DNA of 63,751 bases, the filler included, from Dugesia japonica (taxonomy: Eukaryota), in the NCBI GenBank assembly GCA_001938525.1. It is 5 parts of 5 records of this genome, joined end to end, with 100 filler letters (N's around TTAATTAATTAA, not from the genome) between each part and the next. Parts side by side here need not be neighbours in the genome. Positions count along the whole stretch, not along the records: positions 29,086 to 40,253 come from MQRL01641766.1; 4 more parts are not named here. One strand, 5' to 3'. How positions within the stretch are numbered: the first letter of the stretch is position 1; each line of letters opens with the position of its first letter. Under the pieces are notes generated by a model. The model saw only the letters and a program-made list of their open reading frames with translations, did no database searches and was not told the origin of the DNA. A program made the translations under genes and the position numbers. This document shows, in pieces, positions 1 through 63,751 of this stretch.

Positions 1-739
1 AGAAAAAATCGGAGATCTTGAAAATCTAAGTTAAAAGATCGTTATGAGTCTCAGGAAAAATATACAATGGTTTGAAGGTTGTCCAATAGATTCAAAATCT
101 AAAAATATCAACCAATAAAATAACTCACGTGACGTTCAAGCCAATGGAAACGTCAGAAAAATCATATGACTCCAAATAACCAATGAACAGAATGGGGGTG
201 TGAAGAGAAACCGGTATAAATACCGATGAAAATTTCACAAAAANNNNNNNNTTTTAACCAGACAAATATCGAGTTTGACCGGAAAAAAATTCTAGTATCA
301 CAAAAGGTGATTATTTTTACTCGTTAATTCATGGTGCAACGATTTCCGATTGGATTACTAGGACTTTTTATTACGAAGAACTTCTGGAGTCACTTTTGGA
401 CGAATGGAATGGATGTTATGCTCTTGTGCTTGCTCCAAATTGGTATCCAGATCACGTTAGTGTTGTTATTTTTCATAATTATTAAATTTATGTATAACAA
501 GTAAAGATTTGGGTAATCGAATATATTGTTCACTTGTTCAAATTTTGTGTTCTTGATAACTTTAAAGCTTAAGGTATTGATTTTTATATTAGAGTAGTAA
601 TTAAATGAACTCAGCTAAATAGGCATAAAAAAATATTTATAATTATTTAGGACTCAACTGACTTATAATAAAATTTCAATAAAATCCGTTATAAACTGAA
701 ATCGAATAAATTAATGATTAATAAGTAAGATTTAAATCA

Positions 740-900
740 GGCGAGTATCAAGTGAAACGAACCCGAACCAAAGGGATGCGAGTCTGTACTCGAGCTACGA
801 GTCAACGGCTTCATNCCGAAGATCTGGATTTTTTTGGGGGACACCAGATTAAATTCTTCGAGGGGTTTTATTAGGTCAACTACCCTAGATTTGGTCAACT
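740..900 (+). repeat. Copy of a relatively GC-rich dispersed repeat; inverted copy at 7745-7900 and a short inverted fragment at ~6871-6905
   Basis: gcgagtatca...ccaaagggatgcgagtctgtactcgagctacg...gggacaccagattaaattctt aligns by eye with the reverse complement of 7745-7900. Confidence 0.75.
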
Positions 901-3900
901 CACTTAGATAAAACCCCAACAATAGCAATGAAGAAAATACAGAAATAGTATATTGAAATGGTAAGATTTTATTCGTTTATGTACATTTCTTTTCTTTTAC
1001 CCTTCTTTTAAAGCCTAACCAGAAAACAAGAAGAAAAGGAGCAGAACCACACATCACCGACAATGTTGACCGTTGGATTTATTATGACTTTTATTTTCAT
1101 AAATTATAATATAAATGGAATTACGATTTATTTGATTTCAGGTATACTTTATTTTACTAATATGGTTTCATCTCATCTTTCTTGTTATCGTTGTATCATC
1201 TTTTTCATTTTTCAATTTATGTCATCGTTTTTATTCATTTCATTACTATAATATCCATTTCTTCTANTCTAATGTATTGTCATTTCGTTTTCATTATTTC
1301 GATTTTAATTTCAATTTAATTTTTTTCATCTCATCTTGAATTGCAATTTCATCTTCTTTATCATAGTCTTCATTTCATATCGCGTCTTCGACTTTATTAC
1401 AAGTTTATTTCTTCATTATCAATGCACATTTATTTAGTCTCTTGGTCAGTAATATTCGACATTTGTAATTTTCTTTTAATCATTAATTCACATCTTTTCT
1501 GGTTCTTTATCATTTAACATTCTGTCATTTTCTTTTCATGGCCAATTCACATATCTTATTCATGATCATCTTTTTCTTGACCTTTTCCACATTATCGTCT
1601 CCTTATTTCATATCATTTCATTGTTATGACTGTCCTTTTTCATCAATCCATTTGAAAATCTGATATTTACTCCGTCAATTTACTTTCTCATCAAGTTAAT
1701 TTCTTCTTCAATACTATTGCATCTTCATTTCCCGGTTGGTTCTCATAGCCATTTCATTTTTATTCCGATTGTTTCTTTCATTTCATCTTGAATTGCATTA
1801 CATCTCTTCATTTCATTAGTCTCTCGTCAGAACCTTTATTGCATCGATCATAAGTATCTTCGTCATTGATATTTCATCATTAATTTCTTTTCCGCATATA
1901 TATTTTACTCACTCATGCATCTCTTTGTCATTATTTTCTCATCTCTTATTGTCTTTGCATTTATTTCATCACTCATGCATCTCTTCTTTGTTGGTAATTC
2001 ATCATTTTTATTTCAAACTGGTGGTTCTAATTATAATTACGTTTATTATTGTGTTGACAACTTCCTCCTTCTTTCCTGCTTTTCTTGATCTCTGAATAAC
2101 AATTTAATTTAATCAATAATATTTTCTGAATTTCCTTTTCTTGCTATTTTCAAATATCTTTTAAATATTCAAAATTGCAGTTTTCTTGTTTCATAATAAT
2201 TATTTTAATATCAATATCAANAATGCCAATAATAATATTTTACAATAATAACGATAATAATTATAAAAATAATAATATTAATTATAATATAATATTAATA
2301 CTTCATATACTTTTGATGAATTCCATTCAATATAATCATCATTATTCCTAAATCATTTATTATTCATTTTCAGTAATTTTCTTCAGTAGCGTTCTTTCAC
2401 AACTATTTGTACATAAATTTTATTTATTATTTATTTATTTTGATTCAATATAAACCGTTATTCTTTTCAATAACTTTCTTTAATTCTTTCTTGGCCCAGG
2501 GTCTTAATTTTTACTTCTACCGTTTATTATTTTCTCTTTTCGTCATAACAATTATAATAAATATTGCAACAATAATTCATTTCTTTTGTCACTGTATAAT
2601 TTTATTTTCCTTTAATTTAATTTTTTTTCTTCATCACCAATTATAATTCATTTTCCCAATTATCCGATTATCATTTTCTTTATCAGAATTACTTTTCCAG
2701 TCTTTTATTGTTTCTTTTTCACTCATTAATAACTTCCTTATTAATAATTCGACTTATTATTTTCTTTTAATTATCTTCCTGATTAATATTATTTCATATC
2801 TTTACATTTTCCACTCTTGTTCAATTTAATTTTATTCTCATAATCTCTTTCGTTTTTTATCTAGTTCTAATCACACAATTAAAGTGAAGTTTTTCGTACT
2901 TTTGTTTAAATCATCAGTCGCCTCATTTTCATACTTTATTCCTCTATTCCGGCTGATCCAGCCCGACACAATATTTACAAAAATTAAGCTCAAAATACAA
3001 AAGTTACTAAATAATACTAATTTTAGATCACTAGTTTCTGTTCACGCAAATTTAACACAATCGAACTAAGTTTAAAGCTTAATCTGAAAATGTAAACGTT
3101 TTTTAATTCACCACAAATAAACGTAATGAACATGAAAGGGTTGGGANNNNNNNNNNNNNNNNNNNNNNNNNNNNNNNNNNNNNNNNNNNNNNNNNNNNNN
3201 NNNNNNNNNNNNNNNNNNNNNNNNNNNNNNNNNNNNNNNNNNNNNNNNNNNNNNNNNNNNNNNNNNNNNNNNNNNNNNNNNNNNNNNNNNNNNNNNNNNN
3301 NNNNNNNNNNNNNNNNNNNNNNNNNNNNNNNNNNNNNNNNNNNNNNNNNNNNNNNNNNNNNNGAAGAAAAATTCGGTACACAAATACAGAAGCGATTGAA
3401 AAATACAATGAAGACATAAAATATGCAAAGTTAATAAATTGGCTGGAATTATTCAGAATACCTAGCATGGCTGACAAATGGGACATCAAATGCACACACC
3501 AAACCAACCGTAGAATAATCCCAAAAAAACGCCCATTAAGTTTTATAACCAGCAAATGGATCTAGAAGAAATTGAAGACGCCATTAAGAATTTATGATCG
3601 CAGCATTATCCAGAAGTGTAGCTTTACGTCGAACACACCATTAATCTTTGCGATAGACGATATATGATTAGATTTTGGACAGCTCAATGCAAACAGCTAG
3701 AGGCAAATTTAACCAACGTAAATGCTAAATGCTTTGGACAGTAAACAATATTTTATCTTTGTCATAAAAATTCTAGCTTTCCATTAATTTCAATTTAATC
3801 CTTCTATATTTAGCTGTTATTAATTAATTCCATTAAAATTTTTTTTTGTGACTAATCCTTTAATAATTCTATTGTTTGACTATCTTTATATTTTATTAAA

Positions 3901-4010
3901 TAAATTTATCGATTTATTTCACAGGTTTTATAAAGTTAATTGGTTCTTAACATTTAAAATTCTCATTAATTTACATTATAGTAAAACAAAAACCAACACA
4001 TTATAAAATT

Positions 4011-4625
4011 TTAAAAGCAATTTTGATTAGAATAATCTACAAAGAACTTATTACAAACAACTTTTTCTTTTAAAACTCTTAAATTATAAGCTTTAATTAA
4101 AAAAGGTTTAATAATGTCGGCCAATTCTTCTCTACTAAGATGAACATCATATATAAAATCTATGAAACTACCAACAAATGTTAAACAATCTCTTATATTA
4201 TCTTCATAATTTTTCGGATCCCAGATTTCGGTTTGAATATTCAAATAACAATTTTCAAACCAAGTTTTGTCATTAATATTCTTTTGAAAGTACTTGTTTA
4301 AATAATTTAGATCGAGTATTATGCATTCATTCCATGCATTAAATGCTACGCCATATTTACTGAAATCCAATACGTTTTTGTTGATAATAATTCCACAATG
4401 AACTATGGATGAAAGAGAATAGTCTTCAAAATTCTTGCTGTGTTTTATTGCAATTCCACAATTAAAAGAACATGCATCCTTGAATAAATTTATTTGGAAA
4501 GGTGGTATAATACAACAATGAATTGATTTTTTACAAATTGGACATAAATTATATAATGAAAAATGAGTAGCTGTAGTAAATATATTAAAATTGGCATTGC
4601 AGTGTTTAAAGCAAATTAATTCCAT
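4011..4625 (-). CDS. MKRN2OS: MKRN2 opposite strand protein-like (DUF4796), intronless, 204 aa
   Basis: Uninterrupted ORF with ATG at 4625. Motif order LICFKHC...CPIC...PFQINLF...DYSLSSIVHCGI...WNECI...WDPKNYEDNIRDCLTF matches my recollection of MKRN2OS (LIKFNHC, CPLC, LHVGI, WEESI, YEDNHHNCYSY). Confidence 0.85.
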   Translation of the reverse strand: MELICFKHCNANFNIFTTATHFSLYNLCPICKKSIHCCIIPPFQINLFKDACSFNCGIAIKHSKNFEDYSLSSIVHCGIIINKNVLDFSKYGVAFNAWNECIILDLNYLNKYFQKNINDKTWFENCYLNIQTEIWDPKNYEDNIRDCLTFVGSFIDFIYDVHLSREELADIIKPFLIKAYNLRVLKEKVVCNKFFVDYSNQNCF

Positions 4626-6485
4626 TTTCAACTTCAATCTGTCTAAAATTTAGACTCTAAATAATACTAAAAAATTCAAACAAAAAATCAATTAATATTT
4701 ATAATAGAAAATTACTCAATTTTACTTACGCACAAAACATTGTATTTAATATACGAAATAGCAGTATAATGTTTATTCAATTAATAAGATTTATTACGTA
4801 TTAAATGATTCATTTATATTATATATAATTTATACTATCATATTACTATCATATTTATCATATTACACCTAGTAACAGTTAATTATAAACTTTCATTATT
4901 TAAAAATGAGGCCAAATCTTAAGAATTATTAAAACAATGAAATAATAAAAATATTGTAAATAATATAAATGAAAAGAATTACAGCAAAAAAATAAGATAT
5001 ACGAAATTATTTATAAATTATTTTGGTCAATCATATAAAAAACAAAATAAGTCTTACAATTACAATTATTGTGAATAATTGAAGGACTTGGTCGCATTTT
5101 TAAACTTTCAATAAATTAAAAAGCTTAGATCAAAATGTTGATCGAAGCTTTTCTATTTATTGATATTATAAAATAAGTCACTTAATTGAATAGAAAAAGA
5201 CAGTTTATTTCTTAATATGTAATTTTTTGTTAAATTAGAGTAATAACTTTTATTACTTTGATGCAAAATTAACCTCCGATTCTAGACTTCAAAGGATATT
5301 TTTGATTAGTAACAAGTAAATCAAACAAAAGCAAGCCAAAAAGTTGAACTTTTTCACAAAAAAAATTTGTTTTGATTGAAGCTTTTTCTCACAATAATTG
5401 TAATTATAAAAAATAAGCAAATCATTATTTTTGTATATTTACTCGAAAAAATGGAATTTNGCATATATTCCAGTTTTGAAAAATATCAATTTGNGTCATA
5501 AATTATTTCAANTAATAGATTCACATAGATTTGACATCTCTGAGTCTTGATGAGTGTTGCATTACCATTCATCTTCTTCAGAGGATCTTTCAGTATCCTA
5601 CTTTGACATTTGGCTGGACATTCTATAATACAATAATACCACAATTTCGTGTAAATTGTGAATTGTCAAACTATTTCAATGTTTATCAGAACAACAGGAC
5701 TCGTATTGGCGATGTCAATGATTACGATAACACCACTCGGGAAATAATTTTAACAATATCTAGAACAATAGTATTAGAATCATTGTGTTAGATCTGGTGG
5801 GGAAGAAATAACAATTAATTATTTAATTAATCTGACTCTAAGTAAATATAAAATTATATGCGGGTATTATATAAATATGATAATAATAATAAATAACTAA
5901 AAGAACACTTTATTTTTAAACTTTATTAAATCAAACCAAAATATATAACAAAATTTAAAAAAAATTATAATTAACAATAAAACCGATTAATTTTTGGGAT
6001 TTAGCAATTTACTGCTCTATTTAGATTTTATAGAAAGATAACCGGTACTACGATACCGTCCTGAAAAGTTCTGAATGGTGGGCCTAATGTTCCTCACCAC
6101 ACGTGTTANATCAAGATGTGTAATTTTAGTTTTATTTTTTAACAGATCACAGATAATATATCAGTGTTTGTACCACTGTATTATTATCTGACAAAGTCCA
6201 AATATTTAAAAGTAACAAATAATCTACAAAATTTACCTTAACTGCTAATAATTAGCTCCTTTAATTTTCAATGCTATTTAGCTGAACTGCTAGTTTAGCA
6301 CAAGTTTTTTTTGTGAAATTACCCCTGATTTTCAATCAGTATTTATACCGAAAATCTTGTTTAGAAAATTTTCTGATTAAATTAACCTTCACCTGAATTG
6401 GTAATTTTAAATTACTAAATTGGTAATATTAAATTACTAACAATAAAATTTTAAATAAACAAAAATAACGAATACCTGAATTGAT

Positions 6486-6600
6486 AATATTAAATTACTA
6501 AAAATAACTAAAATAATTGTTTTCGATAAAAGTAAATCATTTAATATTAAATTACTAAAAATAACTAAAATAATTGTTTTCGATAAAAGTAAATCATTTA
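6486..6600. repeat. Tandem duplication of a ~57-bp AT-rich unit
   Basis: aatattaaattactaaaaataactaaaataattgttttcgataaaagtaaatcattt occurs twice consecutively. Confidence 0.85.
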
Positions 6601-7744
6601 ATAACCTTGATAAATAGTAAATTAAAACAAAAAGAAATTTAATAAATTAAATGAAAAATATTTTATTTTGAATATATTTATAAATTAATGTAAGCTTAGC
6701 TTACAACCTTAACAATTGGATAAAATTCATTAATTTTATGTAAAGTTGTTTTAATAATTTAAGGTCAACAAAATTATTCAATACTTTCATTTTTATAATT
6801 ATTATAAATAGTAATTTAAATAAATTTAGAAGTTTTAACAAATAATTTATTTATTTAGTTGGAATACGTTCGAGTGCAGACTCGTAATAGTTTGGTTTGG
6901 GTTCAATATCGTTCCCTTTATTCTTTTATCTTATTAAACGAATAACGACTCTGTGGGTCTGAAAATTTATTTACAAAAGCATTGATTTATTGGCGCTAGA
7001 TAGGCAGTAGTTTATTGTCGAGATTGAATAGACCGACATCATCTGCTTTATTCCAAGGCTTGGAGTTTAGCTGGTTTTGACCTTGTGAAGAAGGCAGTTT
7101 ATAGTTAAATTAGCTATTAATAACTGGTGTTTGTTAATAACGGGTTCTAATTGATGTATAAATTGATTTTTTTCGCTGTATGTTGTGTAGTAACATATTT
7201 TCTCGCCACTTATAATAATGGCACTTTAATTGTAGACCTGGTAATAGACGATGACTTCTAATTATCGTTGTTGGAAGTTGAAAAGTACACACTAAAAAAA
7301 TAATGATCAATAATTCATCTCATAAGTGTACAAGCTAAACAAATTGAGATAAGATTAAAATCTTTCAAAATATAGTTTAATAATACAAATCAAAGCTGAG
7401 CTTGAGTGCCAAGATCAATCATAACAGATTCAAAGGGTACTTGGAATCGTAATTTAAACACAAGACGGTCTTCGCTATCGTGCGATTGTTTTAACAATTC
7501 GGTGAAAATCTCAAGCTGGCTTTTCCAAATAAATAGTTATTTAACTATTTTTCTAATTCTTCTTCGTCATCAAATTCGATTCTTTGCAAATTCTTTTAGA
7601 GGCATCGAAAAAGAAAAATCGGGCACTGCCAAATCAGATGAATACAGTGGATGATTCAAGAACTTCCAATTAAAATCCTCCGAAATTTTCTTTGTTAGTG
7701 TAGTACAGTTGTGGGTTTCAATATATGTGGGTTAAAATAAGATT

Positions 7745-7900
7745 GTGTCCAGGATGTCTTAGTCTGGCTAAACCCCCCAAAGAATTTGATCTAGTGTCCC
7801 AAAATTAGATTTTCGAAATGGAGCCATTGACTCGCAACCCGTAGTTTGAGTACATGCTCGCATTCCTTTGGTTTGGGCTCAATTTTTATGATACTCGCTT
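7745..7900 (-). repeat. Inverted copy of the 740-900 repeat
   Basis: Reverse-complement similarity seen by eye. Confidence 0.75.
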
Positions 7901-8152
7901 TTCTTCGTGAAACACACTTACCCCTTATTGTCAATGATGACAACGATAGCGTTTTGAATCATATCATTATATCTGACCGTTATAACTCTCAGAGTTATCA
8001 TTTGGGCAGGTTAACAAAGAGGTATTACAGAAGTTATGGTTGTTATTGTTAACAGAGATTTAATATTGAGGATTATGGAAGAGTGAGTTTATTATTATCA
8101 TACTAACGTTTTGGTTTTATACCTAGAAATCATCATTGTGTCATATGGTAAT

Positions 8153-8347
8153 AGTAACAATAAGATAATATTGTTGTTTAAATATCAGTAATTGTTTTTA
8201 TAATAAATTTTTGAAAAACATATTATTATTTAATGTGTCAATTTGTAACTGGCGAACACCCCAAAATCACAGTTCTCCCAAAGAGTCAGTAGTGGATGAA
8301 AATTGTAGAATCATTGCCAAAGAACGTTCAAGAAACAATTTGTCCGA
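8153..8347 (+). mobile_element. Gypsy family A LTR (8153-8250) with PBS and gag start, truncated
   Basis: AGTAACA...TGTAACT is near-identical to 9614-9714, followed by TGGCGAACAC and MKIVESLPKNVQETICP. Preceded by GTAAT (8148-8152). Confidence 0.9.
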
Positions 8348-8411
8348 GTGTAGTTCCAATGTGTAGAGTCTTACATCCGCCTTCTAACATATATATTCTT
8401 ATCCACATGTA

Positions 8412-9072
8412 TCAATTATTATCGATTGTAACTCTATCTGTTACTAAAAGTTTCCACACGGCCACTTTCTCTTTATCTCCAGTGAAAATCCATTTCTTAC
8501 TCGTGTCATAAGTAATTTTTTGATCTAAGTGGTCCATTATCATGCCTCTGATAAAATATTCACCAATTCCACTTACATCTACGTTTTCAGATACCGCAAT
8601 TCTATGACATTGATTATCATTATAAATCTCATGAGTTTCTGCTTTTCCGAATCCCGTAATACAACTCATTAACACGATCGGTGTTAGTTTTTTATGGACT
8701 CGGGTAGAATTGTTTTTGAAATAAAGGGAATCTTAACATTCTGTATTATTATTCCATCATTTGCTGAATTCACCATTATTTCGTATTTCTTCATGCTTCT
8801 TAATCCAATATATAGATGTGGAAATATATTTGGCATAATATCAAACACGTGTGCTGTCATTACAGGTTCAATTGACATATTTAATTGTATCTTCCCCAAA
8901 CATACTTCTGTTGTACCATTTGTGTTCGTTACTTTTGTCAAAGATTGAAAAATTCTTACAGCACGGTTCTTTTTACAGATACGCTTGGCTAATTCCTGGC
9001 TTATAACATTCAAATCAGCGCCTGTGTCAATCATAGTTTTTTCTGGTATCCCTCCAACTTGACATTCAACAA
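8412..9072 (-). pseudogene. Retropepsin (aspartic protease) fragment of a different LTR retrotransposon
   Basis: MIDTGADLNVIS active-site motif and YIGLRSM C-terminal flap-like motif. Confidence 0.8.
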
Positions 9073-9613
9073 TTGGTTTATTTCTTGGTTTTTCTGGCCT
9101 TTACACTGATATTAGTGTTTGTTCATATTTTTAAAATTAAAGAAATATCTAATAAATTAAAAGATCGTGGAATAGAAGTTACACCAGATCTTTCAACAAC
9201 AAAATGTAATTTAACAACAAAACATACAATTAAATTTGCCGATAAATCTTTTTTTATACAATCTTGGGTTTTTTACCTTAAGAATATTTACCAGGAAAGT
9301 ATTATTCTGAAAATAAGATTGATATTTAAAATATTAATATGATAAATATAACTTGTAATTTAGTAATTGAGTTTTATTTACTTGTTTAGTATATGGATTT
9401 TTATTATTATTATTATTATGGTTAAAAACTTGTCTCTCGCCACATACATTTGAAAATCCACCTCTAATTCCTTTTTCTATTTTTAAGATAATATCATAAG
9501 TTTCTTTTTTTGCATATTTTAATTTTACATATATTCAAATAAATTATCGTGTTGGGTTATTTCTTGTAAAAATTCATTACAATCTTATTTATTTATTTTT
9601 TGTTGTTTAAGAT

Positions 9614-12600
9614 AGTAACAATAAGATAATATTGTTTAAATATTCAGTAATTGTTTTATAATAAATATTTGAAAAGCTTATTATTATTTAATGTGTCAAC
9701 ATGGTATTGTAACTGGCAAACACGCTGAAATCACAGCTCTCACAAAGAGTCAGCAGCGGATGAAAATTGTAGAATCGTTGACAAAGAATGTTCAAGAAAC
9801 AATTTGTCCAATAATAAAAAAGTTTTTTGGCTACAAGGAAGAAGATNNNNNAGAGTGGCTACAATCAATTGAAGATTTTGTAACCATAAATTCTTTAAAT
9901 TTATCTGCAGCATTCGATTTATTGCTGCACGGTGACGCGAAGGAATTATGGATAGCCTTTGAAGAAAAAATTAAGATTCCGTCAGATGAAGATACAAGAA
10001 ATTGGTATAGTTCAAAGTACATCAAGTCGAAAAATGTTTTGCAAAAGATCGACGATTTGAGCCAGGTTAATCAAAGATCAAATGATAGGTATGAGAATTT
10101 TGCTATTAGAGTGCGAAAGTTGGTAAGAGAAGTTTTGTTGGTGAAGCAAACAGAAGATATGATCGTGAAGGATATAGTTTCAAAACAAATGTGCTCCGGG
10201 AAAGTAAAGGAGTCAATCGCAATGAACCCAGATATGTCCTTGGAAGAAATTGAGAAATTGACGATAAATTTCAAAAATTCAATGAGTATTGAAGAAATGT
10301 CAGAAGTTATTGTAATTGAAGATAGCAAAAGAGATCATAGGCCGATGTATGCAGCAGTAACAGGTATAAAAAAGGCCAAATAGACACTATATACCACAGG
10401 TAATCAAACCATTGGTAAATAATCAAGGGAGACAGTATTCCAACTCAATTAGAGGACTGCAGGTTTCAGAGAGAAAATAACATGTGGATAAGTCGAACGA
10501 ATTTGATGTCCCAAAGCCGTATGGTTTCCATGAAGCATATAGCAAGAAGAGTGTAAAACAGAGCAAAAGGGTTACCTGAGCCCGAATTACGGCGACTTCA
10601 ACCAGGGGAATGTTATTGTTGTGGCGATCCCGGTCATGTCAGAAATAACTGTCTATTGAATAAGTGTTTTTTGATATGTGGTAAGGACAANNNNNNNNNN
10701 NNNNNNNNNNNNNNNNNNNNNAATAACACAAGAAAGGTTCAGTGTATTCACGAAGAAAATAATTCAGACGATCTAGCATATAGTTATGACGATATGAAAC
10801 ATTATGAAAGCAGAGATTTCGAAGAGAAAGAGATTGGAGCTATTATATATGATCAAAACACAAATAGACAAGATCATAATTTAAACGACAGACGCTCCAT
10901 GGCATATATTTCGTTTGTGGAGTCGTTGAATTAAATGCTGCAATGCAGGAAATCGAACAGCTATGATGTTCAAGAAAGCAGATGGTAGATGGTGGAGTTT
11001 GGTTGAATGTTGTGGAAAGATGATAGAAATGTTATGGAATGCGGGCGCAACAGTAACGGTGATGTCAGAAGATAAGTAGAGAATGTGCGGAAATCCTATC
11101 TTATGGCAATCAGACATATATCTTAGAGGAGCGTTCGGTGCTAAAGCAATAACATGTTTAAGAGAGTTTAAATCTTTGGCTAGTTGGAATGGAAGGATTA
11201 AGAATATCCAGATTACGGTAGTCAAAGACATAAATCCAAGTTTTGTTGGTGGTATGAATATTATTTCAGCTTTTGGATTGAAGCTTTTATCAGGAGTTGC
11301 AATGAACTTGATAGATTCGGAAGTCTTAGGTTTCACGTATCTGAATGAAGAAAGAAGACAAAGGGCTTTAAATATTTTTAGATCCAATAATTTGTCAAAG
11401 TGCACAGAATTAGTATTGAAATATGGTACTATTTTTATGGCATCGGAGTTCGATTTAGGATTTACAAATCTGGTAACACATTGTATAAAAACCTTAGAGA
11501 CTCCAATAAGTCAAAATCCAAGACGAATGGCGATGCAAATGAAATCTAAAGTGGATGATATTATCTCGAAGTTGTTGAAAATGGGTATAATTAGGAAATG
11601 TCATAGTACATGAAACTCGCCACTCGTAGTTGTGGGAAATAGAATGGAACGATTAGGATGTGTCAGTACTATAGGAAGATTAATGAGGTTACAGAGAAAT
11701 TTAGTTTCCCCATGGCAAATCAGCAAACCATATTCGATACGTTGGCAGGAGCTTCCATTTTTTCGTCATTAGATTTAGGTCAAGCTTATTATCAAGTATG
11801 CTTGGATGAATCCTCACAATTAAAAACAGCATTTTCGACAAAAAGGGCCAGTTTTGCTATAACCGAATGCCGTCCGGGTTTTCAACAGCCCCAGCGACTT
11901 TTCAAAGTCTCATGCATGTATTATTCGAGGATATCTTTTATAACGAAGTCGCGGCGTATTTAGACGATGTCTTGGTTTACGGGACAACAGTACTAGAATA
12001 CGATAGAAACCTAGAGGAGGTTTTTAAACGAAAACAAAAAGCTGGAGTAAGACTCAATCCAAAGAAGTGTAGTCTGTATAGAACTGAACTTAGGTTTTTA
12101 GGTCATAAAATATCAAAAGAGAAAATAAGTACTAATAATGGTATTAAGTAATGATTAAGAAAATTGCTGAAGCGGAAATTCCAAAGTGCACCAAAAAATT
12201 ACGGTCATTTCTTGGCTTGGCAAATTACTACCGTAAATTTGTTTTTAACTTTGCTCAAATTGCCAAACCATTATATGAGGCTACAAAGGGTCATATGAAA
12301 GACAAACAGTGAAATGAAAAGTGTCAAGAAAGTTTCCAGAAACTTTATTATTCTTTATCAAATACTTCAGTATTGGCATTCCCAAACAAATATGATTATT
12401 TTATCTTAGACACAGATGCATGNNNNNNNNNNNNNNNNNNNNNNNNNNNNNNNNNNNNNNNNNNNNNNNNNNNNNNNNNNNNNNNNATGGATCGAGGCTT
12501 TTAAGTGCTCATGAGAAAGGTTATTGTGTTACACGGAAGGAGTTACTGGCTATATATGAGCATGTGCTTTACTTCAAGCACTGCTTATACGGTAAGAAAT

Positions 12601-14142
12601 TTGATATACGTACAGATCACAAAGCACTCAAATTTTTGAAGTCCACAATTTNATGCATGGTTAAGTGAATTATCTAGTTATGATTTTGATCTGAAATAAC
12701 GGAAGGGTGAAAATCATAACAATCCAGACGGATTATCTAAAATATTATTGAGCTATTGCTCTCAATGTCAAAGTGAACACGTAGAATGAAAAATAGAAAA
12801 GAGCAGAGTAAGATTTTTAAATGCAATTTTGTCAGAAGAATTTAATATTGAAACGTATCGTGCCGTTCAAGATGAGGATTCTGTTTTGGAAGCAATTAAA
12901 GTTTTTATTATGAAACCCTCTTTGATAGTACCAAAGTTAATCCAAGATTCTGTGTATTTTCATAAATTAGATAGGATATTGTTGAAAGATAATTTATTAT
13001 TAATAGAAAGTGAATATAAACAGAAGATAATCATTCCGTATACGCCGTATCCGTCGAGAGGTTTTTGGTACATATGTATAAAGAAATTTATCACTTAGGT
13101 GTTAAGAAAACTATAAATTATATTGATAGTCATTTCTTTTGGATAAACATGGTAACAGATACAAAGTCGATTATAAAAAATTGTGAGTCGTGTATGAGAA
13201 GGAAGACCCTAACATCAAAGACAACCGAATATTTAATACCAAGAAATGTTATGAACTCTATGGATCAAATCGTGATAGGTACTGAGCATATGAAGGAAAG
13301 CAGACGCCGTAATCGTTATATGGTCGTAATAATTGATCAATTTAGCAAGATGATTAGTTTAGGACCAACACAAAAACAAGATGAAAATAATATTCACCGT
13401 GTTATCTTACATCAATGGATTTACAAATTTGGAAAAACGAAATGGATTGTATTAGACAGAGGTAAAGTCTTCGAAAAGAATCAGATCAATGGTTTGGTTG
13501 ATAAATTTAATATTGAGTGGATTTTTACTTCACCATATGATCATAAATTGAACGGTTTAGCAGAGNNAGCAATTATGACGGTCCGAGATATAATTGTCAA
13601 TTTTTCATATGATGGACAAACATGATTGTGCTGGGACGAAATCATACCGAAAATTGAATATTTCATTAACTTAACGATACAAGAGTCAACAGGATTTTCT
13701 ATGATGGAAAAATATTTGGAAGTAAGATAAATATTCATGGCAAAGATCCGTACTTAAAATTGGATCAAGAACAAGTATTGTCAAAGGTACGCGGTAATCT
13801 TGAGATTTCAGCAGAAAGAATGAAAGGTAAAGCTGTTGAGAAGAAGGTGCACAGAGTTTTTGAAGTGGGACAGGAAGTTTTGGTAAAAATAGATCCTCAA
13901 AAGAGACGAAAAGATGGCAATATATATGAAGGTCCTGTAAAGATCGTTGCTTTTCCAACGGATCATAAAGTCGAACTAGAGTATCCAGAGGGAAGGAAAT
14001 ACAGAAGAATTGAATGGCTGAAAGAGTACCACAGTTCTTAAAGAAATGGAGAGTAACAATAAGATAATATTGTTGTAATTGTTTTATAATAAATTTTTGA
14101 AAAGCGTATTATTATTTAATATGTCAAGATGGTATTGTAACT
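9614..14142 (+). mobile_element. Near full-length decayed Ty3/gypsy element (family A), LTRs 9614-9714 and 14052-14142
   Basis: Gag (WLQSIEDF), CCHC knuckle CYCCGDPGHVRNNC at ~10611, degenerate protease, RT (SSLDLGQAYYQ, MPSGFSTAPATFQ, YLDD), RNase H (ELLAI, TDHKAL), integrase (HLGVKKT, IIDQFSK, NGLAE, YEGP). PPT AAAGAAATGGAG lies before the 3' LTR. Many stops and frameshifts. Confidence 0.95.
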
Positions 14143-15379
14143 GTAATTAATTAAGAATTACTGCCATGACTTATCATTGATCATCATTCATTATCAACTT
14201 ACATCCTTATAAATGGTCGTTAGCTCAATTATTACTAATAATGAGAACTACATCTTATTGAACAACCGGGACTCACTATAGAAAATTATTATTAACACTA
14301 TTTATTAAGGATCAATGCTATAATTATTATTGGCTAACATTGTTGAATAATGAATTGTTATTATGGGTAACTATTTATTACTGTCATCATTAACTATTAT
14401 TATCGTCTTATTCTTATTACTAATTTTACCGCCTTTATTAGATTAACATTACTAATTAGGGATTGCTTATTTCCGCTTATTTTAAGAGGAAGGTATAACT
14501 TTATTTTATGATTATAAATTATTATTATAAATCATTAAAATTGGAAAACATTAATTAAACATTACTATAATAAATTATTTATGGAAAATTCTAATTAATA
14601 TCATTAATTAATTGAAGTTTATTATGCAATTTTTATAATTACTAATCTCATTTCAATTAACAAAAGAAATTCGATTAAGGAAAATTGGATTATTATTACT
14701 AAAATTCTATTAATTACTAAATTGTAAATTACATTTATTAAACAAAGACTAACTTGAGTCATCCATCGATCTGGAGCAAGCACCTGATTTGATTGAAATT
14801 GCTATGACGACTGGATTGTATTAATTCCATCTGACAACCATTGTTTATCTTATGTTTACTAGTGCGCAACTAGTTATCTTATCACTAATTCAATTGATTG
14901 TTATTGATGCATTAATTTAGTCTGCCAATATTTGTTTATTTTAGACGCACTCAGTTACCACTAGTCATCTTATGACTAATCCTCTCATTCATTTTTAGTT
15001 ACTATAACGACCGGGTTATATTAATTTCTCTTATTATTTTCTCTTCGGCTAAGTCGGAAACGGTTGCCAAATAATGCAATCAATTGATTACCGTTTTTTA
15101 AATTGAGTTTTTCTAGTCAGAGTTTGATTTCAGATCTTAAAATAACTGTAAAATTAAAAATTAAGGAGTTAGTTTGCGACCAATGAGAGATCAGTGTGAT
15201 CAAATCATTCTTATCGGATCTTTGAATTTGTAATTTTTATGACATTTTATTTGATAAACATTTTTATTGGTTATTATGTGAAGAGTAGATTGTGCACGTG
15301 TGTCTAATACTATTTAAACAAATGTAAATAATCATAAAATTTGGTAGAGATCACTGTAGAGAAACACGATTAACCATGT

Positions 15380-16960
<1,581 letters not shown>

Positions 16961-17698
16961 CTCTGCACGATTACTCAATGTTCACATGATATGACACGCT
17001 TTAAATAAATTTCACGAATTTATTTCACAACCTAATATATCGTAATACAAATTATTGCATATTTAAAATCAAATATTCTAAGTATAAAAATGAAATTTTA
17101 TTCGTTTTAATATTGTTATTTTTTGTGCGAAATATAACTTTAAACCTTATAATTTTAGTTCTTATTATTCAATGATCAGGTTTATTTAACAAAAAATTGA
17201 TTACATAATGTGGTATAAAAACTCGAAAAATAACGGTAATCTTTTGAAATAAATAATTGACAACCATTTTTTAAAATATTTATTTGCTATCAATNNNNNN
17301 NNNNNNNNNNNNNNNNNNNNNNNNNNNNNNNNNNNNNNNNNNNNNNNNNNNNNNNNNNNNNNNNNNNNNNNNNNNNNNNNNNNNNNNNNNNNNNNNNNNN
17401 NNNNNNNNNNNNNNNNNNNNNNNNNNNNNNNNNNNNNNNNNNNNNNNNNNNNNNNNNNNNNNNNNNNNNNNNNNNNNNNNNNNNNNNNNNNNNNNNNNNN
17501 NNNNNNNNNNNNNNNNNNNNNNNNNNNNNNNNNNNNNNNNNNNNNNNNNNNNNNNNNNNNNNNNNNNNNNNNNNNNNNNNNNNNNNNNNNNNNNNNNNNN
17601 NNNNNNNNTTGAACTCTGGTGCAGAGATGACAGGAAGTCTCTCCAATGTATGTGGCGTTACACCCATTACATTTAAATTGATTCAGATTTTAAAATTC

Positions 17699-18175
17699 TG
17701 TGCAGTAGATTTAAAATAAAATTTATTGTTATATATATAATGATTTTGTAAATATTAAATTAATTTTTTTAGATGTTCTAAAACGGATTTTAAATGATAA
17801 CGATGAGTTTAAAAATAATACATAGGGCTCTTAATAAAAGATAAGATTATCGGCAATCAATATAATTTCGAAATCTAAAACAGACTATTGCTCACGTCCA
17901 CTGGAACCGAGAGAAGAAGAGGTTACAGCACTCGGGTACAGATTAGGGTCATCGGAATCTCTTTGACAGTGGACATGTGCGTCCGACGTCAAAATGCTTG
18001 AGGTCTTATGAGATAAAGCCCACAGACCAAAAACGAAATCGTGGAAGCCCAACAATTATTTGCTTTCTCATTTAATGTGTATGAATTTTTTATGTAATAT
18101 TGTATATTTGGTTATAACAATAAACCACATTAATCCCAGCTTTTGCGTTGATTGGGAAACCGAAATCGAATTACA
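17699..18175 (+). mobile_element. Solo LTR (477 bp) with 5-bp TSD AATTC
   Basis: TG...CA termini, AATTC at 17694-17698 and 18176-18180, AATAAA at ~18119. Confidence 0.75.
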
Positions 18176-21100
18176 AATTCAGAATTATTATTTTGTTGTT
18201 GAATACGTACTTCGATCAAATTTAAGATATTAATTCAAGTATTGGTATTTCCATTTCTTGGGTTTTCATTTGTGATTAATTTCATTTTTCTTAATTTGTC
18301 AATTAATGATTTTAGTATCTAAATTATTATATCCTGATTTCTTTGCTAAATATGACTTACTAACTCAGCGAATAAAAATATCAGTTCATTTTGAGAACTG
18401 GAATTATTGGTTTTTTAAACTGGAACTGGTTTAACTGAATCAAAGTTTTTATGTGGATCAAGATTTAGAATCAGTTTATCATTCAATTTCAGGTTTTGTT
18501 GGAATTGGTTTTTATCTTGCTAAACTTGGAGTTATACGAATTTCTTTTTTCTCATGGAAGTATTGTTTCATATTTTGAAAACGTTCCATTATTTGAATCT
18601 GGTTTTAAAAAAATGATAAATAAATGTTACATACTTCTGTTATTTGATCCATAACCTAAATTAGTTTATCTATTCCATCTGTATACGGACATCATTCATC
18701 ATAGTTACGATTTTTTATTNTTTTTAAAATGAGAAATAAATGTAGCGTAACTTATGTATATATTATAAATAAACTTTATATTATAAAGTATTAGTTTCTC
18801 GAATAATCGGTATTAGTATTGGAAAGAACATGATTTGTGGATTTGTCTTTACTAATTTTAAAATAAGAATAGCTATTAACCAGTTAACTGCGATAAACGT
18901 GTATACAATTCTTGGTTAGGATAGATTTGATGTGTAAATACTTTCTGTAAAATTAAAAATTATCATTCGATAAAAACACTCAAAATTTCAGTAAGATTTA
19001 TTATTTTCCTGATGCATCTGATATACTTTATTTGTATATCGTGATTTCTCTGTACATTAATCATTATTAAACAGTTGCAATAAANNNNNNNNNNNNNNNN
19101 NNNNNNNNNNNNNNNNNNNNNNNNNNNNTTAATTAATTAANNNNNNNNNNNNNNNNNNNNNNNNNNNNNNNNNNNNNNNNNNNNTGTGATTGATTACCTT
19201 TTGGATAACCTTTGACCCTATGATGTTATAAAAATGTTTTATTTCTATGTATGTGTATCATTAATTGATTTTAAATAATATAAACGAAAAGTAAATTGTT
19301 CAAATTATTGACAGTGAATGAATATTGATAAAATTATAGATAGTATGGTGGAGTATATCGATATTAATTATTCAGTTTCCAAGGAAACAGTTAAAGTAGA
19401 GAAAGAAGTTGACTTGGCTGATATTTTACTTGAAAAATTAACGATTCGTGACATAACCAATGATCAAAGCAATAATATGAAGTATTTTATTAATTATTAT
19501 TTCAATAGTTAAATGTATTTATTTTGAGTGTGTCAAAACAAATCAGTAAAATATCATCCAACTCATATGTGTTCAATAATGATTAACTATTTATTGAAAT
19601 AAATCTTATTATATCAATAATGTCTTTATTTTTAAGTAAAATGAACTTATATTTTTTTAGAGCTTTTAAATTCTGAGTTGAATTGTTTAAAAATACATTA
19701 AAAGTTATTATTAATTTAATTATAATTGTAATTTATAATTAATTATATAATTAAATATTATTTCTTGAACGAAGCATTTTCATACAACAAACCCTATATG
19801 AAATAGGTTCAGTTTTTATTCCGAGTTCAACAATATCAAATTTGTTTGCTTATCATAAGTATTTACCCGAGTAAATAATTTATTTTATCCAAGGTAGAGC
19901 ATGGTAACCAGTCATTATCTATCTTTTAAACCAAGCATATTTATTCAACAAACCNNNNNNNNNNNNNNNNNNNNNNNNNNNNNNNNNNNNNNNNNNNNNN
20001 NNNNTATATAGAATATGTTTAGACTTTTATTCTAAATCAAATGCTATCATTTTCAGACTCGTGTGATAGGTTGTGACATAGAAATTTAAAAAACAAGTCA
20101 AAGCGTTCCTGTTCGCCACTAACTTTTCTCGGAGAAGTTTTGTACAGCAAACCCTATACAANCAAAATGTTCAGAATTTTATTCTTAGTTCAAAGATACC
20201 AAATTTCTAATTGTACAATAAAAATTCGCCAAAAAATTTAATTCCAAAAATTCAAATTTTCGAACTTTCTGACTAAAAATTTGACAAAAATCAAAATCGA
20301 AAGATTTTTAATGTGTTTTTATCGACCAATTAAAATGCTCAAATTTTCCGCACATTTTTCAACACAGTATAGTTTAGATGATTACGTAACTGATCCATTG
20401 GGCTCATAACCACCTACTTCGAGTATTTAAAAATCTGGATGGGAAGTTTTAAATTTTTTTATATTTATTCTTCTCAAATTTTATCATCAGAGTATTTATT
20501 CGATATATAATTTTACGCTGATTAAGAAGATCATAAAAATCGCCAAACGTTATCCATAATGAAATACATTGAGTCAAATTATGATATTGATGTGTGGAGA
20601 CTCGTCTTTAAATTTACCTACAACCAAATTCAAGTCATCTTTAAAATGTGGGTTGTGTGTCCAATAATTAGAAGTATCCGAAAACTTATCTCGTACCATT
20701 AAGCCTATCAATTTATCTAATTTAATATTTTTTAATTTATGTAAAGAAATTGTCTGTCTCCCAAAACAATACTTATAAAATAATTCTTATCCTTACGATA
20801 TTTTTCTAATTCAATATACTATAGTTGGTAAATATTGTAAATAGTGAACATACATATTTGTATATATTAGACAAATCAAATTAATATTACACAATATTAC
20901 TCGGACGATCCTAACAAATAACGTAGTTATTAAGCTGGACAGCAATTAAGTCATTGTCAATTTTAAAATTTTTCTAAAGCTCGATTTTGAAGTCAAGTTT
21001 CTTTGCAGAGTTCCAAAGTTTTATATTTATTCGAATTTTCAAATTTTCAACATTCTTACTGTAAAGAATATTATTGAGCAACTTATAATATTTTTTTTCT

Positions 21101-21271
21101 AACTCATTTTACTTTCTAACTTTAATGCAGCGTTTCCATTCCAAAAACCGTAAAGATATAATCTTGGTTAAATTTTTTTATCATGTACAGCTCTACAACA
21201 CAGTGAAGTAACCTTACATTTATTACATTACATTAGTATTACATTTTGTCTAGTGTGATGTGTTAATAATA

Positions 21272-24200
21272 AGTATATAGATAGGTCCGCGCGGCCTCAC
21301 TACCCTCCGGGGGTTTAAATTTATAAGGCTTAAATTTGATTGACTTTACACATGTTTCTAGAGATTTGATTGGTCGAACATTTAGGTGTCTGATTACGTA
21401 ATTACAGGGGGTAGAAACGTTTTTTAAGTTTATATTTGATTGGCCGCACACATGTTTCCAGCTATTTTTTGGTCAAATGTTTTTGTATGTGTTGATTACG
21501 TAATTATGACGTAATAAAATGCATAGCCATTATGTATTAATTTGGTTTTTATTGATGAACTTTTATTATTGCTTGTTTAAATTAAGTCAAATTATTTATT
21601 TTTGTTTAAATTAAGTTAAGATAATTATTTTTAAAGTAAATTTAGCAAAATTAGAGATTTTTTGAATTTCAATTACATGAAATTAATGAATTTTAAAGTA
21701 AAATCCACTCGGTCATGTTAAAATTAGTCATACCGAGAAATATTAACATCAATATTAGTCGTTCCAGGAAAAATTAGAATTAGTAGTTTCTTGAGTAATA
21801 TTGATATTAAAAGATTTACATGAGATTTTTGTTTAAATTAAGTGAAATTAATTATTTAATAGGTTTTTTCATGGAAAATCGTTAAAATTAACTAAAATGT
21901 TAAAATTTTTAGATAGTTATCAATAGGTAGATAGTAGTGCCACGGCACAATTCACACCCCCTGCACCTCGATGGGAGCTCGGATTGGGCTAAGACTTTGT
22001 GCTATGATTTTTTGGGAAGTTTTATTTCTAAGAATTTTGGGATCAAAAAACATTTGATCGTGAAAGTCTGTGTGTGTATTTTTAATTTTTAAAATTTGTG
22101 TTTTTTGGTTGCTAAGGGGGTTAATTTAAAGTAGGTCAAGTTAATTTTGTGTGTATGAGTATGTGTGTGTGTAAGAAGGAATTTGCGCTCAAGGGAGTGC
22201 TGGAGATCTTGGGAATAATTTTTTGATGATTTTTAAGATTTGGTTGTGGTTGGACAAGATTTTTGGGATCAAAATTTTTTTATCAGATCAGAAATTTTTG
22301 TGTTTTAATTTAAAGTAGGTTAAGTTGAGTCTGTGTGTGTGGAATAGTGTAAATGGACTCGAGGGAGGTCACGAGATCTTGGAAATAATTCTTTCAGGAG
22401 TTTTATGATATAGTTGTGGTTGGACGAAAATTCTGTTTATACAATGTCTAAAGAACATGAGGAGTGGGATGGATGGTTTGATCTACAAAGGATAGTGGTG
22501 CCATGGCACAGGCGTCTGAGTTATCGTGGGGTATTTTTGGAGGGTGTATGTTTGTAGGGGGTTATTGGATTTTGGTGGTTGATGGGTTGTTTGAAAGGTA
22601 ATGTGATGGGGAAAATGTAGGATATTGATTGTGCTTTAATTTCTGATTTGGTGTAGTTGAATTTGATTGCTTGATTTTTGTAAGTAGTATAAGTGTGTTA
22701 AAAAAATTTCTGGAGGGTGAAAGTGTTATGAGTTGAAAGAGAATTAATTATTGGATTTTAAAAGATTTATTTGAAATTTTTCTGCCAGGTCGTTATGAAA
22801 ATAATTTTTTTAAATGTTAATTTGGTTTAAAATGCTATATTTGATTAAAATGATGAATTAGTTGAAAATAATGGTTTTTTTGTAAAAATTATGTATTTTT
22901 GAGTTATTTTTGAGTATTTTTGTATGGAAAGGAGTGTTTTTTATATTTTTTAAAGAATGAGGTTTTGAAATTTTTGAAGGGAAATTTTAAAAAAAAATTT
23001 GGCGGAAAATTTAAAATTTTATATTTTGGCGAGAAATTCAAAAAAAATATTTTTTGGAGGAAAATTTAAAAAATTATTTTTTGTAGGGGCGAATTTAAAA
23101 TTGTTCTTAGCAGACTTTATATTTATGTATGGGATGGGCAGTCTTGATATTTATCGTGGGATGAGTGGAGACTCTATATTTTGCATGGTATGAAGGGAGT
23201 CTCTATATTTTGCATGATATGGGGGAGTATAAAATTCCCAGGCACGTGATTTCCATTGTATGTGTGTTGCAGTTGTGTTGCATCTGAGATGCATACCTAT
23301 TGAATTTATTAAAGATTTATTTTAAAAAATCAATAAATATATACAGGCATGTAATTTTCAATGTATGTGTGTTGCAGCTGTGTTGCATCTGAATTGCATG
23401 CCTATTGCATTTTTAAAAAAATTTATTAAAAAAAGATCAATACAAATTTCCAGGCACGTGTTGCTGTATTGCATTCATATTGCATCCCTATTGCATTCAT
23501 TATTTAAAAACATTGAGGTAGTTTTTATATTTTGTAGTATACGGGTCAGTCACGATATTTTTGCAAGAGTTGGTCAGTATTGATTTTTTTATGAAGTCTT
23601 GATATTATTGCAAAAAAGTGGGCAGTTTAAAATTTAAATTTAATTAAAATGGTAATAATCAAAGACGGGAGTCTCTGTGATATTTACATGATAAAATATG
23701 TTGGCGTCACAATTTTCTTATAAAAAACATGTTATTGATGCAATTTTCCATTAATAATCATTTTAGTGATGCAATGTTTTTTTCTATAAAAACATATTAG
23801 TAGTGACAATTTCTAATAAAAACATATTAGTAGTGACATTTTTTTATAAAAACATATTAGCTGAGAACTTTTCTTTACAAAATTTTAAAAACAACTTTTT
23901 TCAAAAAAATCATAAATTCATGGAAACGTTTTAATATAACTAAAATGTCTATATAAAAATTTATAAGAAAATATTTTTATGATTGTATAGGGTTTAAAGT
24001 GTATTATTTGCATAGTTACTTTGTATTATTTACATAGCAACTGTATATTATCATGCTTATGAGTGTATTATTTACATATTAACGGTGTAATAAGAGGTCA
24101 CCATGCAAAATGCATGCTCGCGTCATGCACAATGTTTGCTCTCATCATTTTCATGAATATATGATTTTAGATAACAAATCATATCATTTAAAACAAATTA

Positions 24201-24800
24201 CAGCCAATCATATAAATCAAAATGAATAATAACCATCCATTTCTATTCATAACAAAAAGAGAGTATGCATGTATCGCAGTTAGTATATAAACAGTAGGTT
24301 TTGTAAAAAAGTCACTTTTACAATTTAAAGTTATTATCAAAATGAATCAAGTCAAAAAAGAAATTAAAAAATTTACAGATGCAATTACCAGTGGATCCGT
24401 TGACGAAATGAATCTAGTGGAAAGAGAAATTAAAAAATTGACAGATGAAATTACCAGTTCACGAAATTCAATTCCTAAGCAGGATCAACAATGGTCTATT
24501 GAGTAAATATGACTATGTTGAACTCATTGTTCGATCAAATTTCATCGACAAAATTATGGAAGAATTGAAAAAGCAAAAGAGAACTATATTTTTGTTGTAA
24601 TTCTATTGAAATCCACTGTGTTTTTTATTTGTTTAGTCGGAATTGATAGTAAATAATTTTATAACTGTATATGGTTTATGAGTGTATTACTTACTTAGTA
24701 ACCATGTAATATAGGGTTTATTTACATAGTACCAATGCAAAAATTAAATAGATAGTTTGAAATTATAGCAAATTTAATAAATAGAGTACTTTTTTTATTA
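21272..24800. repeat. Probable Polinton/Maverick terminal and subterminal non-coding region with internal subrepeats
   Basis: Starts AGTATATAGATAG followed by a GC-rich patch. Contains duplicated blocks (~22020-22440, ~23240-23480) and abuts the Polinton coding remnants. Confidence 0.4.
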
Positions 24801-24839
24801 TTATTTAATAAAATGAACAAGATTTCTTTTTTCAATAAA

Positions 24840-25060
24840 ACATATATTTCGTACACTATAAATACCAGCAAATGAAAATTTCATTTGTAATGTTGCTTCT
24901 CTTTTAATAAACAGTGTTGTCACTCAAGTAAACAGCTATCTAATGTTCTCCATATAGATATGATGTATGAGTATCCTCGAGTAAGGTAATGTTTACAAAA
25001 AATACTGATCCAAGTAGCTTTGATGCACTCTGTTCAATCTGAATAGAACTAATAAATTAA
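24840..25060 (-). pseudogene. Polinton adenovirus-type cysteine protease remnant
   Basis: Minus translation contains ...THTSYLYGEH*IAVYL (consensus GEHWVAxY) directly downstream of the capsid remnant. Confidence 0.5.
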
Positions 25061-25099
25061 ACAATAAATTAAACAATAACTATTACTTTATTGAAAACT

Positions 25100-25365
25100 T
25101 TACACCAATAATGTTCCATTGTCTTTAATTTGAATTTCCTTTTCAAATACTCCATAAATGAGAACTATGCTGATGTTGTTAAAGCTTTGGCAAACTTGAT
25201 ATCCAATCTCAAATTTCCTTGTTGAGGTAATTGACTTTTATTTATATCAAAATCTGGAGAGAGAACAAAAGAAGAGATAATAGTCCTTAAAATCACGAAG
25301 TGCTATTCCACAATTCATATTCTTATCCAAATATTCCATATTTCTTACAATAGATTGCATACATG
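25100..25365 (-). pseudogene. Polinton/Maverick major capsid protein (PY) C-terminal remnant
   Basis: With frameshifts: NCGIALRDFKD..SFVLSPDFDI..LPQQGNLRLDIKFAKAL..LIYGVFEKEIQIKDNGTLLV*, resembling the PY C-terminal pattern FDLTPD...GxLRLExxF...VYxEFxxxIEI. Confidence 0.7.
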
Positions 25366-25829
25366 TTGTGGAATAAGTATAGAATACTAGCGCACTGAAC
25401 CAAGGCTGACTGACAAAACCCCCACAGCGGTTCAGTACCTTTTAAGTGTCTGCATGGTTTACTATTTTTACCTGTTTTTTATAATTTTTGATTGGCTGAG
25501 TATTATATTTTTTACCTGTTTTTAAAGGTTTTGGCTATTTAATTTGGCTACAGGTCACATTTGACCGTTGGTACACAACTTTGACTGTTAGTTCACTAGT
25601 TTTGACTACTTTTTTGTCTGTCTATTTTGACTAATGTATAATTTTGACTGGTGCCGCAGCTTTGCTAAAGTATCTATTAAACTAAATTGTAACCAGAGCT
25701 TCGCTGAGGTAAAATTGAGCCGCCGCCTGTGGCATGTTCAGACTGACTGAAACAGCTAAGCTATGCTCAATTTTACAGATGATCATGGCTTTGCTGTGCT
25801 TATTTATCTAGTTAATATGGGCATTATTT

Positions 25830-26360
25830 GTAATAAGTTGATAAACATGTCTATCATGCTTACTAAATTTTACGGTATACCATTAAAACCTTTTAAGGTC
25901 TATTGTAACCAAGACAATATAGGTATCATCCAAACCGTAATGAGTTAGTGAACATTCTTAGTATGATAAATTAACTCTATAGTGAACCGTTCTAGACCCT
26001 TTAAAAATTATTTTTATACATAAACATAGATATCGTTCAAACCGTAATGAATTGGTGGACATTTCTATTATGTTAAATCAACCTTATGGTAACCTATTCA
26101 AGACCCTTTAAAATTTATTGCTACCAAATCAATATGGGTATCTTTCAAACCGTAATGTGATGGACATTTCAATCATGCTAAATTAGCCCTAAGGTGAACC
26201 ATTAAAAACCTATGAAATGATTCAAGACCTTTTAAAATTTATTTTTATACATCAATATTAGTATCATTCAGACCGTAATGAGTTGGCGGACATTTTTAGT
26301 ATTGTAAAGTCTTATGAATAACCAATGAAAACCCTTGAAACCATTCAAAACCCTTTAAAA
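25830..26360. repeat. Degenerate ~107-124-bp tandem repeat (about 5 units)
   Basis: ACCGTAATG recurs near 25934, 26041, 26149 and 26273, each followed by (A)GACCCTTTAAA-like blocks. Confidence 0.8.
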
Positions 26361-26383
26361 TGCAGTATTATTACTATTAATAC

Positions 26384-26439
<56 letters not shown>

Positions 26440-26489
26440 NNNNNNNNNNNNNNNNNNNNNNNNNNNNNNNNNNNNNNNNNNNNNNNNNN

Positions 26490-26549
<60 letters not shown>
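26384..26549. repeat. (ATT)n microsatellite spanning a gap
   Basis: Direct reading. Confidence 0.95.
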
Positions 26550-26550
<1 letters not shown>

Positions 26551-28985
26551 GTTACTTGGGTTTGAAAAACTCGTCGTTTTATCAATATCAAAATCCGAAT
26601 TCATAACAATACTTTATTAAAATCAAAACTTTAACCAACATTCTCATAGCTCGTCATTGCGTGTGACCCATATGCAATTACTCTTTCTTGCCTATTGTTG
26701 TCTTTTTAATAAAGTACTATGCCAATCGTATCGAAACTCGCATTCGTGTCCAAAATAAATCCTCTATTTATATCTGGAAAACATAATATTTGAGACATCA
26801 TTAGTGCTTATTTCATTGCATTAAAAACTTCTTCTAATTCATTAGCCCATTCAATTTTCTTGTTACCTGGCCCACTACACAGCTGTTCCAGTAATCTAGC
26901 TTTCTTTGAATAATCTTTAATAAACTTTTTATATATATTGCAAATTTCCAAAAAGCTTCTCATTTTCTTAACGGAGTTTGGTTTACCGAAGTTTTTAATT
27001 GCTTTTATTTTAGTTGGATCTGTTTTGACACCTTCTTTACTGATAACGTGTCCCAAAATTTTGATCTCCTTTTGCATGTTTTGGCATTTTTTCGGATTAA
27101 CTCTAAGACCAGCCTTCATAATTTCTGTTAATACTCTATTGATTATTTCATAGTGTTGCTACTTTGTTTCGGTAAATATGAGAATATCATCTAGATAAAC
27201 CATCGCTCCTTTTATTTTTCCGATTACTTTATTTATCATTTCCTAGAACGTACCTGGTTTAAACATAATCGTATATCCTTTTTTTTCTTGATCCAAACAC
27301 AGATTAATGGCACTTATCTTTCCAATGTTCTCCAATGAGCTGTTATTCGCGCAATGCAATTGTTCCTCGCTCTTCTCTAACATTGTTTTTCTGAGTCTAT
27401 TAAATCCTTCCATGCTCATAACATTTATTCTTGCTCCTGTATCCAACAAACAATCAAACTGTTCACCCTTAACCATCACTGAAATGNTGGGTCTCCCTTG
27501 CATTTTATCATACGAAACTTCTGCATTCTGTTTTTCTTCAATTATTCCTATCACTTCTGCTTTGTTAACTTCCGCATCATTCAAACTTTCTCTTTTTAAG
27601 AATCTGTAGACGTTTTCTCTCAATTTACTAGTCTCATCCCATTTCTCAGCCTCTTGAGGATATTCAAACGGTATCTCGTTTAATGGATGGCTCCGGCAAA
27701 CTCCTCTACAGATGGAGCCCTACCTTTTGGGTATTCTCTTCTTGGATAATCATTTTCTATTATGCTCTCCAAAAATCTCTCTTCATTCTCGTCATCAAAT
27801 TCTTCGCGAATGGCATGAATTGGTTTTGAACTACTCCAATCTTTTGTTTGTTGTCCGATTCTAAAATTGTATCTTCTCTCTTATAGTCTAGGTTTACTTA
27901 TGTTTGAATAACATTTTTCTGCTCAGTGGTCTGGTCTTTTACATCTACCGCATGCAATTTCTGTGCACATCCTTCTAACATGACCAATTTTACGACACCC
28001 AAAACATTTTGGTGGTTTCTTGTCTAGACAATTTCTACTTAAATGCCCTTTTTGTGACAAGTCCGACCTTCCACATGAGAATTTTTGGACACTCTCTTTT
28101 TGTATGCTTATAACTCTGGCTTGTCCAACACTGTGGTTCTGTTCTTTTTGCAACTCTCTCAATATTTTGTATCCTCTCCCCGATACGTTCTCCGAAACGT
28201 TCTCCACGTGTTACACCAGCGTAACTCTTTACTACGTTAATAGGTTCTCTTCTTTTTATTCTTTCAACCAAAGATAACGTTTCTTTTATGTCTTCTACTT
28301 TCTCCAATTTTTACATGATAATCTCTTCTTCTGGTTTTTTACTATTTCCACAAATTATTAGCATTTTTTATAAGAGTTTTTCTTTCGTCAACTCTCCATT
28401 TGCTAAAGATTTATCGACTAAATCTTCCACTTTTTAAAAAACATCTCAAGTTCTTCATCACCACGTTGATAGCTAACAAGATTCTGTAAATCTTTTATTA
28501 TGTCTCTCTTGCTCTCAAAAGCTAATCGCAATCTCTCTCGATATCCATCAGCTTTCTTAAATGTCTTTACATATGCTTCCATTACATCCTCATGAAGCAT
28601 ACATGCTACCCAACGTTCCTGATCTTTCTTAGCAACCATGTTATCTGCCTCAAAGTATATACTTTTGGCAACAACCTTTCTGTGATTGCATCAGTGTTTA
28701 CCGCTGCCACCATGTTAGATGGGTTTGGAAAACTCGTCGTATTATCAATATCAAAATCTGAATTCATAACAATACTTTATTAAAATCAAAACTATAACCA
28801 ATATTAATTGTTAAACAAACAAATTAAAATCATGTGTTTTAGTTGGTGATCTTCTTTTCTAAAATTTAAAAATTAAAACTTTTATTTATTAAAAAATTAA
28901 ACTTTATTACATATAATTTTAATTTATCCTTAAACTAATATTTGTTTATTTAAATTTTTCATCAATAATTTAATCTCTCTTTTAG
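26550..28985 (-). mobile_element. Internally deleted Ty3/gypsy element (family B)
   Basis: 5' LTR 28713-gap, PBS TGGTGGCAGCGGT (tRNA-Leu-type) at 28700-28712, gag with CCHC (CFGCRKIGHVRRMC), protease LLDTGA, RT YLDD and ILGHVISKEGV, RNase H start, then a partial 3' LTR at 26550-26640. Confidence 0.9.
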
Positions 28986-29085
28986 NNNNNNNNNNNNNNN
29001 NNNNNNNNNNNNNNNNNNNNNNNNNNNNNTTAATTAATTAANNNNNNNNNNNNNNNNNNNNNNNNNNNNNNNNNNNNNNNNNNNN

Positions 29086-29150
<65 letters not shown>
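29086..29150. repeat. (TAA)n microsatellite
   Basis: Direct reading. Confidence 0.95.
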
Positions 29151-29153
<3 letters not shown>

Positions 29154-32100
29154 CACTGAGCCGGATCTGTTACCGAAAAATAAAAGGCGGCGACATCATC
29201 GTTTTCATCCAAATGGACCCACGTTTAATTGCCTATCTGGCGGGAAAGGTCGGCTATGAACTGTTTCAATTTTCCGTTGTAACAGTTGTTTGTTTGCGGC
29301 TTCAAGGGCCTTGGTTTGGGCCGCCAGGTCACTCTGTTTTTTCACTATCAAATCCATTTTTTTATCAATTTTTCCCTCTGGGCCAAGTGTTTAAGAAGAG
29401 CCCGGTCTGTTTTACGATTTAAGTGTCGTTCCAGTAACAGACGGCGCAGGACTCGATGACACCGGTGGAGATTATTAGGAAAATTGATACGAGGCACTAA
29501 AGGAAATTAAATTAATAATTAAGCAACTATGCAGCTAAGCTTATGTAAAACATAAGGATAAAAGAAATTGATCAAAATAAAATGATTGAATAATAGATTT
29601 TTTTATAAAAGCTTAAACGGGTTAAGTCCGAGAGGTTTGGGTGCTCTTCTCGATCATCAATGGTTCGAGAGGGATTCTCGCCCGGAGACGTAAAACATCG
29701 TTAACCAGTTTATTTTCTCTGTCATGGCTGGACCGGATAACTTCCGCAAAGGACTCAACCTGTTTCTTCCAGGTTCGATCCTGTAGTGAGAGGCCTCGGT
29801 CTGCTTTTTGAAAGCGATACATTTCTTCTTATAGCGGGTTACCTAACTGTTAGTGGCAGCTATTTCGGCCTCCCATTGACGCTTTGCCAGCCGATACAAA
29901 TCGAGGTCCTCACTGGTTTCTCGTAGTTTTTTATTCGGGGCCTGCGATCTATTCAAGGAGGAATGCACTGAAAAATTATTATTATGAACAATAAGACATA
30001 CAATGCTTAAGAATACATCCCTGAATTAATATATAATATAATTTTCCTTTAACCAATGTATGTAGGGTAAAGTGGATTAACAAAGACGAAATATTTATTT
30101 ATTTTCAGTTCTAAGTACAATAAGGAACGGTTTAGTGTGGATCAGTATTATTGTCGATAATATTGTTGGTGTTTTCGACATCATTAACCCCAGTTGGTTC
30201 TCTCACACCCCAGAGTAAATTGGATATAAAACCCTACACTGCTAGAGGTGGAGCTGGAGGTTGATAATTAAAAGATGTGACATGACTGCGTACGACCCGT
30301 TCTACAGCTGGATTTGTATCCTCTCGCCGAATCTCTGGATGCAAGCCACTTTAGCCTGCACTGGAGGCAAATTATCTCGATCCACCAATATACCGGCATC
30401 TCTATTATGCGGATTAAGGTGGCGTCTAAAAACCACCCGACGAGTTCTGCGATCTATTATCTGTTCCCAAACCGAGTCCATTCCTGGGGAAAACTTTATA
30501 ATAATTATTACCATAACACTAACGACAATTTATATAGGTTTATATGACAAAATTTGTAATAAAACAAGAGATGATACACACACATCTAGTCTAAACGTGA
30601 AGTAAAGGTGTAAGATTCGTTCTACATGGATTAACCTACATGCCCATCGACTTATCGTTCTTCGTCTAAGTCTACTTGTTTAACTAGGGGAAACATTTCT
30701 ACAAAGCAACACAGATTCGTCTTGTCTAGATGCTCAATTCTCCCTTTAGTCACTAGATGAACTATTAACTGTCTTATTCGGACAGTTTGACACAGCTGCT
30801 TTATCCGCCGAAGGGTATGACGCAATTCCGCTGGCATGATCTAAAGAATTAAACCGTCAAGGATAGTTATGAAATTTAGGACTGAACAAACCAAGAACAA
30901 AATTCCATTGTTACTGCACGATATTACTTACATGATAGTTGCCATTAGAGTCAAATTGATGTGCACAGAATAATGATAGACATGATCGCAATAATCCTTA
31001 AAATCGATAATGGTTACAACACTTTTACTACTGATTTGATAATAATAATCTTACACTCGGTTTTGGAACTAACCGTCCTAAACATACAACAATAAAATTT
31101 AAAAAAATAAAGACGGCAGTCTTTGCTAAAACAATGAAGTTAGAAATCAATTGACTGGTGCCATCCCTAATATTAAGCAAGAATTACGAAAATCACATTA
31201 ATAATAATAACATTAATAGTGATAAAAACAGTTTTCTTGAGAGCTTTAATAATAATAACTATAATGATCGTAATAATAGTGGCAATAATAGCACTAATAT
31301 TGGTAATAATCCTCATTATGACGTTAGTAAGGCCAGTTTTAACAACACCAATCACGATAGTATTAATAATAATAACAATAATGAAGACAACAACATTTAT
31401 GATGTTAATAATAATTATATTGGTATGCTCAATTTTAGATTATTTATTGCTCAGATCTATTAAAATCGGTGGATGTGCTGAATTTTGGTATTTTCCCCAC
31501 GTGACACAAAATAATACTTTCTCTTAGAATTTATTAATTTGCCCGAAATTTACAAATTAAATAATCGCGGTAAGTGGTTGCCTAGCAAAAACAACAATTT
31601 ACAATAGTGAGCGTTACACACCAGTCTTAAAGGATAGCCTGTGTGTATGTAGAAAGATTTATCATATTACCATCGATGACTTCACTCAGGTTACTATGAT
31701 GAAGTTATTCATTACAGCAACTTAAGTTGCTATAATGAGTGGCGGATTGATTATTTTTATATGAGATTTGTGGAATTACTCCTACTCACAGCTGATTTAT
31801 AATTTACTACTCATACAATTGTGTAGATCATGCAGTTGAGAATACGATTTTCGCATAAATTTAGTCAACAAAAACAAAACCTCATTTCCTTACTAATAAA
31901 ATATTTTTAAGTTAAAATAAAAATTTGAATTAAAAACTTTTTATTTATTCAACTTTAAATTTACTTTAATTTACTAATACATAACAGAATACTTACTATC
32001 AAATTTTTAGTACGATTTCTGCCCCGGTGGCTAACAATAACAGATGGATGCACAGTGTTCTTTTTTCTTCTTTTAATTGATACAAAAAGTAACAATTTTT

Positions 32101-33275
32101 GCTGTTTTAGTAAGGTTGAAAATCAGTAAAGTTTAATGAATATAATCACTTTGGTGGTACGCGATAACTGAGCAAGTTGATTTCCGTTTGTTGATAACAT
32201 AATAAAATTCTGCCGAGAGTTTTTCTTTTGAGAGTTAACGAATCATTTGTTAGTTTTACGAGAGATTTAGTAGTGTTTTTTGTCAATATTCTGCTAACTT
32301 TATGCTTCTTTATATATGGCTTTTCCTCGCACCCCAACTTTGTTCATAATCATTGGTTATTTTTAACTGGAACTTTTGGCTTCCTTTTGGTTCTAGTGCC
32401 AATTTTCTAAAAAATCTTTTAGAGTTTTGGAACCGCAATTGGTGGTTGTTTTTGGAATGACACATGATAATTGTGTCTTTGTTTTATTTTTATTTTCAGG
32501 TTTCTTATTGGCCCGATCTTGAAAACCCTGCAGCAACCTTCTGGGTGGTGGTAAGTTTTTTTCTGGTAAAGTACCGATAAACCCTTCTGAATCCTTTCGG
32601 AATTTCCTTATTCTGGGCTCCTCGGATTTTTGGGGCCAAGATATTGGGATAAAACCGGATTTGAATTAATTTTCTTTTATTTTAACACTTGATTAATTAA
32701 TATTTTTCTTATAATTAAGTGTTTTATTAGATATTTTCTTTTCTTCTTATTTTAATAATTTATAATTTGTTCTAATTGATTTAAAATAGATGGATGCTGA
32801 TTTTGATTACCCAGTTTATTTTCACTGGTTTTTCGTATTTTGTTCACTCATTAATTGATTTCCAACCTGGTTTTTTTATTCATCTTGTTTTAACCATCTT
32901 TGGTTGATTTTCATCTGTATTTATGATTCTTTTCCTTCTTTTACCATTTTATAATTTGTGGCGGCTTTGCCTTTTCTTTAGCGGTGTGTTTCATCCCAAC
33001 AAATTGCTCTCCGTTTTATTTAAATTCCGTCCCGAAATTTTCCATTATCTATCCCCGTTGCAGAATCCTGTACCCTTATAAAACTGACAGAGCAAGACGC
33101 AATTTAAGGTCATTGCATGTTATTTGTTTAGCACATACATAAAAACTTTTTTACGTTATACATTTAAATACCATATACCTTAATATATTATAGTTCGTTA
33201 CTCTAGTTAGTTTCACAACATCATTTATCGTCTAGTTTTGTAATTACAGTTTATTTATAGCGAGTATAGTTTGTT

Positions 33276-34438
33276 TTAATCGACTTCTTCTCCTATGTTG
33301 TGTTGAAAATTGGTTTGTGGGTTGAAGCCATATTTCCGTAATATTTCGGTTACGATTGATTGGGACAGATTCTTTTTGAACTGAATGTGATCTAACACTG
33401 AAGTCTTGCTGGTTATTCTGCTAGGTGCTGTGGAAACGTGTAAGATACTCTGGGGTTCCTGGATTACCAAGAGTGCAGGTTTTCTGGGTTGAGCCGAGAT
33501 TGTGGAGGGTGTTAGATTTCTGTTTGAGGCTGAGTCTATTACCTTATTTATCCATTCTGGAATTTGGGATTTAGCTGGAGTTAACATGAGGTCCTGGATT
33601 AATAATGGTAAATTGTCTTGGTCGACTGAAGATTGTTGGTTGCCATTCGGGGCGGCAGGATTTAGGGTTGATTTGGGTGAATTGAGGATGATTAAATTCC
33701 TTTGGGGAGATGGGATTGGTAGTACTAATGGATGAGAGATAGGTTGGCAAACTGCGTGAGACTGTTGCAGCTCTTTGATGGTTGAAAACTGGTCGACTAA
33801 GTGTTGTTGTTTTTGCCTTATCTCTTCTTCTTTTTCACGGTAGAGGTTTCGCAGCTCGTCGATTTATTGTTCGAGTGCTTCTATATATTGCTCCTGAAAT
33901 TTGTTCTTTTGCTGTTGTTCTTCAATTATACTTTCAAATTCTAACGAAAGCTTATCTATACCTGCTCGAACACCTTATCTGTTAGCCAGGCTTGTCAGGA
34001 GTTGATTTTCGGTGGCTAGATGATTTTTTTCAAACTGGGTGTTAAACAGTTCCATTCTCAGGATTTTTGTATTTTCTTGTTCGATGATTAATTGGGTCTC
34101 GAGAGCTTTTCTTTTGGGTTCGACTTCATCATATTTGTTTTTCTAATTTCGGACTTGTTTAATGGCATTTATCTCGGCTCTATTGGCATCGATATTACTT
34201 TTAAAATATTTTTTATGGGACTTGCATGACCTCTTTTTGTTTCTAACATCTGGTTAGCTCTCTCTGCCTGACCTTCTAACTCACTATTATACTTTTGCAA
34301 TTGTAAGTTGGATAGGGCATCTATTTTGGATTCTAATTTCCATTTAAGGACTTCAGGTACGGTTGTGAGGGTTCGAGTTTGGATTTGCAATAATTGAATT
34401 TCGTTACGTAGGTGATTTATCAGATTTTTGTTATTCAT
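33276..34438 (-). pseudogene. Accessory ORF D: long coiled-coil followed by a Pro/Ser/Thr-rich region (~385 aa; several stops and a frameshift)
   Basis: The 34169-34438 ORF joins via EPKRKALETQLIIEQ...EEQQQKNKFQEQYIEALEQ...LPIPSPQ to the 33276-33587 ORF. Confidence 0.6.
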
Positions 34439-34531
34439 TTCTAAATTAGAGAGAGTGAATAATTTATTATAAAATTTTGATAATTATATGTATATATATA
34501 TTATACCGTATTTAGATTTTGAATTTATTTT

Positions 34532-35574
34532 TTATTGAAATGCTATCCCCAATACCCTACGTTCAATTATCTTCCGGCACATAGGGCATTCGTTTAATTT
34601 TATCGCACAATTATAGCATGTTTTGAAATGTCCGCATGGAAGGAAAATAATTTCTATAGTTTTCGCCAAGCATATGACACAATCGTTATCCATTAATGCC
34701 CATTTTTGTTCAAATTTTACTTGTTGACCTTCTTTTCGGAGCGACTGTTGGTATAATTCGTATAGCGTGATTAATTTAGTCCCTTTCTCTGTGACCGTTT
34801 GTTTTATTAGTTGATCGATATTTATCTGCTTTAACTTTAAAATATTGGTCAGCCTGTTGGTCTGTTATTCAATTGCAATTTCTATTCTGTTAAGAGACAT
34901 ATTCCACTTGATTCTACAAGTGGTTGCTAGTAATTCTTCTTCATCGATTTTATTTAATCTTGAAAATTTTGTTGGTGGTTGAATATCTTCTTTGGTAATT
35001 TCTCTACTCCTTTTGCGAGTTTACCAATCTATTAAGGTAGTTTAGCTCTCTCGTCTGATCAGAGATTAGATCGCGTGGTTTGGCTACTAACTCCATTGTA
35101 TACTTCTGTTTTTCTGTAGTAATTTCCAGCATTTGTCGATTTTCCATTATTTGTTGTCGACAAATAAAGGTTTCTGCATATAAATTCTCGTTTTGAAGTT
35201 GTAGGATTTTATTTTTAAATTCTAGCTCGCACCAATCTAGGGTTTTCATAGTTATTAGGGTTTGCAATAGTTGATTCCGACTGTGCTCCAGTTCTTCTAA
35301 TCGTTGTGGAGTCCATTGAGTTTGGATTTTAATGCTATTACATAATTCTTTCATTTCCTCATTATGATTTCTCCAGATTTCATTTATCGTTACTTGTGAG
35401 GGTATCATATTTGTAGGATTATTTACTAGTGACAAATTTCTGGTAGAATGGTTGACTCGTTGTTAGATCAGTTTGTGAGTCCATGTTTTCATTTTTGGTC
35501 GTATTCTGGTATTTTCCTTCAGTTTCTATTTCTTTTTGATTTATTTCTGAATGTGAAACATCGATTAACTTCAT
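34532..35574 (-). pseudogene. Accessory ORF C: coiled-coil plus C-terminal C3HC4 RING finger (IAP/MDM2-like type), putative E3 ligase
   Basis: Minus translation ending at TAA 34532: DNDCVICLAKTIEIIFLPCGHFKTCYNCAIKLNECPMCRKIIERRVLGIAFQ*. It links to coiled-coil ORF 35004-35435 through one frameshift and one stop; the 35574 ATG needs a further frameshift. Confidence 0.85.
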
Positions 35575-35648
35575 TGCTGTTTTTATCTATATACATATTC
35601 ATTAAGTAAGTTTACAATTTACACTATTTACACAGATTTGAGATTAGT

Positions 35649-37268
35649 TTAGCAAGTCATTACCCCTGGTGCCTGATAGGGTTTAGGCACATATGTGGGT
35701 AATTCGTTCGATAGTATCCCCAGTGGTAGTTCTTCGTAATTTGGTGGTGCTAATGGTAGGTGTCGTCTTTTCTCATTTCGACTATGTTTCTTCCGTTTCG
35801 GTTTTGCTTGTTTACAGAATTGCACATATAGTGTGATTAATACTAGTGCCGCTATTGATACACTTCCTATTATTATGTGGTCTGTTCCATTTTGGGTTGG
35901 TTTGGTGGTAGTGATTGGTTCCTTTATTATAGTCGGCCCACCCCATATCATCCGGTGATCTTACTTTGGCTGGTAATTCCTCAGGTTTTTCATTAAATTG
36001 TTTAAGAAGTTTGCTCTATTTTTTTTCTTTTCCTCGGTGGCCAACGTAGTCCGTGTTTTTGTTTTCGTTGTTATTGTGGTTTTTTCTGTGGTAGTTCTAG
36101 TACTTATTTTAACCTTTGGTTTAGTAATATTCAGCTTTATTCTTAAATCCCGATTAATAACTGCAGTGAATTCTATCTCCCACATTTCTGGTCCAAAACT
36201 ACCCATGTTTGTTCCTTGTTCCTGTAATGCATTTTCTTTGAATCCTGATATTTTTTCATTATAAGCCCATCCCCATTGAGCGAATGAATAATACTTGTTC
36301 TTTTTTTTCGTTAATTCGTAATTGATATGTGTTGTTCATTTTTCTGATCGGTACGGGCCTTGGACTTTCCTGCCAACGATAACCACATTATCCAAACATG
36401 TATTCGGTTATCGAGCGGAATCCTTTTCCCCAGTTAATGGCTATACTTTTTTGTTCCCTAACACCCGTTTCTTATCTGTCGATTCCTTAACTATATTTTT
36501 CAAAAATTGGATATGGAATAGGTATTCATTCTGTGGGCAGATTTTCACGTTCTTGTCTCCTTTCCGTTCCCATGTCCATTCCCTTTGTCGCGGGTTTTCT
36601 ATTACGTAGTAGATTAGGAGATTACGTGCGTGATGCATCTTAAAATTTATTTGGTGCTCATAATCGCCATGATTTCTTTTACGTTTCCCTTGAAATTCTT
36701 GTGCCGAATACATCCACCAATTCTTTATGTTGAAATGCATTGCCTGACCTTCTACTGGTGCTTCTCCTTTATACCATAAACTTGCTGTCCACCCATACCA
36801 TGATAATAATATTTGATGTTCCTTAGTTCCTTCAATGGTAGGTTTTAGCAATATCGACTCATGTTCCTATCCTTCGAAAACTTTTATTTCACGTCTTCGT
36901 CCATCTGTGCTCATTGTTCGAATGGTGGTTTTGCGGTCGTTGAAATAAACCCTATGTTCCGTTAATATTAACTCATTGGTCCAACAATCTTGACATTTAA
37001 TTCCCTTCATCACTATTACTAAAATAGTGATTATAACTTGTCTATTAGATATTCTATTCTGGTTTTTCCCTTTTCCCATATTTCTGATGAGTTTCATGGT
37101 TAACCAAATTAATACGCCATGGTCCCAATTTGTGTTGATTACTGCCCATAACAACAGAGATATTTTGACTATTATTTCTACTGTAATCACGTTCTTGTTT
37201 TCTTGTGGTAACCCGCTTTCTGATTTTCTTGGTTCTGTTTGATCCACCCTATCCCGCAATAATATCAT
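35649..37268 (-). pseudogene. Accessory ORF B: Env-like type I membrane glycoprotein
   Basis: ORFs 36867-37268/36441-36851 and 35961-36206/35649-35951 are each in frame across a single stop. Features: signal-peptide-like VIITILVIVMKGIKC|QD, Thr-rich stalk, NIT and NGT sequons, TM IIIGSVSIAALVLITLYV, basic stop-transfer, tail with PPNY and LPTY. Confidence 0.65.
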
Positions 37269-37300
37269 TTTCCTTTTTCCCGCCCTTCCCGGCGTTATTC

Positions 37301-38713
37301 TTACCCTTCCTGAGGATTTGTGATAATCCTTGGTTTTGATTTCCTACAAGCCAATTTATCTGATTTTATGTCTAGTAACGTCATATTTTTTAGCTTGTGA
37401 TTACTTTGAATAGCTGGCTCGACCATGCCCCACGGCAATTGGATCTTCAATGGTTCATATACTCTAATCCAGTTCCATTGTACTAACGTATGGTGAAACA
37501 TTTGAATGGATTTTAATAATTCTTTGCTGTAAATATTTGTGCATGGCATGCACAATTTTTTTATGATAGATTGGCGAATGAGGACTTAAATTGGTATTTT
37601 AATTCGGTATACATCACAGTCTTTCCTGAACCAATTTTCTGGTTTGAATAATCATGCTCTTTGATCGTAAATGGCCTTTAGTGTGTTCTTTAATATTATT
37701 TGTGTTTGTCTGATACATTGTAAACAATTCTCCTCCAATTGCTGTGCTGACAGCGGACAGGTTAGATGGTTAAGGTGATTACAACTTTCTTCGGATCTTA
37801 GTGTCCGGCTCCCCTGGCAGGTGATTGTATAGCATGTAGTAGCATCCATAGCTTCAGGTTCCAGGGGTCGACGCATTTGATTATCTGAACCAAAAGATAC
37901 AGTTTTAACTTCTTGTGCTACAATGGCTGATTTATCATTAATCATAGATAATGTTGTTGGAGTTTGAGAAGGACGACTAATACTTGGTGTCTTAATTATT
38001 TTAGGCATAACCAATTTGTTCGAATCATTCGATTCTTTGGTGACTAATGCCATATTTCCGCTATCTTTCATCTTTCTTTCTTTCCTTCATTTGTCGGCAT
38101 ACTTTAATACGCCCTCCTTCAATAACCGCGTTATTTTTTGCAACTCTGTTTCTATCCTTTCATCTTCTTTTGGTTGTATGTCTGTTTTCAGTTCTGAACT
38201 TACATCTTTCTCCACTAGTTCCGCTTCCCCACCTTCTTCAGACTCAGCGTCCTCGCTGAGACTTCTTTTCCTTAATACCAATTCTAAACCACTCCACGTT
38301 GGAGGTTCTACTGGTTGAGACCATAATATCAACCAGTCCCATACTATAATTATCGTATGGAAATTTTCAAAAGCTCGAGTGAGAGTTTTGTTTTAAATAC
38401 TTGCACAACATTCGAATAGAGTGTGTAAGTCATCGGGTGTCAGTTGCCCGTGAATTGTCAGCTTGTCATGCATTTCCTTACAACGTCTTCTACGGAGTTC
38501 GTCTTGTTGTAACAACCCAAGTCTGCGACTAGCGATTTCCCGCAATGTTGATTTCAAAATTGATTGTAATTTCCGTATGCATGCAAGGCAACTTGCCTCA
38601 ATTAGAGTTGGTGAGATTGGGCATGTCACCTGAGAGAAGTGCGCACAACAGTTCTCGGGTACCGGTATCTGCGTTTCTCGTGGAATTATAGGATAGATTG
38701 TCATGGTACCCAA
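37301..38713 (-). pseudogene. Accessory ORF A: ~470-aa protein with two copies of a Cys/His-rich domain
   Basis: Track ORFs 38393-38713, 38087-38332, 37652-38071 and 37301-37555 share one frame, separated only by point stops. Confidence 0.7.
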
Positions 38714-38729
38714 TGCTTTAACTCGATGG

Positions 38730-40253
38730 CTTAACTGATGATTTTCCGAGTGTCATCATGGCTTGTTGTGATCGTAATGTATAACTATGCGATACATTTA
38801 ACTCCAGATTCTCTGTTTTACGTGGCCTACCTGGGCCTCTGTGTTCCGTCGTAGTTGGCGCAATTTCCTCCATCATTGCAGCCTTCTTACATAAGTTGGC
38901 GTGGTATATTTTGGGTTTTTCGAAGAGATTTCCTTTCTTTCAAACTTTGAGATTGGTTTTGGTTACCTCAATCACCTCAAATACTTCGTATGGTCCTTGC
39001 CATGGCCTTTTTAATTTTGATGTAGTGCCAACAAAAATGTCTGGTAAATTGATCAATACCATGTCGCCTTTTTTAAATGAATGTTGTATTGCCGTTTTAT
39101 CGTGCCAATTCTTATAGCTTTCCTGGTAAAACCCTACATTCTCCTTGGCTTGTTTCCATATTTTCTGCATAGTCTCTTTGAAATTTTCAGCGAAATCTGT
39201 TTCGTCTTGGTATTGTGTTATAGGTAGCTGAAATTCTAAGTCAATTGGCATGTTGCATTCTCTGCCGTACATTAATCCAAATGGAGTGTATTTTGTTTCT
39301 GGATGTACACTCATACGGTATACAAATAAACACAGCTGGATATGCTTATCCCAATAATTTTGTTCTTTTTGAGCATAACTGGATAGCATATTGATCAAGG
39401 TTTTATTAAATCGTTCCGTTAGTCCGTCTATTTGTGGATGATAAGGTGATGTTCGTTGTTGATGTATTTTGAGGAAGCTTGATATTTCTGCCAGTATGTA
39501 GCTCATAAAATTTTTTCCTTGATCGGTCAATATCTTTTTAGGTGTGCCATATCTGCTGAAAAATTTTCGTACCAAGATATCCGCCATGATGGTTGCTTTT
39601 TGATTTTTTATAGAGAATGCCTCCGGGAATTTTGACAAGTAATCTATGATTGTTAGTATGTAGATGTTTCGACTCAGCGTCGGTGGTAACGGTCCAACTA
39701 CGTCCATAGCTATTATTTCCATAGGTGTGGCAGAGACGCTATCGGTTTCTATAGTGCCTTCATTATTTTGCCCGTTGCTCTTCTGGCAGCACATATTTGA
39801 CATTTGGCGATTCATTCCTTTACTGATTCTGCCATATGTGGCCAGTAATATTTCTGTCTTAATTTTGATTCGGTCTTCTTATGAGACATGTGTCCTCTTA
39901 ATACTCCATTGTGATATTGCTCGAGTAATTTATCGCGTCTTGCTTTAGAAATGACTAATACAGTATTTTCTCCGTCCTGAGCAGTCAGCCATCTTTTAGT
40001 GACTGCATAACGCCCTCCGTTTTTCTTTAAGTGTTCTTTCATCTTGGGTTTGCATTCTAACTTCTCTAAATTGTAATTTTCCATATATTTTGTGATGATC
40101 TTGATCTCTTCATCATCAGCCTGTGCCTGTTTCAGCCCATCAAAATTTCGATCCTCGGATAAAATGAAGTATACCATATCTACTTTTTTCTCTAATAGTT
40201 CACGTAATGTGAATATTTCCGTATCTTCCGGGGTACTTTCTGTGGCTTCTGGT
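38730..40253 (-). pseudogene. Gypsy pol C-terminus: connection domain, HHCC, DDE integrase, GPY/F, AT-hook
   Basis: KQAQADD, YHNGVLRGH...YYWPHM, AMDVVGPLP, IIDYLSKF, LTDQGKNF, SPYHPQIDGLTER, WQGPY, then past a stop HANLCK...RGPGRPRK...YTLRS. Confidence 0.95.
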
Positions 40254-40353
40254 NNNNNNNNNNNNNNNNNNNNNNNNNNNNNNNNNNNNNNNNNNNNTTA
40301 ATTAATTAANNNNNNNNNNNNNNNNNNNNNNNNNNNNNNNNNNNNNNNNNNNN

Positions 40354-40403
<50 letters not shown>

Positions 40404-40435
40404 GTTATTGTTATTGTTATTATTATCATTATTAT
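40354..40435. repeat. (ATT)n microsatellite
   Basis: Direct reading. Confidence 0.9.
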
Positions 40436-40619
40436 TTCTATGGCACAATCATAGACAGTTGCAACTGTGTCTAAATAAATAAAATTAAAAAAATTAAATT
40501 CATATTTCAAGTAAGGTTTAGATGTACTATTGTTTATCTTGTTTAAATCATCTATTTAAAGGATTAATTGACGACAATTTTAAAACGTAATGCTTTTTGT
40601 AATTAATTACCTAACTACT

Positions 40620-42340
40620 TTTCTTAATTCATGTTAGATGAATGAAAAACGTATAATGGAATAAGAAAATAACACTCAAACGAGAAACAAAACCTGTCAT
40701 TCAGTAGTTGCCCAATCATCTAGAGTTTCACATTTTATTTTATCGACACAATAGGATTTTTTCAGAACCTACTTGTATTATATTCAAAATAAATGTATGT
40801 AAAATTTGGATATTTACTAGTTGATAAAATTTTAGAAATTTGGAATAAGACTGCTATACCAGCAATTTCGTTCAAAAGTGTCTCAGAAAGTTTGAGGAGA
40901 GAGTCATCAAAGGCCAAAGTTTATAAATGAATTTATATATTATCTGAACAAAGTTAATCATTAAAAAAGAAATTAAAATAAGTAGTGATTGTTATGTATT
41001 GAAAAAGGAATAATGAAAGTATAAGAATTTTGGTTAAATCAGAAAACAGATAGATACATCAGTATGAGCCAGGTGAACGAAAAATAAAGAACCACATTTC
41101 AAAACCAAACGATTTAAAAAGCATTCATTGCCCGTAATAAAGGAACTAATAAAACATTACATACTCTTTCTATACTATGAAATGAAGTCAGAAATACTAA
41201 TTACAATGATTCTTCCGATACCATTTCATTATATTATACTTAACATCAGTATTATTACAGAAACAATTCCAGAACCATTGTAAAATTATGGAAGTTACAA
41301 TGATTAACACTTGGTTTAATAATTATGAGCAATTATAATTTTCATTTTTTTATGAATATATTGTATTTAAATGTAGTCTGATTTTGAAAGTAACTTAACT
41401 GACTACCACGCCGAAAATGTTAATGTAGTGACACGCCAACAACAACGAAAATTAATTTTAGAAGCCTTGCATAAGAACACTCAGGTGCTTATCAACTTTA
41501 ATATAAGAAATTATGATGACAAAGATGCTTTAGAAGCTAGCGCATGGCTTAAAGAAATCGAAGAATGTTTCATTTTGTATGATTTAATTTTGATGGGAAT
41601 AAACGCTTCTGTTCAAGAGTCGAAAAAATTGTCATTATTTGAGATTGTTGTTGGAAAGTGAATAAATTTGCATGTAAAGACAGAAACCGTTTCTGAAAAC
41701 AAAACAATTAGACAGTTAGACAAAATTGAAATGGAGCAGCTAATAAAATGACAAATTTTGAAAATGAAAAGCGTGAACAGAGAATTTTCTAAGTGGGAGA
41801 ATGGGTGTTAGTTTGTGTAGAACTACAAAAGAAAGAAGAGTGATTTCCAATATGATGGACTATATCAGGTAATAAATTTCATATCAGATCGGGAAGTAGA
41901 AATCAAATTTCGTGACGGTTCAAAGTACAGAATAAAATGGTTAAAGAAGTGAAAAGCATTTTTAAGAAGGAGAGTTACAATGATTAACACTTTGTTTAAA
42001 TATTATTAGAAATTGTTGTAATTTTGTTGTAATATATTTTATTTAAATGAAGACTGATTTTGAAAAAACTTAACGATGGATAAAACATTTTCTTAAAACT
42101 TAAGCACCACGTTGGTATAAAATTAAAAGTAATTGAAAAGGTAATGCTCTAGATAGAAATTTTCAGGATACTCTTATTAAAATTAATGACTTGGAGCATA
42201 ATAAGGCTGCGATTGCTATGAAGGTCATAGAAAGAAACTTATACCTTGCTCATCCAGAAAATGTATCTTCTTAGACAATAAATTTGTGAAAATAGGAGTT
42301 TCTGATACAATAAAAGCAGAAAAAGAAAAGATTAATCATG
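40620..42340 (+). mobile_element. Highly decayed hAT-like (hATm/hATx-type) transposase interrupted by the 41293 mini-element
   Basis: EIWNKTAIPAIS near 40837 and, after the insertion, APRWYKIK...VIERNLYLAHPEN. Confidence 0.45.
41293..42075 (+). mobile_element. 783-bp TRIM-like internally deleted gypsy element with TSD ATGGA
   Basis: LTRs 41293-41400 and 41973-42075 (both start AGTTACAATGATTAACAC), PPT AAGAAGGAG, gag N-terminus fused to integrase C-terminus. ATGGA at 41288-41292 and 42076-42080. Confidence 0.9.
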
Positions 42341-42444
42341 CGTAAGTCTTAACAACCAAATACTTAAACTTAAATTGTTTGACTGAAGCTTACTTAGACA
42401 TGTTTGTTGGTGAACGACTGACATTAGTCTATCTTAATGATTAA

Positions 42445-44510
42445 AGAAATGGAGGAAGCTCTAAATTATTGAATATAATATATAAATAAGAATAAAGAAG
42501 AAGATTGAAAGATTGGTAGAAATGTTAATGGCTCATAAATGGAACAAAGAGNANTTGACAAAAAAGCTAATAATGAATAGTTGCAACGACAGAAAGATTA
42601 AACATAAAATCAAATCAGGAAAAATAGAAAACGTAGACGATGTATTTAAAGCAATAAAAGAGTGGGAAGACATAAAAGACGAAGTAAAAACTGAAGAAAT
42701 AAATTTAGTTCGTAACTACAGAGATGCAGTTCGCCAAAGTCCAGAACAAACAAATTTCAACAAGATTCGAAGTGTAGGAATGCAACAGAACAGAAACAGC
42801 GAAAGACGAGAAATAACGTGTTGAACCTGTAACATAATAGGTATTGTAAGCAGAAATTTTCAAGAAAAAAAATTGTTATGCTTTGTGAATCTGAACAACA
42901 CTTAAGAAGAGACTTTACCAAAGTTAGTTTTTCAAGACGCAACAAAAAAGGTCACCATACAGAGGACTGTTACAAAAATATGAACAGAAATTTATGTTAT
43001 CAGAATAAAAGTGAACAGACCAGAAATATATTCGGAAATAACAACCAAAAATATTATTCGAACAACTAAACAAGAAGGAATGAAAGCCAGGTTAATTTAA
43101 TTGAGGAAAATGGAAAAGATTGTGTATATAGAGAAGACAAAGGCCACTATTGTAATGACGGGTCAAATAATTATCAAGATGAATACCCAAATGGCCAAGC
43201 TCTGACCGAAGTTGAGATTGTTGGAGCGTTGAATTAAGTATCCCAAAAAATCCCAGTATTGTTAATTATATTTTAAGTAGTATAAATAATTATATAAATA
43301 AAAGAAACGAAGATAAGCGAGTAGGTGAGTACAATGATGTAAAAGAAAAAGTTTACAAGTTTGTAAAGAAATAATTGATTAGAGCCCAGTCATAGATGAT
43401 CAATGATATAAATGGAGAAGATGACAGTGAAATTCTGACGATAGATGAGATAAAGAGACAAGAGATAAATTATGACAAGATGCAAGGTAGACCAAGTATA
43501 ATAGTTGAAATACAAGGCGTAAAAATTGATTGCTTGTTAGACACTGGAGCAAGAGTTAATATGATGAGTTTGAGAATTTTGGAAAGATTGGGAAAAGTCA
43601 ATATATTAAAAAGCGAAGACGATTTAAAATGTGCCAATAATAGTCCGCTTGATTTAGTAGGTACGATAAAGGTAGAAGTGGAATTCGAGAATAAAAGCGA
43701 ACCAGTTAAATTATTTGTCATTAAACAGATACATTCAGATTTTATAGAAGGAAATGAATTACAGAAGCAGTTTGGATNNNAACTGCTGAGAGAGACTAAA
43801 TGTGAGGACAATGAAATGTATCTTTGTAATATAGAAGCAAAGTATGGACGCAGTACATCGGATGAGAAGAGAGTACAGAGAGCAATAAAAATATTGATTA
43901 ACAAGACAAACGAGAATTTAGAAAATGTTAGAAGGATTTATAAAGTAATATTCATGGCAAACAACTGGGATATCAGCAGAACAATAATGGCAGAACATTA
44001 TATAATTACAAATGGATAACAAATATATACGAAACCATGGAGACAACTAATGTATTTAGATAATAAGATTGATGAAGCTATCAAGACTTTGTTTATAAGA
44101 CTTTGGCATTATTAGAAAGTGTAATTCGCCATGGAACACCCCATTAATATGTGTTTGGAAAAAAGAAAGAAAAGGCGTTAGATTATGTCTAGATTTTAGA
44201 AAACTGAATGCAATCACAGAAAGACAGATATTTCCGATGTCCAATGTAGAGGAAACACTAGATAATTTGAGTGGTGCAAGATATTTTAGTAATATTAATT
44301 TGGGTAATGCATATTATCAAGTTCCGTTATATAGAGAATTACAAGAGAAAACAGCATTCTCTACGAAAAATGAACAGTATTGTTTAACAAGTATGCCTTT
44401 TGGTATAGCTGCAGCAACTGGAACGTTTCAAGAATTAATGACAAAAGTATTAGGAAGATTGAGAGGAACAATGGTATACATGGATGATATATTGATATTT
44501 TCAGAAAATT
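42445..44510 (+). mobile_element. Gypsy gag-pol fragment related to family B
   Basis: YDKMQGRPSI...DCLLDTGARVN, SPWNTPL, RLCLDFRKLN, YYQVPL, MPFG, YMDDILIFS. Confidence 0.9.
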
Positions 44511-45049
44511 TAAATATTTGTTGCCATTTAACAAACTTATTTAACCAAATACTTATATTAGATTTTAGACTCATTTTAACTTCCAAATTATCGTTTGAAA
44601 TCCAGTTACTTAGTTTACCTTTACAAATTTTTCGAAAATAACTCGTGGCTATACACAACAATTAGTATAAATANNNNNNNNNNNNNNNNNNNNNNNNNNN
44701 NNNNNNNNNNNNNNNNNNNNNNNNNNNNNNNNNNNNNNNNNNNNNNNNNNNNNNNNNNNNNNNNNNNNNNNNNNNNNNNNNNNNNNNNNNNNNNNAAATA
44801 TTCTTTTTGTATTTTTATTAAAAATTTAGTTAGTAAATAACATTTTAATTTAGAAAAAAAAGTTAAACGTAATCGAAGTAATATTAAACCGCCACTATTG
44901 CTTTATACCAATCAAAACAGAATACTTGATGCTAAACAAAAAAAGGATATTTTTAGCAGAAAAAAGTCCCTTAGTTCGGCATCCGAAAATTCTCAAAATG
45001 CTGTGTAAGATTTCATTATTTTCTTATTTTTACCAATTACTCATCATCA

Positions 45050-45053
<4 letters not shown>

Positions 45054-45114
<61 letters not shown>

Positions 45115-45164
45115 NNNNNNNNNNNNNNNNNNNNNNNNNNNNNNNNNNNNNNNNNNNNNNNNNN

Positions 45165-45226
<62 letters not shown>
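45054..45226. repeat. (ATT)n microsatellite spanning a gap
   Basis: Direct reading. Confidence 0.95.
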
Positions 45227-45228
<2 letters not shown>

Positions 45229-46660
45229 TTTACAATTAAAATTATTAAAAGAATAATTGTTGGATTTAACCATCAATCGTGTTTGAGATTTGTTTAAATT
45301 AAAAGCTTCGATCAAAATGTTCTTTTTTAAAAATTTTAGTTGTTTTTAGTATTTCAAACTTTCGACTTTTGTCTTCTTCATGAAATAACATTTTTAATTA
45401 ATTTTTAAAGAAGACAAAAGTAATTAATTAATAATTTGTATATCAGAAATTTAACAATTTATAAACTACAAATAATAATTATAAATTTATTATAATTTAT
45501 AACATACAAATTATAACATCACAAATTTACAAAATTTCCTAAAATAATTAATAAACTAAAAATATAAATAAATTAAATATATAGCAAAAATTTCAAAGAA
45601 ACTAAGAATTAAAATTTTAAAATTTATTATAATTGTAAATTACAATTTTTATCTACTACAAATTTAAAAATTATTTTTCTTTAAACATTCTATTACATAA
45701 AAATAAGATGTTTATTACGCAAAAAATTTAAATCCTCTTTTTTAAAAACAACCTTACATCCTCCTTTTTAAGAAATTTTTTGATCTGCTCTACCTTTCTT
45801 TTGAAGATTCTGCTATTTGTGTCTTCTACAGTGTACTTTCCGCCCGCCTCCTCTTTCGTAAATGATATCTAAAAATAATATGAAACTCTATTCCACCAAT
45901 TAAATCCTGTATTAGTTTATCTACTATTATAAATGTGACTTCTTTACACACACCCACAACTACTTCTTTCTCATGTATCTCTCCAATTGTTTCCAGTGAA
46001 CTATTATTTGCTTATTGTTATCTTCTCTTGCTTTTTTTAACGTGATTTCACAAAGTCTTCTCAATTTTTTCATGCTCATTACATTTTTTTATGCTACCGT
46101 GTCTAATAGACAATCAAATTGTTCACCTTTGATCATGATCAAAATGCTTGGTCTCCCTTACATCTGCTTTTATGAAATTTCCGCTTTCTGTCTCTCTTCA
46201 CTTGTTTTTACACATTTTTCTTTTTCATCATTGAAATTTTTCTTTTTCAAAATTCTATACACATTTTTCCTACTTTTCTCATCTNNNNNNNNNNNNNNNN
46301 NNNNNNNNNNNNNNNNNNNNNNNNTTTTTTAGTGAAAGGCTCCAACTAACTTCCCTACTGACGAAACCGTTTTTTAGGTATTTTCTTATCTGGACTACAT
46401 CTTCCATTACTTTTCCAGAAAAAAACTCTTCATTGGTTTCACGAATGGCATGTTTTTCTTTATTCGGAATCCAATCTTCTCCTGGCTGATTTATTTAAAA
46501 TTTCTGTCTTCTATTTTCTTGTGTCGTTTTGTTGATATTCATATAACATTTTTCTGCTTTGGGTTCAGATTTCTAACATCTGCCGTATACCATCTCCGTG
46601 GACAACCTTCTAACGTGACCAATTTTGCCACATCCAAAACATTTTGTTGGCTTTTTATTT
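45227..46660 (-). mobile_element. Third family-B-like gypsy remnant: gag knuckle/protease joined to PPT and 3' LTR (starts 45758)
   Basis: CFGCGKIGHVRR, GRPSILIMIKGEQFDCLLDT. On the minus strand the PPT AAAAAGGAGGA is followed by TGTAAGG at 45758. Confidence 0.75.
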
Positions 46661-48439
46661 GAACAATTTATACTTATGCAATTTTTAAACATAAATTTAA
46701 AATTAATTTATCAATTTCATTAAAACATTTAATATTTACATAACTATGCAAACAATAAATAAATATTTAACATTTAAAATAAAATTTCAAAAGTAAAAAC
46801 ATATTTTAGATCTGGAAAATAAAATATCAATAAAGAAAATAAAATTTACAAACTAAAAACTTTCATACTTAAAGTATTTCAAAGTTCAAATTTCTTTAGT
46901 AATAAAATTATTTTACTTTAAAATTTTTATTCTTAAACTTAAAATTAAAAAACTTAATAATTTTATCGAATTGATAAAATAAACACTTCACTTTTAAATA
47001 CAATTTTTTCCCTGTGTATAATGCGCATAGTCACATTTGCTCGATTGTTATATTTTTTCTATAGAGAACGCGAGCGGTATCAGGCGGAAAATACGGTACT
47101 TTAAATTAATTTGAGTTAAAAATAATTAATTTTAAAGTTACGCTAGAAAAATACATATAAATGCAATAAAACAAAAATTATTAATCATTAATTCAATGTA
47201 TTCAAAATATTCGAGTTATAATTATTATTTTTTATAATTATAAATATAATCATTATAAGTGATTCTTTGCGCTACCACTTTTATCTCGAGAACCACGTTT
47301 TTTTCGATAGTAGTTCTTTAAGTAATGTATAATAAGTTTTTAATTCTGAGTCACATGATACCAAATGCAAAATCATACCACAATATTTACATATAAAATT
47401 TGAAACTTCCTCCCAAATTCTCGGCTAATCAAATTCAAAAACATTTTTTCTATTGAAGTGTGTCGCCAAATCAAAATGTACGATTTCTATATCACTTTAC
47501 CGGTGGGAGGTGTTACAATGCGGTATTATTTACCTACAGTAAACACTTGAATGAAAAATAGTTTAAAATGTATTTTTTAATAAAGTAGTTTTCTTTTGAA
47601 AAAGGTTTTATTTTTAAAATGAAATGAACTTTATTTGACAGGAATCTTTTGAAAAACTGAAATTGATTTTTCAAATGTTTTCTGATTTTTATAAAGATAT
47701 TTTATTTTGTTGGAATGAGTAAAATGATGAAAGAATTTTTTTATTAGGAATAAACTATGAAATTAAATGAAAGTCTTTTGAATTCTAAATGAAAAAGTCA
47801 AGTTTATAAAAAACATTATTTTATTTGTTTCAAACAAAATGAAAATTTAAGATTTTTTCGAATCTTGTTTCTCCATAGTTAATGTTATTGAATTTAATAA
47901 TAATTAATCGAATTTATTTCAAATGGTTACTTTTTAAATTGTAATTATTTTTCGTTTTCTTTTGTCAAAATGACTCTTGGTCATATAAATGTCTACAGAC
48001 AAAGGTTTATAACAACAGTAAGTTAAGATACCGGTTATCCTAATGATTTCGTATTTATTAATTATGAAAACTTCATCTTATTTAGATCCTCATTTGTGAA
48101 TTGACTATCAGTCATTGAAGGCAGATTCAGATTGTAGTTTAACATTATGACTGAAAACTATTTAATTTAAATATGGAACTAGTGAACGCAGGACCCTGCC
48201 CTGTAGGGACCGAGGTATACGGTCATCATACAATTGTACAATAGTTTATTTTATATACACACATGTGATTTGCATTGTAATTATAATTGAAATTTCTTTT
48301 TAAAATCGAGATTTATTTATTTAAATGAGATCAGAGTTTAATATTTGAATGCTATAGTATAGTTAACAAAAAGTAATGAATTTATTAATTGGTAATAATT
48401 AAAAATTAATAATAACAGTTATTGAATTTATAAATTTGT

Positions 48440-49560
48440 AAAAATTTAGACAACTGAAATGAAAAGTTCCAGTAACACAAGCGGTGCAGAAAAAAGAAGA
48501 ATATTAAAAGAAACAAAAGCCACTTTAGCTAAATTATTGAAATTAACAATTTTTTGTAACAAATTGAAAAACCTACGGAAACTGAAGTAGACAGTCAAGA
48601 AGTTGAATATATAGTATTTTATTAATAAATCATTAGAATACAAGGATATCGAAGAAAACATTGCTAATAAAAATGGGAATGACAAAGATGTGAATAAGTT
48701 TACGAGAAACCACCGAAACGGAGAAAATGAAAATTCAAACTCTGATACAAATGACGAAATTGACGAAGTTTATTTAGAAAAATCAAGTGAATTGTTTTTT
48801 AGTGATATTGCTAGTTTTCGTAGTAAAATACTAACAAAATGATAATACTAAGAAAATGGTTGTATTATCTGAATCATGTCAACCAAAAGGTCTTTGTATA
48901 CGTTAGTCATTGCAAGGAAACCGTAGGTTTTCCAAGGAATATTAAAAAACAACTGCAAAATATGAAAGAAGTAATAGAAAGAAAAACATTACATTAAAAA
49001 TGTTAAATTCAACGCGCTGAGAGAGACGACATGCTTCATTTTCAGCCGTAAAAGTTTGATTTCTTAATAAAATGAAATCTTTATCCGAGATATCTATAAC
49101 AATTCAAAACATGAAAAACGCGAAGTATTAAGAATACACAAAAATATAAGCACTTTCGAATTTGTTTTATATGCTTGCTTTTGTCTNGAATACTGAGTGG
49201 GGTTAATCGACCATCAAAATTGTTGCAAGTCATAAATTTAGATCTTATGACGGCTTCAGAATCATTAGTAAATTCTACTATAAATTTAAAAGAGTATAGA
49301 AACATGTTTGATTCTGAAAAAGCTATATCGGTCGAATGGAGCACAATAGATTTCCGTCCTACGACTCCGTGCCTTCTCCGAGTAAAACTAATTGCTCCAC
49401 TGCTTTATGCTACTGCTCTACGCTCAGCTTCAGATCTCTGATGAAAAGGTTGAACTTCTGAGTACTTAATATTCTGTTAACAGCTCAGTCAATTCAGCTT
49501 TTTGAAATTTCGTCCATTTAATGTTAATTTATAAGACGAGTTTATCATTTTACCAACCAG
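48440..49560 (+). mobile_element. hAT (Tip100/ZMYM-like) transposase remnant
   Basis: N-terminal SGAEKRRILKE and ILSGVNRPSKLLQVINLDLMTASESL..LKEYRNMF. Confidence 0.55.
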
Positions 49561-49595
49561 AATTCATTGAATAATTGTTAATTCTAAGAAACAAT

Positions 49596-49917
49596 TGTAA
49601 GTGCTATATGAGTTTTGAGAACTCGGATTATCAACATTAAAATTCAAATCCATAAATTTATTAAAATAAAACTATGCTTAACACTAATTGTTTATTCAAA
49701 CAAATTAAAATTCTTTGTTTTCATTGGTGATCATTTTTCAAAATCGAAAACTGTAATTTATTTAAAATTAATTTAATTTATTTCAAACATTTTATTTATT
49801 TATTTAAAATTTAAGACAAATTTCCGTTTACTCAAAAGTTATAATTTATCATTAAAAGAAATATTTGTTATTTAAATTCTTCATCAATACTTTAAATCTT
49901 TCTTTTAAACAAAAGAT
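49596..49917 (-). mobile_element. LTR copy related to family B, truncated by a gap
   Basis: Aligns by eye with 28713-28900 (gaaaactcg...ttattaaaat...caaacaaattaaaat...ttggtgatc). Confidence 0.7.
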
Positions 49918-50203
49918 NNNNNNNNNNNNNNNNNNNNNNNNNNNNNNNNNNNNNNNNNNNNNNNNNNNNNNNNNNNNNNNNNNNNNNNNNNNNNNNNNNN
50001 NNNNNNNNNNNNNNNNNNNNNNNNNNNNNNNNNNNNNNNNNNNNNNNNNNNNNNNNNNNNNNNNNNNNNNNNNNNNNNNNNNNNNNNNNNNNNNNNNNNN
50101 NNNNNNNNNNNNNNNNNNNNNNNNNNNNNNNNNNNNNNNNNAATTTAAAATGAATGTTTTTTTTAATAATTTAAACTTATAATCCATTCGATCCATTTAT
50201 TTA

Positions 50204-50355
50204 GAACGATTGACAATGTAGAAAATTCTTCATTCGATAATACAGACATTGAAGAAGAAATCGATTTAATTCTGAATGATTATAAAGGAGATGAAAAACC
50301 GTGGTATAGAGATCCAAAATTAAGTTCTAGTTCTAGCACAGTTTCACCTATTAAA
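50204..50355 (+). CDS. Candidate exon of an unidentified host gene
   Basis: TTTAG acceptor, open frame TIDNVENSSFDNTDIEEEIDLILNDYKGDEKPWYRDPKLSSSSSTVSPIK, GTATGT donor. Further exon-like pieces at ~52012-52330. Confidence 0.35.
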
Positions 50356-50419
50356 GTATGTAAAATATGTTAATTTCAGTCTGGAAATAAAACCAATATC
50401 ATTTTATAATTAACTCAGC

Positions 50420-51470
50420 ACTCCATTTAATTAAATATTTATTCATTACAACAAGTTTCGACAGTATGTCTGTCATCTCCAGGCAAACTGTTTAAAACTA
50501 AGAATAGAGTAGATATACTAAAGTTCCGCTTTATGCAATCGATTATGTAACAGTCTCAAAAAAATTCTAATTAATTAATTTGAAGACATTCAATAAACAT
50601 TTATTGACACCAGTTTGAACATTAATTTTCGGATCATATGATATAATCATCAATGCTTCGCACATGACTCTTTCCCAATAATCTTTAAAATTTCTGCATA
50701 AAATTTTGAAATTATTAATTTTTATAACTGATTCACACTGAANNNNNNNNNNNNNNNNNNNNNNNNNNNNNNNNNNNNNNNNNNNNNNNNNNGCACAGTT
50801 TCACCTATTAAAGTATGTAAAATATGTTAATTTCAGTCTGGAAATAAAACCAATATCATTTTATAAATAACTTAGCACTCCATTTAATTAAATATTTATT
50901 CATTACAACAAGTTTCGACAGCATGTCTGTCATCTCCAGGCAAACTGTTTAAAACTAAGAATAGAGTATATATACTAAAGTTCCGCTTTATGCAATCGAT
51001 TATGTAACAGTCTCAAAAAAATTCTAATTAATTAATTTGAATACATTCAATAAACATTTATTGACACCAGTTTGAACATTAATTTTCGGATCATATGATA
51101 TAACCATCAATGCTTCGCACATGATTCTTTCCCAATAATCTTTAAAATTTCTGCATAAAATTTTGAAATTATTAATTTNNNNNNNNNNNNNNNNNNNNNN
51201 NNNNNNNNNNNNNNNNNNNNNNNNNNNNAGTATATATACTAAAGTTCCGCTTTATGCAATCAATTATGTAACAGTCTCAAAAAAATTCTAATTAATTAAT
51301 TGAAGACATTCAATAAACATTTATTGACACCAGTTTGAACATTAATTTTCGGATCATATGATCTAATCATCAATGCTTCGCACATGATTCTTTCCCAATA
51401 ATCTTTAAAATTTCTGCATAAAATTTTGAAATTATTAATTTTTATAACTGATTCACACTGAATATGATAA
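50420..51470 (-). mobile_element. Penelope-like element 3' ends (GIY-YIG C-terminus and 3' UTR), three near-identical copies separated by gaps
   Basis: NNFKILCRNFKDYWERVMCEALMIISYDPKINVQTG matches the PLE endonuclease end (FxIL...RxxxEALxI....PxLNxQ). Degenerate hammerheads at ~50443-50486 and ~50903-50944. Confidence 0.7.
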
Positions 51471-52479
51471 AAAATAAGATAAAAGAAAAGTATTTGTTTG
51501 TAAAAACATTTAAAAACCCAAAAGTTCTCAAGGTGTGCTACGCTATGGTATGTACTATAAAAATAGTTTCTGTGGCATGCCTAAAATTTTTTTCAGTATT
51601 TGTCAATATATATACACTTAAAAACTTTTATTTCAAATAATTTTATTATAAATTATTTAGTTAAAGTTTTTCTAAAAGATATTTGACATCAAAGAATTTA
51701 ATTACATAATAATAATGTAAACCAATGTTAAAATTCGTTTACCGAATAAATAATTGATACTTTCAATAAATAATAATCAATGCAAAATTAGTAATAATAA
51801 TATCTGATGGCACACCTTCGAAGTCTTTTGATACATTTTAAAAACCTCTGCATTAAACAATCAAAATATTTTAGAAAAGAAATTATTACTTTTGTAACAA
51901 AAAATCGATTAACTTGAATTTTCAATCAAAATATTTGTAATAAATTATAAAATTATAAATGTATAATATTTTATAAATTTAAATCGAAAATTATTAACAA
52001 TTTCTTATTTAGAGTGACAAGAAATCTAGTTCTGCGGAAGATGTTTATAGTTCAAAGTCAGTGTTAACAATTTTTATTTTTTAAAAATTAAATAGATAAT
52101 TACTAATTATCATTTTTTAAAACTCATCAAAACAAAATACGATAGATGACGATGATGATCACTTCGGGGAAACTTTTATTGGTCGTATTAAGCAGCTGAT
52201 TAAAATTTATTTTTGTGCTATAAACATTAAAATTAATTAATAGAAGATTATTATTCTGATTAATATTTTTGTCCAATTTAGTTTGAGATACGATTTGTCT
52301 GTCGTCAACCTGATAAAGTCTGAATTTTTCTATAGTACCATTCTCGATATGCCATTAGTAGGTCTTAAAAAAGGATCATATTCATTTTATGCTCAAAAGA
52401 AATATAAATTAATTTCATTTCTTTGATTATAATAAAAGGCGGAATAATTTTATAAACAGGCGACGAGAAAACTTTGGCT

Positions 52480-52790
52480 TTTTTTAATAGATTAATATAA
52501 TCATATAATTATTGAGAGAGAGTCATGTGTGAAGCATTGATGATTATATCAATTGATACCAAAATTTATGTTCAAACTGGTCTTTCTAAATCTTTATTGA
52601 ATGTTTTTAATTCAATTGATTTATTGAAGAGATTGCATAATTGATTATATAATAAAAAATATTAAAAAAAATATTATTTTAATTAAAAAAAAAAGAATAA
52701 AATTATTGTATCTGAAGATGACAGATATTCTGTGGAAACATGTAATACAAGAATATATATAAAATATTGCCATTTTATTTCGATTATATA
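52480..52790 (+). mobile_element. Diverged Penelope-like 3' end in opposite orientation
   Basis: ERVMCEALMIISIDTKIYVQTGLSKSLLNVF followed by a hammerhead motif. Confidence 0.7.
52706..52750 (+). ncRNA. Minimal type I hammerhead ribozyme
   Basis: TTGTAT-CTGAAGA-T-GACAGATATTCTGTG-GAAAC-AT-GTA-ATACAA: 6-bp stem I, CUGAnGA and GAAA core, palindromic ACATGT stem III, GUA cleavage triplet. The stem II closing pair is mutated to G-G. Confidence 0.8.
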
Positions 52791-53803
52791 TATCCATATC
52801 GTCACTTTCAAATAAATCTGTGTCAAGAATCTCTTTACTTTATGTATTTCGGATTGTAACTTCAAATAGTTTTCATCTATACATATATCAATCTTTTATA
52901 CTCAATATAGAAATAGCATTCGTCCAATTGTGTTAGAAAACAAATTTTACCTGAAAATGAAGTTAAATATAGATATAGATATAGATATATATGTGTGAAC
53001 AAACAAAATAATAAAATTCTGCTTTTTTCTTTCAAATGAAATTCTTTTATATTATACGGCAAATGTTTCTGACTCATCTAACAAGCCATTTAACTGATTT
53101 CTTAAACGTACATTTTTTACCTGTGGAAAATTGAAATATAGGTTTTGCATATGCACTGTATTAATCAATAATTGTTGGGAATTAGAATTANAAAGTTTAC
53201 GTGATATATTTATTATCATTTTTTTTTGAAAGATGAAAAAATTACTTGAATAAATTTTATATTTACTATGTCTATACATAGGTTAATCCTGGTTTTTTAC
53301 AAATACTTAATTTAATTGATATTATCAAAATATTTATTAAAATCTTTAAACAGCAGCACCTGTAAAATTTTAACTTTGTTTAAATGAACGAACTATAACA
53401 GAAATATTTCAAACAAATGCATTTTTATTAATTTGAAAATATTTATAATGCAAAATCGAAATGAGCTTTTTAAGTACATCATGCTTCATTATTTCAGGAA
53501 GGTGAAAAGCCTTCTCAGACTCATAAAACAGATATTTTCTCTGTACTGCAAGAGTTCTATTGATGATTACACGTGATGTAAGTCGTTCAGAACTTTTCAA
53601 CAGAAAACTTTAAATCTCACCGGTGTACTACGTTCCAGACGAACCACTGAGACTGATTTCAAAGAAATATGGGCGCTGGTTGAGAATAACTGCTTGGAAC
53701 AACTGAAGAGATTGGATAAATACTTTGTATTAACCAATCAACAGTTTCCAAGCGTTTATTTCAAATTGGAATGACTGTCAAAGCCGATGTATTGATGCCA
53801 AAT

Positions 53804-54547
53804 CAATTAACGGAGACAAATTTATGACAGAATCTTTGCTTACATTTATCTTTTAAAACGTAACAAAATCGATTAATTTTTAAAGCGAATGGTAACAAGG
53901 AATGAGCAATCAAGGCAATATAACAATATTTAGAGTGTAAGATCATGATGTAAACTAGGGTATTTCTATTAACCGTACCCAAAAACAGTCTATATCCAAG
54001 GAAGGCAATGTAATGTATTTGATGGGATTAGGATAAAATAATTTATTATGAGCTTTTACATCATAACCAAACGTTTAGTTCATAGAAATACTATTCACAC
54101 TAATTAATTTAAAAGAAGTAATCAATAAAAAGTGGCCAGTACTAGTAAACAAAAACGGTATTGTCTTTCATCCAGATAATGCTAGACCACANGTGTCTTT
54201 AGTTACCAAAAAGAAACGTCAACAATTGAACTGAGATATTTTAGTCCTTTCACCGTACTTCCCAGACCCCACGCTCTCTGACTATCATTTATTTAAATCT
54301 CTTTAAAACCGTTTACAAGATAGAAACTTTTGTTCTGAAGATTTGATAAGTCAATTGAATCATTTCCTTGTTTAAAAACCTCAGAGTTTCGATGAGTGGG
54401 GCATTATGCAGCTATCAAATAGATAAAAAAAACGTCATCCAACAGAACAGCTAATAATGCATTGATTAAATGTAATTTATTTTAAAAAACCATTTTTTTA
54501 ATTTTTGTCTAAAAAATGGGAAGAACGCATAAACAGATCTATTATTA
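53804..54547 (+). mobile_element. Mariner (DD34D) transposase remnant
   Basis: FLKRMVT, IIYYELL, IVFHPDNARPH, SPYFPDPTLSDYHLFKSL. Confidence 0.85.
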
Positions 54548-54931
54548 AAATAATTATAGAAATAGAAATTGTTTTTTTGAAATTATTAATTGGGTTTACT
54601 TCGGTATAATGAATAATATTAATTATTTTGTAACTTTAAGTATTAAGTACATTTGATAAATATTATGTAATTTCCGTATCTAAAAAATATTCGTGTAAAA
54701 TTGGTTAAGCTTGGAACAGAAAACTACAGATTTTAAAATTTTAAAATTCATGCAAACATCATATTTTTTTAAAATAAGATAAGGCTTCGATCAAAACAAA
54801 ATTTTTTTGTAAAAAAGTTCAATATTTTCGANNNNNNNNNNNNNNNNNNNNNNNNNNNNNNNNNNNNNNNNNNNNTTAATTAATTAANNNNNNNNNNNNN
54901 NNNNNNNNNNNNNNNNNNNNNNNNNNNNNNN

Positions 54932-55975
54932 GTGAAAAATAATCTCCATCGAATTCTGCATCGATTGATGTAAAAATCTCGACAAAAAATGTTTTCAAAA
55001 ATTTTTAAAATTTCAGATGTTCTCCCGGATTTCCATAAAAATTTGATTTAAAAATTTTAAAAATCTGAAAATTAAAACAAAATTGACATAATTTCACCAA
55101 TTTACCACAAATGTTTAAAATAATTATAAAAAACTTGAAAATTTAAACAAATTCTACTTTTTCCGTGAATTTCCGTAAAAATTCAACCCAAATTGATCAT
55201 CCCGAGGAAATAATTAACCAAAACGTCCAAAAATTAACTAAACTGACAAATCCCGAGGAAAAATTTGACCCAATTACCCAAAAATTACCAATCCCGAGGA
55301 AAGACTTCACCAATATTGCCTAAATCGAGTAAATTATTGACTGACTCTTCAAAAAATTACCCAAACTGACCAATCTCATGGAAAACTTAAACCAATATTA
55401 CCTTAACCATGTAAATAATTGACCGAATCACCCAAAAACTACCCAAACTAACCAAAACCGAAGAAATATTCAACCCAATCACTCAAAAAATTACTAATCC
55501 AAGTAAATATTCGACCAATATCTAAACCAGCCAAAAATTGTCCATATTCGAACCAATCAAAAATCGACCTCATTAGACCTGACAGAATAAATTCCCAACT
55601 AAATACAGTAAAAATTCTACTGCTTAAAAAGCCTAAAAAATTCTACTGCTTAAAAAAACTATAAAAATTTTCCCAAATAAATACATGAAAAATAAAAAAT
55701 ACTGGCTCACTTAATCCTATTACGTAAATTTCTCGACAATGAAATTAATCTTGCACCCATAAATTTTGTTCATCGCCTAAATACACATGAAAAATACTAG
55801 CTCACTTACGTAATAATGTCGCGACGAAATTAATTACATTATGTAATGCGCACAAATGTGTGCTCCGCCTGTTTACATTGCAAAAATACTGGCTCACTTA
55901 TGTAATAACCCGATTACGTCAACAGGGTTGGGGAGTTCGCACAAAGGCGAGCCAGTCCGGTACTATATACCTACT
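54932..55975 (-). repeat. Subrepeat-rich terminal region, possibly a Polinton-type TIR
   Basis: Repeated ATCCCGAGGAAA and AAAATACTGGCTCACTTA units. The minus strand begins AGTAGGTATATAG at 55975, resembling 21272. Confidence 0.4.
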
Positions 55976-58839
55976 CATATTCATATTGAATTATCTCGAA
56001 ATTCGGTGGGAGATTAAATTCAAAAAATATAAAAACTTCCGATGTTATGTCGCAAATTATATTCGAAATTGTAGTATAATGCACTCGTTTATTAAAATAA
56101 ATGAAATTGTTGATTTTGATGACCACAATATTGTCAATTTGGAACCTACAATGATCTCAAAAATTCCCTCAGACTCTTACTATAGCTAAGGTTGTCAAAA
56201 AAGATTCTTGAAGTTTCAAAAACAACAGTTATCTGCCGAAATTAATAACCTAAATGGAATTATTTCAAATGATTCTATAGTGATGATGAATAATTTCTTC
56301 AAACTTATTAAAAAATAATACAAGGGATTTAAACTTCAATTAGATATTATCTCTAAACTAGGTAAAGCTGTCAATAATTATAAAGTAGATAGTGATGAGG
56401 AAACTACTAATGTAAATAAAGCTAAGAGATTTGTTTACTGGACACTCAATCTTTAAAACTTCCAATAAGTCAAAGAAAATACTTTCCATTGAAAGCAGTA
56501 AACATTTGCAAAGAATTATTGATTACCTTAAAGATTCTTTAGAGACAACTATCAATGTTGACAAATCAGGTAATATTAAGAACAATACCACAGATAAAAA
56601 TTTATTAACTAGTGGAATTTTAAATTTAAATTGTGAAATTAAAGCTGAACCAAGAATTATTGACGATAAATTTGCTACAATGAGTGAAATTAAAAACACT
56701 AAAATCTGTAAAATATGCTCAAATTCTGAAAATACTCTTGACATTGAGATAAACAATTGCTCAGTTGTCTTATGTTGTCTTTGCGTAAATAATTTCACTG
56801 ATAAACTCAATACGGAAATAGACGCTGAATCCGTTGTGTCAGTTAGTAAAGTTACAAATTCTATATCAAAGAACTTACGGTCAGCCATTCGAAAGAAATT
56901 ACTGCTCACTAATAAATGACGGGTATTAAAACAATTTAAAAATGTTAACTTTGTTGTCTCTGTTATTCCAAATGATATTTGTTTGTGTTTATTGGTTTAT
57001 TCATTAACTTTAAAACTTAGCTACGTGTTTAATTTTAATGACTGGACAATAACTCATCGTCTATGGGTTATAGAGGAAAATATTACAAACTATCAGAACA
57101 ATATTGGTTTTACTAGAAATCACGGCATTCTTCACATTACTCATGCTACTAATAAACCTTTGTATATTGCTGCTGCGTTCATTCAGCAAGTTAAGAGCAT
57201 GATTACAAGTCGTGAATTCTAAATTTTTACTAATCGTAAAATCACTTGAAAACTTATTCACAAACATGTGTAACGAGACATCAGTAAAACTCCACAATAT
57301 CAATTGTAAAATTAAAAATGATACTATTAATAAATTTTCTAATAATCTCCAACTGTCAAAACATTTTGTTTGGCTATATAGAACTATGTGTAACGCTATT
57401 TTAGATGGTTGCACTGAACATATGCTTGATCATTTAAATTTCGATAACTTTGTAATGTAAAAATAATTTTAGCAATCTTTAGTCGTCCAAAATTTCATTG
57501 TCTGCTATTCATTAATGATTATGAAATATCTGAGCACTACTTACTAAATCCAACGACTCTTATTGAAAAGAAGAGTCATTTGGAAATTATTAAAAATTTA
57601 CTTCTGAAAATTAATGAGATCGCCTGTCGTGAGAATTACTTTTCAACAACTGTTCACATGATGTGCGAGGTTCTGGTTTGTTCTCAAAAGTTCTGATGTT
57701 GTTTTATTAATCATTTTGCATTTGCCCATTCACTTAGCAATCTAAATATCAAAGAAATAGGTACCATACTTAATGGGCTATGTCATTCAAGTGACAAAAC
57801 TAATCAAGTTGAAATATTTGAAAGCTCAATGCCTCATATACATGCAGAAAGGTTTAATAAAGAAAATCGCATAGAAAATGCTAACAAAATACTTGTCGAG
57901 ATCGAAAATTTGGATACTGACTCAATTATTGAGATAATAAAAATCAATACTTAAAGTCTAATGAAGCTCAAACCTTTCCTTGGTAAAACAAAACTCAAAT
58001 TAAATATCGATAAATATAAACTTAGATCAGATCTTAATAAGAAATTGAAAAAAACAGTCTACTCCATTCTTTCAGATGGAGATTCAACAAATGCGAGACC
58101 AACAATAGACGATATTGAAAAATATTTTCATCATGATGAACCAGATAAATTCAAGTGGAATCTTAACGAAAGATGTGTCAGAAAATCTCTATCTACATTA
58201 ACACTCGATCAAATTCATCCTTGCGATATTCTTAATGAATTCAAAAAAGTAAAAAATACCGCTCTAGGGCTCGACAATATCATCAATAAAGACATTAAAT
58301 ATCTCGGTCTTGAAGGAAAATTACTTTGCTACCTGTACAATAAAATTATATCTATATATAAAAAATATATCATACCAAATACTTGGAAATCATTCAAAAC
58401 TATTCTAATTCCAAAGTCTGATAAGAAGAATTTGTATATGATTTCATTCTGGCGGCCAATTGCTTTACTGTCAGTAATATACAAAATATTTGCAGCAATT
58501 CTTAATAGTCGACTGAATTTTTGGATCAAAGAAAATAATATTCTTCATCAATTTCAAAAAGATGACTCTGAACATGAAGGATGTGCTGAACACAACTCAA
58601 TCTTAACAGCGGATCTAGAATACTCAAAATACAATAAATCCTGTCAAACTGGTATAACTTGGCCGGATATAAAAGACGCTTTTGGAAGCATTCCTCACGA
58701 ATACATGTGATCATTGATCCGTTGTGTTGGAATAGATGAGGCCTTCATTAATATTGTAAGAAACCTATACACAAACTCTAGCTCAATATATCGCTGTGGC
58801 AACATATTAACTCAAAGTATTCCAATAAAAAAAGGTGTC

Positions 58840-59291
58840 TGTGAGGTGTTTTGAAAAGTAGGCTGAAATTTTGTGTGATTGGTGATCTTATTTTTAAAAT
58901 CTTTTGTTTAAAAGAGTGATTTAAATTATTGATGAAAAATTTAAATAAACAAATATTTGGTTTAAGGATAAATTAACATTATTGAATTAAATTACTTTTA
59001 GTAAATAAAAATTTTCAATTTTTAAATGAAAATTAAGTAAATAAATAAACTATTTTTTAAAGGGAAATAAATAAAATTTTAAAAATGTTTTTAATTTAAT
59101 TATATAAAATTACTTTTAATAAATAAAAAGTTTCAATTTTTAATTTTGGAAAAAAATCAACAATTAAAACACGGAATTTTAATTTGTTTGATTAACAAAA
59201 ATTATTGGTTAGTTTTGATTTGAATAAAGCATTGTAATGAATTCAAATTTTGATATTGATGATATGATGAGTTTTCCAAAGTCAACTAACA
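58840..59291 (+). mobile_element. Family B solo LTR (452 bp) with TSD GTGTC inserted in the RT
   Basis: TG...CA termini, GTGTC at 58835-58839 and 59292-59296. The reverse complement matches 28713-28985. Confidence 0.92.
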
Positions 59292-59972
59292 GTGTCAAAC
59301 CGTGTTGTCTACTTTCAATGACACTTAAAATAAATCCCGTGTAAGAAGCTATAAGATACACACCAAGTGTTCCTAGATTTATGCTTGGTGATTCTGGAAT
59401 ACAAGTTTTGGCATATGCTGATGATATTTCACTGATAGCAAACAACGTTGAAGATCTGCAAAAGTTATTAAACCAAGCAACATTTATTTCAATAAAAATT
59501 AGATTGGAATTTTAGCCAGATAAATGTGCTTATCTCCAATTAGCATGAGTGAATAACATAAATGAAATCTCAATTTTTAAAAGGAAAGCAAAAAATCTTA
59601 CAACGAATGAACTTTATCAATACCTTAGTGTTCTAATTGGAGAGTCTACTGATCAAACACCTTATCAAACGTTTTCAATTTTTGTAAAAGATGCTAAAAA
59701 GTTGGCAAATTCTGATTTATAAGGTTTGCAAAAAGTGTTTCTTCATTCTATATTGATATTTCCGTTCCGCACTAGGGAAATTAAAACAAAAGCTTTAACT
59801 GCATTTAATTGTAACCCTCATTACAATTATAATATTACTAGTAAATTAAAGGATCAACTAAGAAAAATGATAAACCTTCCAAGACATTCAGAAATTGTTT
59901 ACTTTTATTGTTCAACAGAAAATAGTGGAGCGAACTTTGTTAGTCTATTGGATGAATAGCTATTAATAAGAA

Positions 59973-60373
59973 ATGGCAAGAACAAAACCAACTGCTCGTA
60001 AAAGCACTGGAGAAAATGCACCAAGAAAAAATTTAGCAACAAAAGCAGCAAGAAAAATGCACCAGCTACTGGAGGTGTAAAGAAACCACATCGTTATGGT
60101 CCCGAAACTGTTGCTCTTAGAGAAATCAAATGTTATCAAAAGAGCACTGAATTGTTGATTAGAAAATTACCTTTTCAACGAGAAATCGCTCAAAATTTTA
60201 AAACTGATTTGAGATTTCAAAGTTCTGCTGTATCAGCTCTCCAAGATGCAAGTGAAGCATATTTGGTTGGTTTGTTTGAAGATACAAACTTGCGTGCCAT
60301 TCATGCTAAGAGAGTAACTGTTATGCCAAAAGATATGCAATTGGCTCGTAGAATTCGTGGAGAACGCGATTAA
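59973..60373 (+). pseudogene. H3: Histone H3 retropseudogene
   Basis: [28 protein letters not shown], a 1-bp deletion near 60058, KKPHRY...LLIRKLPFQ(RLV deleted)REIAQ...RRIRGERD*. Flanked by ATGAATA at 59952-59958 and 60413-60419. Confidence 0.95.
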
Positions 60374-61699
60374 GGAACTTAACTTATTTAAATATTGAGA
60401 ATGAAAAGAAAAATGAATACCAACAACAAACTGTAAGGAAACAAAAAAAATCAATAGAGATACTTTGTGTTTTGTCACAAATTCATCTGTGAAAACGATT
60501 ATTCTATCACGAATCAGCATTTGCATTTCTAAACTATAGTGATAACTTAAATAAATTCAACTCTAGAAAATCTCAATGGATAAGACCTAAAAATGCATTA
60601 CATTTCTTCAATAAAATTCATAATATCAAAAGAAATTTTGAAATGTTTAATAAAGATGTTGCATTGCACATAACAACTATATCAAAAGGCACATTCTTAT
60701 TAAGTAGAAAGTTTTGTAGTGAAATCGTCTTTATTCTACATAGAGAACTTCAAGAATCATATGCACTAAAATGGCATAATAACAAAAAGAGCAATTTAAT
60801 TGCTGATGCAGTTAGATTAACTCCTGGTATCAATAAATCAATCTTTAGAAGCGACCTTGGAATATTTGCATGGAACTACATTCGTAAAGCTCAGACTAAT
60901 GTATTATCAATTAATGTGAGACCTCAAAACATTAATACAGAACAAAACCTGTGTCGTCGATGACGCGAATGTAAAGAAACGATAGTGCACGTGTTACAAA
61001 AGTGCAGAGTAACAAAATCACTGACAACAGAACGCCACAATGCTTGTCTTGAAAAACTTGTTTTCTTTCTTAAACCACCATCAAGAATTATCGTGGGTGA
61101 TCACACATGTTCATTTGTTCCTGACTCTAAGCAAAGAGTAGATTTAATAATTACAAATGATGAGGCAAAATCAATACATTTAATGGACATTAAATGCCCA
61201 ATAGACTCAAATGGAAATTTTGTTGAGATTGACAAAAACAACATTGAAAAATACACTAGTCTCAAAAATAAAATCAGAACTGTCAAACCTGATTACAAAG
61301 TCGAACTTAGAACTTTCATTGTTGGCTCTCTTGGAAGCTTTACTAAATCTACTTATTCAACTCTTTCTGAAATAGGTCGTTCTAGTGATAAAATCCAGTC
61401 AATCTTGAAACAATGTGCTCTGTCAAACATCGAGCATTCTACGCAAATTTGGAAATATCACTCGAGTGGGAAACTAAGTTAAATACTCTAACAAATGTAA
61501 AAATATAAATAAACAAATTGTATATAAAATGAGATAAATCACTGTAACTGTATTTAAAATCAAAAAACAAAAAAAATTTGTAAGCATTATGTAATTAAAT
61601 TAATTGAAATGAAAAATGATGATAAGCTTGATTATATTGCCATAAAGTCTTTTTTGAATAAAGATGTTTTGTTAACATTCTACTATGGTAGAAATGCTA

Positions 61700-63175
61700 T
61701 ACTGATGGTCAAATTTTTTGACACACCTAATATTTTTATAATCGATGTTTAATCAAAATACTTTTCTAATTTATTTTGTGTGCATATAAAATTCTTATTT
61801 AAAATATCTTAAATTTTTTTAATTAAATGTACTTGTTTATATAACAAAGTCATATTTAGTAATTTTTGAATTTTATTTAAAAGTCAAATTTTTTGAAACA
61901 CTTATTTATTTATAGGAAAAACCTATAAATTATACCTATTTTTATACAAATCACCATGCTTTTCTAATACTGTAAATAAGCGACGTCTAATTGACTTGTA
62001 TAAATCAATAACTTTGTATCGCTTGTTGACATTAAGACAATTTATGACGGCATTGATTTTTTCAACTAAACCATCCATACAATTGAACTGGTTTCCATCG
62101 TAGATCAGATCTGATATTGTTTTCCAGCAGTCCTCAACAATATTCCTATCTTGGCTTTTTGCCGGCTATTCCAATACTGATATACCTGATTTCTGCATTA
62201 ATTCCTGCACTTTCTTAATTTTGTGCACCGAAGAATTATCCTCCTGGAACCACCAATTTTTTACATAATTTAAATTTATTATAAGCACAGCACTTTCTGA
62301 CAAAAGCTTAATCAGAATTCATGTTTCCTTTCAAGACCTTGAATGACAGCAGACCGTTTGGTATTGTCATCATTCATACCATGACGCTTCCACCTTTGCA
62401 CTGCCTCTTAATACGATAACTTGGCGATGATATGTATACATAGGATCTCCAATCATCTGGAATATCCAAAGAAAACCGCTTCTTGTCAGAAAAAATTGTG
62501 AAATCCCAATTATGATTTAACGAAATCCTTGATCTTGTACCTTGCATACGTGATTGCTTTAGGATGGTTATCAAATAAATTTGAGATGACATCCCTTTGT
62601 AAATAAAACCTTAAATATCTCTGTACCGTATTTCTTGATGCATCTAAAGCCCATTCTTCTATTAATTTCATTGCATTTATCTTTTCTTTTCTTTCATTAA
62701 GAACACAAATCTTCCTTTTTACGCGCAATAGAGTAGCCTTATCCATTTTTAACTTTGGCCCTGTCTTCATCTTAATTCTTTTTAATCGGTTGACACATAA
62801 ATTTCAGGCTGCATCGCGTGTAATATTCGGCCTTGTCTCAATGGTCGAATAACTAAGTCCTCTGTTCTCCATCGAATGGCCAGTTTTCTTTCAAATATAT
62901 TGTGCATTATTGAAGTAGAATTTAATATACTTTTAAATTAAATTGTACTTAAACTTCAAAATTTACTTAATAAATTTTAAACTTGCTGTGTCAAAAAATT
63001 GTACTTTTAAGTAAATTTAATATTTACTAAATTAAACTATATTATATAAACAAGTATATTTAATTAAAAAATTTTAATTAGAATTTTTTATCCATACAAA
63101 ATAAATTATAAAAATATTTTGATTAAGCATCTATTCTAAAAATATTAGTTGTGTCAAAAAAATTGACCATCAATA
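61700..63175 (-). mobile_element. Tc1-like (DD34E) element with ~200-bp IR/DR terminal inverted repeats and TA flanks
   Basis: TACTGATGGTCAAATTTTTTGACAC / GTGTCAAAAAAATTGACCATCAATA termini, inner repeats at ~61883 and ~62988. Transposase IFSDKKRFSLD, GGSVMV, FQEDNSSVH, PAKSQDRNIVEDCW. Confidence 0.92.
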
Positions 63176-63751
63176 TATTTTGTAAGAGTAATTCAGGAGG
63201 AGCACTGAAAAACAACAAAAATAGGCAGAAACTGAACGAAGACACTAATAAAATCCTATATGAAATGACTGAAGAATTCGAATGTTACAATCCATTACAT
63301 ATTTTATTCACACTAATCAAAGATAAATACATTATCTAATAGAAACAATTCTCCTAATAATTAATATTTTAATAAATTTTTATTTGGTAAAAATTTTCCA
63401 TAATTAATTAATAATTATTTGAATGATTTCTAAACGTTATCAACGTTTATCAATGAAAGTTGTTATAAATTCTTCTTTATTCAAAACACTTAAACACTAT
63501 TGAATAAAATTCCAGAAAAAATTGTAAATATAAATATAAATGATGTTTACAATAGCTTTGGAGAAAAGTTAAAAAATATATTCCAAAGTGAAGCGTGACG
63601 ATAAAGATGATGATAAATAATAAATTTAAACAATCTTTATGTTTACTTTCATTGAATACAGATAATTCACATAATGGTTTATTGTCCATGAAATAATTGT
63701 AATTTTTCTATATTATTCTAGCAAAATTGATGAAAAGATGTGCAATTCAAA

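What the first reader, a model, noticed from the sequence alone, without database searches (positions are those of the whole stretch)
29151..40253. Giant gypsy-type element carrying a virus-like accessory gene cluster after integrase
Seen: directly after a gypsy integrase there is no PPT/LTR. Instead at least four co-oriented, tightly packed long ORFs can be reconstructed across point stops (duplicated Cys/His protein, type I membrane glycoprotein, coiled-coil-RING, coiled-coil/Pro-rich), then smaller ORFs (32146-33050, 30652-30837, 30302-30514, 29622-29970). Known: errantiviruses normally carry one env ORF here. Inference: a complex retrovirus-like LTR lineage with surface, ubiquitin-ligase and metal-binding accessory genes, possibly undescribed.
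Basis: partly seen in the sequence, partly recalled or inferred. Interest (0 to 1): 0.88.

Follow-up and report, generated by a model that had tools for sequence, protein, structure and literature searches.

The report
Retrotransposon with virus-like accessory gene cassette
A broken copy of a multi-copy jumping gene in an animal genome carries four extra genes packed right behind its integrase, including a predicted surface protein and a likely ubiquitin ligase, a layout that would make it resemble a complex virus more than a simple retrotransposon.

Summary
The core observation is confirmed. A Ty3/gypsy integrase is followed 13 nt later by four co-oriented decayed ORFs:
- A: a tandem-duplicated Cys/His protein.
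- B: a predicted type I membrane protein with a PPxY/YxxL tail.
- C: a coiled coil with a cIAP/XIAP-type RING.
- D: a coiled-coil, Pro-rich protein.

All four have far fewer stops than chance. The whole stretch is multi-copy, and deleted sister copies independently join integrase to A and A to B. No true relative of A or B was found. The integrase is at most 44% identical to the relatives compared in the tree, and lies outside the Gmr1 clade.

Three qualifications apply. B lacks F-type or gB fusogen hallmarks. The small distal ORFs are statistically weak and may lie in a long 3' LTR starting near 32054. Gag, RT, both element ends and the target site are lost in assembly gaps. Almost no cargo RNA was seen in 4 runs.

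The best reading is a new variant of giant, probably planarian, gypsy elements (Burro and GAG-ENV-POL kind). Grohme 2018 and Repbase could not be checked. Earlier scan notes describe similar features in other elements of this genome; none matched this sequence.

The parts
39713..40253 (-). Pol linker and integrase H2C2 zinc finger; one stop inside the finger region, frameshift near 39730; 5' end cut by the assembly gap
   Evidence: PF17921 E 1e-16; frames
38718..39728 (-). Integrase catalytic core, GPY/F region and C-terminal tail; one stop
   Evidence: PF00665 E 3e-14; at most 44% identity among tree rows, outside the Gmr1 clade
37301..38704 (-). ORF-A, 467 codons, 4 stops: two copies of a ~125-residue Cys/His helical module joined by an acidic, Ser/Thr/Pro-rich linker
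   Evidence: no true homolog
35649..37268 (-). ORF-B, 539 codons, 5 stops: predicted type I membrane protein with a long hydrophobic leader, ~285-residue ectodomain core with 3 Cys, Thr/Lys-rich stalk, membrane anchor at 464-485, and a tail with PPNY and YEEL
   Evidence: no homolog
34532..35574 (-). ORF-C, about 345 codons over three frames: coiled-coil region and a C-terminal C3HC4 RING of cIAP/XIAP type with all eight zinc ligands
33276..34438 (-). ORF-D, about 385 codons over two frames: coiled coil followed by a Pro/Ser-rich region; splice-acceptor-like site 2 nt before its ATG
32146..33050 (-). Heavily decayed Lys-rich coding-like region (E), not one frame; shared with more abundant related repeats
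   Evidence: P 0.045; summed depth 4125-6519 in X1
32054..32074 (-). Candidate polypurine tract followed by TG: possible start of a long 3' LTR (weak)
   Evidence: strand A/T bias ends at 32044-32272
31997..32030 (-). Candidate 34-nt exon, with acceptor-like site before and GTAAGT donor after, ending in A
   Evidence: not seen spliced in RNA
29153..30840 (-). Row of micro-ORFs (30652-30837, 30302-30481, 29622-29967, 29348-29496, 29205-29357). Four of five follow acceptor-like sites; two begin with TG right after the acceptor. Possibly inside the 3' LTR; cut by the gap
   Evidence: bin 29530-29899 has summed depth 45340 in X1

Best explanation
This is a decayed genomic copy of a multi-copy Ty3/gypsy LTR retroelement that carries its own cassette of four accessory genes directly behind integrase, likely read from spliced subgenomic RNAs and likely used to traffic its particles and disarm host defences. 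SHOWN: integrase, four linked co-oriented ORFs, many related copies, an IAP-type RING, and a membrane-anchor segment. INFERRED: B is a surface attachment or trafficking protein rather than the fusogen, and its PPxY/YxxL tail would recruit NEDD4-type ligases and endocytic adaptors. C would be a coiled-coil-dimerised E3 ligase that marks host defence or cell-death proteins for degradation. A would bind zinc in two helical modules, and D would be a coiled-coil adaptor. A long 3' LTR with micro-genes likely begins near 32054. Any fusogen would sit between gag and pol in the missing 5' part, as in described flatworm GAG-ENV-POL elements.
For: Spacers are 13, 32, 74 and 93 nt, and stop depletion is strong. 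One strand bias (A 37-46%) runs from integrase through E and stops at 32044-32272. All 30 of 30 bins are covered by many 80-95% alike contigs in 4 of 4 DNA runs. Copies with deletions absent from the window join integrase to A (37671-39385, in X1, X3 and X6, side up to 54 nt) and A to B (37120-37452 and 37248-37306, sides 52-53 nt). The A repeats keep Cys, His and Trp while third codon positions are least alike (0.50/0.56/0.39). The best solved-structure matches of the RING are cIAP1, cIAP2 and XIAP (E 4e-11 to 8e-10). Planarian Burro elements carry apoptosis and ubiquitin domains and accessory ORFs (PMC6431247). None of the six S. mediterranea GAG-ENV-POL elements had an LTR or PBS call in 14.5-18 kb spans (PMC13524379 supplement 1), which fits larger elements.
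Against: No LTR pair, PBS, target-site duplication, gag or RT is visible. Almost no RNA lies on A-D (mean depth 0-0.37) and there is no splice joint there in 4 of 4 RNA runs, of which only 6-25% were read; spliced expression is therefore unshown. Acceptor-like sites are weak for C, E and the last micro-ORF (ranks 83/244, 105 and 116 of 686), and the score is ad hoc. The B-C, C-D and D-E links were not seen in other copies in the rows shown (15 of 162 joints). One PPT+TG among 16 purine runs is about chance level (my estimate). No function was tested, and both folds were low confidence. The planarian host rests on unchecked earlier notes.
Confidence: 0.68

Rival explanations
1. It is the 3' half of an already named family (Burro-2/3/4, one of Smed errantivirus 1-6, or a Repbase gypsy), and its downstream ORFs are already drawn in material I could not see. 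This is compatible with the best explanation but removes most novelty.
For: Integrase bins have summed depth 12437-30912 in X1 against 665 or more for cargo bins, so close integrases are very abundant. Burro occurs in thousands of copies and has accessory ORFs, Smc-like and RING motifs. Smed errantiviruses 1 and 2 have 45 and 215 copies.
Against: Pfam found no BIR, ankyrin, MATH or BCL2 in A-D. The Burro review places those motifs and env inside the gag-pol polyprotein. No paper found describes this set.
Confidence: 0.35
2. ORF-B is itself the element's envelope, a fusogen of a kind not yet described, and the element is a GAG-POL-X-ENV virus.
For: It has type I topology downstream of pol, a long leader, 2 sequons, one polybasic site at 195 and a PPxY late-domain-like motif. 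It has no homolog, so a new fold is not excluded.
Against: No hydrophobic fusion-peptide-like stretch follows the polybasic site. The ectodomain core has only 3 Cys, and no strong heptad repeat was found. No Pfam env family matched at E up to 1. Flatworm errantiviruses in the survey carry gB-type env before pol.
Confidence: 0.15
3. The cargo is a separate repeat (an endogenised DNA-virus segment or another mobile element) that landed beside, or was mis-assembled with, a gypsy integrase.
For: Depth varies more than tenfold between neighbouring cargo bins (665 to 11626 in X1), so parts are shared with other repeats. Coiled-coil plus RING proteins are common in insect DNA viruses (recalled). The assembly is a gappy draft.
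Against: The 13-nt junction has the integrase end intact. Strand and base bias are the same throughout. Independent deleted copies join integrase to A. There was no match of A or B in viral contigs.
Confidence: 0.08
4. The four large ORFs are real but the distal small ORFs are chance frames or parts of unrelated nested repeats, not genes of this element.
For: Their stop depletion is marginal (P 0.03-0.41), and none reached a Pfam cut-off. One bin is about 50 times deeper than its upstream neighbours.
Against: Four of five have acceptor-like sites at their starts (ranks 2, 17, 22, 40 of 686), and two begin with TG after the acceptor, matching a candidate exon that ends in A. Earlier notes report such arrays in LTRs of other elements of this genome (unchecked).
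Confidence: 0.3

Closest known systems
Burro / GYPSM1 giant gypsy-like LTR retrotransposons of planarians (PMC6431247, passages of section 7 read; Grohme 2018 not held)
   Same: Gypsy pol with large extra coding capacity, accessory ORFs, and ubiquitin- and apoptosis-related domains (RING, Smc-like coiled coil); very abundant.
   Different: Burro packs BIR, ankyrin, BCL2, MATH and env into a ~4900-aa gag-pol polyprotein. Here four separate ORFs follow integrase, and none of those four domain types is in them. The 5' part is missing, so the two could still be related.
Flatworm GAG-ENV(HSV gB-type)-POL errantiviruses, Smed_errantivirus_1-6 (PMC13524379, passages and supplement rows read)
   Same: Ty3/gypsy elements in the probable host group, multi-copy, with no LTR or PBS called, which fits long 3' extensions.
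   Different: Their env is gB-type and precedes pol, and the passages I read describe no post-integrase cassette. ORF-B is not gB-like. No integrase sequence sheet appears in the supplement list, so direct comparison was not possible.
Insect errantiviruses (gypsy, ZAM, springer; bioRxiv 10.1101/2023.08.03.551782, two passages read)
   Same: A membrane protein gene downstream of pol; env made from spliced RNA, in the springer subclade with a start codon completed by splicing.
   Different: They have one F-type env directly after pol. Here ORF-A intervenes, three more ORFs follow, and B lacks F-type hallmarks.
Bdelloid rotifer LTR elements with extra ORF3s (PMC5408684, passages read) and C. elegans Cer1 with CERV (PMC10309623, abstract read)
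   Same: Gypsy-type elements with non-env accessory genes; Cer1 makes its accessory protein from a spliced RNA.
   Different: In the passages and abstract read, these are ORF3-type extras (GDSL, DEDDy, small membrane proteins) or one regulator (CERV), not a row of four with an IAP-type RING.
cIAP1/cIAP2/XIAP RING domains
   Same: C-terminal C3HC4 RING with all eight zinc ligands, ending a few residues before the stop.
   Different: No BIR domain; a coiled coil takes its place, so it is not an IAP.

Membership tests
Ty3/gypsy (Metaviridae) | Gypsy-type integrase with H2C2 finger, rve core and GPY/F region | tested here: met
   PF17921 E 1e-16, PF00665 E 3e-14; 189 gypsy polyproteins at E<=1e-30
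Ty3/gypsy (Metaviridae) | PR-RT-RH-IN order with integrase last | tested here: inconclusive
   Integrase ends pol and no RT follows, but RT and RNase H are lost in the gap
Ty3/gypsy (Metaviridae) | Paired LTRs, PBS, PPT and target-site duplication | not testable with these tools
   Both ends fall in N gaps, no whole genome is held, and there is no second LTR copy in the window; one weak PPT+TG candidate
Insect-type errantivirus (GAG-POL-ENV, F-type) | A single env ORF directly after pol | tested here: not met
   ORF-A lies between integrase and B; C and D follow
Insect-type errantivirus (GAG-POL-ENV, F-type) | F-type fusogen: furin site followed by fusion peptide, heptads, conserved Cys | tested here: not met
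   No Pfam match at E<=1; the polybasic site at 195 is not followed by a hydrophobic stretch; 3 Cys in the core
Flatworm GAG-ENV(gB)-POL errantiviruses | gB-type env between gag and pol | not testable with these tools
   That region is in the gap. ORF-B itself is not gB-like (3 Cys, no family match)
Flatworm GAG-ENV(gB)-POL errantiviruses | Integrase groups with Smed errantivirus integrases | not testable with these tools
   The supplement list shows no integrase sequence sheet (five further sheets of file 7 were not listed)
Burro / GYPSM1 | Giant gag-env-pol polyprotein with BIR, ankyrin, BCL2 and MATH domains | not testable with these tools
   The 5' part is missing; none of these domains is in A-D
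Burro / GYPSM1 | Total length over 30 kb with multi-kb LTRs | tested here: inconclusive
   At least 11.1 kb from the integrase linker onward; the candidate LTR would be over 2.9 kb
Gmr1-like elements | Integrase placed before RT; integrase inside the Gmr1 clade | tested here: not met
   No RT follows; the window integrase lies outside the IN-RT clade (SH-aLRT 100, quick tree, 43 rows), although 87 of 120 listed hits are IN-RT
Troyka | CG...CG termini and 3-bp target-site duplication | not testable with these tools
   Ends missing; only part 1 of 5 of PMC12440569 read
IAP proteins (ORF-C) | C3HC4 RING of IAP type | tested here: met
   PF13920 E 9e-15; top PDB matches cIAP/XIAP
IAP proteins (ORF-C) | At least one BIR domain | tested here: not met
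   No BIR match in the three pieces of C or in A, B, D

The most novel reading that the evidence does not exclude
An undescribed lineage of enveloped, complex retrovirus-like Metaviridae in a flatworm that, like herpes- or paramyxoviruses, separates a receptor-binding glycoprotein from its fusogen. It encodes its own IAP-derived ubiquitin ligase and zinc-binding regulators in a spliced post-integrase cassette, plus a row of LTR micro-genes with splice-completed start codons: lentivirus-grade complexity evolved independently outside vertebrates.
Probability: 0.27. Interest if true: 0.85.

Novelty: new variant of a known kind. Interest (0 to 1): 0.6.

Why it matters
Gypsy elements are usually gag-pol with at most one env-like ORF. 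A family that keeps four or more separate accessory genes would show that invertebrate retroelements reached the organisation of complex retroviruses on their own. It would also supply orphan proteins (a new surface-protein family, a tandem Cys/His module, a BIR-less IAP-type ligase) that point to the host defences these elements must beat. If the host is a planarian, existing piRNA-pathway knockdown data could test expression and splicing directly. The caution is that giant planarian elements with apoptosis and ubiquitin cargo are already known, and this copy is dead.

Tried and rejected
- Whole genome: none held, so no copy-by-copy boundary analysis.
- ORF-B homologs: none among 6061 candidates of 296-944 aa (shorter and longer lengths not searched). 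None in Pfam, PDB sequences, metagenome contigs or viral contigs. The single-sequence fold had pLDDT 32 (57) and was not searched further. The ectodomain halves are not repeats (407 of 500 shuffles as high). No Atlas result exists for B.
- ORF-A: the one hit in 1.84 billion representatives is a bacterial PPC-repeat protein, rejected as spurious. The Atlas gave no usable hit for its first module. The two-row fold had pLDDT 48 and was helical, with no viral-structure match at E<=0.001. PDB and viral-contig profile searches were blank.
- ORF-C: no protein of 269-2000 aa at E<=1e-8 among 307 candidates (weak evidence). Kinship of the C and D coiled coils is not significant (51 and 22 of 500 shuffles).
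- ORF-D: the Atlas did not answer in 4 tries.
- Integrase: no relative in viral contigs. Four distant metagenome loci (31-42%) carry none of A-D. Gmr1 membership was rejected (careful tree unfinished, every third IN-RT row kept, 20 of 24 rows of unknown order dropped).
- No RNA holder was listed by the run search. Rfam found nothing.
- A host-gene look-up for named relatives was blank.
- Grohme 2018 was not held under three ids, and PMC6431247 had no readable supplement. Both may bear on novelty.
- Earlier-findings look-ups by sequence and words were blank.
Full report
SETTING. The window is AT-rich (GC 0.18-0.41 per kb) draft animal DNA full of decayed retroelements. It also holds a histone H3 copy and a DUF4796 gene. 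The finding spans exactly one contig, 29153-40253, between N gaps bordered by (TAA)n. No whole genome is held. That the host is a planarian comes from earlier scan notes (unchecked). It fits the composition, but my own look-up did not establish it.

THE OBSERVATION. On the minus strand the contig starts inside pol, with the H2C2 finger (E 1e-16) and the rve core (E 3e-14). The integrase stop is at 38718-38720. Four ORFs follow, with spacers of 13, 32, 74 and 93 nt: A (38704-37301), B (37268-35649), C (35574-34532) and D (34438-33276). Each has far fewer stops than shuffled sequence, for example 4 of 467 codons against 32.3 for A and 5 of 539 against 39.2 for B; 0 of 1000 shuffles were as low, though the windows were chosen after the fact. 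The integrase has one frameshift, C has two and D has one.

THE PROTEINS. A holds two ~125-residue modules, 38 of 124 identical without gaps (E 9e-22; score 186 against a shuffle maximum of 54 in 500). Cys20, His22, Cys28, Cys39, Cys42, Cys75, Cys100, His116 and two Trp are kept. DNA identity between the modules is 0.50, 0.56 and 0.39 by codon position, the pattern of selection on protein. B has a long leader with two hydrophobic peaks and a third at 464-482. Its ectodomain core has 3 Cys, its stalk is 23% Thr, and its tail has PPNY and YEEL. Its one polybasic site, at 195, is not followed by a hydrophobic stretch. C ends in a complete C3HC4 RING whose best solved matches are cIAP1, cIAP2 and XIAP (22 PDB sequences at E<=0.01), with no BIR. 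C and D score as coiled coils on a crude heptad count. Every search for true relatives of A and B was blank. The folds were too poor to use (pLDDT 32 and 48).

IS IT ONE ELEMENT, AND A FAMILY? Contigs of 4 DNA runs from 3 studies cover 30 of 30 bins; most are 80-95% alike to the window. In X1, cargo bins have summed depth 665-11626 and integrase bins 12437-30912, while two contigs identical to the window have depth 5.8 and 10.2. The tool warns that this is no copy number, but it shows many related copies. Copies with deletions that the window lacks join integrase to A (37671-39385 in X1, X3 and X6; 38263-38736 with only a 20-nt side) and A to B (37120-37452, 37248-37306). These links cannot come from the window's own assembly. 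Only 15 of 162 joints were shown, and links B-C, C-D and D-E were not among them. The strand bias of the integrase (A 0.37-0.46) continues through E.

WHERE DOES IT END? The A-over-T bias breaks at 32044-32272. The only purine run followed by TG within 3 nt lies at 32074-32058, with TG at 32054. One such case among 16 purine runs is about what chance gives, by my estimate, and the break may simply mark the end of region E. Depth does not rise there (288 in bin 31750-32119), which speaks against a simple LTR call. Below it lie micro-ORFs, four of five behind acceptor-like sites ranking 2, 17, 22 and 40 of 686 AG sites on an ad hoc score. Two of them begin with TG right after the acceptor, and a candidate exon at 32030-31997 ends in A before GTAAGT. 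I noticed the acceptors myself. The split-start and LTR micro-gene readings came from earlier notes on other elements. A splice-completed env start is in print for springer-type errantiviruses.

EXPRESSION. Raw reads of 4 RNA runs from 3 studies (6-25% of each read) gave 41, 274, 63 and 93 laid reads, nearly all fitting only in part and many on an AAT-rich patch. Mean depth on A-D was 0-0.37, with no splice joint. The cassette is silent or very low in these samples, whose tissues I do not know.

INTEGRASE PLACEMENT. Of 189 hits, 120 were listed; 87 have integrase before RT, 9 after, and 24 were unclear. In a quick tree of 43 rows the IN-RT (Gmr1-like) rows form a clade (SH-aLRT 100) that excludes the window integrase. 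The window integrase sits on a long branch (1.48) with at most 44% identity. No named errantivirus or Burro integrase was available as a reference.

MECHANISM. I commit to a Ty3/gypsy element with its own accessory cassette, likely expressed by splicing. B is likely an attachment or trafficking protein, since PPxY and YxxL motifs bind NEDD4-type WW domains and adaptor complexes (recalled). C is likely a dimeric E3 ligase aimed at host defence or death pathways. A is likely a zinc-binding regulator and D an adaptor. The gene content and linkage are shown; all functions and the splicing are inferred.

COMPARISON. Burro elements carry RING, Smc-like, BIR, ankyrin, BCL2 and MATH motifs and env within a giant polyprotein, plus accessory ORFs (PMC6431247, passages). 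Flatworm errantiviruses are GAG-ENV(gB)-POL (PMC13524379, passages). Eight of its nine flatworm rows, including all six from S. mediterranea, have no LTR or PBS call (supplement 1). Rotifer elements have diverse ORF3s (PMC5408684, passages), and Cer1 has a spliced regulator (PMC10309623, abstract). PMC8532177, PMC11410931, PMC13238120 and PMC8797187 (passages) and part 1 of PMC12440569 added nothing on this layout. Eight answered searches (listings only unless named above) showed no description of this gene set. Grohme 2018 and Repbase could not be seen.

VERDICT. The finding is real, and it is a new variant of a known kind. Interest is 0.6. It would be higher if long-read copies confirm the cassette between LTRs together with an upstream fusogen, and lower if it proves to be an annotated Burro or Repbase family.

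Noticed in passing
window 29530-29899: This bin has summed contig depth 45340 in X1, against 816-1564 in the three bins just above it, so the helical micro-ORF region is shared with a far more abundant repeat.
   Followed up: partly
window 38810-38840 (-): The integrase tail has a GRPRK stretch resembling an AT-hook (label recalled); it might steer integration to AT-rich DNA.
   Followed up: no
window 37301-37307 (-): The stop codon of ORF-A lies inside a strong donor-like site (G|GTAAGA), so splicing could extend A onto a downstream exon.
   Followed up: no
window 4014-4625 (-): Intact single-exon-looking ORF with DUF4796 N- and C-terminal matches; the exact sequence is not in the protein collection.
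   Followed up: partly
window 8684-14108: Decayed gypsy on + (RT 11350-12950, integrase 13020-13710), with a protease fragment on the opposite strand at 8687-9100.
   Followed up: partly
window 26643-27719 (-) and 43396-44641 (+): Two further gypsy protease-RT fragments with similar protease regions; neither continues the element studied.
   Followed up: partly
window 55791-61482 (+): Decayed non-LTR element (RT at 57955-58710; R2-like end region, label recalled) with a damaged histone H3 copy at 60002-60373 in the same orientation inside it.
   Followed up: no
window 31190-31420: AAT-rich low-complexity patch, open as Asn-rich frames on +, which attracts unrelated RNA reads.
   Followed up: partly
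window 19085-19184, 28986-29085, 40254-40353, 54832-54931: Four 100-base gaps carry a TTAATTAATTAA-type spacer between N runs, a scaffolding artefact; order across them is not assured.
   Followed up: no
window 50336-51462 and 61698-63177: A near-perfect 457-base tandem duplication, and a pair of long inverted arms about 1.2 kb apart.
   Followed up: no
window 17609-17689 (-): Short frame resembling the GIY-YIG end of Penelope-like elements (label recalled), next to a gap.
   Followed up: no

Follow-up and report, generated by a model that had tools for sequence, protein, structure and literature searches.

A broken gene for a putative IAP-derived RING ligase lacking BIR domains in a multi-copy Ty3/gypsy element of Dugesia japonica

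The minus-strand interval 35574-34532 of a Dugesia japonica window (the whole stretch of DNA analysed, 63,751 nt with filler, from assembly GCA_001938525.1) was interpreted, with a probability of roughly 0.6, as a broken accessory gene of a multi-copy Ty3/gypsy element. The gene would combine an IAP-derived helix and RING without a BIR domain, and its product was likely an element-encoded E3 ubiquitin ligase. The evidence comprises the RING itself and the state of its gene, the element around it and the copies of that element in sequencing runs, and the likeness of the last part of the gene to BIR-bearing IAP-type proteins.

The RING domain and its broken gene

A C3HC4 RING was located on the minus strand at 34681-34574 with all eight zinc ligands kept. 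The first Cys codon starts at 34681 and the last Cys (34579-34577) is followed by an Arg (34576-34574), a 13-residue tail and a stop at 34534-34532. In the 110-residue frame 34864-34535 the ligands are C62, C65, C77, H79, C83, C86, C93 and C96, with R97 next, corresponding to the spacing C-x2-C-x11-C-x1-H-x3-C-x2-C-x6-C-x2-C; across the six frames of the window, a C3HC4 pattern with such spacing occurred only once. The domain matched Pfam zf-C3HC4_3 with 55.3 bits (cut-off 27; E = 5.5e-15), bearing out the first-pass annotation, which had reported a complete RING hidden from the ORF track. The RING is missing from that track because the first in-frame ATG of the open stretch 34864-34535 comes at 34693, leaving an ATG-started ORF of 53 aa.

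Twenty PDB sequences matched the RING at E up to 0.001. The top ten were cIAP1, cIAP2, XIAP and BIRC7, and MDM2 was the last of the 20 (E = 1e-3). A predicted model of the RING frame (mean pLDDT 57; RING blocks 63-82) gave the cIAP1 RING as its top Foldseek match. The RING of MDM2 and MDM4 has a C2H2C4 ligand set, which differs from the C3HC4 ligands found here. The original description of the domain as IAP/MDM2-like thus holds for IAP, but the likeness to MDM2 is weak. In an alignment of 32 RING proteins, nine Cys/His/Pro columns were invariant and the Arg after the last Cys was nearly so; hydrophobic residues are present at sites that we take to be E2 contacts. The tail is longer than that of cIAP or XIAP and is typical of a diverged group of three proteins, P0152, P0162 and P0164. 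Seven aligned relatives and the window protein have in common the tail I-x-x-R-[VI] and an extension past the usual IAP end. Word-indexed protein searches with the RING piece gave 63 and 1 candidates, none at E = 0.001, and the Atlas matches for this piece were generic RING clusters only.

The gene interval was found to consist of three overlapping open pieces in three frames (35574-35422, 35462-35007 and 35020-34535, final stops not counted), all on the minus strand, plus one more stop at 34867-34865. Piece A (35419-35574) is an ATG-started open frame of 51 aa, likely the gene start; it shares 41 nt with piece B, which is read in another frame. Piece B (35004-35462) is an open frame of 152 aa with predicted long helices and overlaps piece C by 14 nt, again in another frame. 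Piece C (34532-35020) is the RING frame, 162 codons with one internal stop, and includes a helical pre-RING segment (34700-34924) that resembles the region before the RING in a diverged group of BIR-bearing IAPs and holds the in-frame stop. One ancestral gene is the simplest reading of the three pieces, and it is reasonably likely that A, B and C once encoded a single protein of about 345 aa with a long helix in front of the RING. The copy at 35574-34532 itself is most likely dead; its broken state (three frames, one internal stop) had been passed over in the first-pass annotation. An alternative genetic code, prompted by the in-frame stops, was rejected, as TAA, TAG and TGA all interrupt the frames and frame changes occur as well.

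For piece B, a single-sequence model gave long helices (residues 52-126, mean pLDDT 70.7). No Pfam family was matched by this piece, and Atlas gave no usable match for it (recognition 1479). Of the long coiled coil that had been said to precede the RING, the predicted long helix (35462-35007) stands, but its frame is not that of the RING, its heptad periodicity was not above shuffles (65/300 reached the same level), and it would be fused to the RING only in the reconstructed gene.

The absence of a BIR domain, also claimed previously, was confirmed. A BIR profile was built from 41 BIR cores in 28 of the 161 proteins retrieved; it gave no positive score in any of the six frames of the window, compared with 86.6 and 56.8 bits for the controls P0152 and P0162. 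Pfam searches on 14 ORF pieces returned no BIR, and no further IAP exon was found in the 63.7 kb window. In passages of PMC7768685, an IAP is defined for working purposes by at least one BIR; under that definition the RING protein, having none, is not an IAP. Judged by sequence, it would still work in the manner of an IAP-type RING ligase. The pre-RING position is the place of the UBA domain in IAPs. Pfam returned no UBA match for the pre-RING segment at E up to 10, and its model showed three helices at low confidence (pLDDT about 30-50); the presence of a UBA domain there is no more than a lead.

The surrounding Ty3/gypsy element and its copies

An integrase lies 4 kb upstream of the RING on the same strand, within a compact run of accessory ORFs. 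The Ty3/gypsy integrase region (38751-40250, minus strand) comprises an H2C2 domain (Pfam E = 1.2e-11) and an rve core (E = 1.7e-14) and is broken by a frame change and stops. Among 999 candidates, 208 polyprotein relatives of the integrase were found at E up to 1e-30, mostly 35-44% identical. In P0105, an RT-RH-IN protein, the RNase H-integrase part runs collinear with this region, and nothing downstream of 38751 matched pol, which together indicate the usual Ty3/gypsy order (RT-RH-IN). The Gmr1-type order, with integrase before RT, had been raised by the presence of PF02023, which we take to be SCAN, in many top integrase matches; it was rejected, there being no RT after the integrase. A gap and TTA microsatellite at 40254-40353 cut off the 5' part of the element, placing gag, protease and RT outside view. 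No LTR pair was found, in that no long direct repeat of 29000-41000 occurred elsewhere in the window.

Four accessory ORFs follow pol, all on the minus strand. The ORF next to the integrase (37652-38752) is broken, has no family match and carries a duplicated Cys/His module (C-x-H-x4-C...C-x2-C; 38% identity over 66 aa, E = 1e-14, no Pfam family), possibly an unrecognised zinc-binding domain. The following ORF (35649-37343), broken by five in-frame stops, appears to encode a membrane protein and stands in the env position. Its hydrophobicity peaks around 37193 and 35879; it also has a stalk rich in Thr, a hydrophobic segment at the C-terminal end and, in its tail, a PPNY motif, presumably of the PPxY type, a WW-domain/late-domain motif. 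Its unbroken pieces gave no Pfam match, F-type and gB-type env included, and it is a candidate env by position. The RING gene comes next, separated from its neighbouring ORFs by gaps of 74 and 92 nt. The downstream ORF (33276-34439) is broken, with two frames and three internal stops; it has a coiled-coil-like N-terminal half, with a heptad signal reached by 5/300 shuffles, and a Pro/Ser-rich tail. Beyond it lies a repeated non-coding 3' region (31500-33275, minus strand), likely UTR/LTR, with one copy in the window. The ORFs of the run 33276-40250 contain one to five internal stops each and have an A-rich coding strand in common (A 0.36-0.43, T 0.22-0.23).

Elsewhere in the window, other decayed gypsy pol regions were seen at 11170-14035 (+), 26637-27335 (-) and 44060-44608 (+). 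A 93-nt repeat at 26550 and 28713 starts with TGTTA and may represent the short-LTR ends of an element at 26.6-28.7 kb. By eye, a histone H3-like frame at 60002-60373 (+) has several substitutions and a lost N-terminus, and is likely a pseudogene. Non-LTR retrotransposon-like fragments, also recognized by eye, lie at 57955-61482 (+), with an RT-like part at 57955-58710 and CCHC plus endonuclease-like parts at 60964-61482.

Four of 24 listed sequencing runs, namely two DNA runs from two studies and two poly(A) runs, were compared with 31500-40250 at 80% likeness. The DNA runs yielded 8424 and 7866 contigs, and all 30 bins of the stretch were covered. Sorted by identity (99% or more, 95-99%, 90-95% and under 90%), the 8424 contigs fell into groups of 558, 1348, 3227 and 3291, and the 7866 contigs into groups of 506, 1267, 2940 and 3153. 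The summed depth in the two DNA runs was at least 490 and 353 over the accessory ORFs and 5047 and 3360 in the RING bin, while single listed contigs had a depth of about 5-19; summed depth is not a copy number, and only the presence of many diverged copies was taken from it. At sites 35074 and 35243 in piece B, 24-43 distinct contigs differed from the window. Only 2-3% of contigs ran on into unlike sequence. The stretch 31500-40250, RING included, is a diverged multi-copy family. Together with the same-strand ORF run behind a gypsy integrase, this upholds the initial placement of the RING inside a retroelement. Two outcomes had been named as counting against that placement, a single-copy host exon and a RING not shared by other copies of the element; a diverged multi-copy stretch was found instead.

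No listed contig spans the distance from integrase to RING, or 31500-40250 as a whole, and long-range linkage in other copies is therefore not proven. One contig per DNA run joins 37671 to 39385, which is weak evidence as its short side is 24 nt. The integrase depth was 10-50 times that of most accessory bins, a figure that may be inflated because a threshold of 80% likeness would also collect other gypsy families.

About a quarter of each poly(A) run was covered, giving 96 and 12 reads, none of them at least 95% alike to the window. Of these reads, 89-100% fitted only in part, and the RING bin reached depths of about 0.3 and 0. The window copy was thus not seen expressed in two poly(A) samples.

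Some further features were noted around the 3' side of the RING gene. One contig per DNA run joins 35632 back to 32667, as would a tandem duplication of the 3-kb RING block in one copy. A DNA depth peak was present at 32376-32667, with partial RNA-read matches of about 40 nt at 32471-32514; this is perhaps a short motif common to more abundant, transcribed elements, and perhaps part of an LTR. A poly(T) loose end at 32734 (X13) was considered as a transcript end and rejected, since it rests on about 35 AT-rich matching letters.

Origin of the RING and of the segment before it

A full protein search returned 5860 proteins at E up to 0.001, none of them at 1e-30, and the comparisons made here rest on 150 listed of the 5860 matches. 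Relative to its nearest known relatives among the matches listed, the RING was about 30-39% identical over the alignment. When the listed relatives were placed back on the element, 25 alignments extended past the RING core. The best extended match among the 150 listed was P0152 (137 aligned residues, 31% identity, E = 2e-19, reaching 34918), followed by P0164 and P0162. Both P0152 and P0162 carry a BIR (E = 6e-20 and 6.5e-6, respectively). The first-pass suggestion of a captured gene agrees with these best extended matches being BIR-bearing IAP-type proteins. The diverged IAP group formed by P0152, P0162 and P0164 has, besides one BIR, a degenerate second Cys/His region that is BIR-like, as well as the extended RING tail. 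Visual inspection had also hinted at an N-terminal MATH/TRAF domain in P0152, a possible link to Burro elements, but Pfam gave no such match up to E = 10 and the idea was dropped.

When the 82 residues ahead of the RING were compared on their own, without the RING, with 139 segments, P0152 and P0162 came out on top (0/200 shuffles each), and these matches take in residues outside the search query. The next scores were those of an RNF34-like protein (1/200 shuffles) and P0164 (3/200); P0169 could not be distinguished from shuffles (26/200), and P0153 scored below them. The likeness of the upstream segment is nevertheless modest, as a seven-relative profile gave only 3.6 bits on it, a level reached by 52/500 shuffles, and 8.0 bits (2/200 shuffles) without composition correction. 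The upstream-segment test is only partly independent because the close set was picked by a search containing part of the segment. A quick tree of 139 rows was made from 138 of the 150 listed matches and the window, the 12 matches without a RING pattern being left out. It grouped the seven close rows to the same side of a branch whose SH-aLRT is only 79, the search being unfinished and unlabelled rows not being excluded. The likeness to the BIR-bearing IAP group continues for about 80 residues ahead of the RING, which suggests that the element took up an IAP gene's 3' part. Based on these alignments, the helical segment and RING, i.e. the last ~130 codons, quite probably descend from an IAP gene, an origin that is likely rather than proven.

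A metagenome scan identified 19 loci, and in all 19 the tblastn matches were confined to the RING region of the element, with none to its other ORFs. In one of these loci (L001; 3-2437, plus strand), an intronless RING ORF is followed by an RNase_T/DEDD exonuclease ORF (E = 3e-10) and a 326-aa ORF in compact arrangement on the same strand. The L001 RING is 84-86% identical to the cluster of P0153, a BIR-less protein of 142 aa, and none of the three cluster members has an in-frame BIR. The exonuclease belongs to a cluster of 11 members. Neither the exonuclease ORF nor the helical ORF of L001 has a counterpart in the window. DEDDy exonucleases occur as additional ORFs in rotifer LTR retrotransposons (PMC5408684). 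The locus has the appearance of an accessory region from a different mobile element; being 2.9 kb long with no pol, it is only suggestive as a mobile context. Viral-contig scans with the integrase and the RING alignment, which detect close relatives only, returned no relative, leaving the earlier proposal of a large-DNA-virus donor unsupported; a third scan, with the L001 exonuclease, was also negative.

Proposed role, alternative explanations and known retroelements

We propose that the 3' part of an IAP-type gene was acquired by a gypsy element, that its BIR domains were lost, and that the fragment came to lie behind the integrase and was kept by the element as an accessory E3 ligase. The RINGs of cIAP and XIAP bind E2~ubiquitin and dimerise. 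The RING described here would bind E2~ubiquitin and probably dimerise as they do, and E3 activity by this route is probable. The helical part would replace the BIRs as a dimerisation or substrate-recruiting arm, and a host protein that limits the element would be sent for ubiquitination. That this target would be a cell-death regulator or silencing factor is a guess, and the counter-defence role suggested in the first-pass annotation is likewise hypothetical. As there is no BIR, caspase binding in the manner of IAPs is not expected.

One alternative reading divides the interval into two genes, a helical ORF (35574-35004) and a short helical-plus-RING gene starting from an ATG at 34900 and resembling P0153. 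The ligase interpretation would stay and the helix fusion would fall. This ATG shares the frame of the RING and coincides roughly with the start of P0153 in the alignments, and the three members of the P0153 cluster likewise have no in-frame BIR. However, the likeness to P0152, P0162 and P0164 starts about eight codons further upstream, and beyond that point the RING frame stays open for 32 more codons, up to 35020, where it overlaps the helical frame; two genes are therefore somewhat unlikely. The fragment might instead be a passenger, an IAP 3' end acquired by template switching and spread without use, as the broken and apparently unexpressed window copy would allow. Against this, all RING ligands were kept despite only about 30-39% identity to the nearest relatives, which requires long conservation of the RING. 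The gene also has its own stop and a 74/92-nt spacing inside the ORF array, and a single stop interrupts the 162 codons of its RING frame, a number about as low as in the neighbouring ORFs; a passenger is accordingly improbable. RING-RING pairing occurs between IAPs, and an IAP-type RING without a BIR might act as an antagonist: by pairing with the RINGs of host IAPs it would block these proteins or drive their turnover, promoting cell death or changes in immune signalling. Nothing in the analysis points to host IAP binding, and the tail exceeds that of cIAP/XIAP in length, as is typical of the diverged group, so this role is judged quite improbable.

Two further explanations place the RING outside the gypsy element. 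The accessory block could be a separate mobile unit or an endogenous viral fragment, nested by an unrelated gypsy integrase. The excess of integrase depth over most accessory bins and the lack of a contig spanning both would fit, but the same depth would include other gypsy families at 80% likeness. Moreover, no bin was uncovered, few contigs (2-3%) ran on into unlike sequence, strand and composition are continuous, and the weak 37671-39385 join was seen in each DNA run; we regard a separate unit as very unlikely. An exon of a single-copy host RING/IAP gene would explain why the best matches are cellular-type IAP RINGs. It is contradicted by the many diverged copies in two DNA runs, with a summed depth of hundreds to thousands over the RING bins against about 5-19 per listed contig, and by the internal stop, the absence of RNA matches at 95% or more and the absence of other IAP exons in the 63.7 kb, and has next to no probability left. 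The preferred reading is that of a broken accessory ligase gene belonging to the Ty3/gypsy element.

Capture of an IAP by a gypsy element is already known from Burro1, and the difference here is a BIR-less form encoded by a separate gene after pol. Burro1/GYPSM1 are described in passages of PMC6431247 as giant gypsy-like LTR retrotransposons of planarians, with a BIR among the motifs of a 4,873-aa ORF1 and env between gag and pol. The Burro B-IAP (Lee et al. 2026, as cited in PMC13465017) combines BIR and RING and is reported to protect stem cells from caspase-mediated apoptosis; in Dugesia japonica, copies that have decayed through stops and frameshifts have been described. The present element resembles Burro1/GYPSM1 as a Ty3/gypsy element of an AT-rich genome with an apparently IAP-derived RING, further accessory ORFs and decayed copies. 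Unlike the published layout, it has no BIR, and its RING gene and membrane ORF are separate and lie downstream of the integrase. The Burro arrangement, with BIR cargo and env between gag and pol in one ORF1, was not seen in the window, where the 5' part is lost at the gap.

With cIAP1/BIRC2, cIAP2/BIRC3, XIAP/BIRC4 and BIRC7, as well as P0152, P0162 and P0164, the predicted protein has in common the RING spacing, ligands and fold and the C-terminal position of the RING, and with P0152 and P0162 also the helical pre-RING segment. It differs from cellular RING-type IAPs in having no BIR, a tail longer than that of cIAP/XIAP and, instead, a long helical N-terminal part. Among other retroelements, the rotifer LTR retrotransposons Juno and Vesta carry extra ORF3 cargo (DEDDy exonuclease, GDSL esterase, coiled-coil and TM ORFs), as described in passages of PMC5408684. 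The element here is similar in having extra ORFs downstream of pol, of coiled-coil and transmembrane types, which in Juno and Vesta are exchanged between retroelements, but it has four accessory ORFs after pol, and RING or ubiquitin does not appear anywhere in PMC5408684. For env-bearing Ty3/gypsy elements of the errantivirus type, PMC13524379 gives a gag-env-pol order for Platyhelminthes, and RING occurs nowhere in that paper. Such elements resemble the present one in a membrane-protein ORF after pol and differ in that the unbroken pieces of its membrane ORF have no F-type or gB-type env match. RING cargo was absent from the portions of PMC13524379, PMC8532177 and PMC11410931 covered. A BIR-less form of retroelement IAP cargo was not found in the literature searches made, and the primary Burro figures or supplements may already show one.

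More broadly, animal LTR retroelements might have in common an exchangeable cargo of IAP-derived helix plus RING, accompanied by a BIR in Burro and, in L001, by a neighbouring DEDD exonuclease, whereas here a long helical arm would take the place of the BIRs. In this lineage an apoptosis inhibitor would thereby have become a retrotransposon-encoded E3 ligase directed at the degradation of a silencing or cell-death factor of the host, a counterpart of viral RING ligases. This generalization is speculative and, as it stands, unlikely. The broken state of the window copy limits its direct use. As judged from sequence, the RING gene would offer a specific candidate for an anti-host E3 encoded by a transposon. 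A second architecture that keeps only the ligase end suggests that ubiquitin-ligase activity, and not caspase binding, can be what a retroelement keeps.

Follow-up and report, generated by a model that had tools for sequence, protein, structure and literature searches.

A retroelement gene that lies downstream of pol and encodes a predicted membrane protein raises the question of whether it is an envelope gene or something else. Here, we address this question for ORF-B, a reading frame on the minus strand of a 63,751-nucleotide stretch of Dugesia japonica DNA, filler included (hereafter the window), which an initial annotation had described as an Env-like protein with two PY motifs in its cytoplasmic tail. 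As judged from its sequence, ORF-B is an orphan, selected and PY-tailed predicted surface protein, encoded in an array of four accessory genes that belongs to a Gypsy family, and the copy in the window is dead. All ORF-B features listed in the initial annotation were found where it had placed them, on the minus strand, and its observation was confirmed overall (Table 1).

Table 1. Features of ORF-B and of the element that carries it (positions in the window)
Feature	Position	Strand	Support or remark
Ty3/Gypsy integrase, broken	38943..40252	minus	Integrase_H2C2 E 1.2e-11, rve E 1.7e-14
ORF-A, 483 codons, 4 stops, twice-repeated Cys/His module	37301..38752	minus	repeat 38% over 66 aa, E 4e-13
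ORF-B, decayed predicted type I membrane protein gene	35649..37268	minus	539 codons, 5 in-frame stops
ORF-B, marginal upstream hydrophobic segment, aa 27-45	37134..37190	minus	KD 2.06, summed dG 3.3, one E and one K
ORF-B, signal-peptide-like h/c region, aa 78-92	36993..37037	minus	basic n-region precedes
ORF-B, ectodomain, 291 aa, aa 93-383	36120..36992	minus	W/Y/F-rich, all-beta prediction at low confidence
ORF-B, Thr/Lys-rich stalk segment, aa 384-411	36036..36119	minus	14 S/T, 7 K/R in 28 aa
ORF-B, single TM helix, aa 464-482	35823..35879	minus	Cys and basic cluster behind
ORF-B, extended PY motif PPxYxxL, aa 508-514	35727..35747	minus	PPNY core aa 508-511, 35747-35736
ORF-B, second PY motif LPTY, aa 523-526	35691..35702	minus	tail sequence
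ORF-C, helical region and C-terminal C3HC4 RING, broken	34532..35462	minus	zf-C3HC4_3 E 5.5e-15
ORF-D, charged helical (coiled-coil) region and Pro/Ser/Thr-rich region, broken	33276..34483	minus	no family match above cut-off

The frame of ORF-B (37268-35652, minus) is interrupted by stops at 36869, 36443, 36410, 36338 and 35963, as against 54 and 32 stops in the remaining minus frames; 5000 shuffled versions of the sequence contained 39 stops on average and at least 19. Because its stop count is far under those of the shuffles and the other frames, ORF-B is a genuine, decayed gene, and the copy in the window is broken and dead. Three of the stops are packed into about 110 bases (36443-36336), and single-frame residues in this part are therefore unreliable; the 57-residue tail is free of breaks. 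The strand is rich in A (0.37-0.42), the same as in pol and the neighbouring ORFs. The codon-position model was too weak for frames to be called from it. Two RNA runs, each covered to about a quarter, gave no read on 241 bases of ORF-B, a result that speaks neither for nor against its expression.

The host element is assigned to the Ty3/Gypsy retroelements by the H2C2 and rve domains predicted in its integrase. The closest near-full-length relatives of this integrase were Gypsy pol proteins with about 40% identity (208 matches among 999 candidates), and the family is therefore one without a close entry among the searched pol proteins. Gag, the remaining part of pol (with RT) and the 5' LTR were lost at an N gap and a (TAT)n array, and comparison of the window with itself revealed no LTR pair, the 5' part being lost at the N gap. 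ORF-B is the second of four accessory ORFs that follow the integrase on the same strand. The module repeated in ORF-A reads CxH-x4/5-CP-x9-CxxC, followed by a CxxC-like pair and WxW; no match to it was found in Pfam or PHROGs, and ORF-A is possibly a new zinc-binding accessory protein. ORF-C, with a predicted coiled coil and RING, is likely to be an element-encoded E3 ligase that is broken here, and since this RING gene lies directly behind ORF-B, the element would carry further parts of the ubiquitin pathway. For ORF-D, only a sub-threshold match was obtained in Pfam, and a search of the ESM Atlas gave no usable match.

The window as a whole is AT-rich (GC 0.21-0.39) and contains decayed pieces of Gypsy, non-LTR and DNA transposons, N gaps and (TAT)n arrays. 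Three other Gypsy-like elements, likewise decayed and retaining parts of gag, protease or RT, are located at 9673-14038 (plus), 26811-28690 (minus) and 42486-44638 (plus), and no such accessory array was seen in them. A stretch resembling a non-LTR retrotransposon (57955-61479) includes, at 60002-60370 (plus), what we take to be a histone H3-like reading. Beside N gaps at 50336-51462 are tandem copies that hardly differ from each other (98% identity over 386 bases) and are possibly an assembly artefact.

The topology of ORF-B was derived from hydropathy and charge. As the initial annotation had proposed, a signal-peptide-like segment is present, with an h-region (aa 78-88) that reaches a KD of 2.9 over 11 residues and follows a basic n-region with a net charge of +4. 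Candidate starts are Met58 (37097) and Met64 (37079), which would give a product of about 480 aa. It had also been suggested that an extra hydrophobic segment upstream of the signal hints at processing by signal peptidase. This part could not be upheld: the segment is marginal (summed dG 3.3 versus 0.3 for the TM helix), it belongs to the protein only with a start at Met1, not at Met58 or Met64, and these two starts give an ordinary signal peptide. The ectodomain contains 11 W, 13 Y, 11 F, 3 C and one N-glycosylation sequon, in keeping with its earlier description as Trp/Tyr-rich and Cys-poor. What had been called a mucin-like Thr stalk is indeed a Thr-rich stretch, but not one of the long mucin type, since with 7 K/R beside 14 S/T in 28 residues it is short and basic. 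A single TM helix follows, with a net charge of +7 in the next 15 residues and the 57-residue tail beyond, which agrees with the predicted single-TM type I layout.

Both PY motifs reported for the tail, PPNY and LPTY, are present, and the first of them overlaps a YxxL endocytosis-type signal. Two PY motifs occurred in 0.4% of 100,000 shuffles of the tail, PPxYxx[LIVM] together with a second PY motif occurred in 0.07% of 300,000 shuffles, and the background of [LP]PxY in 120 Gypsy pol proteins is 0.015 per 57 aa, all of these odds being computed after the fact for a motif that had been noticed first. By analogy with known Nedd4-binding proteins, the tail motifs are likely to recruit host NEDD4-family ubiquitin ligases.

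The accessory array is multicopy. Contigs of all four sequencing runs examined cover each of the 30 bins of 31500-40250, mostly at less than 95% identity, and in other copies, joints within some contigs tie the integrase to the array across deletions (37386-39431 and 37671-39385); no contig spanning the whole array stretch was found among the contigs of the four runs. Over ORF-B, the summed depth in run X1 was 780-8000, compared with 7-34 for single listed contigs, and because the former is so far above the latter, it points to tens of diverged ORF-B copies or more, although depth is no copy number. The depth at 32376-33251 and 35004-35295 was about ten times that of the neighbouring bins; these deep parts may be common to deletion derivatives or related families, or may belong to the 3' LTR region.

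Variation among the copies was analysed over 35645-35885, the stretch of the TM helix and tail, in 163 contigs of run X1 and 120 of run X6, all at least 80% identical to the window. Among the 40 of 41 variants that were listed, 34 alleles were common to part of the copies, including 21 synonymous and 13 non-synonymous ones, with a pN/pS of 0.21 (0.20-0.31 with transition weighting; p 5e-6 to 6e-4). This comparison of the dN/dS type, which the initial annotation had suggested, reveals purifying selection on the TM helix and tail of ORF-B among the other copies. The six alleles that set the window apart from nearly all other copies split 2 to 4 (pN/pS 0.67), as expected for decay following insertion. 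Differences between copies in the TM helix were mostly synonymous or preserved its hydrophobicity.

Conservation of the PY motifs themselves, which had been anticipated, is borne out in one respect and not in another. None of the 40 listed alleles lies within the eight motif codons (p 0.007 when changes of every kind are counted), but the lack of amino-acid changes in 8 of 69 codons has a p of 0.15 and is not significant alone. At L514 of the extended motif only synonymous changes were observed, and the spacer between the motifs (aa 513-522) is variable, with seven non-synonymous alleles at four codons. In several contigs, the agreement with the window ends close to the motifs or between them, and as only copies with at least 80% identity were counted, more distant copies may differ.

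Relatives of ORF-B were searched for at several levels. A word-index search yielded 6061 candidates of 296-944 aa and 693 of 30-295 aa, none of which was a relative at E 1e-3. None was found either among 1.84 billion representative proteins or, with E up to 10, in PDB sequences and Pfam, and none of seven pieces matched PHROGs, all with a sensitivity reduced by X positions and the disturbed segment. The best match was thus not an ordinary host membrane gene, there being no match whatever among the word-index candidates or the 1.84 billion representatives. Likewise, no ORF-B locus was detected in metagenome or viral contigs, and neither a second copy nor an internal repeat within the window. 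Single-sequence models contained strands only, at low confidence (pLDDT 45 for 141 aa and 33 for 291 aa), and Foldseek searches of BFVD and PDB with these models gave nothing at E 1e-3. With a low-confidence model, the best VIA-align hit had a Z of 5.3 (rmsd 4.0 over 87 residues), under the usual noise level, and the rows of fibre heads and receptor-binding proteins (Z about 4) were therefore set aside. At pLDDT 33-45, the strand-only models do not bear for or against the head-and-helical-stalk fold of F-type Env, the five-domain class III fold with fusion loops of the gB type or the three-domain class II fold. No prior description of such a PY-tailed accessory protein was found in the openly accessible full-text literature, and Repbase-type entries may already hold the family.

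Like ORF-B, F-type Env has a signal peptide, an ectodomain and a C-terminal TM helix and is encoded by multicopy genes downstream of Gypsy pol. However, the sole RxxR of ORF-B (aa 373) is followed by 18 hydrophilic residues (KD -0.44), and KRKR at aa 195 likewise precedes polar residues. Because a furin site with a fusion peptide is absent, ORF-B is not an F-type errantivirus Env by these hallmarks, as the initial annotation had suggested; it also differs from this type in having almost no Cys (3 in 291 aa, compared with a conserved cysteine set), in giving no match to F proteins when PDB and Pfam were searched with E up to 10 and in not adjoining pol. Class II Env of retroelements has a disulphide-rich beta ectodomain, and this type (Atlas/phlebovirus) is disfavoured for ORF-B, with its three Cys and no sequence match in PDB or Pfam. 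The HSV gB type is also disfavoured, as the three Cys of the ectodomain do not provide its conserved cysteine bridges. The available text of a recent env survey describes such bridges as conserved in gB-type Env and the furin site and fusion peptide as conserved in F-type Env; it found these two types only, using known Env baits and, outside insects, a pol-env gap of up to 1000 nt (PMC13524379). ORF-A leaves about 1.7 kb between pol and ORF-B, so a survey with this limit could have missed such a type.

Other retroelements offer parallels in gene arrangement. The ORF3 types of rotifer elements (PMC5408684) and CERV of Cer1 (PMC10309623), as far as the accessible parts of these reports describe them, are likewise extra genes specific to one family, located between pol and the 3' end, without clear homology and in some cases with a TM helix. 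In contrast, four accessory ORFs stand in a row here, including a RING gene, and those parts describe no type that is a large type I protein carrying two PY motifs. The giant planarian Gypsy element Burro shares the load of ubiquitin-pathway accessory domains, but in the portion of its description available its gag and pol are separated by an in-frame F-like env and it has MATH, BIR and BCL2 domains, none of which was found here; identity with Burro is ruled out by gene order and domains, as the accessory genes follow the integrase in the present element (PMC6431247).

The predicted single TM helix and cytoplasmic PPxY/LPxY motifs would place ORF-B with the membrane adaptors of Nedd4, a functional class. 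For PY motifs in membrane-protein tails, the nearest uses on record are as Nedd4 adaptors and in protein turnover. In the available excerpts, PPxYxxL, the extended motif that ORF-B shares with ENaC, is the Nedd4-binding motif of that channel (PMC2582799), and Commissureless has, like ORF-B, a single TM helix and a tail with PPxY followed by LPxY; its PPCY and LPSY act additively, and both are needed for Robo1 to be ubiquitinated and delivered to endosomes (PMC12101832). The motifs are spaced by 15 residues in ORF-B and by 9 in Commissureless (PMC12101832), and ORF-B, unlike Commissureless and ENaC, is encoded by a retroelement, has a large orphan ectodomain and shows no sequence relation to either. 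The herpesvirus proteins UL56, UL42, ORF0 and U24 are, similar to ORF-B, membrane proteins that a parasite encodes and that carry PY motifs on the cytoplasmic side, through which they bind Itch; as the accessible text has it, they are tail-anchored, their N-terminal part lying in the cytoplasm, whereas ORF-B is predicted to be of type I with an outer domain of 290 aa (PMC5849660).

Based on these analogies, we consider it an even chance that ORF-B is a NEDD4-recruiting surface protein that works like Commissureless or herpesvirus UL56/UL42 and is not itself a fusogen. Translated from Met58 or Met64, the protein would enter the secretory pathway with cleavage of its signal peptide and would expose a beta-rich binding domain on a short stalk, while inside the cell the WW domains of a NEDD4-family ligase would bind PPxYxxL and LPxY. 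Ubiquitination would then sort ORF-B, along with a partner of its ectodomain, into the endosome/ESCRT route, and the outcome would be either removal of a host surface protein or routing of element material to multivesicular bodies. The surface-protein view of the initial annotation is thus supported in part: it is retained in its type I layout, PY motifs, lack of F-type hallmarks and origin in a multicopy retroelement under selection, and given up in the upstream signal-peptidase processing. Against the adaptor function, Commissureless and the herpesvirus adaptors expose little of their chain outside the cell, and ORF-B has about 370 outer residues. This and the env-like position suit a particle surface protein.

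ORF-B might be a new envelope or attachment glycoprotein on budded particles or extracellular vesicles, whose PY motifs would serve as late domains for NEDD4/ESCRT release and cell-to-cell passage, and we regard this as somewhat unlikely. Its size of about 480 aa, the order of signal, ectodomain, stalk, TM helix and tail, the juxtamembrane Cys and the place between pol and the 3' end are those of an envelope, the aromatic-rich ectodomain, modelled as beta at low confidence, suits attachment, and the bait-based survey mentioned above could have overlooked its type. However, it has neither a furin site with a fusion peptide nor an internal hydrophobic segment, only three Cys in 291 aa and no fusogen match in PDB or Pfam with E up to 10, and the late domains of retroviruses are known from Gag, not from Env. 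Moreover, ORFs in the env position have often proved to be something else, according to the parts of two reports at hand (PMC5408684; PMC10309623). An elaborate form of the envelope explanation appears rather unlikely: a complex retrovirus-like Gypsy lineage with four accessory genes, whose Cys-poor beta-sandwich Env, unrelated to the F, gB and class II types, would itself bear NEDD4 late domains; release would then be driven by Env, not by Gag, with the help of the RING ligase of the element. It is quite improbable that the motifs serve only the turnover of ORF-B itself, as in ENaC; ORF-B would then be an element-encoded surface or adhesion protein whose lifetime NEDD4 keeps short, and it would neither sort cargo nor take part in budding. 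The exact ENaC-type PPxYxxL and the overlapping endocytosis-type signal speak for such a function (PMC2582799, available part), but the separately kept LPxY recalls the pair of Commissureless, whose LPxY is needed for cargo sorting in the text accessible (PMC12101832). Least probable, and very unlikely in our opinion, is that ORF-B is a fusogen of the F, gB or class II type that has diverged strongly, or a host membrane gene that was captured and is drifting, with incidental motifs. Env sequences change fast, the damaged copy lowers search sensitivity and the fold searches were uninformative, which leaves some room for this reading; the few Cys, the lack of a fusion peptide, the absence of matches among 1.84 billion proteins, purifying selection on the tail and a two-motif chance of 0.0007-0.004 speak against it.

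The env genes of invertebrate Gypsy elements are now sorted into F and gB types, and ORF-B, as predicted here, would be a third kind of large surface protein, one without a detectable relative. In richness, the accessory array around it appears to equal that of a complex retrovirus. Should the tail act as predicted, a transposon would manipulate host membrane traffic as herpesviruses do, and if ORF-B is a spike, it would represent a new envelope class.
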